From: an uncultured Spirochaetota bacterium
Lineage (GTDB): Bacteria > Spirochaetota > Brevinematia > Brevinematales > JAOACQ01
Reading direction: 5' to 3'
Length of the DNA stretch: 64,000 nt
Assembly: GCA_963783575.1 (NCBI GenBank)
Contig: CAWAOD010000004.1
Coordinates: 160,001 to 224,000 of the forward strand
Shown: in pieces, positions 1 through 64,000 of the stretch
How the letters are laid out: each line of letters opens with the position of its first letter
Position numbering within the stretch: position 1 is the first letter of the stretch
Position numbers and translations under genes: made by a program
The notes under the pieces: generated by a model
Told to the model about the DNA's origin: nothing
Seen by the model: only the letters and a program-made list of their open reading frames with translations
The model's database searches: none

Positions 1-142
1 CTCCGTCAAAGAACTTCAGAACGCTTTGCAGTATATTACAGGGAATCCCGGTAATAATAAGAATAAACAGCTTGCCAATTGTTTCAATATCATAAATGAA
101 CATCTGACCCTGGCTATCAAAAAAAGAGATAAGGAAAATTAA
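1..142 (+). CDS. 3' end of a gene running in from the left edge, product unknown
   Basis: Frame 2 is open from the window start (SVKELQNALQY...KKRDKEN) to TAA at 140-142. Confidence 0.45.
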   Translation, partial: SVKELQNALQYITGNPGNNKNKQLANCFNIINEHLTLAIKKRDKEN

Positions 143-233
143 GAGCTTCCCTCCAAAGGCACAAAGTAGCGTTAAGTTTGATTATTTTTGTCCGATCTTT
201 TAAAATATCTAGCTGTATGTCTAGGGGGAATTT

Positions 234-1497
234 ATGGCTGTACTGCTCATAGAAAATAATGATTATAAAAATTTTTATCCGATCATTGAAACTAAATTTC
301 TATGGGATATCACAACCGGTATCTTTACTCCATATCAAAGATATGAAAGGCAATTTCATGATGTGAAGGTTTTTTCCTCAAGGATGAATGAAAAACCTTT
401 TTCTTACTTAAAAGATGACCTGCTTGATAAAGCTTATAATCCCGAACATAATATAAACACCATTATCAATTCACAGTTTATACCTTTTGAAAATCTTTCG
501 CCGCAAATCAACCGTATAGGTATTACAAAGGAAGGCCAGTTTGTATATATACGCCTGGAGGATATCAAACCTGATATTATTGAAATGGTATTGAATAACG
601 ATATTTCCCCTCTCTTAAAGAAATACCAGGTAAAGGAGATTGACGGAGGAATTTTTTTAAAGAATATTTCGGGACATGATCAAGAACAATTCTATGGCTA
701 TCGATTACGAAACATATCTTATCAAGAGCGACAGTAATTTTATTTCCCCCAACAACAATATTTATATCGATAAAACAGCTAAGATTCAGCAGTTTGTTTC
801 GTTACAGGCCGATAACGGGCCTATCATCATTGATAAAGGGGCGCAGGTAAGGGCATTTTCAATCATTGACGGCCCAGCATATATCGGGAAGAATACAATT
901 ATCGACAGCGCAAAGATCAGAAGCGGTACAACCATTAAAGATGTCTGCAGGATCGGAGGTGAAGTAGAGGAATCAATAATTGAAAACTATTCCAATAAGC
1001 GTCATGAAGGTTTCCTGGGCCATTCCTATGTTGGAAGCTGGGTTAATATCGGCGCTATGGCAACAACCAGCGATCTTAAGAATAATTATGGAACAGTAAG
1101 GATCCAGGTTGGGAATGATATTATCGATACACGGATGGATAAATTCGGCTCAATAATCTGCGATTATTCCAAAATCGGTATTGGTGTTATGCTGGGAACC
1201 GGAACTGTAATTGCCGGGGGATGTAATATATTCAGGGAAGAAGAGAGACTTTCTAAGTTTATCAGGCCCTTTAGCTGGGGAATGAACGATAGATATGAAA
1301 TCGAGAGGTTTATTCAGGATGAAAAGAAAATAATGGGCCGCAGGAATGTTACACTTTCCGACTCGAAAGAACGTTTTTTGCGCGGGATCTATCAAAATTC
1401 TATGGAATCGCCGGGCAATAAGCTCAATAATAATATGACAAAAGCCGCAAAACAAAAACCGGCTTCACAAAAACAAAAGGAAACTGCTAAAAAATAG
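234..1497 (+). CDS. GlmU-like sugar-phosphate nucleotidyltransferase / hexapeptide-repeat protein, split by a frameshift near 655-680
   Basis: ORFs 234..737 and 676..1497 overlap just after a T7 run; the C-terminal half has left-handed beta-helix repeats and SNKRHEGFLGHSYVGSWVNIGAMATTSDLKNNY. Confidence 0.75.
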
Positions 1498-1521
1498 TTT
1501 TCTGCAATCAATCATTATAGT

Positions 1522-2112
1522 TTATTTTTTTCTGCATATGAATTCACCGTTTCCAATCGGAACAATTAAACAGTCAAACCTGCTGTCATTTTCCGCTTTA
1601 TCGATCATCGGTTTTATTTTTTCGTAATGATTAATTGCGTTATCAGCTACTAAAAACCCATTTTTAACCAGATTCGGTGAAACGATATCAAAACATTTTT
1701 CATATATTTCCTTTTCCGCATCTAAAAAACAAAACGCAATATTATTTAATCTATTTCCTTTTTCTAAAAAATCTCCTTCAATCAATTCGACATATTTTTC
1801 AATATCAGCCATTTTAAGCGTTTCTCTCGCTAATTTTATTTTTTCCGGTAGTATTTCAAAGGTTTTGATTTTTATATTTCTTTCTTTCGCGGCCAGGGAT
1901 AACCACATTGTCGAATAACCGGCGCTTGTTCCGGTTTCAATAAATTCGCCATTCGGACAATTTGATGCAATTAAAGATATAAACTTGCCAGTTTCAGGAG
2001 GGACCTGTCTTAATCTCCGCATTCTTGGCGTTCCGTCATTTCTGTCTTTCCTGTCAATTCCCTCCAGATAGCTCATTCTTTGGAATATTTCAGGGGATAT
2101 TTCATGAAACAT
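1522..2112 (-). CDS. O-methyltransferase (class I SAM-dependent)
   Basis: IETGTSAGYSTMWL SAM motif, FLDAEK and VADN motifs. Confidence 0.85.
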   Translation of the reverse strand: MFHEISPEIFQRMSYLEGIDRKDRNDGTPRMRRLRQVPPETGKFISLIASNCPNGEFIETGTSAGYSTMWLSLAAKERNIKIKTFEILPEKIKLARETLKMADIEKYVELIEGDFLEKGNRLNNIAFCFLDAEKEIYEKCFDIVSPNLVKNGFLVADNAINHYEKIKPMIDKAENDSRFDCLIVPIGNGEFICRKK

Positions 2113-2157
2113 TTATTGACTCCATCAAAATTGCTTAATATTTTTATAATAATAAAA

Positions 2158-2664
2158 TTATTGATTTGATAAACGCATAACCCTAAGACGGTATTGGCCG
2201 AATTCACCTTTTTGATTGACGTCCTTAAAGTTTGCGGCACGGATTTTAATAATACCGCTGAAATTTGTGGCTTTTATTCCTGTTTCCGCGTTTGATATAG
2301 TTTGCCCCATTATGTAATTTACAGTAAGATCCGGTAAAACAAGAATAATAACAGGCTGAAAATTACTTGACCAGAGTTCGATTTTCAGATTTTCATTATT
2401 TGTAACATTTAATGAATATTCCTCATAATAATTTCTATATTTAAAAGTCCCAGCTTCTTCTTCATCGAATTTTGAGCCCGGATTCAGCTTACTGACAACG
2501 TCAATGCGGACTTTTGCACCGGCCGGAATATTCCAATTCTGAACAATCTGCCTGACTGAATTTCCTATAGAACCTTGAATAATTGCTCTTGTTAGAAAAT
2601 AGGCCGTAATTAGAAGAATAACAATAATTCCGCTGATCACAAATAAAACATTCCGAGTTCTCAT
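2158..2664 (-). CDS. Hypothetical membrane-anchored protein
   Basis: Likely start MRTRNVLF at 2664, followed by one TM helix and a beta-rich domain. Confidence 0.55.
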   Translation of the reverse strand: MRTRNVLFVISGIIVILLITAYFLTRAIIQGSIGNSVRQIVQNWNIPAGAKVRIDVVSKLNPGSKFDEEEAGTFKYRNYYEEYSLNVTNNENLKIELWSSNFQPVIILVLPDLTVNYIMGQTISNAETGIKATNFSGIIKIRAANFKDVNQKGEFGQYRLRVMRLSNQ

Positions 2665-2883
2665 ATAATCATCCCGGTTATTCTCCTGCCAATAGTAATC
2701 CGGAAAATATGAAAATAGTATAGGCAAATTGATAAATTAAATCAAATTTCTTGATTTCAAGAATATTATCAGTATTAAAAACTATTTACTCAAATTTTGC
2801 ATCTTCTATTGCTTAAACAGACTTAATATTGTTAAAGAATTTATAATAAATCAATTTTGATTATATAAACGGAGGATAAAAAT

Positions 2884-3381
2884 ATGAAGAGACTTTTAAA
2901 GTCAATGTTTGTGTCGGGTATTGTTGCCGGGGCAATCTTAAGCATTGCAGTGTTATCATACGCAGGTGACAATAAAGAAGGTGATAAGGGTTTTAAAGGG
3001 CCGGATGGCAGCCAGAGAATATTGAGAATGAAAGATAAGCTTGGTTTAACCGATGATCAGGTTAAAAAAATCACTGTCATATTTGATGTAGAGAAAACCG
3101 GCATGAAAGCTTTATTGAAGCAGAGGGGCGACGATCTCAAAACGCTTGGCGAAAAGGTAAAAACAGGCGCGAAAGACGAGGAATTGTTACCTTTAATTAC
3201 CGCTGTACAAACCGATAATCAAAATTTAATGACCGAAGGGAAGAAAGATTTGGATCAGGTTAAGGAAATTTTAACCCCAACCCAACAGGCAAAATGGATT
3301 TTATCAATGAACAATCGTTGGGGCCATGGAAAATTCAACCGTGAAAAAAAGAAAGAAACAGATGAAAATAAGACTTTGTAA
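2884..3381 (+). CDS. Spy/CpxP-family periplasmic protein
   Basis: Signal peptide, LGLTDDQ and ILTPTQQ (LTxxQ) motifs, GGAGG RBS. Confidence 0.8.
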   Translation: MKRLLKSMFVSGIVAGAILSIAVLSYAGDNKEGDKGFKGPDGSQRILRMKDKLGLTDDQVKKITVIFDVEKTGMKALLKQRGDDLKTLGEKVKTGAKDEELLPLITAVQTDNQNLMTEGKKDLDQVKEILTPTQQAKWILSMNNRWGHGKFNREKKKETDENKTL

Positions 3382-3413
3382 TTCAGAAATTAAATTATTT
3401 TCCTGAAATCAGC

Positions 3414-3446
3414 AGGCTGCGCCTTTAAAGGTGCAGCCTTTTTTTA
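3414..3446 (+). terminator. Rho-independent terminator
   Basis: AGGCTGCGCC-TTTAAA-GGTGCAGCCT followed by a T run, between convergent genes. Confidence 0.85.
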
Positions 3447-3541
3447 TAATTGGCTTAATTATTTTCAGCAAATTGAATAAATTAAACTTATTATTGATAT
3501 TTTTGATTTAAGTCGCACTTGAAATTATATTATAATCAATC

Positions 3542-4366
3542 CTATTTCCTTATGTTACGCCTGTATTCCCTGGGCGACATATTCATGATTTTACGAAAAT
3601 AGCGGTTGAAAAAAGAAAGATTTTGATACCCTGCGTCGAACGCTATGTCTATGATTGTCCTGTCAGTTCTTTTAAGCATCTTACAGGCCTTTTCTATCCG
3701 GATGAAATTGATAAATTCAAAAAGCGGCTTCCCGGTTCTTTCTTTAAAAGCGCGGCAGAAATATGTGGCATTCATCCCGCTTTTCCGAACAATATCATTA
3801 AATTCAAAATTATTACTGTAATTCTTTGCGATATCATCCAGGATTACTGATATCGGATCCGTTATAACGGGGGCATTCCTGTTCTCAAACCGGAAAAGCA
3901 GAATGAAAAGCTCAAGTAATTTAACCTCAATCATTACTTTTCTTTCCATGTTATATTCATTATATTCCTTCAGCAGCGACAACATTACCGGTATAATCTT
4001 ATCGGAAAAGTCTTTATTGAACAGATAACAAATCGGTTCGGTTTTATTTCGATAAAAAGGAAGCCCTCTGATAAAAATATTATCTTTACTTGTGTTAAGA
4101 ATATAACCGAGCCATGTTGAATTAAAGAATGCCCTTATAATGCGGATTTCTGCCGTAATGGCAATAGAAGAAGCTGCCTCCGGAGGTATAACTATGAGCT
4201 GTCCTTCCCTGACAACGCTTCCGCCGGTGTTAAAACGGCAGTATAGTTTTCCCTGTTGTACATATATTACCTGATAAGCTTCCCGGCATTCAAAAGACAT
4301 TTTTTCTGGATGCATAGTTAAGTCTTGAATCAGAAAAGGAAATTTCGGATCAAGGTCTGGCATCAT
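3542..4366 (-). CDS. AraC-family transcriptional regulator
   Basis: N-terminal cupin-like domain; C-terminal RIEKACKML...IAFDAGYQNLSFFNRYFRKIMNMSPREYR. Confidence 0.92.
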   Translation of the reverse strand: MMPDLDPKFPFLIQDLTMHPEKMSFECREAYQVIYVQQGKLYCRFNTGGSVVREGQLIVIPPEAASSIAITAEIRIIRAFFNSTWLGYILNTSKDNIFIRGLPFYRNKTEPICYLFNKDFSDKIIPVMLSLLKEYNEYNMERKVMIEVKLLELFILLFRFENRNAPVITDPISVILDDIAKNYSNNFEFNDIVRKSGMNATYFCRAFKERTGKPLFEFINFIRIEKACKMLKRTDRTIIDIAFDAGYQNLSFFNRYFRKIMNMSPREYRRNIRK

Positions 4367-4370
4367 AAAT

Positions 4371-6198
4371 TCATTCTATAATCCGTTCATCAGCTCTGAA
4401 TAGAATGATTTCACCCGCGTCTTCAAGACTCCGGATAATAGCGGCTATTTTCTGCTGGGCATTTTCAACTTCATGCAGTCTGATTGAGCCTATTTCCTTC
4501 ATCTCTGTAAGAACGGCCTTGCTTTCCTTCCCGGATAAATTTTTCAGCAGGTATTCCTTTACCTTTTCATTTACCGATTTTAATGCGCATGCAAGCGTTA
4601 TTACATCGGTTTCTTTAAGGACTTTCCGGATGCTTTTTTCATCAAGGATAATAATATCTTCGAAAACAAACATATTCTGTTTTAAATTCGCGGCAATTTC
4701 AGGGTTTCTGGTTTCTATGGCTTCAATTACGTTTTTCTCAATACTCCGGCTGGTATGGTTCAAAATATCCGCCGCCGCATTGACTCCTCCGGCTAAAGAT
4801 AATGATTCACCGCTTGTAATATCAAGTTTTCTTATAAGAACCCTTTCAATCCATCTGATTACATCCGGTTGGACATTGTCAAGACCGGCGATTTTTTCAA
4901 TTATTTCAGGGGCTTTATCGATTAAAACGGATAAAATCTCGGCAGCTTTCGGTCTTTCCAGATATGAAAGTATCAGCGCTATCAATTGAGGCCTTTCTCC
5001 GCTGATAAAAGTTGCCAGCAGAGCTTGAATCGCATCTGTTCAGGAAAGCAAACGGGCGTTCGGTTTTGCCTCCCTCCAGCGATGATTCTGACTTCTCCGC
5101 CGGCGCCTCTTTAAAATTTAACTGTTCGGATAATACATCCTGCCGGTCCGCGATATCCCTGATTTTTTTATCAAGGCTGTCAAATTTACCGGATATCTCG
5201 TTCATAAATCCCTTTAAAGGCTCCAATATGGGATTATTTTGATCGGTTATCTTCTGTTTTTCGAGCAGTATATTCTCAAATTCCAGAATATTTGAATTGT
5301 GATCTTCATCAATAATCAGTTCATACCTTTTCCCTGTTTTAATTTTATTCTGTTTGAATTGCGCCGCTTTCTGACCGCCGGCATTCAAAACAACCTTGCC
5401 TTTTTCATAACCGGGAAGCCTGATCAAAGTCCCTTTTTTCATCCGTAATAATTCCCTTACAGAAAGTTTATCCCCTGTTATACAGAATTTTGATTCGGCC
5501 TTTGCTCCAGCGGCAATGCGGATATTATCGGGCTTTTCCATTTTTATTCCGGAATACCAGTATTTTGCCGAAAGTTTTGGCATAATTGGCTCCAGAGTAA
5601 TATATGGATAACACAGATTCAGCCGTCCTTCAACTTTACCGATGTTCAGGAGAGTTGAAACAGTTATTACCATTGCATTTGGAGGAACAATCAGCGCGTT
5701 TTGCGGCCGTGTTTCGATTGAACGGATCATAGGTTCAAGTCCGATAACATTTGACCAGGATATTTTCAAATTTTCCAATAACTTTGAAAAGACGCCGTAC
5801 ATAACTGAAAGCTCAATATCTGTTAATTCCTGGTTTTCCATATTGCTTCCTTTCCCGCCGGTTATCCTGTTTATTACCGAATGAGTAATTACCGGAGAAA
5901 TTTCCATGAGTGATGTTCCTTTCAAAGGCTCCATTCCATTTATACTTAAAACCGTCGGGTATGCAAGTGATCTGATAAATTCCTCAAAGCTCTTTTGCTC
6001 GACAAATTCAACCTTCATATGGCACTGCAATCTCAGCATGGCTGAAAAAGTTACCGAATTAAGCCTTGCGTAAGCTTCGTGCATTAACTGCAAGGTCCTG
6101 AGCTGGTCAAACTGAAATTTATCGGGACGCCTGAAATCGTATTCTTTTACTTCATCATTCCGGCTTTTTATATTGGATTGATTTATTCCATTATTCAT
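4371..6198 (-). CDS. Probable FliM-FliG(middle+C-terminal) fusion protein with a 1-nt frameshift near 5020-5030
   Basis: 4915..6198 has FliM motifs (YDFRRPDKF, LNLCYPYITLEPI) and ends ERPFAFLNRCDS; the +1 frame continues LLATFISGERPQLIALILSYL...AGG...MFVFED...RLHEVENAQQKI, which is FliG M and C domains. Confidence 0.72.
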
Positions 6199-6201
6199 AA
6201 T

Positions 6202-6465
6202 TTATCCCTCTTTATTAACCATATTTTTTATCCTGACCGCGAAATTTTCATCAATCACAACCACCTCGCATTGAGCTACTTTTTCGCCGGACACATAAAC
6301 GTCAGCCGGCTCGCCGGCCATTTTATTCAGTTCAATGATAGTGCCCGGCCCCATGGCCGATAATTCATCCACGGTAATCATTGTTTCACCAACGGAAACC
6401 AACATCGGGACTTTGACTTCCGTCAGCCTGCTTTTTCTTTCATTATCCATAAACATCTCCTTCAT
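6202..6465 (-). CDS. fliN: FliN-like SPOA-domain switch protein
   Basis: GTIIELNKMAGEPADVYV...CEVVVIDENFAVRI matches the FliN signature. Confidence 0.85.
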   Translation of the reverse strand: MKEMFMDNERKSRLTEVKVPMLVSVGETMITVDELSAMGPGTIIELNKMAGEPADVYVSGEKVAQCEVVVIDENFAVRIKNMVNKEG

Positions 6466-6714
6466 TTAAAAAATCCTCGACACTTTAAAGTAATAAGCCC
6501 CTTTCCTTTTAACAATTTTGCCGTCCGCAATCACCTGGCCCCCTGCTTCCAATTCACAAAGGGATTCACTTTCCGGTATGGTATAATTATTATCCCTTCT
6601 GATCCGTACAATACCCATGGGGCTCAGCTCAGTCCTGTGGATCACTACATTGGGTTGTACTTTTACCCTGTCTGCGGTGGAAGTTTTTAAAAAAGACTGT
6701 ATGGCGTCTGTCAT
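6466..6714 (-). CDS. Small protein, possibly a divergent SPOA/FliN-like domain
   Basis: GGAG RBS, in operon with fliM/fliN; C-terminal GGQVIADGKIVKRKGAYYFKVSRI resembles the SPOA end. Confidence 0.55.
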   Translation of the reverse strand: MTDAIQSFLKTSTADRVKVQPNVVIHRTELSPMGIVRIRRDNNYTIPESESLCELEAGGQVIADGKIVKRKGAYYFKVSRIF

Positions 6715-6787
6715 TATAAGCTCCTTTATTTTATATTTGTATTATTAAAAATTTTCTTGTATAATCGGCATTGAATCACTGATACTG

Positions 6788-7920
6788 TTACGCTCCATCT
6801 CCCGTCAAAATATCCTCAATCATCCCGGGGTTCAGGCCGGATATAACTTCTTTGACCTGAACAGCCCGCCGTTTACCAATTATACCGGCTTTTTCCTTAA
6901 ATTTTATATTGCCGCCTATCATTACACAGACATCCGAATTAATAGAACCGGATAAACGGATAACATCCCCGCCGCGGATGCCATTCACATCCCTGAATTT
7001 TAAATCTGTTCCGCTGAGCTGTACCGACACATCAATAGCTATATCTGAAATTTGCTCCCGGATCAGTTCCAGGCTTTCCGATGATACCCCGCTTCTGACG
7101 CTGGAGTACCAGAATTGCGATGACAGCTTTGATATGATCGGTTCAATCGTCATATAAGGAATGCAGAGATTAATCATTCCTTCCACATCGCCTATCTTTG
7201 TGTCAAATGTTGTCAGTAAGACCATACTGTTATAAGGAGCGACCTGAGCGAATTGAGGGTTTGTCTCAACATTTCCGAGCCTTGGCCGCAGGTCTATCGC
7301 ATTTGCCCAAGATTCCCTGAAATTCCCCAGGAGCCTGACCAGGATGCCTTCCATTACCGGCATTTCGATATCTGTCAATTCACGGTTGGCTTTGAGCGGT
7401 TCTCCTTTCCCTCCAAAAAGCCGGTCGATCATAGCGAAAGCAATACCTGGATCGATCTCGATCACGGCGCTGCCTTTGAGCGGGTCCATATTGATTATCC
7501 CGAGCGTTGTAGGAGTCGGTATCGAACGGGTAAATTCCTCGTAGGTTAATTGATCGACTGAAACCAGGTGAGCCTGAACCATTGTCCGGAGCTGGGCTGA
7601 AAGTGATGTTGTGATAAGCCTCGCAAATGTTTCGTGCATCATCTGCATTGTCCGCATGTGGTCTTTGGAGAACCTGTCAGGCCTTCTAAAATCGTATACC
7701 TTCAGCTTTTTTTTTGCCTTTTTACCGCAGGATAACCTTCAATACGGATATTTTCCTTCTGTCCCGATTCCGCGGGATTATAATTCCCGCTTCCAACGGC
7801 TGAAAGCAAGGCATCAATTTCATCCTGAGATAGTATCTCACGAGATAGTATCTCACGAGATAGTATCTCGCGGGATAATATCTCCTGCATCTGAATTTCA
7901 GGCATAAATTCTCCATTCAT
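6788..7920 (-). CDS. fliM: Flagellar motor switch protein FliM paralogue, frameshifted in a T9 run near 7707-7715
   Basis: N-terminal LSQDEIDALL CheY-binding motif in ORF 7702..7920; after the shift KVYDFRRPDRFSKDHMRTMQMMHETFAR...ETNPQFAQ...INLCIPYMTIEPI. Confidence 0.88.
7827..7886. repeat. Four tandem 15-bp units (consensus GAGATAGTATCTCAC), in frame within the fliM 5' end
   Basis: Units at 7827, 7842, 7857 and 7872 (last one degenerate); each holds the inverted repeat GAGATA-G-TATCTC; they encode EILSR x3 then EILSQ. Confidence 0.92.
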
Positions 7921-8374
7921 GATTTATTCTATTATTATAAAACACAGCGTGTGCTGATTCCAATACTATTTTAAATAATGAATTATTATTGCAGGTTTAT
8001 AAATAAAGCAGGCTATTGAAAACGCTGGTAAGTAAGTAAGTCTTAATTTTTAAAAAAGTATTGTGAAAGATCAGGGAATAAATTTATGTGGAGGCCTGGC
8101 TTCCGGAAAGAAAGGCCCATTCACAACTTATCGGCGAAGCCCTTGTCAGGGCTTTATCCGCTTCAGGCCGTCAATTGCCTCAAAAAAAAGAACACAGGAT
8201 TCGCAATCTAATCAAGCCGGTTTATATCAGTTAACCGTTTTTTGCAATTTTTATATATTTCCGGTACACTAATTTTAGCTGGTAGAATTAAAATATTTTT
8301 CGTTAAATTGAAAGAAGTCGTCAATTATTCAATAAACCTTTCAGGCGGCATAAACTCTGATTAAAGAGGTTTTT

Positions 8375-8788
8375 ATGGCTGATAAAGTAAATGATATTAA
8401 CACCTTAATAAAAATCCTGATTGTTGATGATGATGATAATGCGCGGTTCATATTAAAAGAATTTCTCAAAGAATTTAATTGCTTTTCGATTCAGGAGGCA
8501 AAGGATGGAAGGGAGGCTGTAGGTTTAGCTTCTATAGATGATTATTCTTTAATTTTAATCGATATAAAAATGCCCAGGCTTGACGGACTTCGTGTAATCG
8601 AAGCCCTTAGAATTGTAGAACCGAACCATAAATTCATAATCATAAGCGCATATCTTAACAAAGAAAACCTTGACAAAGCAAAGAGTTTTGATATTGAAGA
8701 AAAACATATACTGGAAAAACCAATCAACTTCAAAATATTACTCTCGTCAATAGAGGATATCCTGAGGATCAAATTGGTGAGCATATAA
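8375..8788 (+). CDS. Single-domain response regulator (receiver only)
   Basis: ILIVDDD, LIDIKMPRLDG, ISA and EKP receiver motifs. Confidence 0.9.
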   Translation: MADKVNDINTLIKILIVDDDDNARFILKEFLKEFNCFSIQEAKDGREAVGLASIDDYSLILIDIKMPRLDGLRVIEALRIVEPNHKFIIISAYLNKENLDKAKSFDIEEKHILEKPINFKILLSSIEDILRIKLVSI

Positions 8789-8806
8789 GAACGGAGGCAA
8801 GGTTTT

Positions 8807-10573
8807 ATGAAGTATTACCCGTTATTACCTTTGTTCTGCTCTATTTTTGTCTTATTTTTCACCGCTAAGATTTATTATGAAAATAAAAAGAGTCCCGTCA
8901 ATCAGGCTTTTGTTATTTTATGCCTTGCCGTTTCATTTATTTCATTTACCGAGTTTATGGTAGAACAGGCTGATAATGTTAATACAGCACGTTTCTGGAT
9001 TGTGCTGAGTTCGTTCAGGGCTTTTACCATCGCTTTTCTATTTAATTTTACATTGATTTATACCGGCTCAAAACTGTTGAAGAATAAGCTGATTTATATA
9101 CTCATTTATATGCCGGCGGCGGCTCTTTGTACCGTTTTTATTTATTTCAACAGTAATATCATATTGATTAAAGAGTCATGGGGATTTTCCACTTTCCAGG
9201 GAAATTATGATAAAAATTATTTTACGGCGATCAAGTTTCTTGCTATATGGGCATCTTTTTTGATTTATTCATCATTTTTTATCGTTTTATTATATTTTTT
9301 AAAAACAAAGGATAAAAGGATAAAATTACAGTCTAAATATATCACAATTGCATTATTATTTCCGAATATGATACCGCTGATTTATATCCTGGCGCAGATA
9401 CAAAAAGCCAGAGTTCCTTTTGTTACTCCGCTGCCTGTAACGTTGATGGCTTTAATTATAGGTTATTCCATCTGGAAGCATAAACTTTTTGTATTAAATC
9501 CGGCCGCAACCGCGGAGAATATTATAACAACTATGAGGGACGCTCTATTCCTGGTTGATCCTGATGGAACAATCCGAAAAATAAACCCCGCCGTAAAAAA
9601 TATGCTTCTTTATGAGGAAAAAGAATTAATAGGTAAAACCATCATATCATTATTTGCCGATGAAGAAAAAGGGGCATTTTATAATGGCCTTTCGGAGATG
9701 ATTAAAACGGGCGGCGTTCATAATTCTGAAAATAATATTGTTACAAAATACGGGGAAAAAATTCCCGCCCTTTTTTCCTGCTCCGTGTTGAAGGATGATC
9801 TCTATAATACCGCCGGTCTTGTTTGCGTGGTAAAAGATGTTTCTGAATTGAAAAAACTGCAGGAAAAGCTTATTAAATCGGAGAAAATGTCCATTATCGG
9901 CAAGCTAAGCTCTGAATTCGCTCATGAAATAAGAAATCCTCTGAATATCATTGTCGGTTATTCCGAGATGCTGAACTATAAAAAAGATCTGAACAGCGAA
10001 ATACTCAAGGAGTACAGCAGGATAATAAATAAACAGGTGGATAAAATCAACAATCTTATAACTAACCTGTTGTTGTTTGTAAGGGATGATGATTTAAAAA
10101 GTGAAAAAACCGAAATCATATCCTTTATAAATGAATTCATTAAAGAACAAAATAAATACGGCATTATTAGTAATGAAAATATAATTTTGAATCTGGAAAC
10201 GAAAGAGGAAAAAATAGAAATGGATATCGATAAAATAAAAATGAGGCATGTCCTGGGAAATTTACTGATAAATAGTGTTGAAGCGATTAATGAAATAAGC
10301 AGAGAAAAAGGAATCATTATAATAAAGATAGAAAAAACCGGGGATAGTGTTCAAATATACTTTTATGATAACGGTTGCGGAATTGAGACAACAAATTATG
10401 ATGATTTATTTGAACCGTTTAAGACTTCCACAATATATGGAATAGGGTTTGGACTGGCCATTATTCAAAAATTCATCAAAAGCCATAACGGTAGAATCGA
10501 TGTCCGCAGTGAGCCAGGTAATTATACCGAATTTATAATTACTCTGCCCGTAATAAACATCTGTCAGGGGTAA
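8807..10573 (+). CDS. Sensor histidine kinase with N-terminal 7TM-type region and PAS
   Basis: About 7 hydrophobic helices, PAS, H-box FAHEIRNPL, N-box NLLINS, DNGCG, GIGFGL. Confidence 0.9.
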   Translation: MKYYPLLPLFCSIFVLFFTAKIYYENKKSPVNQAFVILCLAVSFISFTEFMVEQADNVNTARFWIVLSSFRAFTIAFLFNFTLIYTGSKLLKNKLIYILIYMPAAALCTVFIYFNSNIILIKESWGFSTFQGNYDKNYFTAIKFLAIWASFLIYSSFFIVLLYFLKTKDKRIKLQSKYITIALLFPNMIPLIYILAQIQKARVPFVTPLPVTLMALIIGYSIWKHKLFVLNPAATAENIITTMRDALFLVDPDGTIRKINPAVKNMLLYEEKELIGKTIISLFADEEKGAFYNGLSEMIKTGGVHNSENNIVTKYGEKIPALFSCSVLKDDLYNTAGLVCVVKDVSELKKLQEKLIKSEKMSIIGKLSSEFAHEIRNPLNIIVGYSEMLNYKKDLNSEILKEYSRIINKQVDKINNLITNLLLFVRDDDLKSEKTEIISFINEFIKEQNKYGIISNENIILNLETKEEKIEMDIDKIKMRHVLGNLLINSVEAINEISREKGIIIIKIEKTGDSVQIYFYDNGCGIETTNYDDLFEPFKTSTIYGIGFGLAIIQKFIKSHNGRIDVRSEPGNYTEFIITLPVINICQG

Positions 10574-10577
10574 TGGA

Positions 10578-11183
10578 ATGAACTTTACGGAACAAAATAA
10601 GAATAACCCGGATTATGAAATTGTAATATTCGGCGCTTCCGCAGGAGGGCCGAAAGCATATAAAAACATACTGCCTCTATTTCCGAAGGATTTCCAGACC
10701 AGTATCATACTGGTTCAGCATATGCTTGTAGGCCCATTTATTCAGGGTTTTGTCGATGGATTATCCAAATTAAGCATAAATATTCAAATCCCCGGTGATA
10801 ATGAACCGATACTTCCAAATAAAATATATGTTGCCCCTTCCGGATATCAGTTGATAATCAGAAATAAAATCATGTTTCTTTCAACAGAAAACAATAATTA
10901 TAATTTCTTCCCATCGATTGACCCGACTTTTATATCAGGGGCCAAATGCTACAAAAATAAAACCATAGGCGTTATATTGACAGGTATGAGCGCGTTTTTT
11001 GATGGGGTGGAAGGCTGCAGGGCAGTAAAAGAAAACGGCGGAATGACGATAGCTCAAAGCGAAGAAACCTGCTCTATTTTCGGAATGCCAAAAGAAGCTA
11101 TCAACGCAGGATTTATAGATTATATCGTCGATCTGGACAAAATTCCGCAAAAGATAATGTCTTTAACCGGTTACAAAAAATGA
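10578..11183 (+). CDS. cheB: Stand-alone CheB methylesterase domain
   Basis: GASAGG, VQHM, PSID, ILTGMSAFFDG and FGMPKEAI motifs; no receiver domain. Confidence 0.85.
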   Translation: MNFTEQNKNNPDYEIVIFGASAGGPKAYKNILPLFPKDFQTSIILVQHMLVGPFIQGFVDGLSKLSINIQIPGDNEPILPNKIYVAPSGYQLIIRNKIMFLSTENNNYNFFPSIDPTFISGAKCYKNKTIGVILTGMSAFFDGVEGCRAVKENGGMTIAQSEETCSIFGMPKEAINAGFIDYIVDLDKIPQKIMSLTGYKK

Positions 11184-11212
11184 TGACCGTATTTTATAAT
11201 TAAATTCATTCC

Positions 11213-11872
11213 TTATTTTAATAAATTTACAAATTCGAGATTTGAAATTGAGGATAAGGCTTTTGCATCACTTTTGAAATTTGATAATAACATCGCTTTG
11301 TCTTCCTCAAACCTGTTTTCAACTGATATGTTGCCGTTTGTCATTATAATCCGGCCGAAGTAGTAGGCCTTATCTTTTTCAAGGTTCATGCCGTAATGAT
11401 AGGGGAATATTTTGGGAGTGCAATAATATCTGTAATCGTTATAATTCCAGTAATAATCCCAATAAATCCTCGAATGACGGTATCTTCCGTAATATCCGAT
11501 AATAAAATCGGGGCCGGGATAAGAATAAGGATCATAAATATAAGAGTTATAATCCGAATAAGGGCCGTCAATAAAATTAATCGAACGTACAATATAATCC
11601 TTTGCCGGTATCGGAATAATAAAAGAATCGGGGCTGCCAGGCGCAGGAGAATTATAACGGATGCGGTTTAAATACATATCAGGGTCATCCCCTTTGAAGC
11701 TCAAAAAAATAGATTGATCCTTATCAATATAATATGATCCGAATAAAAATGTGCCGTAACTGGATTGAATTTCTGCAAAATTACTTGGTTTTACAGTAAC
11801 ATAAAGCCATGGAGAACAGCCCGTAAGTATTATAATCAAACTTGCGGCAATAAAAAATCTATTTTTTTTCAT
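11213..11872 (-). CDS. Hypothetical Tyr-rich lipoprotein
   Basis: MKKNRFF... signal peptide with lipobox LTGC. Confidence 0.65.
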   Translation of the reverse strand: MKKNRFFIAASLIIILTGCSPWLYVTVKPSNFAEIQSSYGTFLFGSYYIDKDQSIFLSFKGDDPDMYLNRIRYNSPAPGSPDSFIIPIPAKDYIVRSINFIDGPYSDYNSYIYDPYSYPGPDFIIGYYGRYRHSRIYWDYYWNYNDYRYYCTPKIFPYHYGMNLEKDKAYYFGRIIMTNGNISVENRFEEDKAMLLSNFKSDAKALSSISNLEFVNLLK

Positions 11873-12125
11873 TAAATTTCCTCTGGAAGTGATCGCCAGC
11901 CAAAATATAAATTTAAAGAAATTATCTCTTACATAATTAAATTTAATAATTTTTATATTACCGGTCAAAACCAATATTAATGTAAAGTAAATAATATCAA
12001 GAAAATAAAATATTTGATCTTAAAAAACCTATTTGTATTTTTTTGTTTGACTAATCATATTTATGGGATTAAATTTTATATCAATATATTTATAAAATAA
12101 ACACTGAGAATACGGAGGTATCAAA

Positions 12126-13181
12126 ATGCCTGATTCATTATTGACATTGGAAGATGTCCGTGAAAGCGCCCGCGGAAAACTTAAAGGTATCTGCGGCGTT
12201 TACCGCAGGTGCGACGGCTCCGAATCCCGTTTGTGCGAAGGACATAGCTACGGTTCGCCGATAGGCATCGGAGGAATTGGTTCCGGAGAATCATTTGCGA
12301 GTAATGTTGAGGCGTTAAGACAGCTTCGATTAAAAACCAGGTTGATTGGAAAGGATTTTACACCCGAAATTGGTTTTAATTTCTTCGGAAAGCGCCTCTC
12401 AATGCCGGTTATGGCTGCCAGCGTAAGCGGCGTGAATAGTTTTGGAGGAGAATCCGTCATAACAGAGCTTGATTTCTGCAGGTATGTAGTACTGGGCTGC
12501 AGGAAAGCCGGTACATTGGGCTGGCGTGGGGATTCGTACAATTATTCCGTTGAAAATCCATACGGTATAATGGCAATAGAAGAAGCCGGCGGGTTTGGAG
12601 TCCAGATTGTAAAGCCAAGAGAACAATCTGTAATACTGCAATTCTTCAAGCTGGCTGAAAAAGCGGGATGTACGGCATTTGGGGTTGATCTTGACGGCTG
12701 CGGTTCCTTTGCAATGAATAAACATAAACAGCCGGTATTTAGGAAAACCCTTGATGAATTGAAGGAACTTACTGGATCAACATCTATGCCTGTAATATTT
12801 AAGGGTATTATGTGCATTGAGGACGCCGAGACTGCCTTTGAAGCCGGGGCTGCGGCCATAGTAGTTTCAAACCATGGCGGCCGGGTGCTTGACCAAACCC
12901 CGGGCGTTGCCGAAGTCTTACCGGGAATCATCAGCGCGGTCGGCCATTCCAAAATGATCATAGCTGACGGAGGAATTCGCAATGGTTATGATGTTCTTAA
13001 GATGCTTGCACTTGGCGCCGATGCTGTGCTTATCGGCCGCGACATCGTCCGTGCTGCTGTTGGAGGCGGGATAGAAGGGGTAAGGCTTCAAATGGAATTG
13101 CTCGGCGATGATTTAAAAAAAGCAATGAAGATGACGGGATGTGAGAGTCTTGAAGAGATTTCTTCGGATATTCTCTGCTGA
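12126..13181 (+). CDS. FMN-dependent alpha-hydroxy-acid oxidase/dehydrogenase
   Basis: VVSNHGGRVLD, ADGGIRNG and LGADAVLIGR motifs; N-terminal Cys cluster. Confidence 0.9.
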   Translation: MPDSLLTLEDVRESARGKLKGICGVYRRCDGSESRLCEGHSYGSPIGIGGIGSGESFASNVEALRQLRLKTRLIGKDFTPEIGFNFFGKRLSMPVMAASVSGVNSFGGESVITELDFCRYVVLGCRKAGTLGWRGDSYNYSVENPYGIMAIEEAGGFGVQIVKPREQSVILQFFKLAEKAGCTAFGVDLDGCGSFAMNKHKQPVFRKTLDELKELTGSTSMPVIFKGIMCIEDAETAFEAGAAAIVVSNHGGRVLDQTPGVAEVLPGIISAVGHSKMIIADGGIRNGYDVLKMLALGADAVLIGRDIVRAAVGGGIEGVRLQMELLGDDLKKAMKMTGCESLEEISSDILC

Positions 13182-13237
13182 GTTTATCTCAAAAAAAATG
13201 TTTTTTTTTGAATTGAAAAAACTCAAAGACATCGGCA

Positions 13238-14668
13238 TTATTTAGTATACCATTCTACCTTTTTCTTAAACCATCTCTGTATCCAGGGGTGCCGTATTAT
13301 TGCAGTAAGCTGGCTGAATCTGAAATATTTTATTAATGAAAGTATTATTTGGAATCTTAAATAAAACTTAAACATAAATTTTTTTTGTATTTTGATTATT
13401 GATTTAAGACTCATTGTTTGGAATGGAGGAATAGTTTCATCTTTTTGAAATTCATTAATATTTTTAATATAAACATCCCTGTTTTTAATATTAAATATTA
13501 TATCAAAATCCTCGCTACCCGGGTAAGGTATGTAATTGCTGACCTGTATTCTGTCAAATGAAACAGATAACGCAAATTTAATGGAATCATTAATCTGGCT
13601 TTTAGTCTCATTTCGGAGACCGCATATAAAGAAACCGCTGACAATTATTTTATTTTTATGAAGGATATTTATTATATTTTTTACCTTTTTTAAATCAACC
13701 TGTTTTTTGATGGTTTTCATTACTTCCGGATTACCGGTTTCAATACCGACCCCTATATAATATCCGCCGGATAATTTCATTTTTTTTATCAGTGGCTCGC
13801 TTAACCGGTCAATTCTTAAACCATTGGGAGCCCCTCCAATGGATATTAATTTTTTGATCAATTAATAAATTAAATATATCTTCAGCTCTTTTTAAATCCA
13901 TAGTTAAATTATCATCGGAGAAAAATATCTCATCAACTCCATATTTTTCTTTTAAATATTTTATTTCTTCAACAATATTCTCTGGCTTTCTATATCGCAT
14001 TACTCTTTTATTTGTTAATCCTGATGAGCAAAAAGTACAGAGATATGGGCATCCACGGCTGGTCAAAATTGGCGCTGGTTTTTTCCCCCTTGTCGGCATT
14101 GAAGCCCCTTCCATATATTTAAAATATTTATCTGGCTGAAGAAGTTCCCAGTCGGGGAATGGTATATCATTGGCATTATCCAGGAACCCATTTTTTTTGG
14201 ATCAAAATTCCATTTACCGTTTTTTTTATATATCAGGCCATCGATTAAATCTGGTTCAGAGATCTTACCTTCCAGAAATCTGATAAAATTAACAATGGGT
14301 TTTTCTCCTTCTCCTGTTATTCCATAGTCTGCTTTAATATAATCCAATGCAATGTCTTTTAAAGCTGTTATATGAGGACCTCCTGCTATCGTTATAATTC
14401 CAGGATACTTATTTTTTAATTTTTCAATAAATTCCTTCGCCCAGTTATGTGCTCCGCTATATACCTGTATTCCGATTACATCTGGAATGGTCTTCTTTTT
14501 GATTTCTTCAACTGCGTTTTCCGGGGTAAACAAATAAAGCGATCCATCAATTAAGCTAATGTTGTTATAACCATTTTGCTTCAATGAGCTGGAAAGATAT
14601 CCTAATGATAATGGTGGAATAACCTGAAATCTAGAATTATGTGTAGGCCTGATTAATAGTATGTTCAT
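13238..14668 (-). CDS. Cobalamin-binding radical SAM protein, in three pieces because of two frameshifts
   Basis: PPLSLGYLSS, AGGPHIT and GEGE (B12-binding part); TSRGCPYLCTFC (CxxxCxxC); GIETG; shifts near 14170-14200 and 13835-13860. Confidence 0.85.
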
Positions 14669-14943
14669 AAATACTCCTATTATTTTATATCATTTAAATT
14701 GGGAAAATTTTCAATATTTACTATAAATACTCATTGAAACCCTAATTTTTGAAATATATTTAAAAATATTTTTCAAAAGCCTGTGAACATTTTTTATACA
14801 ATTTACCTCGAAAGGATATTACATATTTTTTATTTTGTTATTCAGGCTGAATATGAGTTCAAATTACTGTGGCAATTTTAATGATTGTTTAGTTCAATAA
14901 TCCTAAGTTTAGTGGGAGATAATGAGATATTATTAACTGTAAA

Positions 14944-15136
14944 GATGTCCTTAAAATGCTCGCGCTTGGCGCAGACGCGGTGCTTGTCGGCCGCGATATT
15001 GTCCGGGCTGCTGTCGGAGGGGGAATATAAGGTGTAAAACTTCAAATGGAACTGCTCGGCGAAGACCTCAAAAAAGCGATGAAGATGACGGGATGTGAGA
15101 GTCTTGAAGAGATTTCTTCGGATATTCTCTGCTGAG
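14944..15136 (+). pseudogene. Duplicated 3' end (193 bp) of the alpha-hydroxy-acid oxidase gene
   Basis: Colinear with 12990..13182; mostly synonymous differences, one GAA to TAA change, and the last ~58 bp identical. Confidence 0.92.
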
Positions 15137-15190
15137 GGCATGGTGTCGTAAGAGCCCACGGCGAAGGCGCTTTCATACTTTTTCTTAAAC

Positions 15191-15378
15191 ATCTCTTTTG
15201 GTAACCGCCTCGTCAAAAGTCCATCCGTGGACTTATTCCTCGGTTTCTGCCGTCCAGGCAAAAACCCTCTTGCTTGTATAGTCCATATTAAACAGGAATA
15301 ACAACGATTATATTATCGACTTCTCTTCAGGCCACACTAATGCTCAATCAGAAATGGCGCTCATGCTCCGGGGGGCAA
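15191..15378 (+). repeat. REPIN/MITE-like repeat copy A (right half only)
   Basis: Closely similar to 17562..17749 (GTCCATCC.TGGAC, GGTTTCTGCCGTCCAGGCA, GGAATAACAACGA, AATCAGAAATGGCG.TCATGC). Confidence 0.85.
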
Positions 15379-15683
15379 TTAAGCAGACTTAGTTTATAAA
15401 GCCAAGGATTGGTAGAAAACCACTTTGGGAAATTTAAATCTGGTTTTGATCAATTTACAATGAGAATAGTATGTTCCAAAGTATCTACCTTGTTGTTAAA
15501 CGGCCGCCGAACTTCGTCCGGCGAGCGACATAATGCAGTAAGGCGCTCCTTCCAGAGCGTTCTTCCCGTTAATAACCCGCCCTCTCGGGCGGCATCCTTC
15601 CTGACGAACTCAGGAAAGAATGGAACAGGCTTTTGCTTCCCTTTTGTTAAAAGGGAAAAAGGCGGCAGTTTTCGCCATCGCCC

Positions 15684-16053
15684 GGATTCCGATACTAATT
15701 GACAGATGCGTTTTCCCCAGCCCCGGAGACCCAAAGAACAACAGATTATGATGATTATCAATCCAGCGGAAATCCAATAACTGTGAAACATCCATTTTAG
15801 ATATTCCATTCACTTTTTCAAAATTAAAACCTTCCACATCTTTACGGACCGGGAAGTGTGCTCCTGCCATATTCCGCTGAAAACGTTTTTCCACTCTATA
15901 ATTCAATTCCAGAGAAAGCAGCCTCTGCAAAAAACTCAAATAAGATTCTTTCGCCTTTTCAGCCTCGCCGATTTCATCGTCAATCCGTTTAATCATCCCC
16001 TTCAACCCGAGAGTTGCAAGCTGCGTTATGATTTGTTCTCTTATCTTCAACAT
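15684..16053 (-). pseudogene. istB: IstB ATPase, truncated just after Walker A
   Basis: SYLSFLQRLL...AHFP...NLLFFGSPGLGKTHL, then runs into repeat DNA. Confidence 0.85.
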
Positions 16054-17345
16054 TGCCGGCCCCCAATGGAACTACAGAGTCTCTGGTATTTCCCGATGTC
16101 TGATTTGGCTACTTCCAGATAGTGTTCAGGATTCATAAGTGGCCTGACTATCTTTTCTACATTCATAGGTATTTCTAAATGTTCTATTTTCAGACAGTTC
16201 CGGTAATTATCCCATAAATCCTTCATTGAGTAACTATCATTATCCAGACAGTTTGAGATCGCTTGTGTCAGCTTATCTGTATCAATTATCTTGTCCCTGA
16301 AGTATTTTCTTCCGGAAAGACACTGGTCCCTTACATAACGATTGAACTTCCTGAAATTACATTCAAGAAAATCCTTCCAGCCTGGAATATCAAAGTACCC
16401 GCTTACTTCTTCTTTCAATAACTTCACTGTCTTTCCCATTTCACGGATCATTGCCCTGTTGGTTATAATCTGCCCCGGAATCACCGAAAGCCGATATTCA
16501 GCGATTTGCTCACCCGTAATCCTGTCAAAGACAAAAAGCAGGCTGTCAGTTTTGTAAATGTCAACCGAACCGTTCCTGTATTTTTCAGGTATATCATACT
16601 GGCTTGTGTCCACAGCGATCCGGCATTTGTCGCTCACACTGCGAGCTTCCCTTGCACCGATCTTTCATCTTTGAAATACTGAAAGTCTTTCGTGTAGATG
16701 ATATCGCCGGAGTTCTCACTCACAACCATCGTGCAGTCCTGATCGATGACAAGTTCCTGCGGTATCCCGCTCATATATGCAAAACAGTCCAATAGATAGA
16801 TTGATCAGGTCTTCTGTCCGGAATGGCCTCTCCTGGAGGGCCGCATACTTAAAACGACTGGCGGATAACACCGCGGCAAATATGTAATACCTTCTGCCAT
16901 ATCTGTCGGTATATTGACCGAAATCAAGCTGGAGCTGCTTTCCATATGGCATGTCAGGCACTTTTGTGTAATACCGGCGCTTTTCATTCAAGGTAAGCTG
17001 CCCGCTTTCAATCAGGTAATGTACGAAATTCCTCATCGTATTTTCATTCGCCGGTAGTTTGCCTTTTACCTCCAATAAATAGTCATACACAGCAGACATA
17101 TTCAGCCGGATGTAATCATTCTTTTCATATACTTTCAATATGTCTGTTTTTATTCCTTCGAATTCTTTTTCACGGAAAGAGAATTCCATCAGGCTTTTCT
17201 GGTATTCGGAATCGTTCATAGCCCAATATTTTCGGACTGTCTTAATATCTATTGACAGTTCCCGGGATACACCATTTTTACTTTTCCCCAAAAGTTTCAG
17301 TTTTTTTATGTCCTGATACATAATATTTTTCACCATTCCTGCCAT
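16047..17345 (-). pseudogene. istA: IstA transposase, frameshifted and apparently internally deleted
   Basis: HTH (VSRELSIDIKTVRKY), PYGKQLQLDFG and VLSASRFKY; ORFs 16716..17345 and 16047..16637. Confidence 0.85.
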
Positions 17346-17486
17346 CCTTTAATGAATTTTCATTAAAGGTAATCTTCAAGCTTCTCTATGGGAAATCTGT
17401 TTGTGACAGGTATGGGAATTTCATTTATTGCTACCCTGGTAAATTAGTTTATCATTTCCAAAAGAAGGTATGCGAAGAAAGAATCA

Positions 17487-17749
17487 CCCCTTCGCATGAG
17501 CGCCATTTCATGTGAAGAGGTCTGTAAATATCTAGGTGTTGTTATTGGTATTTGGTAAAAGATATCTTTTAGTAACAGCCGACTCAACAGTCCATCCTTG
17601 GACTGATTCGTCGGTTTCTGCCGTCCAGGCAGAAACCCTCTAGCTTGTATAGTCCATATTAAACAGGAATAACAACGATGATTGCGCCGAGTTCGCTTAA
17701 TACCACACAAAAACTCAATCAGAAATGGCGTTCATGCTGCGGGGAGCAA
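17487..17749. repeat. REPIN/MITE-like element with inverted termini (copy B)
   Basis: Left GCATGAGCGCCATTTC...GTTGTTATT, right AATAACAAC...GAAATGGCGTTCATGC, internal hairpins. Confidence 0.8.
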
Positions 17750-20700
17750 AAAATTTATTATGATACCGGATAATAAATTAGAGGTCTTTTCCGTTCATTC
17801 TCAATATTAAAATCCTTTTCTTTTTAAAAAATTATCAAAAAATCTATAATCCTCATCATTATCTAATCTTCCATCTGAATTAAGTTCTGTCAATATTTTT
17901 TTTATTTCAGGTAATGCAAAAACTGATGATTCATTAAATAATTTTCTGATTATTCTCATAATTTCAACAGAATATTTTTCTTTATATTTTGGTAGTTTCT
18001 CTAAAATGATACTATATACGTAATCAATTTTTGACTTTACTAAAAATTGTCCTAAGTTATTATATGCAGTTGTAAAAGATTTATCCAATGAGAATAATAC
18101 TTCAATGAAGGATAAATTAAAATTTGAATTCTTAAATTTTTCACTCTTTGGCCAATATTTATGAATCCACGGCCTAATCTTTTTATTCCAAATATCATCA
18201 GGATTATCTGCATTAAGAATAGAAACAAAGTAACGTAATATTTCTTCCCTTATTTCAATATTATCATTTCTTACTATTTTACTTATTTCTTCAGATTTAA
18301 ATATATCTTTATATTCAAGAGTCGAATAAACAAATATTTGAGATAACAAATCTTTTCTTTCAGCTTTTATTTTTATAAAATTTTCATAGAAATCAAAACT
18401 TAATATTAGGTAATTCTTAAGAATTAATATTAATTCTCTAGTTAATGTCGCCCCATGAAAAAAGCCAGTCCAGGCAAATAATGAATAATTTTTATTATTC
18501 CAAGAAAACAAAGGAATTATATATTTTTTTGTCCAATTAGGATCAATTTGAAACAACGAATATAAAAACTGCCCAAATATAGGAATTGCAAATAGTTTTA
18601 CTTTAGACCTTAATTTTAATAATTTTCCAAATCGCTCTTTAAATGAAATATCTATACCTTGACCGGTTTTTGGACTGGTTTTGAAATAAACTTGAAAGAG
18701 GGTTTCGCTTAATTTGCCGATTGGATTGTTGATTGCAGTTGTAATAGGGCCATGAAATGATTTGTATTTCTGATTAATAACATAATCATTTGATAATTGA
18801 AATATATTATCCCATATAATGAAAAAATCTGATAAATCTGAAATATCAAAATCATTTGTTACTGTGTAAAAAACATTAGTTAGAGAATAAATTAAAGCAT
18901 TGTGTAAATTGTATTTTTCGTTTATATCAATTTTAGATATTGTTTCTTTGAATTCTAAAAAAGTCCATTCATTATTAAAACTTCTAAGATAATATTCTAA
19001 AATCAAAGGATCAAATTTTACATCTTTAGCAATTATAGTAAAAATCTCAGCAGCTTTTCCCTTATTTTTTCCAACAAATTTTTCCCATTGTTCCATAAGT
19101 CTTTCACGATTCTCTTTATGATTCATTAAAATATCAGCGACTTCTTGGACTACTTGATCTGCCATCATCTGAAATTGTTCATAAGTATAATCGGATTTCT
19201 TACCAAACAAAGGATGAACAATACCTGAATTTGAATAAATTTCCTCATCATTTTCAGGCAGTTTATATCCATGTTTTTCTAAATTTAAGATATCATTTTT
19301 TATATAAGAGGGAATTGAATTCATGTTTTTAGAAATTATATAATAGAATGGCTTTTTATAATAAAGACAATCATCTAATGAAGTTTTCAAGGGACATTTT
19401 TTGACTAATTGTAATAAAGAACTCAATTCTTTTGAATTAAAAGTTTTACATAGTTTTATAAATAAACTATAAATTTCATTTTCCAATTGGTCTGTCCAAA
19501 TCTTCTCTTCTAAATCAATTAGATACTTTATAGATTCTTTCAATTTATAGCCATCGGTTAATGAAAAAGACCATAAAACCAAACGCCTGAATATTTGAAA
19601 ATCTATATTTTTCAATGTCTCCAGATACATAAAAAAAGTATCTTTTTTGTTTTTATACCAGTATTCCATTCCAATTTGTATAAAATCAACTAAATAAGTC
19701 CAAACTTCACGAAAACTATTATTTCTTGAAGGATTATTTAAAGAATTTAATTGAGTTATCGTATAATAAACTCTAGTATCTTCATATAATATAAAATAGT
19801 CCATTGCTTTCTTAAGATTAGAAATTAATTCAAACAATATTAAGGCGCAGTTTTCTTTAAAAAAAGGATCTTCACGAAGATTCATAAATAATGGATCGTT
19901 TTGTTCCAAAGGGAGATTAATTTCAACTTGTATAAAATCACAGATACTTTTTCTTTCTTCTTTACCGAACCGATATTGTTTACTTAATGAAACAGTTGGA
20001 GTAGATAAAAATATAAAAAGATTTTTTTCAGAATTTGACCATATATGATCTTTAAGCATCTCAATATTTTTATAATAATAAAATTCTGAATTATTAATGG
20101 AGTCTGAAGAATTTGAGTATATTAATAGATTCCAAATCTCATTTAAATTTGATTGAATTTTATTATCTTCCAAAGTCCTTTTAATCCATTGTCTCAGGCT
20201 TATATTTAAACCTGATCCTTTATCCAATACCCAATCGACAAGTTCTTCTTTTTCAAGATTTTTCCCAAACCAAAAAGTAAGCCAATTTAATTTTTTAGAT
20301 AAATTGAGATTTAAACCACTATCTCCTAATTTTGAAACAAAAGGAATTGTTCTTATATTATCTCCATCTTTCATTTTGACCTGTAAAAGATTTTCGCTAT
20401 CTAAAATTCTCAGCCAGTCAACAATATTATCAAAATTATAATTATCGAAAAATCTTGAAAAGTTTCCTTCATAATCATTTTTTATTAAATCTAAAATTTG
20501 ATCGTTCTAAATTCTCCTTTTACTGGTTTATTATTTTTTGAATTTTGAAATATTTTTTCAGAGTAAGAAATTGAGTCTTTACAATAAATTGCCCATTCAA
20601 CTAAAGTATTATTTAACAATTCATGTTTATTAATACTGTCATACAATATTGGAGTAATGCCAAAACTTTTCCAATGGTTTTTTACAGAATTTAAATCCTT

Positions 20701-20917
20701 TGATTTTTCTGAATTATCATAATCCGTTAAAGCAAAAACTTCCTTTATGTTTTCTTCTCCTGACTTTCTATCAGCAGCTATAGCGTTAATGATATATCTC
20801 ATTACAGGATCATTCAAGCTATAGCCAATAAAAAGAACATTGTATCGGGTAAAAAGATTTGAAACAAAACGGCTTGCCCACCCATCTGTCAAATATGCCT
20901 GCCCAAAATCAGCACTA

Positions 20918-22050
20918 GTGCTTAATTGCGTAAGTTAACGATAGTATTTCTTAATTGAGAACCTTTCACTTCCCGTTTTCTCCACACAAAAGGTTTTGCG
21001 GTTTCAGTGTATGCTTTAACAAATGCATCTATTGCTTCTCTCAATTCTTCCGTGTTTTTAAAACTGGCGCCTCTAAGAGCTTTTCGGCTCATAATACCAA
21101 ACCATATTTCCACCTGATTTAACCAACTTGCCGAAGTAGGCGTGTAATGAAAAAAAACATTCTTATTCCGGGATAACCATTCATCGTTCTTTTTGTGAAT
21201 ACAATAATTGTCTAAAATTACATGAATTTCTTTATCTTTTGAAACATCTACCACCACTCTATCCATAAACTCAAGAAATTCAATACGTCTTTTGTATTCA
21301 GTAGTTTGGGTGTGTATTAACCCTGTAGCTACTTCCAGCGCAGCAAATAGGTTCAGCGTTCCATTTCTTTTATATGTACTTTTGTATCCTCTTACAATTT
21401 TTCCATTATCCGTCTCTACATAGCCGGTTGTCCTTTCCAACGCTTGAATACCAGGTTTTTCGTCTACAGATATAACCAATGCATTCATCGGCGGATTTAA
21501 ATACAACCCAATAATATTTGTGGCTTTTGTCGAAAATTCAGGATCAGTGCTGACACACCAACTTCGCTGTCGGGATAAGCAAATTCCTTCTTTTCTTAAA
21601 ACCCTCCATACCGCATGCGTTGATGTGTTTAAATGTTTTGCTAAAGCCGGACCATCCCAAATTGCCTGCCCGATAGGCGGTGTTTTTTCCAGAGTTTCTA
21701 AAACTTTGTCCCTGAAATTCTGCCCATATATTTTTGGCTTTCCTGACCTGGGCAGATCATACAATCCATCAATTCCTTTTTGCTGAAATCTTTTTTTCCA
21801 ATCAATAACCGTATTTGGTCTTATGTGAAGGTCAGCCGCAATCTCAGATACATTTTGTCCTTTCAGGCTATTGACAATTATTTTCGCCCTCTCTACAAGT
21901 CGCGCTTCCATAGTTCGGCTTCTCACCCAACTATCAAGAATAATTTCATCCGCTTTGGTGCATGTTATAACTTGCGTTTTCTTAGACATACAACCTCCTT
22001 TTTTATGTCTAAGATTATAATTAATAACGCTTATTATTGCAATTAAGCAC
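20918..22050 (-). mobile_element. IS630-family insertion sequence (1,133 bp)
   Basis: Terminal IRs GTGCTTAATTGC / GCAATTAAGCAC; TA duplicated at 20916-17 and 22051-52 in a CTAG target. Confidence 0.92.
20922..21989 (-). CDS. IS630 transposase
   Basis: VDEKPGIQAL, YKRNGTLNLFAAL, ILDNY and HYTPTSASWLNQVE (DDE) motifs. Confidence 0.93.
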   Translation of the reverse strand: MSKKTQVITCTKADEIILDSWVRSRTMEARLVERAKIIVNSLKGQNVSEIAADLHIRPNTVIDWKKRFQQKGIDGLYDLPRSGKPKIYGQNFRDKVLETLEKTPPIGQAIWDGPALAKHLNTSTHAVWRVLRKEGICLSRQRSWCVSTDPEFSTKATNIIGLYLNPPMNALVISVDEKPGIQALERTTGYVETDNGKIVRGYKSTYKRNGTLNLFAALEVATGLIHTQTTEYKRRIEFLEFMDRVVVDVSKDKEIHVILDNYCIHKKNDEWLSRNKNVFFHYTPTSASWLNQVEIWFGIMSRKALRGASFKNTEELREAIDAFVKAYTETAKPFVWRKREVKGSQLRNTIVNLRN

Positions 22051-23068
22051 TAGTTAAAATAATATTTCTACATTCAGATTCTGGATTATCACCGCATAAA
22101 CCATGCAAATAAACTAATGAATTCCAATTATCTTTCTTGGGTGTGTTTAAAATTAGAGGTCCTATATTAGTTTGAAAGCCATATTGATCTTTTATAATCT
22201 CAAAACAATTATCGAAATTAGTTGTGACAACTCTGCAAACCTTGTTTTCAAATTGTGTCCCAATTTCTATGATAGCCTTATGAATAATTAAATCTTTTTT
22301 ATTAACAGTTAATAGTTTCTTAATGCTATTTCTTAATTCTGCATTATGTTTACTTTTAGATAACCTATCTTCAAATAATCCCAAAACACGATCAAAATTA
22401 TTTTTTCTAAATTCAATTTTTTCTAAATCTTCAAAACCTTCACCTATTAGTATATAAACATTTTTTACCAAATTTTTAAAATCTGGTAAACCAGCATATA
22501 GAGAAATACCAGCGCCACAAAATAAAACAAGTTCTCCCTTTTCATGAGCTAACAGCAATTTTTCTGGAATATTCGGGCCGTTATTAACAAATTGCATATT
22601 ATATTTCCTTTAATTTAATCCTTTTTTTTCTTCCCTTTTTAAAAATATTCATTTCTCCTCTCCAACCCGCTTCAAATCTTAGAGAATCCAAATAACTCTT
22701 TGAGTACCCGGTTTAATACCTCCGGAACACCTTTTTGTTCCTCTGGGCTCTTATAAATAATTTCAGACCCCCTTTATACTTTTTTATATCATCCGCAAGG
22801 CCATTCCTTGCACTCTTTTTATAGAATTTTGGGATTATTTATTCGTCAACGCCCCTTTCGTAAATTCCGGAAAAATCTATCATTGACCGGATTAACGTAT
22901 CGAGATTTTTATTTTCCGGAAGGTTGTGTTTTGTCCTGTTGGACAAAATATAATTTATTGTATTGATGAATTCATTTTTGTCATCAATCCGCCATTTATT
23001 ATATTTTTGCGCCCACAGAGAGTTTTGGGTCCGGCCCCGTCCCATTCCAGAACAAGGGGGCATGCCCC

Positions 23069-24419
23069 CATAAGCGCTAACTTGATTCTTGATATTTTTA
23101 CAAATCATAGCTATAATATTTATATGGAGGTGGCTATGATTAATGAAGATTGGAATATTTTAGTTTCAATGTTTCCAATAGGTTGGCGTGAAAAGGCAAA
23201 GGAAACGGGTGCATTAAGGGGATTGCGTAAGTGCAAATCTGAGGAGGACTTGCTCAGAACCCTTTTGATTCATCTGGCTGGCGGGTTTTCTCTAAGAGAA
23301 ACAGTAGTAAGGGCTCGTGAAGCCAATTTAGCAGATTTATCTGATGTTGCCTTGCTGAAGCGATTAAGAAAGAGTTCGGATTGGTTGGCGTCATTATGTG
23401 AAGGTTTATTTGAGGAGCGAGGTGTGAAACTGGAAAATAAAGATGGATTTGAAGTTCGCCTTCTTGATGCTACTGTAGTTAAAGAACCTGGAAGGACGGG
23501 AAGTTTATGGAAGGTTCATTACAGTCTTAGACTACCTACATTCAAGTGTGACTACTTTCGCGTAACTCAAATGAACGGTATAGGGACGGGTGAGTCGTTT
23601 AAACAATTTGATTTGAAACCGGGTGATTATATTATAGGTGATCGAGGTTATGGTCAGGCTCCGGGAATAAAGTTTGCCGTTGAGCAGAAAGCTTCTCTAT
23701 TGGTCCGCATCAGCCCTCATCATGTTGTAGTTAGCGATTCATCCGGTAAGCCATTTAATTGGCTGGATAGATTATCAGAAGTTTCGAAATCGGGACAAGC
23801 ATGTTCATGGAATGTTCATTTACAATGCCCTGATAAAACCACTGTTTCCGGTAGAGTTTGTGTTATAAGAAAATCTGAACAAGCTATTCTTAAGGCTCAC
23901 AAACGTATTAAAAAGCATGCTATAAAAAAGAGTCAGAAGTTAAAACCGGAGACACTAATATATGCGGAGTTTGTGATTGTATTCACAACTTTTGAAGAGT
24001 CAAGTTTTCCGCCGGCAGAAATACTGCGATGGTATAGATTACGATGGCAGGTTGAATTAGTATTTAAACGTTTTAAGCAACTTGCGGAACTTGGGCATTT
24101 GCCTAAATATACAGATGAAAGTTCCAAGGCTTGGCTGTATGGCAAATTGTTTGTGGCCCTGTTAAACGAAAAACTTATCTGGCAAGCCCAGACTTTTTTC
24201 CCCTGGGGTTATGATATTATTAATCAGGGCAGGGATAGTAAGCCGTTGGCGTGAATTTGCATTTATGCTTCATGAAATGCAGAGAGTAATTATTCCATGC
24301 CTTTCGCTTACCGGTATTTTTATAAATTGGATAAGAATTTCCAGAGGACTTATTAATAAAAAGAGAAGAAGAAAAATGCAAATTGTGGAATATTTTTCCT
24401 TAACAAGTTAGCGCTTATG
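23069..24419 (+). mobile_element. IS4-family insertion sequence, copy 1
   Basis: IRs CATAAGCGCTAACTTG / CAAGTTAGCGCTTATG; 11-bp TSD GGGCATGCCCC at 23058-68 and 24420-30. Confidence 0.93.
23136..24254 (+). CDS. IS4-family DDE transposase
   Basis: LLDAT, IGDRGY and YRLRWQVELVFKRFK (YREK) motifs; GGAGG RBS before MINEDW. Confidence 0.92.
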   Translation: MINEDWNILVSMFPIGWREKAKETGALRGLRKCKSEEDLLRTLLIHLAGGFSLRETVVRAREANLADLSDVALLKRLRKSSDWLASLCEGLFEERGVKLENKDGFEVRLLDATVVKEPGRTGSLWKVHYSLRLPTFKCDYFRVTQMNGIGTGESFKQFDLKPGDYIIGDRGYGQAPGIKFAVEQKASLLVRISPHHVVVSDSSGKPFNWLDRLSEVSKSGQACSWNVHLQCPDKTTVSGRVCVIRKSEQAILKAHKRIKKHAIKKSQKLKPETLIYAEFVIVFTTFEESSFPPAEILRWYRLRWQVELVFKRFKQLAELGHLPKYTDESSKAWLYGKLFVALLNEKLIWQAQTFFPWGYDIINQGRDSKPLA

Positions 24420-24782
24420 GGGCATGCCCCCTTGTTCTGGAATAGGACGGAGATGTGGATGGGGAATTGTCCAACCCATATGAATATTATACTCTCGTGC
24501 GCTCATGGATTTAATTTTACCGATGATTCCCGGGAGACTGGTATATTCCGCCTCGATCAGCAAATGAACATGATCGCCGCAAATATTATAAGCATATACT
24601 TTTAATTTATCCACGGCAATAATATGGACAATGGTTTTTGTAATAAAATATTCGCTTTCATCATCCAGCCAAACAGCTTTGCCTTTTTGTACCTTGTATT
24701 TAATCATGCGCGGAGAAACTCTGGAATTGTGTGTTGACCATGTCGTATGCCATATTTCAGCCATATTTATTCACTCATCCTG

Positions 24783-24814
24783 CCAGAGCAAGTGGGCATG
24801 CCCACTTGCTCTGG
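24783..24814. repeat. REP-like perfect palindrome upstream of the RAYT-like gene
   Basis: CCAGAGCAAGTGGGCATGCCCACTTGCTCTGG, homologous to the palindrome inside the gene. Confidence 0.88.
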
Positions 24815-25150
24815 AAAATATACTTTTCCTTTATCATGAAATGTTTAATTACATTAAAAGAGGCAGGAATTTTGACATGTTCGACAACGGCTTTTATGCG
24901 ATCAGTATGATGTTTTAATCCGCTTAAATTCTCATTCCGATCCATGTATAACCCGGTTATTTTTTTATTTGATCATATTAATAAAAAAGGCGACAGCCTC
25001 CGCCATCGCCCAGATATAAGCATTACCACAAAAATTTACCCAACAAATGCATGTCATATGCCGGGAAAATCATAATACTTATATTAAAACAAGTCAAGTA
25101 AACAACAAATATACGAGTAAACCAACTTTCTATAATAGAACAAATCTATC

Positions 25151-25277
25151 CTTCGGTCGCCGAGTGATTTTTGCATCAGCAAAAATTGTATTGAGGCGAT
25201 CGTCATGACACACCCCTCGACTTGTACTGAGTTTATCGAAGTATACAATCGCTATCGCGATCACTCGGGGAGCGAAG
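25151..25277. repeat. Long palindromic REP doublet with a nested short REP
   Basis: CTTCG...CGAGTGAT...ATTGTATTGAGG versus CCTCGA[insert]TACAAT...ATCACTCG...CGAAG; the insert CTTGTACTGAGTTTATCGAAGTA is at 25221-25243. Confidence 0.65.
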
Positions 25278-25479
25278 AGGGCTTTTCAAATCTACAGCAA
25301 ATTTTCATATTCTCCCAATTATCAAACAGCCAACTTAATCGCCCACCGCAGCATTAGCGCCATTTCTGATTAATCTTCCCTGTAATCAAAAACGATCTTG
25401 GTATAACTTTCGTTGTTATTCCCATTTCATGATTAATTGATCTTTTCATATTTCGCAGCCAGAGCCTGTCCTGAGCCTG

Positions 25480-27170
25480 CAGACTGTGTGAAAACTCAGT
25501 AAATATGCTATAATTATTAGAACAAAAATAATCGGAGTAAAAGATGAAGCATATTGAGGGAGAATCAAGGGATCAGATAGTTCTGTTCAATGAAACACTG
25601 GAAGATCTGTTAGGAGAAGAAGATCCGGTAAGGTTTATAGATATTTTTGTTGATAAGCTAAATATGAAAGGAGTTGGTTTTAAAGTAAAAGAAGCATCAA
25701 CCGGCAGAAGTTCATATAAATCCGAAATACTTTTAAAAATCTATATTTACGGATATTTGAATAAAATCAGGACAAGCAGGAAATTAGAGAGAGAGTGCCG
25801 AAGAAACACAGAGTTGATGTGGCTGACTGGACGACTAGCGCCGGATTTCAAGACGATTGCCGACTTCAGGAAAGATAATAAGAAGGGAATACAGTCGATA
25901 TTCAGAGAATTTTTGAAGATATGTCATAAAGCCGGGCTTTTATCATTTGACGTTGTTGGAATTGATGGAACCAAGATCAGTGCGCAAAACCACAATAACA
26001 ATGTTTATCATAGGAAAAACATAGAAGAAATCATACATAGAATAGATCAAAAGATCGAAGAATATTTGAATGAGATGGATAAGAACGATAAGGAAGAAAA
26101 GAATGAATTTGAATTTCTTTCCGGAAAGATAGCGGAACGTTTAAAGAAAATGAAAACAAAAAAGGATAAAGTTGAGGCTATTAAAAAGATTTTTGAGGGA
26201 AATCCTGAAATGGAGAAATATTATTCAAATGACCCGGAAAGCCGGTTTATGAATGATAAAGGGAAATCCGACATTGCATATAATCTGCAGATGGCAGTAG
26301 ATGATGCGAATAAACTGATTGTGGTGATTGATGTGACGAATGAAAACAATGATATCAAACAGATGGCAGGAATGTGTGACCGAGTAGAAGAAATAAAGGA
26401 CGAGCTTAAGGTAGAGACTGAAACGGTCAAAGTATCGGATGCCGGTTATTACAGCGAACCGCAGATACTGGAATGTATAGATAAGGGACATAACGTATAT
26501 ATGCCGAATCCGGATGACGGACATAAGGCAAGGATTCGAGGCAAAGAAGATAATAAAGGAGTACCTGCTGAAGAATACCAGGTTGATAAATTCAAATATG
26601 ATCCGGGACAAAATGTTTATTATTGTCCGGAGGGAAACCCATTAGTGAGAAATGGGAAAAAAGTAGAGAAGGTCAATGGAGGAAAAGAGATAGTCAGGTA
26701 CAAGTGCGGCTTATGCAGCCAATGTGAAGTAAGAAATAAGTGTACTGAAAGCGTGGAAGGACGAAGTATCAAAGTACCAGTTAGAAAAGAAGAAATTGAG
26801 AACTTCAAGAGGAAAATTCGTTCTGAAGCCGGGAAAAAGATCATAGAGAAAAGGAAAGAGATATGTGAACATCCATTTGGATCGATAAAAAGGAATATGG
26901 GTTACAGTTATTTTTTAATGAAGGGAAAGGATGGCGTTCTGACGGAATCCAGTTTGGCAGGATTCATTCATAATTTAATAAAAGTATTGAATATATTGGG
27001 AATAAAGAGACTTATGACTCTGGTTTGATGCTAATAAACCATCGTTTATCGTATTCGGATAGATTTTTTAAACTAAGATTTTTTTAGCTTGAAAAATATA
27101 TCAAAAAATGGAGTTTTTGTATAATTAATCGATTTTACTATAAAATTTTACTGAGTTTTCACACAGTCTG
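25480..27170 (+). mobile_element. IS1182-family insertion sequence
   Basis: 24-bp IR CAGACTGTGTGAAAACTCAGTAAA / TTTACTGAGTTTTCACACAGTCTG; probable CTG duplication. Confidence 0.9.
25544..27028 (+). CDS. IS1182 transposase
   Basis: LKIYIYGYLNKIRTSRKLERE, PDFKTIADFRKDN, IDGTK, DAGY and EHPFGSIK motifs. Confidence 0.93.
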   Translation: MKHIEGESRDQIVLFNETLEDLLGEEDPVRFIDIFVDKLNMKGVGFKVKEASTGRSSYKSEILLKIYIYGYLNKIRTSRKLERECRRNTELMWLTGRLAPDFKTIADFRKDNKKGIQSIFREFLKICHKAGLLSFDVVGIDGTKISAQNHNNNVYHRKNIEEIIHRIDQKIEEYLNEMDKNDKEEKNEFEFLSGKIAERLKKMKTKKDKVEAIKKIFEGNPEMEKYYSNDPESRFMNDKGKSDIAYNLQMAVDDANKLIVVIDVTNENNDIKQMAGMCDRVEEIKDELKVETETVKVSDAGYYSEPQILECIDKGHNVYMPNPDDGHKARIRGKEDNKGVPAEEYQVDKFKYDPGQNVYYCPEGNPLVRNGKKVEKVNGGKEIVRYKCGLCSQCEVRNKCTESVEGRSIKVPVRKEEIENFKRKIRSEAGKKIIEKRKEICEHPFGSIKRNMGYSYFLMKGKDGVLTESSLAGFIHNLIKVLNILGIKRLMTLV

Positions 27171-27573
27171 CTGACGAAGGGAACGCAGCAGGACTGCAAA
27201 GCGAGGCTCTTTAATAAAAATAGAGCTTTTAATAAAACCTGGAATAACAACATCAAGATATTATAAAGCGATCAAAATAGTCTATTCCTACTGTTATAAA
27301 TAATCAGCTATCTACTTAAACCTTGGGAACAGGATGTTCCATGAAACTTTTCATTAATTATAAAGATAGCCGAAAGCTAGTTCGGCAGCAACACGATGTT
27401 GCAGAAATGGCGCTCATGCAGAGGGGCCGCTCCTTTCTTTCGATTCCTTTCATTTCCTGGCGGTCCAGGAAAGAAAGGAATAAAGCTTTCGCTTCCCTTT
27501 GATAAAAGGGAAAAAGGCATTAAAGCACCTTGCTCAAAGTATTAATATCTCAAGACAGGATTCTTGGAAAATA

Positions 27574-28545
27574 TCACCCCTTTTTCCTCTGCATCAGCGC
27601 ATAAATCGATACGGCAATCATAATTATTGCGCCGTAAAAGAGCTGTATCCAGAAGCCCGACATTCCAAGGGCAATGATCCCGGCTTCAAGCGAACCGATG
27701 ATCAGCGCTCCGATGAAGGTGCCGAAAATGGTTCCCATACCGCCGAATACTGAAGTTCCGCCTATAAATACTGCCGCAAGTGTGGTTAAGAGATACCCCG
27801 ATCCCTGGTTGGGGTAGAAATAGGTAACTTCAAGGTTCGACAGAATCGACACAAAAGCCGTAAAAAAGCCCATCTGGACAAATACGAGGGTCTTGATTAG
27901 ATCGTTGTTTATGCCCATCATGCGGGCGCTGTCCTTGTTATCGCCGACAAAAAGGATATGCGACCCGAATTTATGCCGCTTTAACAATAACCAGAAGCTT
28001 ATTGCCAGAACAACAAACCATATCGCCTGGGCGGGAACAAGGCCGCCTATCCTGCCCACGCATATTTGATAAAAGATCGTGGTTTTTGCGTCGACAAGCG
28101 GGATTCCGTTTCCCTGCGCGACTACGTTCACAAGGCCGCGGAAAAAGAACTGGGTACCGATCGTCGCGACTATTGACGGAATTCCGATTCTTACAATCAA
28201 AAGGGAATTCAGCAGACCTGCAAGTATGCCGGTTACAAAGCAGCATAATGCCGCCAGCCATATACTATGAGTTGTGACAAATATTGTTCCGAAAATCCAT
28301 CCGCAAAAAGCAAGAACTGACGGAAAGGACAGGTCGATTTCGCCCAGAATTACAATAAATGTCATAGATAAAGCCAATATCCCGGAAAATGGTATGGTGG
28401 ACATGAAAGAATAATAAATATCGTAACTGGTAAATACTCTTGTGTTGCCGATTAAAAATACGGAATAAACGACCAGAAATACTACAAAAATGCTGATTTC
28501 AAGTTTCATCGCTTTTATTTTATTTATGAGCTGGGATTTATTCAT
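27574..28545 (-). CDS. Sugar ABC transporter permease (RbsC-like)
   Basis: GEIDLS, IPSIVATIG and AAVFIGGTSVFGG motifs; multiple TM helices. Confidence 0.92.
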   Translation of the reverse strand: MNKSQLINKIKAMKLEISIFVVFLVVYSVFLIGNTRVFTSYDIYYSFMSTIPFSGILALSMTFIVILGEIDLSFPSVLAFCGWIFGTIFVTTHSIWLAALCCFVTGILAGLLNSLLIVRIGIPSIVATIGTQFFFRGLVNVVAQGNGIPLVDAKTTIFYQICVGRIGGLVPAQAIWFVVLAISFWLLLKRHKFGSHILFVGDNKDSARMMGINNDLIKTLVFVQMGFFTAFVSILSNLEVTYFYPNQGSGYLLTTLAAVFIGGTSVFGGMGTIFGTFIGALIIGSLEAGIIALGMSGFWIQLFYGAIIMIAVSIYALMQRKKG

Positions 28546-28575
28546 TTCAGCCTCTCCTATTAAATGATTTTTTAC

Positions 28576-28615
28576 AAAAAAACAAGGCCTGCCGGATCAA
28601 AAATCCGGTCAGGCC
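28576..28615 (-). terminator. Terminator-like hairpin between the ABC ATPase and permease
   Basis: On the minus strand GGCCTGACCGGAT-TTTTG-ATCCGGCAGGCC then TTGTTTTTTT. Confidence 0.5.
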
Positions 28616-28620
28616 GGAAT

Positions 28621-29394
28621 TTAATTCAATGTACCTGTTTTAGCAAGGTGAAGCATTTTATTGACCAGGTCTTCCTGGGTAATATCTTTTTTCGGAATGT
28701 CGCCGGCAATTTTACCCCTGTCCAGGATAACAAACCGGTCGACAACCGGGTAAACATAGTAAATATTGTGGCTGATAAAAATGGCTGATTTTCCCTTATT
28801 TTTGATATCAATAACCATATCCAGCACTTTCTGGGTCTCGGAAAGAGAGAGGCCTGTTGTCGGTTCGTCAAGAATTATCATGTCGGCGTTAAAAAAGAGC
28901 GCCCTGCTTATGGCGATGCCCTGCTTTTCGCCGCCGGACAGATATTTTACATCCGAATCTACGGTGATGGCCTTTGAAGTATATCCCATCTGGTCGCGAA
29001 GTAGGCTTTCGGTCTGAATTCTCTGCTCTTTTACCTTTAAAAAGCCTAACTTGCTGACAAGTTCTCTTCCGGCGAACAAATTACGCCACATCGTCTGCTG
29101 ATCGGCAAGCGCCCTTTCCTGGTAAACGGTTTCAATCCCCAATTCCCTTGATCTTTTAACTGAGTGGATTGTTATTTTCTCGCCCTTATAAAAGATATCG
29201 CCGGAAGTTGGGAGGTGTACACCGGTAATTATCTTGATTAATGTTGATTTACCGGCTCCGTTATCTCCGACAAGACCGACAATCTCGTTTCTGCCGACAT
29301 TAAAGTCTATACCTTTCAAAACCTGGACCTCTCCAAATGACTTATAGATATTTTTCATCTGAAGGAGATCATTATTATTCATTTTCTCAGCCAT
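28621..29394 (-). CDS. Sugar ABC transporter ATP-binding protein
   Basis: GDNGAGKST, LSGGE and ILDEPT motifs. Confidence 0.93.
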   Translation of the reverse strand: MAEKMNNNDLLQMKNIYKSFGEVQVLKGIDFNVGRNEIVGLVGDNGAGKSTLIKIITGVHLPTSGDIFYKGEKITIHSVKRSRELGIETVYQERALADQQTMWRNLFAGRELVSKLGFLKVKEQRIQTESLLRDQMGYTSKAITVDSDVKYLSGGEKQGIAISRALFFNADMIILDEPTTGLSLSETQKVLDMVIDIKNKGKSAIFISHNIYYVYPVVDRFVILDRGKIAGDIPKKDITQEDLVNKMLHLAKTGTLN

Positions 29395-29414
29395 TTTATC
29401 CCTCTAAAATAAAT

Positions 29415-30404
29415 TTATCTGATTCCTGCCTTTGCGAGAGGAGCGACAACATCTATATTGCTTTTATCAATTATAGCAGCGCCAGTATCAATATGCAAGC
29501 CGGCAAAACCGAATTTTTTTGCCAGGCAGATCTGGAGAATAGGCAGATAACCCTGGAGCCATTCCTGCTGATCCAGAACCGCTCCAACCCATCCGTCTTT
29601 AATTGCTGCAGCTGTTGCCGCACTCAGATCAAAACCGGCTCCGAATATATCGCCGGGCTTTTTATTAGCGGCTTTCAGGAAGGTGCCCAATGTCGCAGTT
29701 AAGTTTCCATGATCTGTAATTATCAGTTTTACATCGGGATGTGTGGAAATATAACTTGCGATTACAGGTGTTCCCTGAGACGCGTCGGCGTTTATCGCGT
29801 CGGAAATTTCATAATAATCTACTACTGCGCCTAATTCCTTTAAGGCGTCTACACAGCCTTTTGTTCTCAAACCGCGTGTCGGCTGGCTTAAAAGTCCCCA
29901 GACCATGGCGCGGTCGCCTTTCTTCAGGCCTGCTCTCTCGGCTGCGCCTTTAGCTATTAAAACGCCTGAAGCATATAGTTCCTGACCTACATAACCGAAG
30001 CCGCTGTTTTTATATTTTGCTTCAAGTTCGGGTAAGGTTGTATTCTGGCTTGTAACGATAATCCCTTTCTTTTCGGCTTCATCAACCAGCGGAGCATATG
30101 CCGCTACACCGGGATGTCCCATCACAGCTATCCCGTCGGGCTTTCTGGCGATCGCATCCTTAAACTGCGCAACCATTTTATCCGGCAGCCAGTCTGACCA
30201 GACATAATCCACTTTACAGCCAAGGTCTTCCTCTGCGGCCTTTGCACCCCTGTAAACAACTGATTCAAATGTCCCGCCTTCACTCCCGCCCGGGAAGAAA
30301 GTAATCCTGATTCCTTCAAACCTTTTTGCTGAATAACCCAGTACAGTCAATGAAATAAAGCTAAAAACCACCAACATCGATACTAAAATTTTCTTCATAG
30401 ACAA
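29415..30404 (-). CDS. Sugar ABC transporter substrate-binding protein
   Basis: Signal peptide, KPDGIAV, AGFDL and DQQEWLQGY motifs. Confidence 0.88.
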   Translation of the reverse strand: MSMKKILVSMLVVFSFISLTVLGYSAKRFEGIRITFFPGGSEGGTFESVVYRGAKAAEEDLGCKVDYVWSDWLPDKMVAQFKDAIARKPDGIAVMGHPGVAAYAPLVDEAEKKGIIVTSQNTTLPELEAKYKNSGFGYVGQELYASGVLIAKGAAERAGLKKGDRAMVWGLLSQPTRGLRTKGCVDALKELGAVVDYYEISDAINADASQGTPVIASYISTHPDVKLIITDHGNLTATLGTFLKAANKKPGDIFGAGFDLSAATAAAIKDGWVGAVLDQQEWLQGYLPILQICLAKKFGFAGLHIDTGAAIIDKSNIDVVAPLAKAGIR

Positions 30405-30503
30405 CTCTCCTTTTGTTTTTATTTTTGATTTTTTTGGCTGTCAGCCATTTTTAACAGTTTTATCCTCCTTTTTCCCAGATTCCTGGGCTTGATCAGGGTT
30501 AAA

Positions 30504-31463
30504 TCAATCGAGTCCCTTTCGCATTTCGTCAAAATAGCTGTCAACATTATGCTTATCAACAATGATTATATCAGTATCTATCACTTTTGGAACTTCTTTT
30601 CCATGAACTAGGTCAAGAAGCAGCCTGACGGAGAGCCAGCCCATTTTGTAAGTGCTCTGTACTACACAGAACTGAATGTATCCGTCCCGGATCCCTTTAA
30701 GTGTATCTTTTAAATCGTCAAATCCACCGACAATGATGTTCTTCCTCTTCATATCCTTAACAACAAGAGCAGCGGCTGGTGTTTCCAGGGCTGACACACC
30801 GAATATCGCATTAAGCCTGGGGTGTTTCTGGATCAATTCTTCCGTTTTATTAACGCTGAGGGCAAATTCTCCCTGGGTATCCTCAACGGCTACAACCTTG
30901 ATATCCGGCGCGATATCAGACAGCGCCTGTTTTAAACCCTTTGTCCTGAGTGTTAAATTTGGCGTATCAATCCCGCCCTGCAATATGGCAACCTCTCCGC
31001 TCTTTTTTTTAATTAGCTGAGCAATCTTCCTGCCGGCTTCGTAACCGGCCTTATAATTATCCGTACCTACATAACTCATAGCCTTTGTTGAAGGCGCGGG
31101 GGCGTCGAAAGTGATGACTTTAATGCCGGCTTTGATAGCTTCATCTATAACGGTAATCAGGCCCGTATCATGGAAAGCGGATATCGCGATGCCGTCAACC
31201 TTCTGATCAATCAGGTCTTCGATTGCCTGTATTTGAAGTGCCAGGTCAAATTTCGGCGGGCTGACCATGTCTACATTTATGTTATACCTGGCCGCCGCTG
31301 CTTTAAAGCCCTCGAAGCATGGCTCATAATATGGGTTTACACCCTTGGGAACCATAACAAATGTCAATTTTTTATTATTATCTTTTTTACTTGTGGCCAC
31401 CCATACAGGTCCGAAGAAAACAAGAAGAATGATTAACGCAGTTATAGAGGTCAGCCTTTTCAT
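30504..31463 (-). CDS. Second periplasmic sugar-binding protein (RbsB-like)
   Basis: VDGIAIS, VITFD, YVGTDNYKAG and GGFDD motifs. Confidence 0.88.
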   Translation of the reverse strand: MKRLTSITALIILLVFFGPVWVATSKKDNNKKLTFVMVPKGVNPYYEPCFEGFKAAAARYNINVDMVSPPKFDLALQIQAIEDLIDQKVDGIAISAFHDTGLITVIDEAIKAGIKVITFDAPAPSTKAMSYVGTDNYKAGYEAGRKIAQLIKKKSGEVAILQGGIDTPNLTLRTKGLKQALSDIAPDIKVVAVEDTQGEFALSVNKTEELIQKHPRLNAIFGVSALETPAAALVVKDMKRKNIIVGGFDDLKDTLKGIRDGYIQFCVVQSTYKMGWLSVRLLLDLVHGKEVPKVIDTDIIIVDKHNVDSYFDEMRKGLD

Positions 31464-31509
31464 TAATAACCCCGGGGGATGTCAATTTTGGATAATATGA
31501 AAGTTTCAA

Positions 31510-31526
31510 TGCAATTAATATACCAG
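31510..31526 (-). promoter_or_regulatory. Sigma-54 (-24/-12) promoter
   Basis: CTGGTATATTAATTGCA on the minus strand, GG-N10-GC spacing, next to a bEBP gene. Confidence 0.7.
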
Positions 31527-31626
31527 CCTGCTCAAAAACTTTTAATTTACCAAAATTCAGCAATGCCAGAGTCACAGTGTAAAGAAAGATAAAAATTAAT
31601 TGAAACGAAAAATGACTGGAAAGCGA

Positions 31627-31650
31627 TGTAACAATTACACAATTTGTGTA
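31627..31650. promoter_or_regulatory. Possible bEBP upstream activating site
   Basis: TGTAACAATTACACA and an adjacent TGTGTA about 100 bp upstream of the -24 element. Confidence 0.4.
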
Positions 31651-31678
31651 AAGTGGGTAAGATTGGGTATTGTCATAC

Positions 31679-32995
31679 TCATTGTATAGAATACTTCTTC
31701 ATTTTGTTATATAGTGTCTTACGGCTTATTTTTAAAGATTTCGCCGCCAGAGAACGGTTGAACCGGTTTCTGGACAGGGCTTCGATTATGACTTCTTTTT
31801 CGGCAGAATCCAATTCCTGGGTATACTTTTCCCCGGAATTGATTTCAATCGGAAAATCTTTTGGGAAAAGCATTGCATTGGATTCCGATAAAAGTATCGC
31901 AGACTCAATGGCATTCTTAAGCTCCCTGACATTTCCCGGCCATGAATAATTTTTCAGGTACCTGATAGCCTCTGCCGAAAAATTGATATTTTCTTTTTTG
32001 TACATTGTCTCAAATTTTGATTGAAAATGCCTGACTAAAGGCTGTATATCCTCGGGTCTGTCCCTGAGCGGCGGGAGGGTTATTTTTAACCCGTTAAGCC
32101 TGTAATAAAGGTCTTCACGGAATTTCTTCTGTTTTATGCTTTCCGACAAATTCTGATTGGTGGAAGCTATTACCCTGGCATTGAAGGGTAAAGATTTAAC
32201 GCTTCCTAAGGGCTCAAAAATCTTTGCCTCAATGGCTCTTAAAAGCTTAGCCTGTAATGACAGATTCATGTCGCCAATCTCGTCGAGAAACAGAATACCA
32301 TCCCCTGCTATTTCAAACTTTCCCGGTTTTCTGTGAGCGGCACCGGTAAATGCGCCTTTTTCATACCCGAAGAGCTCGCTTTCAAGAAGTTCCGACGGTA
32401 TGGCCGCGCAGTTGATTGCAATAAAGGGTTTGCCGGAGCGGTTACCGCGGGTATGGATCATCCTGGCCGCAAGTTCCTTTCCCGTCCCGCTTTCACCCAG
32501 AATCAGGACAGGAATTTCCCAATCCTTAATTTTACCGATTTTATCAATTATTCCGCTAATTTTATCACTTTTATAAATAAAGTCAAATTCATCCCTGTCA
32601 ACAGTCTTTTTAATTTTTATTAAAGTATTTTTTAAGTAGAACTTCTCAGTTATATCAATAATGTCCCCTATATCAAAGGGTTTTTTTATATAATCGGCGG
32701 CGCCGTATTTCATAGCGCTTACAGCCGTTTCAACCGTGGCGTAAGCGGTAATAATCACTATAAATAAGTTTTCATCTTTAACCCTTTTCACAACCTCAAC
32801 CCCGTCAATATCCGGCAGTCTCAGGTCTATAAAAGCAAGTTTAAATTTCCCGGAACCGATTTTATTGATTGCACTCAAACCGTTTTCCGCTGTTTCCACG
32901 TCATAACCTTCCAGAGACAGCGCTTTCATCATTCCTTCGCACATCCCGATTTCATCGTCAACGATCAATACTTTGAAATCTTTTTTCCCGTTCAT
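31679..32995 (-). CDS. Sigma-54-dependent response regulator (NtrC/AtoC family)
   Basis: Receiver, GESGTGKE, GAFTGA, WPGNVREL and Fis-type HTH. Confidence 0.95.
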   Translation of the reverse strand: MNGKKDFKVLIVDDEIGMCEGMMKALSLEGYDVETAENGLSAINKIGSGKFKLAFIDLRLPDIDGVEVVKRVKDENLFIVIITAYATVETAVSAMKYGAADYIKKPFDIGDIIDITEKFYLKNTLIKIKKTVDRDEFDFIYKSDKISGIIDKIGKIKDWEIPVLILGESGTGKELAARMIHTRGNRSGKPFIAINCAAIPSELLESELFGYEKGAFTGAAHRKPGKFEIAGDGILFLDEIGDMNLSLQAKLLRAIEAKIFEPLGSVKSLPFNARVIASTNQNLSESIKQKKFREDLYYRLNGLKITLPPLRDRPEDIQPLVRHFQSKFETMYKKENINFSAEAIRYLKNYSWPGNVRELKNAIESAILLSESNAMLFPKDFPIEINSGEKYTQELDSAEKEVIIEALSRNRFNRSLAAKSLKISRKTLYNKMKKYSIQ

Positions 32996-35121
32996 GATTT
33001 TTCTCCTTTCAGAAGGTAAATACTCACTGTGGTTCCCTTTTTTAATTCGCTGGCAATCGTTATATCCCCATGCTGCCGCCTGATTATTTTATGGCTTAGC
33101 GGAAGTCCTAAACCCGTATTGTGTTTGGATTTATTTGTGAAAAAAGGATCGAATACCCTGTCCAGAAATTCTTTTTTAATTCCCACGCCGTTATCGGTAA
33201 TATCAACACGGATGAAACCTTTGTCCTCTTCAATATTGACTGTAATTTGACCATTTTTATGGTGTATGGATTGTATCGCATTATTTATAATATTAAAAAA
33301 TACCTGCTTTAAAGAATCAAGGTTGCCAAGAATCAACGGGTTATCCGGAACAATATCAAGGGTGGATTTTATTTTAAGCTTTTTCAGCTTCGGCTCAAAA
33401 AGATCAAGCATCTCTTTTATAAATTCAGGAAGGTTAATCGGGCACATAACCAGGTTTTCATCCCTGGAAAAATTGAGAAGCTTTTCTATAAGAGAATTTA
33501 TCCTCTTGATTTCGGTCTCCACTCTTTTTATGTATTCCTTTTCTTCTGTTGGGGATAATTTTCCTGTAGCTATCAACTGGACATGATTTAAAATAATTGC
33601 CATCGGGTTTCCGACTTCATGGGCTACATCCGCGGCAAAACGGCCGACATCCGCCAGCTTTTCAGCCTTTATAACGGCATTCTCAAGAGCAAGATTCTCG
33701 GTTATATCGATGATGACAAGAATTATTCCGCTGGTCTGTACATTACCGTCACATATCGGGAAAAGATTTACTGAGTATACCTTACATCCGCTATTAAGCC
33801 GGTCTATTACCGAGGGTTTGCCGTCGGAAAAAACCTTTTTAACGATTTTTTCAATTTTTTCCCTATGGGAAGAAAAAAATGATACGGAAAAAAACGATAA
33901 ATTTGTAATATCTGCGGAAAATTTTAATTCACTCCTGGCGCTCTGATTAGCGAGTACGATTTTATAATCCCTGTCAATTACCAGGGTATTGACCATCAGA
34001 CTCTGGAATACAGCGTCAATATAATTGTTCAACAGGGTTAAGTCTTTGTTGTTCTTCTCCAGCATCTCACTATTCCTTTTCAAAGCCAGAATCATATTAT
34101 TAAAATCATTCGAAAGATGGCCAAGCTCATCGCTGCGGGTAATTTTTACCCTGTAATCATAATCCCCGGCTGATACGGCATTTGTTGCCGAAACCAGTCT
34201 CTGAATTGATTTTATAAGCCTGGAACCCCAGAAATAAAATGTAACAACAGGGATAATCACACAAAAGATAGTTAATAAAACCATTTGTAAATTTACGGGA
34301 TTGTTCCTTTTCGAAAAATAACTCTGCTGAAATCCGGCAAATATCCTGCCCTCTATCGACCTGCCGATATCAAACGGATATAAAAAAAGATTATACTGTT
34401 TCCCATTATATTGATAAGTGTTTATTTTAGAATCGATTATATTTCCTGAAAACACCTGCTGATTGGATTCTATACCGGGGAAAGTTGAAAAGATGAATCT
34501 GCCCCGGACCTGAACGGCAATATCGATTCCGTATTGTATAACCGCATTTGTGAAGTATTGTTTATCAAATGTTTTCTGCATTAGAATCAGGCCGACTTCT
34601 TTTCCGTTTCTATTTACTGAAATCAAGGTATTCATGTATAACGAACGGGAAAACATATTAAATGTATTGTCAAAATACTTTTCCAGCGATTCGGGATAAA
34701 TTTCATCCGGTATAAATATAGAATTACCAATAACGGTTACTTTTTTGTAACTATCATAGTTTTTACGGTAAACGGCGATGCTTTCGATATCTTTTGACAG
34801 GGCAAATTTTTCAACCTCTTCCCTGAGCGGTAATATATCGGCAGCAAGAGTCGCGGGCTCGATTTTATCCCAGTATTTTGTATAAAAACTCAATTTATCC
34901 TGCAGGTAAGAGTATTTGGAAAACTCTTTTAAAGAGCGGCTGTAATTATCCTGGATTACGGCGATATTATTTTTCAACTTGCTTACAACATCGTCCAGAA
35001 ATTCCTGCTGCGCCTTAATACTGTTTTTATAAATCTGGACGCTAGAAAAAATAGCGATTAAAAGCATCGGTATAATGATAGCTCCAAGTGTAAACAGGAG
35101 AAGTTTTTGCTTCAGCCTCAT
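32992..35121 (-). CDS. Sensor histidine kinase (periplasmic domain, HAMP, PAS)
   Basis: Two TM helices, HAMP DELGHLSNDFN, VAHEVGNPM, DNGVG, GLGL. Confidence 0.92.
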   Translation of the reverse strand: MRLKQKLLLFTLGAIIIPMLLIAIFSSVQIYKNSIKAQQEFLDDVVSKLKNNIAVIQDNYSRSLKEFSKYSYLQDKLSFYTKYWDKIEPATLAADILPLREEVEKFALSKDIESIAVYRKNYDSYKKVTVIGNSIFIPDEIYPESLEKYFDNTFNMFSRSLYMNTLISVNRNGKEVGLILMQKTFDKQYFTNAVIQYGIDIAVQVRGRFIFSTFPGIESNQQVFSGNIIDSKINTYQYNGKQYNLFLYPFDIGRSIEGRIFAGFQQSYFSKRNNPVNLQMVLLTIFCVIIPVVTFYFWGSRLIKSIQRLVSATNAVSAGDYDYRVKITRSDELGHLSNDFNNMILALKRNSEMLEKNNKDLTLLNNYIDAVFQSLMVNTLVIDRDYKIVLANQSARSELKFSADITNLSFFSVSFFSSHREKIEKIVKKVFSDGKPSVIDRLNSGCKVYSVNLFPICDGNVQTSGIILVIIDITENLALENAVIKAEKLADVGRFAADVAHEVGNPMAIILNHVQLIATGKLSPTEEKEYIKRVETEIKRINSLIEKLLNFSRDENLVMCPINLPEFIKEMLDLFEPKLKKLKIKSTLDIVPDNPLILGNLDSLKQVFFNIINNAIQSIHHKNGQITVNIEEDKGFIRVDITDNGVGIKKEFLDRVFDPFFTNKSKHNTGLGLPLSHKIIRRQHGDITIASELKKGTTVSIYLLKGEKS

Positions 35122-35303
35122 TCCAGCCCCCGTATATAGGATCAATAAGTTATTCAGATTACCTATAATAATAACATCAACTATTGTACCATTCGATCTG
35201 AAAAAAACTCAAAATTTCAATTGACATATTTTCCATGCAGGGAAGTTCAAAAATCTCATTTACAACCATTTTTTATAAAACGGAACTGCCCTATAGATAA
35301 AAA

Positions 35304-35738
35304 TTACAGGAATTTTTTTACATAATACCGCTTTATATTTTCAGGATAACCATCGATTGTTGCGAAAACCGAATACCCCTTTTTCTTATAGAATTCAATA
35401 GCTTGAAAACTAAATGTATCTAAATGGATAAAATTACACCCATTTTCTTTAGCGAATTTTTCCGCGCTTTCTAAAAGATCTGAACCGATTCTTTGTTTTC
35501 TTAATTTTGAATTGACCCATAAAGATTGCACATACATTGATTTTAAAAATATGTTTGTTATAATACCTGCGGCAATTTCATTATTTTGATTTCTTATTAC
35601 AACATTATATTCAAATGGAGGAACGTTGAGTTTAGGGCCGACTTTTTCAATATTATACCCAATGAGATTCCATGTTATAAAATCAAAATCTTCTTTAGTT
35701 GCTTCATATTTAACTGACAAAGTGTTATCTAAATTCAT
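35304..35738 (-). CDS. GNAT acetyltransferase
   Basis: LWV...RKQRIGSDLL and LDTFSFQAIEFYKKKGY motifs. Confidence 0.88.
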   Translation of the reverse strand: MNLDNTLSVKYEATKEDFDFITWNLIGYNIEKVGPKLNVPPFEYNVVIRNQNNEIAAGIITNIFLKSMYVQSLWVNSKLRKQRIGSDLLESAEKFAKENGCNFIHLDTFSFQAIEFYKKKGYSVFATIDGYPENIKRYYVKKFL

Positions 35739-36195
35739 AATTACCTCCTACGGTAAATGCACTCCTTCTATCGTATTATTCGATCGAATAAGTCTTTAAT
35801 AGAATATTAATCGACAAACATTGGCTTCAAAAGTAGATTCAAATAATTGGAATAAGAATGATAGACGGAGTGAGCTATAATTAACGCCATAATAATCCCC
35901 TTTCTATGGTAACCAAACAACAACATGACCTTTAGCTATATAACAGCCAAAAACCGATTTACCAATAGAACATTTTAAACACAAATATGTTATGAAACGT
36001 CAGAAGATTACTTGCGCATTATTCGCTTTCACTCCTTAAATTGAATTGTAAGATATTCTATCTTCAAAATTTTATTTTGTCAAAAAAAACGAAAACAGAA
36101 ACATTTTCAAAAAGCCGGTAAACTTGGAACTCCAGTGGTTTATGCCGATACCCGTATCGATATTTCAAAAACAAGAAGAGAATTTGGATATAATC

Positions 36196-37449
36196 CTAAA
36201 AAGCCTGCACAAAACTGCTCCTGTTGTTTGTATCCCCTGTGTCAAGCTGGCCATAATTATTATATCCTGCAACCCACAATGTCCCGTCAGTCTTTAATGC
36301 AAGTGTATGATAAGCGCCGCTAGAGACTGCACTCACACCTGAAAGGACCTGCACAAAACTGCTCCTATTGTTTGTATCTCCTGTTCCAAGCTGGCCATAA
36401 TTATTATACCCCGCAACCCACAATGTCCCGTCAGTCTCCAGTGCGAGCGTTTGATGATAGCCGCCAGAAGCTGCACTCACATTTGAAAGAACCAGCGCAA
36501 AGTTGGTATATGGAGGTTTAGACCCTGTTCCAAACTCACCGGAAGAAGCCTGTCCCGCGCCCCACATTGTCCCGTCATTCTTCAATGCAAGCGAGTGAAA
36601 GTAGCCGCAAAAGACTGCACTCACACCTGAAAGGACCTGTACAAAATTGCTCCTGTTGTTTGTATCTCCTGTTCCAAGCTGATACTCATAATTATACCCC
36701 GTAGCCCACAATGTACCGTCAGTCTTTAATGCAAGCGTGTGAGAATCGCCGCAAGAAACCGCGCTCACACCTGAAAGGACCTGTACAAAACTGCTCCTGT
36801 TGTTTGTATCCCCTGTTCCAAGCTCACCAGAACTATTCTGTCCCGTAGCCCATAATGTACCGTCAGTCTTTAATACAAGCGTTTGATAACTACCGCTAGA
36901 GACTGCACTCACACCTGAAAGTACCTGCACAAAGTTACTCCTGGAGTATAAATCACCTATGCCAAGCTCACCATCAACATTATACCCCGTAGCCCACAAT
37001 GTTCCGTTAGTCTTCAATGCGAACGTATGCCCGCCATCACCGCCAAAGACTGCGCTTACTCCGGATAAAACCTGCACAAAATTGCTCCTGTCGATATGAT
37101 CTCCTGAGCCAAGCTGGCCATTATCATTACGCCCCGCCGCCCATAATGTACCGTCATTTTTCAATGCAAACGATTGATAAAAACCGGCTGAAATCTTTGT
37201 TATTAAAGACGGCGAAACAGAGCTGCTTGAAGAAGAATTACTTGAAGAAAAGCTACTCAAAGCAGAACTATTTAAAGAAGAATTACTTGAAGAAAAGCCG
37301 CTTGATGCAAAACTACTCGAAACAGAACTACTTCCTTTTAAATCGTTGACAACATCTTGCGGACTCCAGAGAGAAACCCATAAACTACAGGAAAAAAAGA
37401 TCAATTCCGATAATAGGGCCGCTATAATTAATGATAAAGTCTTTTTCAT
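36196..37449 (-). CDS. RCC1/BLIP-II repeat lipoprotein with Ser-rich linker
   Basis: Lipobox FFSC, poly-Ser stretch, seven ~48-aa repeats (ALKTDGTLWATGxNxxGQLG). Confidence 0.9.
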   Translation of the reverse strand: MKKTLSLIIAALLSELIFFSCSLWVSLWSPQDVVNDLKGSSSVSSSFASSGFSSSNSSLNSSALSSFSSSNSSSSSSVSPSLITKISAGFYQSFALKNDGTLWAAGRNDNGQLGSGDHIDRSNFVQVLSGVSAVFGGDGGHTFALKTNGTLWATGYNVDGELGIGDLYSRSNFVQVLSGVSAVSSGSYQTLVLKTDGTLWATGQNSSGELGTGDTNNRSSFVQVLSGVSAVSCGDSHTLALKTDGTLWATGYNYEYQLGTGDTNNRSNFVQVLSGVSAVFCGYFHSLALKNDGTMWGAGQASSGEFGTGSKPPYTNFALVLSNVSAASGGYHQTLALETDGTLWVAGYNNYGQLGTGDTNNRSSFVQVLSGVSAVSSGAYHTLALKTDGTLWVAGYNNYGQLDTGDTNNRSSFVQAF

Positions 37450-37496
37450 GTTATTTACTCCCGTTTTGTCAAAATCTTAGCAGCCGGTATCTTTTA

Positions 37497-38885
37497 CTAG
37501 AATCTTACGCCAATCCCAATCATTGGATAGATCCCCCCATCCATCATGGAATACCTCATACCGGCATCAATAAATAATTTCCACCATTCCATTTCCAGCT
37601 TGAGTATCGGCGATAAAATAAAATGATTGGCATTATAACAGAATCCTCCGGTGGACAACCATAATCGGAAATCTCCTGATCTGAAAAAAGAATACGATAT
37701 ATCCGCATCCTCCGTCAGAACTACCCTCTCAAAATTGAATACTACTCCAAATGATGCGGAAACACGGAAATAATCGATAAATTTGTAGTCAACCCCGATG
37801 CTCCCTCCAAGGCCGCCTTCGAAGAATCGGATTGGAATATAGAATTTTCTCCCGCCTTCTTTTTGAACAGGTCTTATAGCATTTTTGCTCTCATCTTTTG
37901 GAATATTCGCTTTTATTATACCTTCTTTCCCTCCCTCGATTATCAGTTGGTAGCTTTTACCCTCTTCAACCAGAACTTCCTTTTCCCAGATTTCTTTACC
38001 GTCCTTATTAATTTTAATGACATTTGTGAATTCCGATCTTATATTTTTTATATTGATCTCTCCATTCTCGCCTGTTTCGCCTGCTGGAATATCATTGACA
38101 ATTATAGCGGCTTTCGGAACTGTTTTTATTAAAATACTGCCAGACGGAGTATAGGATAATTTATAAATATCATCTTCTTTAACCCGGATAAAATCTTTAT
38201 AAACCTCATTCTCTTTGCCATCCTTTAAATTACGAAGAGAAATTTCTGCATCTTCATTGGCGGCTATGATATCAGAAAATCCTTCTGATTTCTTAATATC
38301 TTTCTGAAAAACATTATTTATATAGAGTTTATATTCTCTATTTTCAGCATTGATTTCCACATTCAGCTTTCCAATCTTTATATCTTTGCCCAAAATGAGT
38401 GAACTTATGTTTTTTATCAATTTATCCACAGTATCAAAAATATCCCTCCCGGCATCCCCTTTATACTCCCTTTTCAATATCAATTCGGAAGTTTTAACAT
38501 CATAATCATATACTGTAATGATTATTGTTTCGTTTTGCTTATTCACGCTGTAAGTACCAAAAATAGCTTGATTTACCTTTAATTTCAAACCTATATCCAG
38601 GGCGGCATTGACATCGAGCTTTCTTGATTCCCAGAAATTTTCTTCTTTGGCCGCATTCTCAACATCGCTGAATGGGCGAATTTTAATACCGGGTAATTTT
38701 GAAAGGAAGGTAGTCATGGATTTGCAAACGACCAGGTTTATACTATTCTCAGTCTTATCACCAAGATTGATAAAACCAATAACTGCGAGGGATTTTACTT
38801 CATCAGCATGAATTTCAGCAAAAAAAATAACTGTAAAAATAAACAGCCATAAATACTTCTTAAGTGCAAATATATAAATTTTCAT
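37497..38885 (-). CDS. Exported protein: TolB-N/CsgG-like N-domain, PEGA-like middle, beta-barrel-like C-terminus
   Basis: Signal peptide, SLAVIGFINL, amphipathic C-terminal strands ending IGIGVRF. Confidence 0.55.
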   Translation of the reverse strand: MKIYIFALKKYLWLFIFTVIFFAEIHADEVKSLAVIGFINLGDKTENSINLVVCKSMTTFLSKLPGIKIRPFSDVENAAKEENFWESRKLDVNAALDIGLKLKVNQAIFGTYSVNKQNETIIITVYDYDVKTSELILKREYKGDAGRDIFDTVDKLIKNISSLILGKDIKIGKLNVEINAENREYKLYINNVFQKDIKKSEGFSDIIAANEDAEISLRNLKDGKENEVYKDFIRVKEDDIYKLSYTPSGSILIKTVPKAAIIVNDIPAGETGENGEINIKNIRSEFTNVIKINKDGKEIWEKEVLVEEGKSYQLIIEGGKEGIIKANIPKDESKNAIRPVQKEGGRKFYIPIRFFEGGLGGSIGVDYKFIDYFRVSASFGVVFNFERVVLTEDADISYSFFRSGDFRLWLSTGGFCYNANHFILSPILKLEMEWWKLFIDAGMRYSMMDGGIYPMIGIGVRF

Positions 38886-39295
38886 TTGCTATACACCCCT
38901 CGATAGAAATATTACTGATAGGAAAATTTATAATTCTCCACTGTCAGATATTCTATCACCCGGCAGGAAAAACCGCAAAATTTCAATGCTTTTCCCAAGA
39001 GACAGTTTAGTCCTCAAAAAAATCCAGGAAAGTGTTTGTAACTCATCCCACTTTCACACACATTTGACAGGCTCAGCGCATCGCCGTGTCAAGTGGCTGT
39101 AAAAAGCTTTATGAAGTCCAGTATAAGCCGGAGATGATCAATTCATACTGCCTTGATATTAATTACAATTTATTGGATAATAATCCTGTTCAATTTGATT
39201 AATCTGAATACAAACTCCTGAAAGTCTTGCAATCAGATTGAGAAATTAAATTCTATAAAAAAGCCCGGATTGGATTATAATGTCAGGAGGAAATA

Positions 39296-40087
39296 ATGAA
39301 TAAGATCACTGCTTCAATTTTTTTTATTTTATTGCTGGCTGGATTTTCGGGTACAATTTATTCTGCCGGTATCACAAATGATTCTTTATCAACTAATATG
39401 TCACCCGGTGGATCCCTCGCCCCAAGTAATACAGTTATTCAGACGAATTCTTTTACCGAGGGTATATGGATTCATAAATATCCCAAAAATTATACATGTT
39501 TCAGGTTTCAAACTCCGTCTGGCGTAATAATAATTACAGATCCTTATAATATCAATACCGCTGTTTCACCCGATATAGTCACCATCAGCCATCATCATGG
39601 CGATCATAAAAGTTTCACTAATATCATAAATACCAATATGGTTCTTGATGTTGTCGGTGAATATACATACAAGGGCATAAAAATAACCGGTCTGGAGGGC
39701 CGCCATTACAGAATTTCATCGGGCATCGATACCGATACAATGAATAATATTTATGTTTTTGATGTAGAGGGCATCAGGATCGCCCAGTTTGCCTCGCAGG
39801 GGGAAAAACCGACAAAAGCAATGTTCGATAAAATAGGCAGGATAGATATTCTGATAATCCAAATAAGCAGTGATGTGACAAAAATGACTTTAGATGAATG
39901 TGAAGAAGTTGTTACAGCGATTGGGACAAAAATAATTATACCGGCTCATGGAGATCCGCCGCTGAGCGTTCCGTTTTCAAAGCAAATCGGCGGAAGTTTA
40001 GTAAAAATACCACTCGGGGATATTATCATCACTCGAAAATATATTGATTCTTTGAAAAAACCCGAGGTATTGGTGCTTGATAATTGA
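39296..40087 (+). CDS. Exported metallo-beta-lactamase-fold hydrolase
   Basis: IITDPY, TISHHHGDH and IIPAH motifs; signal peptide. Confidence 0.8.
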   Translation: MNKITASIFFILLLAGFSGTIYSAGITNDSLSTNMSPGGSLAPSNTVIQTNSFTEGIWIHKYPKNYTCFRFQTPSGVIIITDPYNINTAVSPDIVTISHHHGDHKSFTNIINTNMVLDVVGEYTYKGIKITGLEGRHYRISSGIDTDTMNNIYVFDVEGIRIAQFASQGEKPTKAMFDKIGRIDILIIQISSDVTKMTLDECEEVVTAIGTKIIIPAHGDPPLSVPFSKQIGGSLVKIPLGDIIITRKYIDSLKKPEVLVLDN

Positions 40088-40129
40088 TGGCAGTTCTAAA
40101 ATATGCAGGCCCGGTAACTGCAAAAATAA

Positions 40130-40161
40130 CAGACGCCTCCCCTGTCAAAGGGAGACGTTTT
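40130..40161. terminator. Hairpin between convergent genes
   Basis: AGACGCCTCCC-CTGTCAAA-GGGAGACGTTTT. Confidence 0.55.
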
Positions 40162-40173
40162 AATCAAAATTTT

Positions 40174-41049
40174 TCATTTAGCTAAGACATAGATCTTGCT
40201 GTTAAACCAATCCTGTATGGTTAAATACTTCCCATCCTTTGTGAGATAAACATTTCCTCTTGCATCGGAAACCTCCGAGGGAAGTTCCTCATTATTCCAT
40301 AAACTTCCACCGTTTTCAGTCCTCATAACCAGCCAGCGCCTTTCTGGTTTATCTGTCAATAATACCAATGTTCCCTTATTTTCATCCTGAAAACGGAGAG
40401 AAACAATGGCCGAGAATGGAATCTCCTCGCTTATTTGACTACCATTCAGATTAACTGCTGTTTTATTCCATGTTTTTCCGGTGTCTTTTGTTGAAAATAA
40501 ATACCCTTTTTGTGAAAAAATGAAAACCTCATTCTCCGAAATCCCATCCATTGCCATTATACCATTAATTCCGGCGGGTAATTTGACATTTTGCCATGAT
40601 TTCGCTCCATCCAGTGTCAGCGCAAGCATAGAGGGAGAAGCAATCCATCCGGTTAACGGATTGATAAAGCTGATATAACGGCAATGATCAGGCTCTGAAA
40701 AACCGAAACTTCCTGCCAATGCCCAGTTTTTCCCTCCGTCATGAGACACCATAATATTAGGGCCGTTTCCGCAATTGATGATATTTCCAGAATCGATGAT
40801 TTCAAGGCCGAACCTGCATGGCGAGGCGTTCTTAGCCATCGGCCATGTTTTACCGCCGTCTTCGGTATAATGAACTTCTCCCATCCTTCCTACTGTAACA
40901 CCAAATTGTGGATTCAAGAAGCCCGCAAGCTGTGAGCCATGCGAGTAATCCGAAACCGCCACCGTCTTCCAGGCCGGAGTAGCATAACCCATCCCGGCAA
41001 CCACAACACTTAACAATACCGTCATGCAGATCGAAAGACTAGTTCTCAT
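40174..41049 (-). CDS. Exported BNR/Asp-box (YCF48-like) beta-propeller protein
   Basis: Repeated TEDGGKTW / SHDGGKNW / TLDGAKSW / TKDTGKTW Asp boxes. Confidence 0.8.
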   Translation of the reverse strand: MRTSLSICMTVLLSVVVAGMGYATPAWKTVAVSDYSHGSQLAGFLNPQFGVTVGRMGEVHYTEDGGKTWPMAKNASPCRFGLEIIDSGNIINCGNGPNIMVSHDGGKNWALAGSFGFSEPDHCRYISFINPLTGWIASPSMLALTLDGAKSWQNVKLPAGINGIMAMDGISENEVFIFSQKGYLFSTKDTGKTWNKTAVNLNGSQISEEIPFSAIVSLRFQDENKGTLVLLTDKPERRWLVMRTENGGSLWNNEELPSEVSDARGNVYLTKDGKYLTIQDWFNSKIYVLAK

Positions 41050-41366
41050 TAATTACCTCCATAAAAAAACAATATTATTACCTTCCTAATATCAGTATAG
41101 ACAAATTTATTCTGTCATTGATATAGATTTTAATAGCCCGAAATATGAAGTCCATAGTCTGACAGGCTCATTTGTTAAAAAAACTCCTGAGAATTTCGGA
41201 CTATTTGATTAAGGAAATAATAAAAATGAATCGGTAAAAATAATAATAATCTGATTTCATGGTTTAAACTGGAATACTATGAATTAATAAAGTCGGTTGG
41301 CTCTCTAAAATGGTATTATATGAACAGCCTTATGCCAGAAGCCCTCAGAAATTAACCTGAAATTGT

Positions 41367-41397
41367 TTGACAATTATTATACCGATCGGTATAATAA
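41367..41397 (+). promoter_or_regulatory. Consensus sigma-70 promoter overlapped by a 24-bp perfect palindrome (probable TetR operator)
   Basis: TTGACA 41367-72, 17-bp spacer, TATAAT 41390-95; TTATTATACCGATCGGTATAATAA at 41374-41397. Confidence 0.88.
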
Positions 41398-41431
41398 ACT
41401 TACTATTATAATCTGAATTTAATCTGATTAT

Positions 41432-42025
41432 TTGGGGGCAAGTATAAGCAGCCGTGAAAAAATATTGAAATGCAGTCTTAAACTTTTTTCTTCAAAAGGT
41501 TATGACGCTGTGGGAGTCCAGGAAATAGCTGAGTCTGCAAGTATAACAAAACCAACGCTTTATCATTTTTTTGGAAGTAAAAGGGGTTTGCTGAATGCCT
41601 TATTGATGAGATACTGGGAAGGTTTCTATGATAAAGTGTCAAAAGCCTCTTGTTTTACCATTGATTTAAAAACATGTTTAAATCAAATTGCCGGAATTTT
41701 TACCGAATTTGCAAAAAATAATCAGGAATTTTACCGGATGCAGCTGGCAATGTATTTTTCACCTGTAGAAAGCGTGCCGAATCAGGCGGTAAAAGAAATA
41801 AACTATAAATTATATGAGATTATCGAGGATTTGTTTAATAAAGCATCAAAAAATTATAAAAATTTTACCGGAAGACAAAAAACATTAGCGGCAACTTTTA
41901 TCGGAATGCTGAATACTTACATTGGCCTTTCATTAAACGGTTATTGTGAATTGAACAATGAATTGATTAACAATGCTTTGAATCAATTTTTACATGGGAT
42001 TTTTTATGAGCAATTGGGCAAATGA
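41432..42025 (+). CDS. TetR/AcrR-family regulator
   Basis: KGYDAVGVQEIAESASITKPTLYHFFGSK HTH. Confidence 0.92.
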   Translation: MGASISSREKILKCSLKLFSSKGYDAVGVQEIAESASITKPTLYHFFGSKRGLLNALLMRYWEGFYDKVSKASCFTIDLKTCLNQIAGIFTEFAKNNQEFYRMQLAMYFSPVESVPNQAVKEINYKLYEIIEDLFNKASKNYKNFTGRQKTLAATFIGMLNTYIGLSLNGYCELNNELINNALNQFLHGIFYEQLGK

Positions 42026-43366
42026 ATCAATTTTTTATCATATTTACCCACTCGGGTTTTGCGGAGTACTCCGTTACAAAATGACTTTGTATCTTCGCCT
42101 GTTCCAAGGCTTGAAAAAATCTATGGCTGGATGGACCATATTTTGGAACTTGGCGTCAATGCAGTTTATCTGGGGCCGGTTTTTGAGTCAATGTCCCATG
42201 GCTATGATACGGTTGATTATTTAAATGTAGACAGAAGGCTTGGAAATAAAGTTACGCTTCAATACCTTATCAGGGAGTTCCATGAGAGAGGAATTAAAAT
42301 AGTTCTTGACGGTGTTTTTAATCATGCCGGAAGAGATTTTTGGGCCTTTCGGAATCTCTTGTCCTATCAATACGGATCGCCTTACAAGGACTGGTTCTCC
42401 GGTGTCAGGTTTGATAAAAAAAGCGTTTATAGAGATCCGTTTTATTATGACGGATGGAACGGACATTACAGCCTCGTTAAATTTAATCTCAAAAATCCGG
42501 ATGTTATTAAATATATTTACGATATTGCCGGAAAATGGATCCTGGAATTTCAGATAGACGGGTTGAGGCTTGACGCCGCAGAATGCATGGATACGGATTT
42601 TCTTGCCGGTTTATCCGAATTCTGCAAAAAACTTCGGCCGAATTTTTGGCTGATGGGAGAGATGATCCATGGGGATTACAGAAAGCTGTTGAACCATGCG
42701 CGTCTGGATTCTGTAACAAATTATGAATGCTATAAAGGACTGTGGTCAAGCCTTAATGACGGAAACTATTTTGAAATTGCATACTCCCTCAACAGGCAAT
42801 TCGGTTCCGAGGGTATTTATAAGGATTATTCATTATATTCTTTCGCGGACAACCATGATGTGAGCCGTGTTAGCAGTATTTTAACAAATACGGCCCATCT
42901 TTTTCCTCTTTACTGCCTTCTTTTTACCATACCGGGCATACCGTCAATTTATTATGGAAGCGAATGTGGAATCACAGGAAAAAAAGAAGCCGGCCATGAT
43001 ATAAATCTCCGTCCGTCACTGGACTTAACGGACATGAAAAATAATTCGCCGCATCCCGAATTACTGAAAACCATTAAAAATTTGACCTTTATCAGACTGA
43101 ATTCAAAAGCCCTGAAATACGGAGATTACCGCCAGATTTATGTAAGCCATCTTCAGTTTGCTTTTATAAGATCCGCTTCAGGGGAATCCATATTAACCGC
43201 CATTAATTCGGATCAAAAAGATGCTTTTATTGAAGTAAATGTAAAGCAAAAGGGTTTTACAAAATTAATCGATCTTTTAAACAAAGGCGAAATTTTTGAA
43301 ATAGATGAAGGCAAAACAAAAATCCATCTTTACCCAAATTGGGCAGGAATTTTTAAAATGGCTTAA
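42006..43366 (+). CDS. GH13 alpha-amylase / cyclomaltodextrinase-like enzyme, frameshift near 42065
   Basis: MSNWANESIFYHIYPLGFCG then HGYDT, DGVFNH, GLRLDAA, GE and DNHD motifs. Confidence 0.88.
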
Positions 43367-43386
43367 TATTAAGGCAACCATATTGT

Positions 43387-44263
43387 TTAGTATTTTATAC
43401 CGCACATTTTTTCTGAAATTTTCCACAACCTCAACCCCGCATCTCCTCTTAAAGCATAACTGCTTGCTTTTTTCGGCCTGGAATTAGCCCAGTAAATTTC
43501 ATTGCTGTTTTGAATTGATGCTTCGCTTGCCAGATAAACACTTGTAGACGCTCCGACGGAAGGATCTGTTCCATATTTCTTCCGTATTGCCCAAACCAGG
43601 CGGACAATTCCGGAAGTCCCCTTCAGCCCCATTTCAGTATTTACCAGCCCCGGATCGGCTGCAAAGGCCCGGACGGATGATCTGCTGCCCAGCCTTCTGT
43701 TTAATTCGCAGGTAAAAAGGACATTGGCCAGCTTTGTCTGTTTGTAAGCTTTTAAGCAGTTGTAATGCTTATGGAGCATAATATCTTTCCAGTTAAGGCC
43801 TGTATGATAATGCGATCCCGAACTTACGGTAATAATCCGGCCGGCAGGAGAGGATTTTAACAGCGGTAAGAGTTCATAGGTTAAAAGAAAAGGAGCCAGG
43901 TGATTTACCGCAAATTGAAGCTCGAATCCGTCATCCGTTAAAATATACCAGCTTGAAAAAGTCCCCGCGTTATTTATCAAAACATCCAGCGAGTTCAATC
44001 CTTTTTCCGATAAAAGTTTTTTTATTTCATCAGCAAGCGATTTTACCCGGCGAAGCGAGGAAAGATCCGCAGTTAAAAAATAAATTGAGGATTCGGGATA
44101 CAGGTTTTTTATTTTTTTATGCGCTTCATTACAGAGTCTCTGCCGAACGTCCTGTCCCGATAACAAAAGCCCCGTAATTAGCAAGTTGACAGGCTGAGGC
44201 AAAACCGATCCCGGATGTAGCGCCGGTAACCACAACGCTTTTACCGTACATTTTTTTCTCCAT
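43387..44263 (-). CDS. SDR oxidoreductase (retinol-dehydrogenase-like), frameshifted near the 5' end
   Basis: VVTGATSGIG lies in a different frame from LINNAG, FAVNHL and YKQTK. Confidence 0.85.
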
Positions 44264-44321
44264 AAATTTTACTCCTTTTCATAACTTATTCTCTAATATC
44301 ATATAAAACTTTATCAAAAAC

Positions 44322-45125
44322 CTAATTCCCGGGATGATTTTTACTATAAGTCCTGCTCCAGCGATTACATAATAAGCGAGCCACAATCTCCGGAGGTACA
44401 AGGTCTCCTGTAAATTTAAGAATTTTATTAATCACTCCGGGTATATAAATGGAATGCCCTTTAAGAGCATGATCAACAGTTTTTGAAGCTACATATCCCG
44501 TGTTTTTTGTCGTGATTAAGCCTATAAAACCCTGTACATCAATTCCCTTAACGGCCTCTTTTGTGGTTGGCAATCCGCCCGGACACAGCGCTGTAACAGA
44601 TATACCAGATAGACGGACTTCCTCCCTCAGGGCAAGAGAAAAATCAAGCAAAAACCTTTTTGATGCGGCATAAACTGCTTTAACAGGCATCGGGTAAAAT
44701 GATGCCAGGCTTGAAACATTTATTATCCGGAATATACCATCTTTGAGCCGCATATCCATGATGTTATGTGTGATATCCAATACCGCCTCAATATTTACAC
44801 GGATAATATTGCGGATTTGACCGCTTGTTCTTTTATAAAAAGGGCCTTCATAATCAACACCGGCAACATTTATAAGGCTATGGAAAAGTATTTCCCTGCT
44901 TTTTAACCAGGAAAACATTGAGGAACGGGAATCAGGTTCCGACAAATCACATGAATAAATTAATATTTCGGTCTCATAGGTGTTTGACAATGACTTTCCA
45001 AGATCGGTTAAAGCAGTCTCATTCAGGTCTGTTAAAAACAATTTCCATCCCCGTGAAGCACATTCAACCGCAAATGCTTTTCCCAGGCCTCCCGCAGCTC
45101 CTGTAATACATACATAACCTTCCAT
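44322..45125 (-). CDS. SDR oxidoreductase
   Basis: TGAAGGLG, INVAG and YAASK motifs. Confidence 0.9.
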   Translation of the reverse strand: MEGYVCITGAAGGLGKAFAVECASRGWKLFLTDLNETALTDLGKSLSNTYETEILIYSCDLSEPDSRSSMFSWLKSREILFHSLINVAGVDYEGPFYKRTSGQIRNIIRVNIEAVLDITHNIMDMRLKDGIFRIINVSSLASFYPMPVKAVYAASKRFLLDFSLALREEVRLSGISVTALCPGGLPTTKEAVKGIDVQGFIGLITTKNTGYVASKTVDHALKGHSIYIPGVINKILKFTGDLVPPEIVARLLCNRWSRTYSKNHPGN

Positions 45126-45139
45126 ATTTAATATTCTCC

Positions 45140-45207
45140 TTAATCATATGATTTAATCATCTGATTAATTATAACATACAATTCAATAAATATCAATCGT
45201 TTGATTA
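45140..45207. promoter_or_regulatory. Three related operator-like palindromes upstream of the SDR operon
   Basis: TAATCATATGATTT, TAATCATCTGATTA and CAATCGTTTGATTA. Confidence 0.55.
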
Positions 45208-45407
45208 AAACAATTGTTTAAATATATTGGCGCTGAGATCAGTTTTTGTAATCAGCCATACTATTTCTAAATTTGATTATGTTATTTTTTCAATTGATCT
45301 ATTCAATTTTCAATTGATCTATCCATTTATATATTATATAATAATTTTGATATATTTTTATAATTAATTATGTAATATTTCCCGGTATCAATGGAAGGAA
45401 CAATTTT

Positions 45408-46700
45408 ATGAATGATATAAACAAGCTTGTTTCCAATTTGAATCACAAAGAGGTGAAAATCAGGCTTTCAAGCCTCCAAAACCTTATGGATGAAATCAGC
45501 GCCGGCAGGCTGGAAAAGGTTCAAAAAACAGAGGATGTCAATAATCATATACATACATTTTATTCATTTTCTCCTTATTCCCCCTCAAAAGCCATCTGGA
45601 TGTCATATCTTGCGGGCCTTCAAACCGCCGGGATTATGGACCATGATTCTATCAGCGGTTCCGCAGAATTTATCGAAGCCGGCAGGATAGCAAAAATAGC
45701 CGTAACTTCAGGTATGGAATGCAGAGTGGATTTTTCAAAAACCTCCCTTGCCGGAAAGAGAATAAATCATCCCGACCAGCTCTCAATTGCTTATATCGCC
45801 GTACATGGCATACCCCATCAAAAGTGGAATGAAACATCAGCTTATTTGAAGCCTTTACTAAACGGGAGGAAAAAAAGAAACATTTTAATGGTTTCTAATA
45901 TTAATGATATTCTCAAACCATTTAATTTCAACCTTAATTACAAAAATGACATTCTGCCTCTTTCAAGGTACAATGAGGGAGGCAGTGTAACGGAAAGGCA
46001 CATCCTTTTCGGGCTGTCGAAAGCAATTATTTCCCGTTATGGCAAAGGTGAAAGGCTGGTCAATTTTTTAATTGGCAGTTTAAAACTGAAAATTCCCGAT
46101 AAACTTTTAAGAAATCTTATGGACGAACAAAATATTTATTATGAATATGATCTTCTTGGCGTTTTTAAGGGGGAATTTATTGCCCGCTTTTACATTCCGG
46201 CAATATCAGAATGCCCGGATATTAGTGAATTGCTTGCTTTTGTCCGATCGATCGGGGCCATATCAGCTTATCCTTATCTCGGAGATGTCGGAGAATCGGT
46301 TACCGGTGACAAGAAACCCCAAAAATTTGAAGATGATTATCTCGATCTCCTTTTTGAAATACTTTCGGAATTGGGTTTTAACGCCGTGACTTATGCGCCG
46401 AGCCGTAATACGATCGGACAGATTATAAAAATTAAAAGCCTTTGCGAGCATTACGGATTTTTTCAGATCAGCGGCGAGGATATTAATAGTCCCCGGCAGT
46501 CCTTTGTCTGCGAAGCAATGCGCGGAGCGGAGTTTAAAAACCTGGCTTCTTCCGCCTGGGCCCTTATCGGGCATGAAAAAGCCGCGTCAATTGACATCCA
46601 TAATGGGATGTTTTCAGAAGATTTGGTTAATAAATATCCCGATCTGGAAGAAAGAATTGAGGTATTTAAAAAAATAGGACAGAAAACCGGGGTCTGTTAA
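45408..46700 (+). CDS. PHP-domain protein
   Basis: NNHIHTFYS, IMDHD, GME and ISGED motifs. Confidence 0.8.
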   Translation: MNDINKLVSNLNHKEVKIRLSSLQNLMDEISAGRLEKVQKTEDVNNHIHTFYSFSPYSPSKAIWMSYLAGLQTAGIMDHDSISGSAEFIEAGRIAKIAVTSGMECRVDFSKTSLAGKRINHPDQLSIAYIAVHGIPHQKWNETSAYLKPLLNGRKKRNILMVSNINDILKPFNFNLNYKNDILPLSRYNEGGSVTERHILFGLSKAIISRYGKGERLVNFLIGSLKLKIPDKLLRNLMDEQNIYYEYDLLGVFKGEFIARFYIPAISECPDISELLAFVRSIGAISAYPYLGDVGESVTGDKKPQKFEDDYLDLLFEILSELGFNAVTYAPSRNTIGQIIKIKSLCEHYGFFQISGEDINSPRQSFVCEAMRGAEFKNLASSAWALIGHEKAASIDIHNGMFSEDLVNKYPDLEERIEVFKKIGQKTGVC

Positions 46701-46704
46701 TTTT

Positions 46705-47331
46705 TCACTTTTTTATAAAAATCATATATGTACAATCGGCGATCTGAGCTTCTTCAAAACCGGCAGCGCCTATTTCTTTTGCTATCCCGATAAAATCGGT
46801 TTTTATAAAACGGTCGTAATAGCTGCCCTCGATCCATTCAATAAACGCAGGTAAGATTTTCCAATTTTTACCATGGTCTATGATTATCAAAGCCTCCCGA
46901 GATATTTCCAGCATATTTTTAAGGATTATTTTTTCAGTTTCCGTGTCAAACAGGTGAAGGGCAAATGAGATAAAAACATAATCATATGATTGAGCCGCTT
47001 CGTCAGGCTCAAGGATATTGCCTTCCTTAAAGTTAATTTTAAGCCCGGCTTCTTCCGCCCTCATTTTTGCCCGCCCGATCATTCCGGAAGATAGGTCACG
47101 CCCATCGACAGACTTGAAAATTCCGGCAAGACGCAGGGAAAGTAAGCCAGACCCGCATGCATATTCCAGGACTGTTTTACCTGAAGCACCGGGAATATTT
47201 TTTATTTTTAAGCTGACAACCTCTTCCAGAGGTTCGCCGAGAGTACGCTCAATTCCTCCGTAATATTTATAAAACCAGTTGTAAAATTTCCTCATGGATT
47301 GAAGCGGCCTTCTGTGCTCCAGAAATGACAT
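46705..47331 (-). CDS. Class I SAM-dependent methyltransferase
   Basis: VLEYACGSG, DLSSGMI and SFALH motifs. Confidence 0.88.
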   Translation of the reverse strand: MSFLEHRRPLQSMRKFYNWFYKYYGGIERTLGEPLEEVVSLKIKNIPGASGKTVLEYACGSGLLSLRLAGIFKSVDGRDLSSGMIGRAKMRAEEAGLKINFKEGNILEPDEAAQSYDYVFISFALHLFDTETEKIILKNMLEISREALIIIDHGKNWKILPAFIEWIEGSYYDRFIKTDFIGIAKEIGAAGFEEAQIADCTYMIFIKK

Positions 47332-47427
47332 AAAAATCTCCTTGTTATATTTAACGTAATGTCAAAAGTTTCCTAATTGAAAACTTTTATTTCTATATAT
47401 TTCAATAAATTCAATTGCTATTACTAA

Positions 47428-47463
47428 ACTCCCCTCCTAATTTAGGAGGGGTTGTGGGTGGTC
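47428..47463. repeat. REP-like palindrome overlapping the DUF559 stop codon
   Basis: ACTCCCCTCCTAA-T-TTAGGAGGGGTTGTGGGTGGT; relatives at 47828/49195-49225 and 55068-55098. Confidence 0.75.
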
Positions 47464-47819
47464 GTAAAATAACTATTAATTTCTGACAGAACCCCTTCTA
47501 TATTTTCAAATACTCTTTTATTTTCTATTCTACAAACTTTTATTCCTAAAACGCTCAAATAACTTGTTCGCAATTGATCATGCTCAAAACCCATATTATT
47601 ATAATGTCCTTCTCCATCCAATTCAATACATAATTTTTCTGACGGACAATAGAAATCTAATATGTATATGCCTACACTATGCTGTCTACGAAACTTTCTT
47701 CCTGACAATCCTTTGTTTTTAAGATATTTCCAAAGCTTAGCTTCTGCTTCAGTCATATGATTCCGTAAATGCTTTCGTTTATCTTTTAATTCTTTTTTAT
47801 TGTGAACAATTTCTTTCAT
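47442..47819 (-). CDS. DUF559 (Vsr-like) endonuclease-domain protein
   Basis: LRNHMTEAEAKLW, KFRRQHSVGIYILDFYC, IELDGEGH and DQLR motifs. Confidence 0.9.
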   Translation of the reverse strand: MKEIVHNKKELKDKRKHLRNHMTEAEAKLWKYLKNKGLSGRKFRRQHSVGIYILDFYCPSEKLCIELDGEGHYNNMGFEHDQLRTSYLSVLGIKVCRIENKRVFENIEGVLSEINSYFTTTHNPS

Positions 47820-47842
47820 TTATTTCTACCACCCCTTTCCCC

Positions 47843-49194
47843 CATAAGCGCTAACTTGTTAAGGAAAAATATTCCACAATTTGCATTTTTCTTCTTCTCT
47901 TTTTATTAATAAGTCCTCTGGAAATTCTTATCCAATTTATAAAAATACCGGTAAGCGAAAGGCATGGAATAATTATTCTCTGCATTTCATGAAGCATAAA
48001 TGCAAATTCACGCCAACGGCTTACTATCCCTGCCCTGATTAATAATATCATAACCCCAGGGGGAAAAAGTCTGGGCTTACCAGATAAGTTTTTCGTTTAA
48101 CAGGGCCACAAACAATTTGCCATACAGCCAAGCCTTGGAACTTTCATCTGTATATTTAGGCAAATGCCCAAGTTCCGCAAGTTGCTTAAAACGTTTAAAT
48201 ACTAATTCAACCTGCCATCGTAATCTATACCATCGCAGTATTTCTGCCGGCGGAAAACTTGACTCTTCAAAAGTTGTGAATACAATCACAAACTCCGCAT
48301 ATATTAGTGTCTCCGGTTTTAACTTCTGACTCTTTTTTATAGCATGCTTTTTAATACGTTTGTGAGCCTTAAGAATAGCTTGTTCAGATTTTCTTATAAC
48401 ACAAACTCTACCGGAAACAGTGGTTTTATCAGGGCATTGTAAATGAACATTCCATGAACATGCTTGTCCCGATTTCGAAACTTCTGATAATCTATCCAGC
48501 CAATTAAATGGCTTACCGGATGAATCGCTAACTACAACATGATGAGGGCTGATGCGGACCAATAGAGAAGCTTTCTGCTCAACGGCAAACTTTATTCCCG
48601 GAGCCTGACCATAACCTCGATCACCTATAATATAATCACCCGGTTTCAAATCAAATTGTTTAAACGACTCACCCGTCCCTATACCGTTCATTTGAGTTAC
48701 GCGAAAGTAGTCACACTTGAATGTAGGTAGTCTAAGACTGTAATGAACCTTCCATAAACTTCCCGTCCTTCCAGGTTCTTTAACTACAGTAGCATCAAGA
48801 AGGCGAACTTCAAATCCATCTTTATTTTCCAGTTTCACACCTCGCTCCTCAAATAAACCTTCACATAATGACGCCAACCAATCCGAACTCTTTCTTAATC
48901 GCTTCAGCAAGGCAACATCAGATAAATCTGCTAAATTGGCTTCACGAGCCCTTACTACTGTTTCTCTTAGAGAAAACCCGCCAGCCAGATGAATCAAAAG
49001 GGTTCTGAGCAAGTCCTCCTCAGATTTGCACTTACGCAATCCACTTAATGCACCCGTTTCCTTTGCCTTTTCACGCCAACCTATTGGAAACATTGAAACT
49101 AAAATATTCCAATCTTCATTAATCATAGCCGCCTCCCATATAAATATTATAGCTATTATTTGTAAAAATATCAAGAATCAAGTTAGCGCTTATG
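47843..49194 (-). mobile_element. IS4-family insertion sequence, copy 2
   Basis: Near-identical to 23069..24419, same IRs, 11-bp TSD CCCCTTTCCCC at 47832-42 and 49195-205. Confidence 0.93.
48077..49126 (-). pseudogene. IS4 transposase with a premature stop close to the C-terminus
   Basis: CAA to TAA after KLIW removes about 23 residues present in copy 1. Confidence 0.8.
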
Positions 49195-49315
49195 CCCCTT
49201 TCCCCTCCTTATCAAGGAGGGGAATTCCTTTCCTAAAATCTCCCCTTTTTCACCTGTCTGCCGCCAGGCAGATAAAACTTTTGACATTTCAAATTGGTAT
49301 ACTGGTTCCTTAACC

Positions 49316-52300
49316 TTAATACTTCTTCCATAACTCAAGCCGTTTATAACCGCCGGTAAAGCCGAAAGCCTTCAAACCGGCTTTATATTCGCTTTCCAGG
49401 GCGGGCTTACCGTTTATAGTTTCCACGGTTATTGAGTTTAAAGGATTGAATTCCCTTGTCAAAAGGACTTTAAAGAACTCCAAATAGTCAGGCAGCCCGG
49501 GATGTCCCGGGGGGACTTTTATATTTAAGTTTTCCCCGTTTTTTTGTGAGATCAGGACAATTTCTTTCCCATGGTAAGCTATATGATTTGAACCGATCCT
49601 CCTTGGAAAACGGCCGCGTAGCGCGTCAAGCTTGATTCCGCATAGCGAGGCCGGGTCGATTGCAGACATCCAGTAAACGCTATCTTCCGGCAGTTTATTC
49701 TGCAGGAACCGGTAAGCCTCAAAAGATGCAAACTGCAGGCCGGGGATTCCCCTGAAAAAATAACCGGACACGATTTCCCCTGACAATTCCATAAGCCGGA
49801 GCGTCCTGAAAACCTTTCCCCATTGAAGAAGCGGGAGTTCGTTCGCCGTGATTTCCCGGAACAATATTCCATACCGCAAAAAGAGCTGGCGGACGCGGTC
49901 TTTAATAATTTCCTCTTCCTCAATAAGATCGGAATTGATTTCACCAAAATCAGGCTGATACCATCCTCCCGACAGAGGCCTGGATGCTGCCCACCTGTTC
50001 AATCCGGACCGCCTGCCGGAAACCCTGACGCGGCCCGGCAGGTCATTTTTTTCAATTTCTGACGGAGTGAACCGGCTGAGGATTCCCTGGCGGATAACTT
50101 CAAACGTATCACTGGTTATCTCACCGCTCCATGCGAGCTTCCATAATTTTTCGGCCGTTTTTTGCGTAGACATCCCGGTAAATGCCGCAATATCAAAAAG
50201 CGAGAATTTTCCGCGGAGGCCGGGCAAAATATTCATGACTTCAGAATTCGCTTCTTTCCCTGTTTTAGGGGGGCGTTTTTCAATATACAGGCCCAGTTCC
50301 CCGGAGAAAGAAAAACTGAGCTTCTTATCCCCGCACCCAAACCAGCAAAGGCCGCTCGACTGCATGAGGCTGTCGAGCCAGGCTTTATAATACGGCCGGA
50401 GCCTTGCCGGGAATATTGATTCTTCCCAGGCTTCGGCAGCCGCGGGGAAACCGAAAAGCCGCTCAAGCCTTTCCTGAAGTCCTTCCAGAGAAACCGCCGA
50501 ATCCGTTAAACCCTGGTATGCCGCCAGGAATAACTGCAGGTATTCAGGTTCAAGAGCCTGAAATATGGGCTGGCGTTCAATCCTTGCCATCCTGAGAAGC
50601 CTTTCCAGGTTTTCCCTGTCGCAAATCTCAATTTCCGTTCCGCCTTCACTTATCCGGTCAATAACTATAGCCTGAGATTCGGCAAGGGTCTGCACAGCGT
50701 CATTGAATAGAATTCCTGGCAGCCCGAGAAGCGTTTCCGCTTTCTTTAATTCGACAGGCCCGTAATAAGAAAGCCATTGAGCCAGAATAGCAGTATATTC
50801 CTGAAGCTTTTCTTCGCCGGAAACCCGGGGTTCCGATTTTTCCAGATAAGATTTTAGTTTTGACACTATTTTATTAATTATTGAAGTGGAATCCGTATTT
50901 ATAATCGGAGAAATTGAAAGATTCTCAAGAGAAATATCATAGCCCGATAAAATGAGCGGAATGCTTTCAACCGCGCAGACCAGCGGGAATGCAGCGCCGG
51001 AAACATTGAGTAGAATTATTTTTTCTGTTAATTGAGATAAAATGTCTTCGATTTCTATATTTGAATTTTTTTCGATCGAATTGAGAAGTTCAACCCACTC
51101 ATTTTGAGGAATAAGAATCCTTTCTTTAACCCAGTCCAGCAGATCATCCGGTGAAGCCGGGGCATACCCCGGGGCGGTCCTTTTAAGTTTATCCTCGAGA
51201 GTTTTTATCAGGTAGACGGGAATTTTCGGGCGTAACTGTGACGAATAAATTATTTCGCGCATTAATTCATCGCTCAGGTTGGAACGGTTTCCCGATGCCG
51301 GGGTATCATCCTCATACATAAATGTATTGATCTCTTTCCATATGAGGCTGTCGCAGAAAGGCGAAGGAACATTAGTAAAACATTCGCTGACTGTGATTTT
51401 CCCGCTTCTAACCTCATCAAGGAGCATGTTTAAATTCTCAATGTCAAATTCATCATGGATGCAGGTCCGCCAGGTTTCAATTAATATTGGAAAATCCTGG
51501 TATTTCATTACCAGTTCCATCAGTTTTTTGGCCCGAAGGCGGTTCAGCCAGAGCGGAAGGCGCTTTTTAAAATCGGCTTTCGGCAGTAAAAGCGCCCTTC
51601 CGGCGTTTTCCCTGAATTTTGCCCCAAAGAACCCTGTTTTTTCAAGCTTTTGACGAAGCAGTCCGTCGATATTTTCCGGGGTTACCATTGAGAAAAGTCC
51701 GAACGGTTCGAATTCGAGAGGAAGAATCAGGATAATACTGTCGTTATTGACCATTGTTTCAAGCGGATAAAGGAATTTTTCCTCCCAGGCCGCTGAAAGC
51801 GCCAGCGCGAAAGGCCTGTTTATCTTTCCGCCCCAGAGCGTATGTATAATCACCTGCTTCCTGTCCGAACGGTTAGACGGGTCTTCGAAATGCTCCACAA
51901 GAATATGATGACGGTGGGGGAGCGCCTGGCCTGTGACCGATTTCTGGCGGAGCAGGAAATTCGCGAGCTCTTCGGCCGCCGTTTCCTGAAAGCTGTAATT
52001 CCGCTTTAATTCATTTTTAAATGAATAGGGATCGGACAGTGTTTCTTCGGCTTTCTCCAGGAATATGCCTATCTTTTCGGAATAATAAAAATCACGGTTC
52101 ATTTCCTCCGCTCTCCAGAATGGGATTATTCCCGGGTTGGTTTTTACCTGAGCGACTTCCACATCACTGGAAGTAATTTTAAGAATTCGCCAGACCTGCG
52201 CTCCCAGGGCAAAAGTATCACCGGTATTCCTTTCCCACACAAACTCCTCGTCCAGCTCGCCTATCTTTGCTTTTGTGTCCTGGACGCGCATATCGAAATA

Positions 52301-53821
52301 TCCCCTGTCGGGGATGGTTCCGCCTGAAGTATAGATAAGGTAAAGAGTTCCTTCTTTAGCTTTGATTTTATTTTCCATCCTGTCGATTGATACCCTTGGC
52401 CTCAATTCCCGGACTCTTGAGTCTGCATAACGCCCCGCGAGCATCTCGAGGACAAGCTCGTACTGCTTTCCCGACAGGTTCCTGTATGGATAGGATGTTC
52501 TTAAGAAATTATAAAGCCCGGTGATGTCCCATTCTTCCACACCCGTCATTGATAATATGACCTGCGCTAAAACATCAAGGGGACAGTCGACCGGTACAAC
52601 CGGTTCGGTGTCACGCGCCGTAATGCCTTCGGAAATAACCGCCGCTTCAAGAAAATCATGGCCATGAGTCGGGAAAAGCTTCCCGGCGCTAATTTCTCCA
52701 ACCTTATGGCCTGAACGACCGATGCGCTGTACCGCCGATGATAATGACCGGGGCGTCTGGATCAGGACAACCTCGTCAAGGTCGCCGATGTCAATTCCAA
52801 GTTCAAGCGAATTGGTCGCGACAATGGCCTTTAATTCGCCGTTTTTAAGCTTTTCCTCAACCGCGAGCCTGAGTTCCCTTGAAATTGAGCCATGATGCGA
52901 ATAGGCTATGATCTCTTCCTCGTTTTCATTGATGAGCCTTGTCACTTTTTCCGCTGTCCTGCGGCTGTTTGCAAAAAGAAGTGTAGATTTGTTTTTTGCT
53001 ATGATCTTCTTGAACTCCCCAGCAAGAACAGGCCACCATGAATCGTCTGTGATTTTTTCCCTAGCGTCCTCCGGAAAATCGACCTCGATCCTGTATTGCT
53101 TGATTAAGCCGGAATGAATAACCGTAACCTTTCGCTTTGAATACCGGGGATTTTCCGGGCCTCCGGAAATTTCGAACCCTCCGGTAAAATCAGCCGCGGT
53201 CTGAAGCGGTTTTATTGTTGCCGATAAAGCGATCCTCTGGAAATTACCGCATAAAGGCACAAGGCGGTCTACCGCGGTTATAAGATGCGTCCCTCTTTTA
53301 TCGCCGATAATCGCGTGAATTTCATCAAGGATTACAACAGAAACCCCTGTAAGCATCGCCCGGCCGTTTTTGGAACTGAGAAGTATATTAAGACTTTCCG
53401 GGGTGGTTATAAGTATTTCCGGAGGATACTTAAACATTCTGCGCCTTTCTTCGGGTGTCGAATCCCCGCTTCTGGTTTGAACCTGAATCTCCGGGAATGG
53501 AATGTTTGTTTTAATAAAATATTCCTTCAATTCCTTCAGCGGTGTTGTCAGATTACGGCGGATGTCGTTGTTTAAAGCCTTCATAGGTGAAATGTATAGA
53601 ACCCCGGTTTTGCCAGTAGTGTATTCTCCGGTTATGAATTGATTTATTGACCATAGAAAAGCTGTCAGGGTTTTTCCGCTTCCCGTCGGCGCGGTTATTA
53701 AGACGTGGCTGCCGGCCGCAATAACAGGCCATGATTTTGACTGGATGTCGGTCGGCCTGCCGACTTTTTCCTCAAACCATTGCCGTATCAGCGGATGGAA
53801 TAATTCAAGCGGAGATGCCAT
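49316..53821 (-). CDS. lhr: Large ATP-dependent helicase Lhr
   Basis: APTGSGKT, ITTPESL, DEIH, KRG, SAT, SLELGIDIG, QRIGRSGH, GGTIPDRG, GELDEEFV; 1,501 aa. Confidence 0.92.
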   Translation of the reverse strand: MASPLELFHPLIRQWFEEKVGRPTDIQSKSWPVIAAGSHVLITAPTGSGKTLTAFLWSINQFITGEYTTGKTGVLYISPMKALNNDIRRNLTTPLKELKEYFIKTNIPFPEIQVQTRSGDSTPEERRRMFKYPPEILITTPESLNILLSSKNGRAMLTGVSVVILDEIHAIIGDKRGTHLITAVDRLVPLCGNFQRIALSATIKPLQTAADFTGGFEISGGPENPRYSKRKVTVIHSGLIKQYRIEVDFPEDAREKITDDSWWPVLAGEFKKIIAKNKSTLLFANSRRTAEKVTRLINENEEEIIAYSHHGSISRELRLAVEEKLKNGELKAIVATNSLELGIDIGDLDEVVLIQTPRSLSSAVQRIGRSGHKVGEISAGKLFPTHGHDFLEAAVISEGITARDTEPVVPVDCPLDVLAQVILSMTGVEEWDITGLYNFLRTSYPYRNLSGKQYELVLEMLAGRYADSRVRELRPRVSIDRMENKIKAKEGTLYLIYTSGGTIPDRGYFDMRVQDTKAKIGELDEEFVWERNTGDTFALGAQVWRILKITSSDVEVAQVKTNPGIIPFWRAEEMNRDFYYSEKIGIFLEKAEETLSDPYSFKNELKRNYSFQETAAEELANFLLRQKSVTGQALPHRHHILVEHFEDPSNRSDRKQVIIHTLWGGKINRPFALALSAAWEEKFLYPLETMVNNDSIILILPLEFEPFGLFSMVTPENIDGLLRQKLEKTGFFGAKFRENAGRALLLPKADFKKRLPLWLNRLRAKKLMELVMKYQDFPILIETWRTCIHDEFDIENLNMLLDEVRSGKITVSECFTNVPSPFCDSLIWKEINTFMYEDDTPASGNRSNLSDELMREIIYSSQLRPKIPVYLIKTLEDKLKRTAPGYAPASPDDLLDWVKERILIPQNEWVELLNSIEKNSNIEIEDILSQLTEKIILLNVSGAAFPLVCAVESIPLILSGYDISLENLSISPIINTDSTSIINKIVSKLKSYLEKSEPRVSGEEKLQEYTAILAQWLSYYGPVELKKAETLLGLPGILFNDAVQTLAESQAIVIDRISEGGTEIEICDRENLERLLRMARIERQPIFQALEPEYLQLFLAAYQGLTDSAVSLEGLQERLERLFGFPAAAEAWEESIFPARLRPYYKAWLDSLMQSSGLCWFGCGDKKLSFSFSGELGLYIEKRPPKTGKEANSEVMNILPGLRGKFSLFDIAAFTGMSTQKTAEKLWKLAWSGEITSDTFEVIRQGILSRFTPSEIEKNDLPGRVRVSGRRSGLNRWAASRPLSGGWYQPDFGEINSDLIEEEEIIKDRVRQLFLRYGILFREITANELPLLQWGKVFRTLRLMELSGEIVSGYFFRGIPGLQFASFEAYRFLQNKLPEDSVYWMSAIDPASLCGIKLDALRGRFPRRIGSNHIAYHGKEIVLISQKNGENLNIKVPPGHPGLPDYLEFFKVLLTREFNPLNSITVETINGKPALESEYKAGLKAFGFTGGYKRLELWKKY

Positions 53822-53873
53822 AATAAACCTCTTTGCCGTAAATATTAAACAAAGGGATTTATTATGTCAAATA

Positions 53874-54969
53874 CTATTTATCTTCGGCCGCAGCCGATTT
53901 AAGCAATCCGTTTACCCATTCCCTGTTCTTCCAGAGAGCGCAGCCGTCGCGTGTTTCCGCAAGAAGACCGTGATTATCCCGCAGTTTTTTGATGAATACC
54001 GATTGGAGCGCCTCGGTAAGGCTTTTATCAAGTAAATTCGTGTCTGAAAAAGGCGCCAGAGGGCAGGGTTCCAGGTCTCCCGAGGCGTTTATATGGACAA
54101 AACCACGGCCTGAAGCCAGGCACCCGCCGGATTCTTCCTCGTCCCAAGGTACCCCGATAAATACCGCTTTAAACCGCTTTTTGAGCGAACCTAAAACATC
54201 CTTCATGTCATTGCGCTGTTTTTCCGTGATAACCCAATCCTCAGTCTCTTTACGGATAGGAGTATATTCAAGAAACAGGAAAAATCCGCACCCGCTTTTT
54301 ATCGCGTTATCTATAAATTTTTCATCAGTAACGATGTCAAAATTAGATCTTGTCATTGTTATCGAGACGCTGAAGAACACACCTTCTTTTTTCAATTCCG
54401 CCATTTTGCTTTCCAGCCTCTTATGTACTCCGGCTCCCCGTCTTTCGTCCGTTTCCATCTGAGTTCCCTCAATACTCAAAGCCGGAATTGTGTTTCTGCG
54501 GCTGGCTAGCTGTTTTATCTTATCACTGTCCAGAAGAAGCCCGTTTGTAGCCATCAGGAACAAAACCCCGGGAAATTCTCTCGTGATGTCCATGATCTCC
54601 GGCCTCATGAGCGGCTCCCCTCCCGCGATAATAAAAAATGATACCCCGAGATCTTCCGCTTCACCGATAATTTCCCTCATTTTTGAGGGGCTTAAAACAT
54701 CCGATGATTCTTCGCGGATAGCCTGCGCGTAACAGCCTTTGCATTTCAGGTTGCACCTGTTAGTTACGCTGAAAATTATTATCGGCGGGACCTGGAGTCC
54801 GCGTCCACGCATAATATTTCTTCGATGAGCCGCTCTTAACTGCTGGAAGACCACTTTTAAAAAAAACAATGCCTGCCATGGGCGGGTCAGGGTAACCCTT
54901 ACGAATTCTGAGAAAAAAATCCGGAGACCCCTTATTCAGTGTTGAAACATAGTACTGGTCTTTAATCAT
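53874..54969 (-). CDS. Radical SAM protein with SPASM/twitch-like C-terminus, frameshift near 54930
   Basis: TNRCNLKCKGC, GGEPL and GCLASGRGFVHIN...EPCP motifs. Confidence 0.85.
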
Positions 54970-55193
54970 ACGAAAAATCCTCTCAATATTGTTTGTAATG
55001 TCAAAAGTTTTTATTGTAAGGTTAAATAACTTATTACTCTGTTAAAAATAACAGATGATTTCATGATCCCCCCTCCTGCGGAGGGGTTGAGTGTGGGTTT
55101 TTCTAACAATATTTCACCGGGTTATATTTTACCTGTCAGCCTGATTTATAGCAATAATAAACAGGGCTTAGCCGGATGGTATAATATATAATA

Positions 55194-55524
55194 TTATTTT
55201 GCATTTCCTTCAAGAGCGTTTTCGACAGCCTTCAGGATTGCCTTGCTTGTAGTGCTCGCGCCGCTTACGGTATCAACGTTGGGTGATTGTTTTTCCAGGA
55301 TTTTTTGAATTACGCCTTCGGCCTTTTTCGCGTATGCCGTGTTCCGGTTCGTAATCATTTTAATACCTGCGATTTTGTGATCTTTCACTGTCACAGACAC
55401 CCTGTAATCGAATTTTCCATACTTGAATCCTAATCATCGACCTGACTTTTTTTACTTCACCGCTGCAGGACAAAATCGAAAAGATTAAAAGCAAAGCCGG
55501 AATAATCCAAATTTTATTATTCAT
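55194..55524 (-). pseudogene. FMN-binding-domain lipoprotein, frame broken near 55430
   Basis: Lipobox ILSC in one frame; FKYGKFDYRVSVTV...VDTVSGASTTS (flavinylation-type motif) in another. Confidence 0.7.
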
Positions 55525-55704
55525 AAATAAAACCTCATTATCCATTAATATATCAGCAAGAATTGGATTTTTCAACAATAGAAAAGGTGGTCAATTAAGA
55601 ATGATTCATCCCGATGGAAGGAAAATATGATCCCTTTTCTCAGTAAGTTGACCGAGCGCTTAAAGATGAAGATAAGAATTATTTTTGTATACACACGAAA
55701 AGGT

Positions 55705-57072
55705 TTATGTTCCTGCCGGTTCCAGACATCGTTTCTCGGTTTTTAAGAGTTTCAGCTCCTTCAATATAAAAAAGCCTGTCAGGATTGTTGATAGCCCGTC
55801 CGCGGTTGGACCGGCCATCCAGATTCCGTTCAGTCCGAAAAATATAGGAAGTATAAGCACTGCAGGTATCAACAGCAGAACCGACCGCGATAAACCAAGC
55901 AACATTGAATGCCTGGGCTTTCCGATATATTGAAAATAGCTTGCTCCGCTGATCTGGAAGCCTATGAATGGAAGGAAAGCCAGGAAAATCCGCAAGCCTT
56001 TTGATCCGATCTCTATCATCTTCCTGTCATTGTTTGAAAACGCTGAAATTATAAATGGAGAAAATGTCTGAATCAGTATAAATCCGGCAAGTGAAATAAT
56101 AGTCGCGTTCATTATTGACAATAAAAGTGTTTTTCTTACCCTGGGGCAATCTTTCGCGCCGTAATTAAACCCTACAATAGGCTGGGCGCCCATGTTCAAA
56201 CCGAAAACCGGCATTATGATGAGAAGCATTATGCTGTTAATAGCTCCCCAGGCTGATACCGCGATATTCCCGCCGTATATTAAAAGCTGTTTATTTAATA
56301 TCGCTGCAAGTATCGAAATGGAAATCTGTATGGAAAACTGGGCCATACCGATTGACAGTATTCTTTTGATTATAGTGACATCCGGTACCAGGTTTCTAAA
56401 ACGCAGGCGAAGCAGACTTCGCTTTGAATAAAAAAAGCCTATAACAAGTAAGCTGACTATGGCCTGTGCCATAACAGTCGCGGTTGCGGAACCGGCGATA
56501 CCCATTTTGAAAACAAAAATAAAAATATAACAAAAAACGGCGTTCAATATCGCACCCGTAATTTGTGTAAACATGCTGTAAACCGGGCTTCCTTCCGCCC
56601 GAATTATGTTATTTATGCCGAAACCGACAGATTGGAAAATCGAACCTAAAATAATTATCCTTGAAAATATCTCGGCGTAAGGGTAAACCTCCGGGCTTGC
56701 TCCGAATATGGTAAGGATTTGCTTTAAGAAGACCAGTCCTGCCGCCACTACAACCGCTGAAAGTATAAAAAAGATAAGAAGTGCGTTTCCCAGGGCCCTT
56801 TCCGCCTCTTCTTTTTTCTTCTGGCCTAAATAAATCGAAATAGCGCTGGCTCCACCGTACCCGACAAGTACACCCAGAGCGAGAAGAATCAGCATTATAG
56901 GAAAGCTGACCATCACTCCCGCAATGGCCAGCGATCCCACTCCTCTTCCGACAAAAATTCTGTCTACAACCCCGTATAATGCGTTAATTACCATTGATCC
57001 GATAGATGGGACCGCGAAACTCCAAAGGAGCTTACTTATACTTTGACTGCCTAACCTGTTTTTTCTTTCCAT
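55705..57072 (-). CDS. MATE-family efflux transporter (MepA-like)
   Basis: YGVVDRIFVG, IRAEG and QPIVGFNYGA motifs; about 12 TM helices. Confidence 0.92.
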   Translation of the reverse strand: MERKNRLGSQSISKLLWSFAVPSIGSMVINALYGVVDRIFVGRGVGSLAIAGVMVSFPIMLILLALGVLVGYGGASAISIYLGQKKKEEAERALGNALLIFFILSAVVVAAGLVFLKQILTIFGASPEVYPYAEIFSRIIILGSIFQSVGFGINNIIRAEGSPVYSMFTQITGAILNAVFCYIFIFVFKMGIAGSATATVMAQAIVSLLVIGFFYSKRSLLRLRFRNLVPDVTIIKRILSIGMAQFSIQISISILAAILNKQLLIYGGNIAVSAWGAINSIMLLIIMPVFGLNMGAQPIVGFNYGAKDCPRVRKTLLLSIMNATIISLAGFILIQTFSPFIISAFSNNDRKMIEIGSKGLRIFLAFLPFIGFQISGASYFQYIGKPRHSMLLGLSRSVLLLIPAVLILPIFFGLNGIWMAGPTADGLSTILTGFFILKELKLLKTEKRCLEPAGT

Positions 57073-57210
57073 AACTATACACTTATTGTTTATTAATTGA
57101 AACATAAGCTTCAATTCACCAATAAATTAAGTTAATCATCCCATTATGGATAAGTCAAATGAAAAATCTTAATATTATTTAATTTTGAATACAGGAAAGG
57201 GCAAAATTGC

Positions 57211-57849
57211 TTAAAGGGCTTTTTCCCGTCCGCGAATCAAGCCCATTCCAAGGATCAGGCACCCGACCGATAAGACAAAAATGCCGGCCACACCGACATA
57301 CGTGGAAAGAGCCGGCCCAATGGCATATACAACTGCTCCGGCAAGTATTAAAATGGCTGCGCTCATGTGAAATTTACGGGATATAATCAGGGAAATACAG
57401 AAAATTAATATGCCCAAAAAGATGGAACCCTTAAAAATAATCCCGAAAAGGGAAAATAATGGCGAGTGAAAGATTATACCGTCGCGAAATAATGGAATTG
57501 AAGGACCGTAAGAAACGATTGCCGGGAAAATGAATATCTCCCATGCAAGCTGGCAGGCTTGAAATATATAGGCCAATTCGACGAAAATAAATCCCAATAA
57601 GCCCAAAATTCCGGCATTTGCATAAATGCGGGAATATACGCCGGCAAACCCGAAAACCATCAGCAAAACTCCGATGAAAGAGATTGTTGAAATCAATACC
57701 CAGTTCGGATTGCTGATAATAATTGTAATATCGGAGATCTTTTCCTTTACAGGCATAATTAACGGCCGCAATACCGCGTAAGCTGTCAGCAAAAACGCTC
57801 CCGCAATCAGGGAAATGCCTCCGAGACGCTGAATTGACGATAATTTCAT
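57211..57849 (-). CDS. Hypothetical integral membrane protein
   Basis: About 6 TM helices, GGAG RBS. Confidence 0.7.
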   Translation of the reverse strand: MKLSSIQRLGGISLIAGAFLLTAYAVLRPLIMPVKEKISDITIIISNPNWVLISTISFIGVLLMVFGFAGVYSRIYANAGILGLLGFIFVELAYIFQACQLAWEIFIFPAIVSYGPSIPLFRDGIIFHSPLFSLFGIIFKGSIFLGILIFCISLIISRKFHMSAAILILAGAVVYAIGPALSTYVGVAGIFVLSVGCLILGMGLIRGREKAL

Positions 57850-57988
57850 TTTAACTCCTTTCTTTAAGTGAAATTTAAAAAATAGAATAAATCTTACAAT
57901 ATGATATTGTAAACTATTGTCAAATAAATTTCAAAAAATGCAATTTCTGCAGGGTTGTTTCATAACCGGCATTTGCCGGACAAGGGGC

Positions 57989-59305
57989 TTAAGCCCCTTG
58001 AATATCCTTAATTTCTTTCAAATTAACCGCCCAGATATCAAGAATAAGCATAATTACCGCGGAACCTGCAAATACATAAACCAGCGGCAGATTCTGCGAT
58101 AAAAACCCGCCCATAAAATACCCGATGGGTACGATCAAAGATGTCAATGAATAATAAAAGCCCCAGAACCTTCCCCTGAATTCTTCCGCGGTGTGCTTCT
58201 GGAAGATCACATTTATCGGGATATTGAAAAATGTAACGGCAATACCTATTACAACTGATAAGGATGCGACAATATATGTTATTCCCCAAATATCGAAAAA
58301 TAATCTTAACGGCGTGAATACGGTAATAATAAATATCACCTGCGCGATGCAGAAAACAAGCAGCCCCCAGAATATCGATGTTTTCAGCTTATACCTGTTC
58401 ATTATAACCGGTACGATCAATGATGCTGTGATCATCCCCAGGAATATCGAACCGGTGGCTATTGATAATTGAAAGGATGTCGCTTTAAGAACAACATTGA
58501 ATATGTAAGGAAAATAAATATAGCCTATCGGGAAAATAATTAAATTATATATCGAGTACATTATGATTAATTTATAGATTAGCTTATTTCCCCTGACATA
58601 ACGCAAGCCTTCGGCAAGTTCTGAGGCGGCTATCTTTAATTCCTTAAATAAAGCAGATCTTTGTTTATTTATTAATCTCTCTTTTAATGGAACATTTAAG
58701 ATGAATTCCATAAATCCTGAAATGAAATAAGACGCGGCGTTCAGTACAAAAATCACAAAAATTCCCGCCCGGTTGTACAAAAAGCCCCCTATCAGCATCC
58801 CTGTAAGAGCGCAGAAACTCCAGCTGAAATTGTTATACGACGTTGCCCGGGTCAATTGCTTTTCTTCCACAACATCAGGTATTATGGATGAGGATGCCGG
58901 TGTGAATATCGACCCGCAGAATCCAAGAAAAATAGCACTTATATAAAGCATCCATATCTGGAGAAGATGGTTGAATAAAATCGACGCTGCAGCAATAACA
59001 ATAATTCCCCGGATTATATCCATCCAGACCATAATATTTTTTCTGTTAAAGATGTCAGCGATAACTCCGCCGAAGGGAGAAATTAACGCGACGGTTGCCG
59101 TATCTATTACAAGGAAAGCGGCCATCAGCAAGCCGGATTTTGTAATGTCAAGAATATACCAGCTTAAGGCAAAAGCATAAATTTGATCCATCAACAGAGA
59201 AACAACTTTCCCGTAAAAGAGCAGCATAAAATTCCGGTTTAAAAGAACACTTGCTGACTTTGAGATTACATCTTCATTTACATCAATAGTCAAAATTGAA
59301 TCCAT
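57989..59305 (-). CDS. MFS transporter (macrolide-efflux-like)
   Basis: NRNFMLLF, GVIADIFNRK and EEFRGR motifs; 12 TM helices. Confidence 0.9.
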   Translation of the reverse strand: MDSILTIDVNEDVISKSASVLLNRNFMLLFYGKVVSLLMDQIYAFALSWYILDITKSGLLMAAFLVIDTATVALISPFGGVIADIFNRKNIMVWMDIIRGIIVIAAASILFNHLLQIWMLYISAIFLGFCGSIFTPASSSIIPDVVEEKQLTRATSYNNFSWSFCALTGMLIGGFLYNRAGIFVIFVLNAASYFISGFMEFILNVPLKERLINKQRSALFKELKIAASELAEGLRYVRGNKLIYKLIIMYSIYNLIIFPIGYIYFPYIFNVVLKATSFQLSIATGSIFLGMITASLIVPVIMNRYKLKTSIFWGLLVFCIAQVIFIITVFTPLRLFFDIWGITYIVASLSVVIGIAVTFFNIPINVIFQKHTAEEFRGRFWGFYYSLTSLIVPIGYFMGGFLSQNLPLVYVFAGSAVIMLILDIWAVNLKEIKDIQGA

Positions 59306-59335
59306 TCATAGATATTCAATCCTTTTACGGAAGAT

Positions 59336-59748
59336 TTATTTCCTTAGCTTGATAATGATTGATATTATATGCGCCGGGCTTTTAAAATTTTCTTCATTAT
59401 TAATATTAAGCCTCAACGCGTAACCCTCCGGATATTTTTGAGCCGATTGCAGTTTATTTTTATATCTTCTTCAATATCGCTTTGAAGAAGCGCTTCCCTT
59501 TCATTTTCCCGGATTGCAAAACCAATGTTGAAATTATTCCGCAAGGGAGTAATATAAAAAAGAGATTTTTTCTTATTAAATACCTTGTAAATCCAGCCGC
59601 TTTTTTTGTTGTAAAATTTCCATTCGTGTGAAAATTCCTTTATCATTCCTTCCAGTTTCTCAAAAAAAGTATATGCTTCGATAAGTGTCGGTTTCAGCAA
59701 AGCTTCATCCGGCATTAAACCTTTTTCATTTAATACAATATCGATCAT
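59336..59748 (-). CDS. DUF3788-like protein, frameshift near 59450
   Basis: EWKFYNKKSGW; the alternative frame continues AQKYPEGYALRL to a stop at 59336. Confidence 0.65.
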
Positions 59749-59766
59749 AATAATCTTCCCGTCCCA

Positions 59767-61026
59767 TCAATCGCTTTTTAATATAAGATTGAATTCGTAT
59801 GCGAGATTGAGGAGCCCCATTTTATTTTCAACCCCGGTTTTCTGGTATATATTATGCATATGGCTTTCTACAGTCCTTTCTGTAATGCATAGCAAAACGC
59901 CTATTTCACGGTTCGATTTCCCGGTTGCACAAAGTTCTATAATCTCAAATTCCCTACCGGTAATATTGAATGCGATCTTCATTTGTTTTTTCCCTTTATT
60001 TTCCTTCGAAATAATCAGTATACCGATAGTATCCGAGTATTGATCTGCAATTACGGAGATATATGAATCGGTTATTACGGGATCGGGTTCATGTTTATAA
60101 ATAATTCTGCAGTTAATACCGGTAAATTTCCCTTTTATTATTTGATCTATTTTTTCCTTTACATTTTCTGAAAAATTCATTATATCAAATATAAGTTTAT
60201 TTCTTGCTTCCTCTTTTGAGATTGATAAAAGCAAGGGAAATTTATTATTTACAGTTATAATTCTTAAATCCGAGTTCAATATGATAACAATTTCATTTAT
60301 GTTGTCAAGTATCTCACCGGCCACAATCGAATGGCCCGCGTTCATAAACTTGAATTTTATTATAATGAACCAAACATGCCAGGATAATACGATCGTTATT
60401 GAAATTATCAGAATCGGGTATAAATCTGACTTAAAAATCGGGGCAAAAAGAAATATCAATCCTAATATTGCATGAAAAATAAGGCAGCCCCAAAAATAAT
60501 ACCCAGCCTGTTTTTTTTCCCTATTTCTCCCGGATTTTTTCCCCCACATGCCTATCATCAAGTCGTGACCTTCTAGAAATAAAATGCATGCCGTAACAAA
60601 AAACAGAAGTAAAGGCGCTGCCGTTTTACCCTGTTCAATCCAGGCATTTCCAAGCCATGTTTGTTCATTCCAGGTTAAGAGCCCTATAAATCCTTTAATT
60701 GCAAAATACAGTCCGGGGATATGAATTAATGTTAGAAGGGGCCAGTGATCAAGCTTTTTATTTTTTGTATGAAGAACGGCAAAGTGAAAAGAAAAACTGC
60801 CGATTAATAGACATATATAAGTAAAATACTGAAGCCAGGCCCTTGGAGATCCTTTTACCGAAGACGGAGCCAGAATCATGAAGGAAATAAACCATAGAGA
60901 AATTAATATATATAAAAAAGAAAAAACCATGTTTGATCTTGAGTGGCGGTCAATGTAAAAAATATATATACTGACAAAAATGAAACTTATCGATGCCAGA
61001 TACAATAAGAAATAAAAAAGGCTCAT
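59767..61026 (-). CDS. Membrane sensor (7TM-type)-PAS-LuxR HTH regulator, paralogue 3
   Basis: About 7 TM helices, PAS-like segment, ITGREFEII...GKSNREIG...ITERTVESHMHNIYQK. Confidence 0.88.
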   Translation of the reverse strand: MSLFYFLLYLASISFIFVSIYIFYIDRHSRSNMVFSFLYILISLWFISFMILAPSSVKGSPRAWLQYFTYICLLIGSFSFHFAVLHTKNKKLDHWPLLTLIHIPGLYFAIKGFIGLLTWNEQTWLGNAWIEQGKTAAPLLLFFVTACILFLEGHDLMIGMWGKKSGRNREKKQAGYYFWGCLIFHAILGLIFLFAPIFKSDLYPILIISITIVLSWHVWFIIIKFKFMNAGHSIVAGEILDNINEIVIILNSDLRIITVNNKFPLLLSISKEEARNKLIFDIMNFSENVKEKIDQIIKGKFTGINCRIIYKHEPDPVITDSYISVIADQYSDTIGILIISKENKGKKQMKIAFNITGREFEIIELCATGKSNREIGVLLCITERTVESHMHNIYQKTGVENKMGLLNLAYEFNLILKSD

Positions 61027-61035
61027 ATGATTACC

Positions 61036-62317
61036 TCAATGGAAAGTTTCGCTCTGTATTATATTGAAATCATGGGCAAGACCAAGCAATTCGATTTTGC
61101 TGCTTATACCTAGTTTATTATAAATATTGTTTAAATGAGCTTCAACAGTCCTTTCAGTAATTCCAAGCTTTTCGCCAATCTCGCGGTTGGAAAGACCGGA
61201 TACAGAGAATTCTATGATATCATACTCGCGGTCCGTGATCTTATAAGCGGTTTGCATCTGTTTTATCCCGGTATTCTCCCTGGATATCAAAAGTATGCCG
61301 ATCAGGTCGGAAAATTGATCGGTAACCATTGAAATATAAGAATCCGTTAAAATCGGTTCATGATCTTTTTTATAATATATTTTACACCGCAGTTTTTCTT
61401 TCCTGCCTTCGGTTATACACATAAAATAATTTTTTATCTTGTCATCTTCGTAAATATAATCAAAAATGTTTTTGTCTTTGATGCTTTTTTCATCTACGGA
61501 CAATAGCTCGCGAAATTTATCATTAACTGTGAATATTTTAAGTTCGGCGCTCATTATCACAACCATTTCATTGATGTGTGAGATTATTTTCATGAGAGGT
61601 CAATGAGGGTGTGGGCGCCATGAATTTATATTTAACCATTGCATACCAGATCCCGAACATCCAGATAAGTGTGATAATTTGAGGTATTTTGGGTACACTA
61701 TGAATATTAAGCGCCGGTAATACATTTTGCAGTACGATATTTATAACAATTGAGATAAATGCTGTGATGAAAATGATTCTTGCCTGTTTTTTTTCTCTTA
61801 AACTGCCGGTTTTATTATACCATAATAAAATCAATATTAAGCAGGCTGATAGGATGCCAATATAATAAACCGTATAAGCAATAAACCATGGCGAAACAAC
61901 AGAATAAACAGGCCCCCATCCGTGTTTATATTTAACAAAATCTGATACAGTTAAAACACCTGTAAGTCCCTTGATAATAAATACTATTCCAGGAATATAA
62001 ATCAAAGGATAAAATTTCCTTAATTGTAAATTTTTTACCTTCAAAGTGAGAATAAGAAAATAATGAAGAAGAAGGGCGGGAAAAAAAACAAGCAAAGGAA
62101 GGGATAATTTGAAAAACAGCCAGCAGTTTCCCTTGCTATCGGAAGAAACCAGAAAAGAATAATTGAAAGACCAGACGGAAAAAACAATGCACAGGACAAA
62201 AAATAATTTATGGAAAGGACCGTTTATTTTATTTTTTTTATATAATAAAAGAATATAAAAGCCAAAATATATATATATCATGAATGCAATAATAAAGAAA
62301 AGAGATAAAACGTTCAT
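61036..62317 (-). CDS. Membrane sensor-PAS-LuxR regulator, paralogue 2, frameshift near 61590
   Basis: ORFs 61568..62317 and 61036..61593 together align end to end with 62353..63630. Confidence 0.88.
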
Positions 62318-62352
62318 TTTATTCTCCTATTACAATTACCTTAATAATTTTA

Positions 62353-63630
62353 CTATATCTTTTCATTCTGTATGATATTAAAATCATAGGCGATATTTAA
62401 AAGTTCAATTTTACTGCCGATCCCCATTTTATTATAAATATTGTTCATGTGCGATTCAACGGTTCTTTCTGCAATTTCAAGCTTTAAAGCAATATCATGG
62501 TTTGAAATTCCTGAAACAGTAAGTTCAATGATATCTGTTTCTCTTTTTGTTATATTATAAACTTTTTGCAGCTGTTTAATCCCTCTATTTTCTTTGGAAA
62601 TTACAAGAATACCTATTAAATCGGAAAATTGATCCGTGACCCTTGAAATATAAGAGTCTGTACGTATCGGTTCGGGTATATTCTTGTAATATATTTTACA
62701 ACGCAGCCTTTCCTCTTTACCCTCAGTTAAAAACTTGAAGCATTTTATTATTTCATCGTCTGTATGAATGAATTCAAAGATGTTTTTGTTTTTAATTTTT
62801 CCCTCCTCCATTGAAAGCAGTTCCAGGAATTTATCGTTTGTCATTGAAATATTAAGCTCAGCGCTGAGAATAACAACCATTTCATTGATGTGAGATATTA
62901 TCTCATTGGATGTGAGCGATGGTGACGGCGCCATAAATTTGTATTTGACCATGGCTCTCCATATTCCGAATATCCAGATAAGAATGAATAATTGAGCAAC
63001 TTTTGGGAAAAAGTAAATTCCAAGGTTCGGCAGAATAGTCTGAGTGATTAATATCAGTAAATCAGTCGCTATTGCTGCATACAGCATAATCCAGGCCTGT
63101 TTTTTTTCTCTTCTTAAGGTGGTTTTATTCAGCCATAACACCGTCAATATTGGGCAGATCAGCAGGAAACTTATGTAATACAAAGTGTAGATCAAATAAA
63201 AATATGTATGGCGGGCATGAAGCGTTTCCCATCCATAGTAGTTCCTGAAAAAACCTGAAATCGGGTAGCTTCCGGTAAAACTTCCCGCCAGAAGAACAAT
63301 TCCCGGTATATACAGTGCTGTTATGACAAGAACTGGAGAGGGTTTATTTTTATCTCCGGTGAGAAAAATAAAATAATTGGCCAGAAAAGCGGGAAAAAAC
63401 GATAGAAAAGGCATTGATGCTTTAAACCAGAACCAGCACCCTGCTTCATCTACAGATGAAACAAGAAAAGCATAATTCAGTGACCAGACAGCGAGCATAA
63501 GACATATTATGAAAAATAAAATATATAGAGTTCCTTTCAACACCTGCTTCAAATATAAATAAAACACAAAGAGACCGAAATAACAGTAGATCATGAATGC
63601 AAATATAAATAATAGCGATAATATAGACAT
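62353..63630 (-). CDS. Membrane sensor-PAS-LuxR regulator, paralogue 1
   Basis: About 7 TM helices, REKKQA, PAS, ITKRETDII...IAERTVESHMNNIYNK. Confidence 0.9.
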   Translation of the reverse strand: MSILSLLFIFAFMIYCYFGLFVFYLYLKQVLKGTLYILFFIICLMLAVWSLNYAFLVSSVDEAGCWFWFKASMPFLSFFPAFLANYFIFLTGDKNKPSPVLVITALYIPGIVLLAGSFTGSYPISGFFRNYYGWETLHARHTYFYLIYTLYYISFLLICPILTVLWLNKTTLRREKKQAWIMLYAAIATDLLILITQTILPNLGIYFFPKVAQLFILIWIFGIWRAMVKYKFMAPSPSLTSNEIISHINEMVVILSAELNISMTNDKFLELLSMEEGKIKNKNIFEFIHTDDEIIKCFKFLTEGKEERLRCKIYYKNIPEPIRTDSYISRVTDQFSDLIGILVISKENRGIKQLQKVYNITKRETDIIELTVSGISNHDIALKLEIAERTVESHMNNIYNKMGIGSKIELLNIAYDFNIIQNEKI

Positions 63631-63828
63631 CTGTATATCCCTATAAGATTATAATGACACAATTAATTTTGTCAAGCGGTCGTATGAAATCATAAATATA
63701 CTCCGCATCAAATATTTTAATAATCATACAACCTGAAATTATTTCTTGTGGTTATTTCTTTTAAGTTATAAAATAAAACCCGGTAAAAGAAATAACAACT
63801 GCAATTTTATCAGGATAAGGATGTAAAT

Positions 63829-64000
63829 ATGACGGTCATGAGTGCTCTAATCATCTCAATGCTTGCTTCGGCAATTTCCAATATCGGTATTATTTTTCAG
63901 AAAAAAGGCGTAAATAAGGTTTCCGGAAAAAGCAATAAAGCCACCATCAAATACATTACAAACGGTACCTGGATAACCGGCCTTGCATTAATGACGGCCG
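63829..64000 (+). CDS. 5' part of a membrane protein, possibly DMT superfamily
   Basis: MTVMSALIISMLASAISNIGIIFQKKG...WITGLALM is open to the window edge; AAGGA RBS. Confidence 0.5.
   Translation, partial: MTVMSALIISMLASAISNIGIIFQKKGVNKVSGKSNKATIKYITNGTWITGLALMTA

Follow-up and report, generated by a model that had tools for sequence, protein, structure and literature searches.

A covalent FliM-FliG fusion in an accessory switch-protein cassette linked to an AraC-family regulator in Spirochaetota

One gene of the window, as we call the whole 64,000-nucleotide stretch analysed here (G000:C4:160001-224000, from an assembly of 18 contigs and 4.9 Mb, 89.85% complete), encodes a covalent FliM-FliG(MC) protein without the CheY docking peptide. 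It belongs to a cassette in which genes for an orphan SPOA protein, FliN and the fusion follow each other in this order and closely spaced, with an AraC gene nearby.

The fusion gene and its one-base break

On the minus strand a 427-aa ORF runs from 6198 to 4915, with a Pfam FliM match (PF02154) at residues 20-209 (E 3e-56), and its end reads ...ERPFAFLNRCDS...; the shifted frame, from 5036 to a stop at 4371, reads ...LLATFISGERPQLIALILSYL... and carries FliG_M and FliG_C (Pfam) (Table 1). The first-pass annotation had proposed that a frameshift of 1 nt masks a fusion here, and this was borne out, as the homologues are single ORFs and the alignment with intact homologues is gapless at the junction. 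The span measures 1828 nt (3n+1); removal of one base leaves an open frame of 1827 nt, and the product has 608 aa, close to the length expected, with the ERPQ motif, the GG linker and MFVF all present.

Table 1. Features of the fusion locus and broken genes of the window
Feature	Position	Strand	Remarks
Cassette-specific AraC-family regulator	3542..4366	(-)	start 4 nt after fusion stop
FliM-FliG(MC) fusion gene	4371..6198	(-)	608 aa when read across one extra base
FliG C domain	4401..4724	(-)	MFVF just inside; torque-helix equivalent ~4535-4479
FliG middle domain	4785..5055	(-)	PFAF at 5055, ERPQ 4997-4986, GG linker 4790-4785
Stretch holding one extra base	5015..5029	(-)	likely assembly error
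Linker helix, particular to the fusion family	5113..5247	(-)	heptad repeat; RQD-L-[DE]-L motif conserved; predicted parallel coiled coil
Degenerate FliM C-terminal SPOA domain	5299..5526 (approximate limits)	(-)	Pfam FliMN_C below cut-off
FliM middle domain, CheC-like fold	5572..6141	(-)	PF02154; GGxG loop RITGGKG ~5859-5848
Cassette FliN	6202..6465	(-)	SPOA only; EVVVIDENF patch kept; stop 3 nt before fusion start
Orphan SPOA-like protein	6466..6714	(-)	cassette marker gene
Extra full-length fliM with CheY peptide	6788..7905	(-)	broken at A9 run 7715-7707
Cassette promoter	7934..7972	(-)	operator-like site 7972-7959 overlapping -35, 19 nt, -10 TATAAT 7939-7934
Broken GlmU-like gene	234-1497		inferred from split Pfam matches
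Broken B12 radical-SAM gene	13238-14668		two breaks

Judged by its sequence, the window protein resembles a C-ring part yet fails the features that define FliG and FliM, and it scores under both NCBIfam cut-offs (FliG TIGR00207, FliM TIGR01397). TIGR00207 aligns only over profile positions 102-333; FliM, SPOA domain and linker occupy the place of FliG-N in the alignment, and the Pfam FliG_N match falls on the M domain. The SPOA domain is matched weakly by PF01052 (FliMN_C; E 0.008, 16.6 bits against a cut-off of 23.8). At the N-terminus the CheY peptide is missing, and the FliN stop, 3 nt before the fusion ATG, leaves no space for one.

The AlphaFold2 model of an intact homologue from genome G013 (pLDDT 74.2, pTM 0.50) consists of FliM-M, which superposes on 4fq0_A/4fhr_A at 1.2-1.6 Å, a weak SPOA domain with strands at pLDDT ~65, a 45-residue helix (311-355) between disordered stretches, FliG-M and FliG-C. 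At the end of the linker helix a motif is conserved, with Q in 50/53 and D/E in 53/53 fusions (67 and 76 of 101 in the non-redundant set). A three-copy model of the linker (residues 303-372) scored 0.46, against 0.00 for the best control, with at least 82% of contacts shared among runs, a partner pLDDT of at least 68, and a parallel arrangement of the copies with residues 328, 332, 335, 339, 342, 346 and 349 in register. The pass is marginal: the mark of 0.42 was met by 20/30 solved pairs and 1/23 single chains, counts that apply only roughly to three copies and to the alignment used here. Many solved structures, moreover, are coiled coils. The model thus suggests, at this marginal level, that the linker forms a parallel coiled coil; the number of chains is not settled.

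The single extra base is probably an assembly error. The seven best among 30 open single-base-deletion variants, within 2.2 bits of each other, all place it in 5015-5029, and its position can be resolved no finer than this. Indels are frequent in this assembly: frameshifts affect 4/57 conserved genes, with 5 shifts in 63,291 nt (a small sample), and six breaks lie in non-transposon genes of the window. We consider it unlikely that the base is a recent real lesion, in which case the window copy would be a recent pseudogene, two ORFs, or a gene reliant on ribosomal or polymerase slippage. Two breaks do lie within one 4.4-kb operon, one in 5015-5029 and one in the A9 run (7715-7707), but shifts occur about once per 9-13 kb in this assembly, neither half of the fusion has another stop or indel, and the cassette promoter is intact. 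Although GGAG precedes a TTG at 4985, a start there would remove PFxF and ERPQ. A real base would agree with the lack of a long homopolymer at its best placements and with the 427-aa piece being one of the collected proteins (P0170), a gene call of this assembly; against it, the shift site is absent from all homologous junctions seen. For the same reason, that no homologue has a shift site at the junction, programmed frameshifting as a family trait was ruled out.

The homologues are one ORF and not two separate genes. Among 31 further loci found through the orphan SPOA gene, 24 show the junction, six stop at a contig edge and one (G148) has another, degenerate layout. The junction lies in one frame at 24/24 loci chosen only through the orphan, and at 31/31 when eight loci found first via the fusion are added. 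The G148 locus (L286:6598-9002, contig C64) has a FliM part fused to FliG-M only, along with FliN, another FliM-like gene and a SPOA gene resembling the orphan; no AraC gene was seen within 9 kb of it.

Cassette partners, promoter and neighbours

The orphan SPOA protein had no Pfam or NCBIfam match. A word-based search returned only the orphan itself, and profile searches of genomes found its relatives; in the Atlas it belongs to a cluster without a name, with 158 proteins from Spirochaetota, whose next neighbours are FliMN_C proteins, which is a lead. The regulator is specific to the cassette: with a model built without the window the cassette AraC reached 264.6 bits, and the runner-up among the 10 AraC-like segments of the genome 92.9. 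It also has a weak ExsA_N match (E 8e-5), below cut-off. In 35 of 38 other loci (two are cut by contig ends) an AraC gene lies within ~700 bp, upstream in 32 and downstream in 3; in the window it lies downstream of the fusion, as the last gene of the operon.

The operon of the window has a further fliM, which was not seen in other cassettes. Its product has EILSR three times (a 15-bp tandem repeat) ahead of the CheY peptide EILSQDEIDALL, and is 66% identical over 134 aa to the normal FliM of the same genome. Removing one base from its A9 run leaves the gene closed, and the frames show the run to be one A short; such a run could also allow slippage. The FliM proteins of this genome have spirochaete proteins as nearest records, with 50-62% identity.

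Upstream of the orphan, a direct repeat with consensus YAARATMGTRYC is present twice. The pair occurs in 22/37 upstream regions against 1/1850 shuffles, with a seed picked by eye from the same sequences, and the repeats are 32 bp apart in 17/23 pairs. The proximal site is followed, after 18-20 nt, by a TAnnnT box in 28/36 non-window regions, whether araC is upstream or downstream, a pattern whose form was chosen by eye after the window's site was known. An AraC/XylS regulator is in this way connected, by linkage and by motif, with a conserved operator over -35, and AraC is the putative protein that binds the repeat. When up to 3 mismatches were allowed, each of 5/5 genomes had a single match to the tandem pattern; as these are the training loci, what is new is the absence of a second site, and no wider regulon was found in the five.

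In the window genome (G000) there is no strong tandem site (the best scores 15.4, against 28-59 for most training sites), and the region before the orphan has no repeat pair, a distal half-site not being evident. Instead, with a model trained without the window, the site at 7972, before the extra fliM, ranked first of 9,823,920 positions (21.0, the next 18.6), and the promoter there is also the top sigma-70 match of 20 in 3300-8400. The operon here is thus likely fliM', orphan, fliN, fusion, araC.

When the first 16 kb of the window were compared with 12 loci, no conserved neighbours appeared beyond the four cassette genes. Divergent from the cassette promoter, 8375-11183 (+) encodes a receiver-only protein, a 7TM-PAS histidine kinase and a stand-alone CheB methylesterase domain; these CheY-like, kinase and CheB genes were not found beside other cassettes. 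Elsewhere in the window there are several insertion-sequence genes (IstB, DDE transposases; 15610-27028 and 48077-49174), an 855-aa ORF (17807-20374) with no Pfam match at E 1e-8, and three tandem regulators of 7TM-LuxR type (59767-63630, minus strand), the middle one frameshifted near 61590.

Carriers of the cassette have normal flagellar genes. G000 has, elsewhere, a normal fliF-fliG-fliH-fliI block and fliM-fliY, with one FliF, and five other carriers have one FliF each together with normal FliG and FliM (5/5). A search of 46 genomes included 21 carriers, every one of which has flagellin, and no carrier checked was non-flagellated. The cassette lies away from flagellar operons at all loci seen. 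Some carriers have an additional, separate FliG paralogue of 404-423 aa.

Conservation and spread of the fusion family

Single chains with FliM, FliG_M and FliG_C were found in 5/7 longer matches and in 25/62 matches, and they are common: the fusion architecture, which the first-pass annotation had proposed to search for, is present in 101 of the best 150 matches among 50%-identity representatives, with a median of 611 aa. A few of the 101 are longer fusions of other build. P0102, P0147, P0163, P0167, P0173 and P0200 (660-1123 aa) combine FliM and FliG parts with other spacers and possibly arose by separate fusion events. Databases hide the fusion, as the named members among those seen are labelled plain FliM or FliG. 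A literature search by title and abstract start, mainly in openly accessible papers, found no description of a FliM-FliG fusion cassette.

Motifs were counted in 53 fusions and in the non-redundant set of 101, with 47 normal FliG and 72 normal FliM as controls, the normal-FliM control being the best 80 of 584 matches of a contig scan, all normal FliM loci. The motif LSQxEIDxLL, which we take to be the N-terminal CheY-P peptide of FliM, is present in 4/53 and 3/101 fusions, against 72/72 normal FliM; the absence of this docking peptide, already noticed for the window protein, is thus a trait of nearly the whole family. The invariant residues of FliM-M (91 columns) are kept by a median of 77% of the 53 fusions. 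In the GGxG loop the second G is lost in 19/53, while the window copy has GGKG. At the EHPQ motif, E is kept in 53/53 and Q in 52/53 (93/101 and 91/101), and the second position is H in 22 and R in 28 of the 53. Of the 28 fusions with R in place of H, 19 also lack the second G of GGxG; most belong to one lineage, hence these cases are not independent. The second G of the GG linker is kept in 53/53 and the two F's of MFxF in 52/53 and 51/53 (95, 99 and 98 of 101).

The torque helix appears, from the aligned sequences, as the most eroded part of the fusion family. Among 24 columns at least 90% conserved in the 47 normal FliG, the least kept in the 53 fusions are the equivalents of R281 (0%), D288 (9%) and S279 (11%). 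According to one report, R281, D288 and D289 are the MotA-facing charges, with crosslinks at R281 and D288 (10.1101/2021.01.07.425829). We placed their equivalents by motif spacing and by alignment with T. maritima. The R281 equivalent is R in 0/53 and 7/101 fusions, against 47/47 normal FliG; in the set of 101, K is found in 10 and D/E in 40. An acidic residue stands at the D288 equivalent in 7/53 and 28/101, against 47/47, and a basic 281 together with an acidic 288 in only 5/101. The equivalents of R297 and K264 are kept in about 90% of the 101. The window copy, with K/T/E at the R281/D288/D289 equivalents and R297 kept, is among the least eroded, since K and E at 281 and 289 occur in 2/53. 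The proposal that the charged C-terminal helix is kept therefore held for the fold, but the charges are only partly kept here and mostly lost in the family.

It is highly improbable, and already largely refuted, that the fusion is a neutral relic, a decaying and functionless fliM-fliN-fliG duplicate. Three functional motifs are lost and the branches are long; yet the family comprises more than 100 clusters (50% identity) whose length is constant, almost all domains show a lower pN than pS (six pairs compared), the novel linker and the operator are conserved, and the loss of motifs is selective rather than even.

The FliG half of the window fusion groups with other fusions (98 SH-aLRT), apart from the FliG of its own genome. 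With FastTree, 45/53 fusion FliG halves came together and the FliM halves were ungrouped; in a quick IQ-TREE run 22 of 26 sampled fusions stood apart from 17 normal FliG. On these sequences, one origin of the fusions is neither shown nor ruled out by the trees.

The cassette is patchy across Spirochaetota, and the GC content of its locus spans 28-70%. The fusion was found in 5/400 other genomes of the phylum, from 5 families (E 1e-140; three candidates scored per genome). The orphan SPOA gene was found in 9/401 phylum genomes, in 3/61 and 1/61 genomes of two further sets, and in 28/81 genomes that include 23/42 of one family, its best. One genome (G419, 88% complete, 4% contaminated) has three complete cassettes, on C5, C22 and C38 (L264, L274, L265).

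Possible functions and known systems

We favour, with slightly less than an even chance, the reading that the fusion and its two FliN-type partners would be an AraC-induced, torque-dead copy of the switch that damps or locks the one normal motor type, as a brake or clutch. A dedicated AraC gene and a tandem-repeat operator accompany the genes for the fusion, FliN and the orphan SPOA protein. On some signal, AraC would bind the repeats, the proximal one over -35, and activate the operon; where araC is the last gene, as here, this activation would be a positive feedback. The SPOA domain of the fusion would pair with FliN and the orphan, and the resulting unit would resemble FliM:FliN3 or FliM:FliY:FliN. 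If the marginal linker model is right, the helix would reach from the SPOA base to FliG-M and bundle several chains as a parallel coiled coil, and this bundle would replace the missing FliF/FliG-N template. Through their lateral assembly motifs, the units would join the normal ring or compete with it and its partners as blank cogs. Having no FliF anchor, CheY peptide or proper MotA contact, blank cogs would mean less torque and less switching.

As described in PMC11087270, FliF-C/FliG-D1 is the ring anchor and the torque helix the MotA site, while the joints of the ring are the domain-swapped FliG armadillo motifs and the FliM-C:3FliN spiral. As the cassette retains these joints but is without anchor, input and output, an inducible dummy subunit is favoured, and the sequence argues against the fusion anchoring on FliF or taking MotA torque. 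Other observations weaken the brake or clutch. The window copy is among the least eroded, 5/101 fusions retain a basic 281 with an acidic 288, and R297 and K264 are mostly kept. Moreover, the operon here adds a fliM with a CheY peptide, and two breaks in a 4.4-kb operon make decay of the window copy possible.

The dedicated FliN and orphan and the self-bundling of the linker suit a separate complex equally well. Fusion, FliN and orphan might form a cytoplasmic ring or bundle of their own, nucleated by the coiled coil and independent of the motor, whose new task might be the titration of FliH-FliI or CheY by way of the FliN patch, or the retention of AraC, by partner switching of the kind known from ExsA-type circuits; we regard this as possible but somewhat unlikely. 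The absence of the FliF-binding domain, the possession of own SPOA partners, the self-association in the linker model, the position of the cassette, never inside flagellar operons at the loci seen, an AraC with a single apparent target and its ExsA_N match (weak and below cut-off) would all fit such a complex. So would the co-drift of the FliM-FliG interface, and in one lineage this drift (ERxQ, second G of GGxG lost) would hinder mixing with normal subunits. However, all carriers checked are flagellated, and the ring motifs of FliG-C and FliM-M are under selection.

A different role on the motor, for which we see only a small chance, is that of an active alternative rotor subunit, which would sit in working motors and set their direction or make the poles differ, with torque passing via neighbours or the remaining charges. 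About 90% of the fusions do keep the R297 and K264 equivalents, and the GG hinge is retained, but the R281 equivalent is acidic in 40/101 and some carriers have the separate FliG paralogue of 404-423 aa. According to PMC7225975, the asymmetry of spirochaetes does not depend on CheY, and Borrelia has an asymmetric FliG paralogue; against this, the cassette is patchy (orphan in 9/401 phylum genomes, 23/42 in the best family) and is thus not a general answer to spirochaete asymmetry.

The brake or clutch and the off-motor complex meet in a broader proposal, which we hold to be unlikely: a switched dummy rotor. A FliF-free FliM-FliG-FliN ring would nucleate on its own coiled coil and either unplug the motor or act off the motor as a scaffold in AraC feedback, giving a bistable switch between motile and non-motile states of an undescribed kind. 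If motor damping is true, it would be a new control of motility, exerted through dummy subunits that a single transcription factor governs. The fusion is in any case a natural, soluble, covalently linked FliM-FliG unit, and it opens three questions to experiment: whether the FliF template is needed for a C-ring to form, whether FliG-M is seated on the FliM of its own chain or swapped, and what number of torque-dead subunits blind to CheY a ring can accommodate.

As a brake or clutch, the cassette would uncouple rotor from stator in a regulated way, as do EpsE, YcgR and MotI, which are motor brakes or clutches of unrelated folds that bind FliG or MotA; unlike these, the cassette would be a dummy built from the ring's own parts. 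The ExsA-type AraC activators bind tandem sites over -35. With them the cassette regulator shares a direct-repeat operator, a proximal site overlapping -35 and a small regulon, but the repeat has another sequence and a 32 bp spacing, and the putative target is a switch-protein cassette. The SctQ platform of the T3SS contains several different SPOA proteins per unit. SctQ models fall far below cut-off on the cassette proteins (TIGR02551 gives 49 bits on the cassette FliN, the cut-off being 100.8), and no injectisome genes were found among 51 window ORFs searched with Pfam. The FliM/FliY/FliN ring of Campylobacter and Helicobacter (PMC6946799) also has several different SPOA proteins per unit; this ring and SctQ are essential parts of an anchored ring, unlike the cassette.

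With the C-ring (FliG TIGR00207, PF14842+PF14841+PF01706; FliM TIGR01397, PF02154+PF01052; FliN/FliY; structures named for comparison 4FHR, 3SOH, 4FQ0, 8UMD and 8WIW) the fusion shares domain folds, namely those of FliM-M, FliG-M and FliG-C, as well as E-x-P-Q, GG, MFxF and SPOA partners. It differs in being one chain with a new linker of 90-100 aa and no FliG-N, in that the family is mostly without the CheY peptide and the R281/D288 equivalents, and in its place in an accessory cassette under an AraC. Borrelia FliG1, a second FliG paralogue of spirochaetes (PMC7225975), is likewise an extra FliG-type protein beside the essential FliG. FliG1 is a free protein, whereas the FliG part of the cassette is joined to FliM, comes with FliN partners and a regulator of its own, and is patchy in its occurrence.

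Further proteins suggest that rotor-stator interface parts are reused in spirochaete signalling. In G000, L004:1447-2106 (contig C9) encodes 219 aa whose start resembles FliG-C and whose end resembles the cytoplasmic part of MotA (NCBIfam, below cut-offs) and directly precedes an ECF-sigma-like gene; P0007 and P0008 have repeated MotA-like domains joined to FliG-C, and P0068 has an ECF sigma joined to FliG-C. A FliG_C fragment also follows an AbrB/MazE-like start (seen by eye) in the 137-aa frame L003:1348-1761 (G000:C6), and FliG_C-fragment frames of 151 aa and 221 aa are present in G111 and G289. Finally, L104:5536-8546, in a context from which other flagellar genes are absent, has a 517-aa FliG with a FliF-tail-like start beside a 486-aa FliM-FliN fusion.
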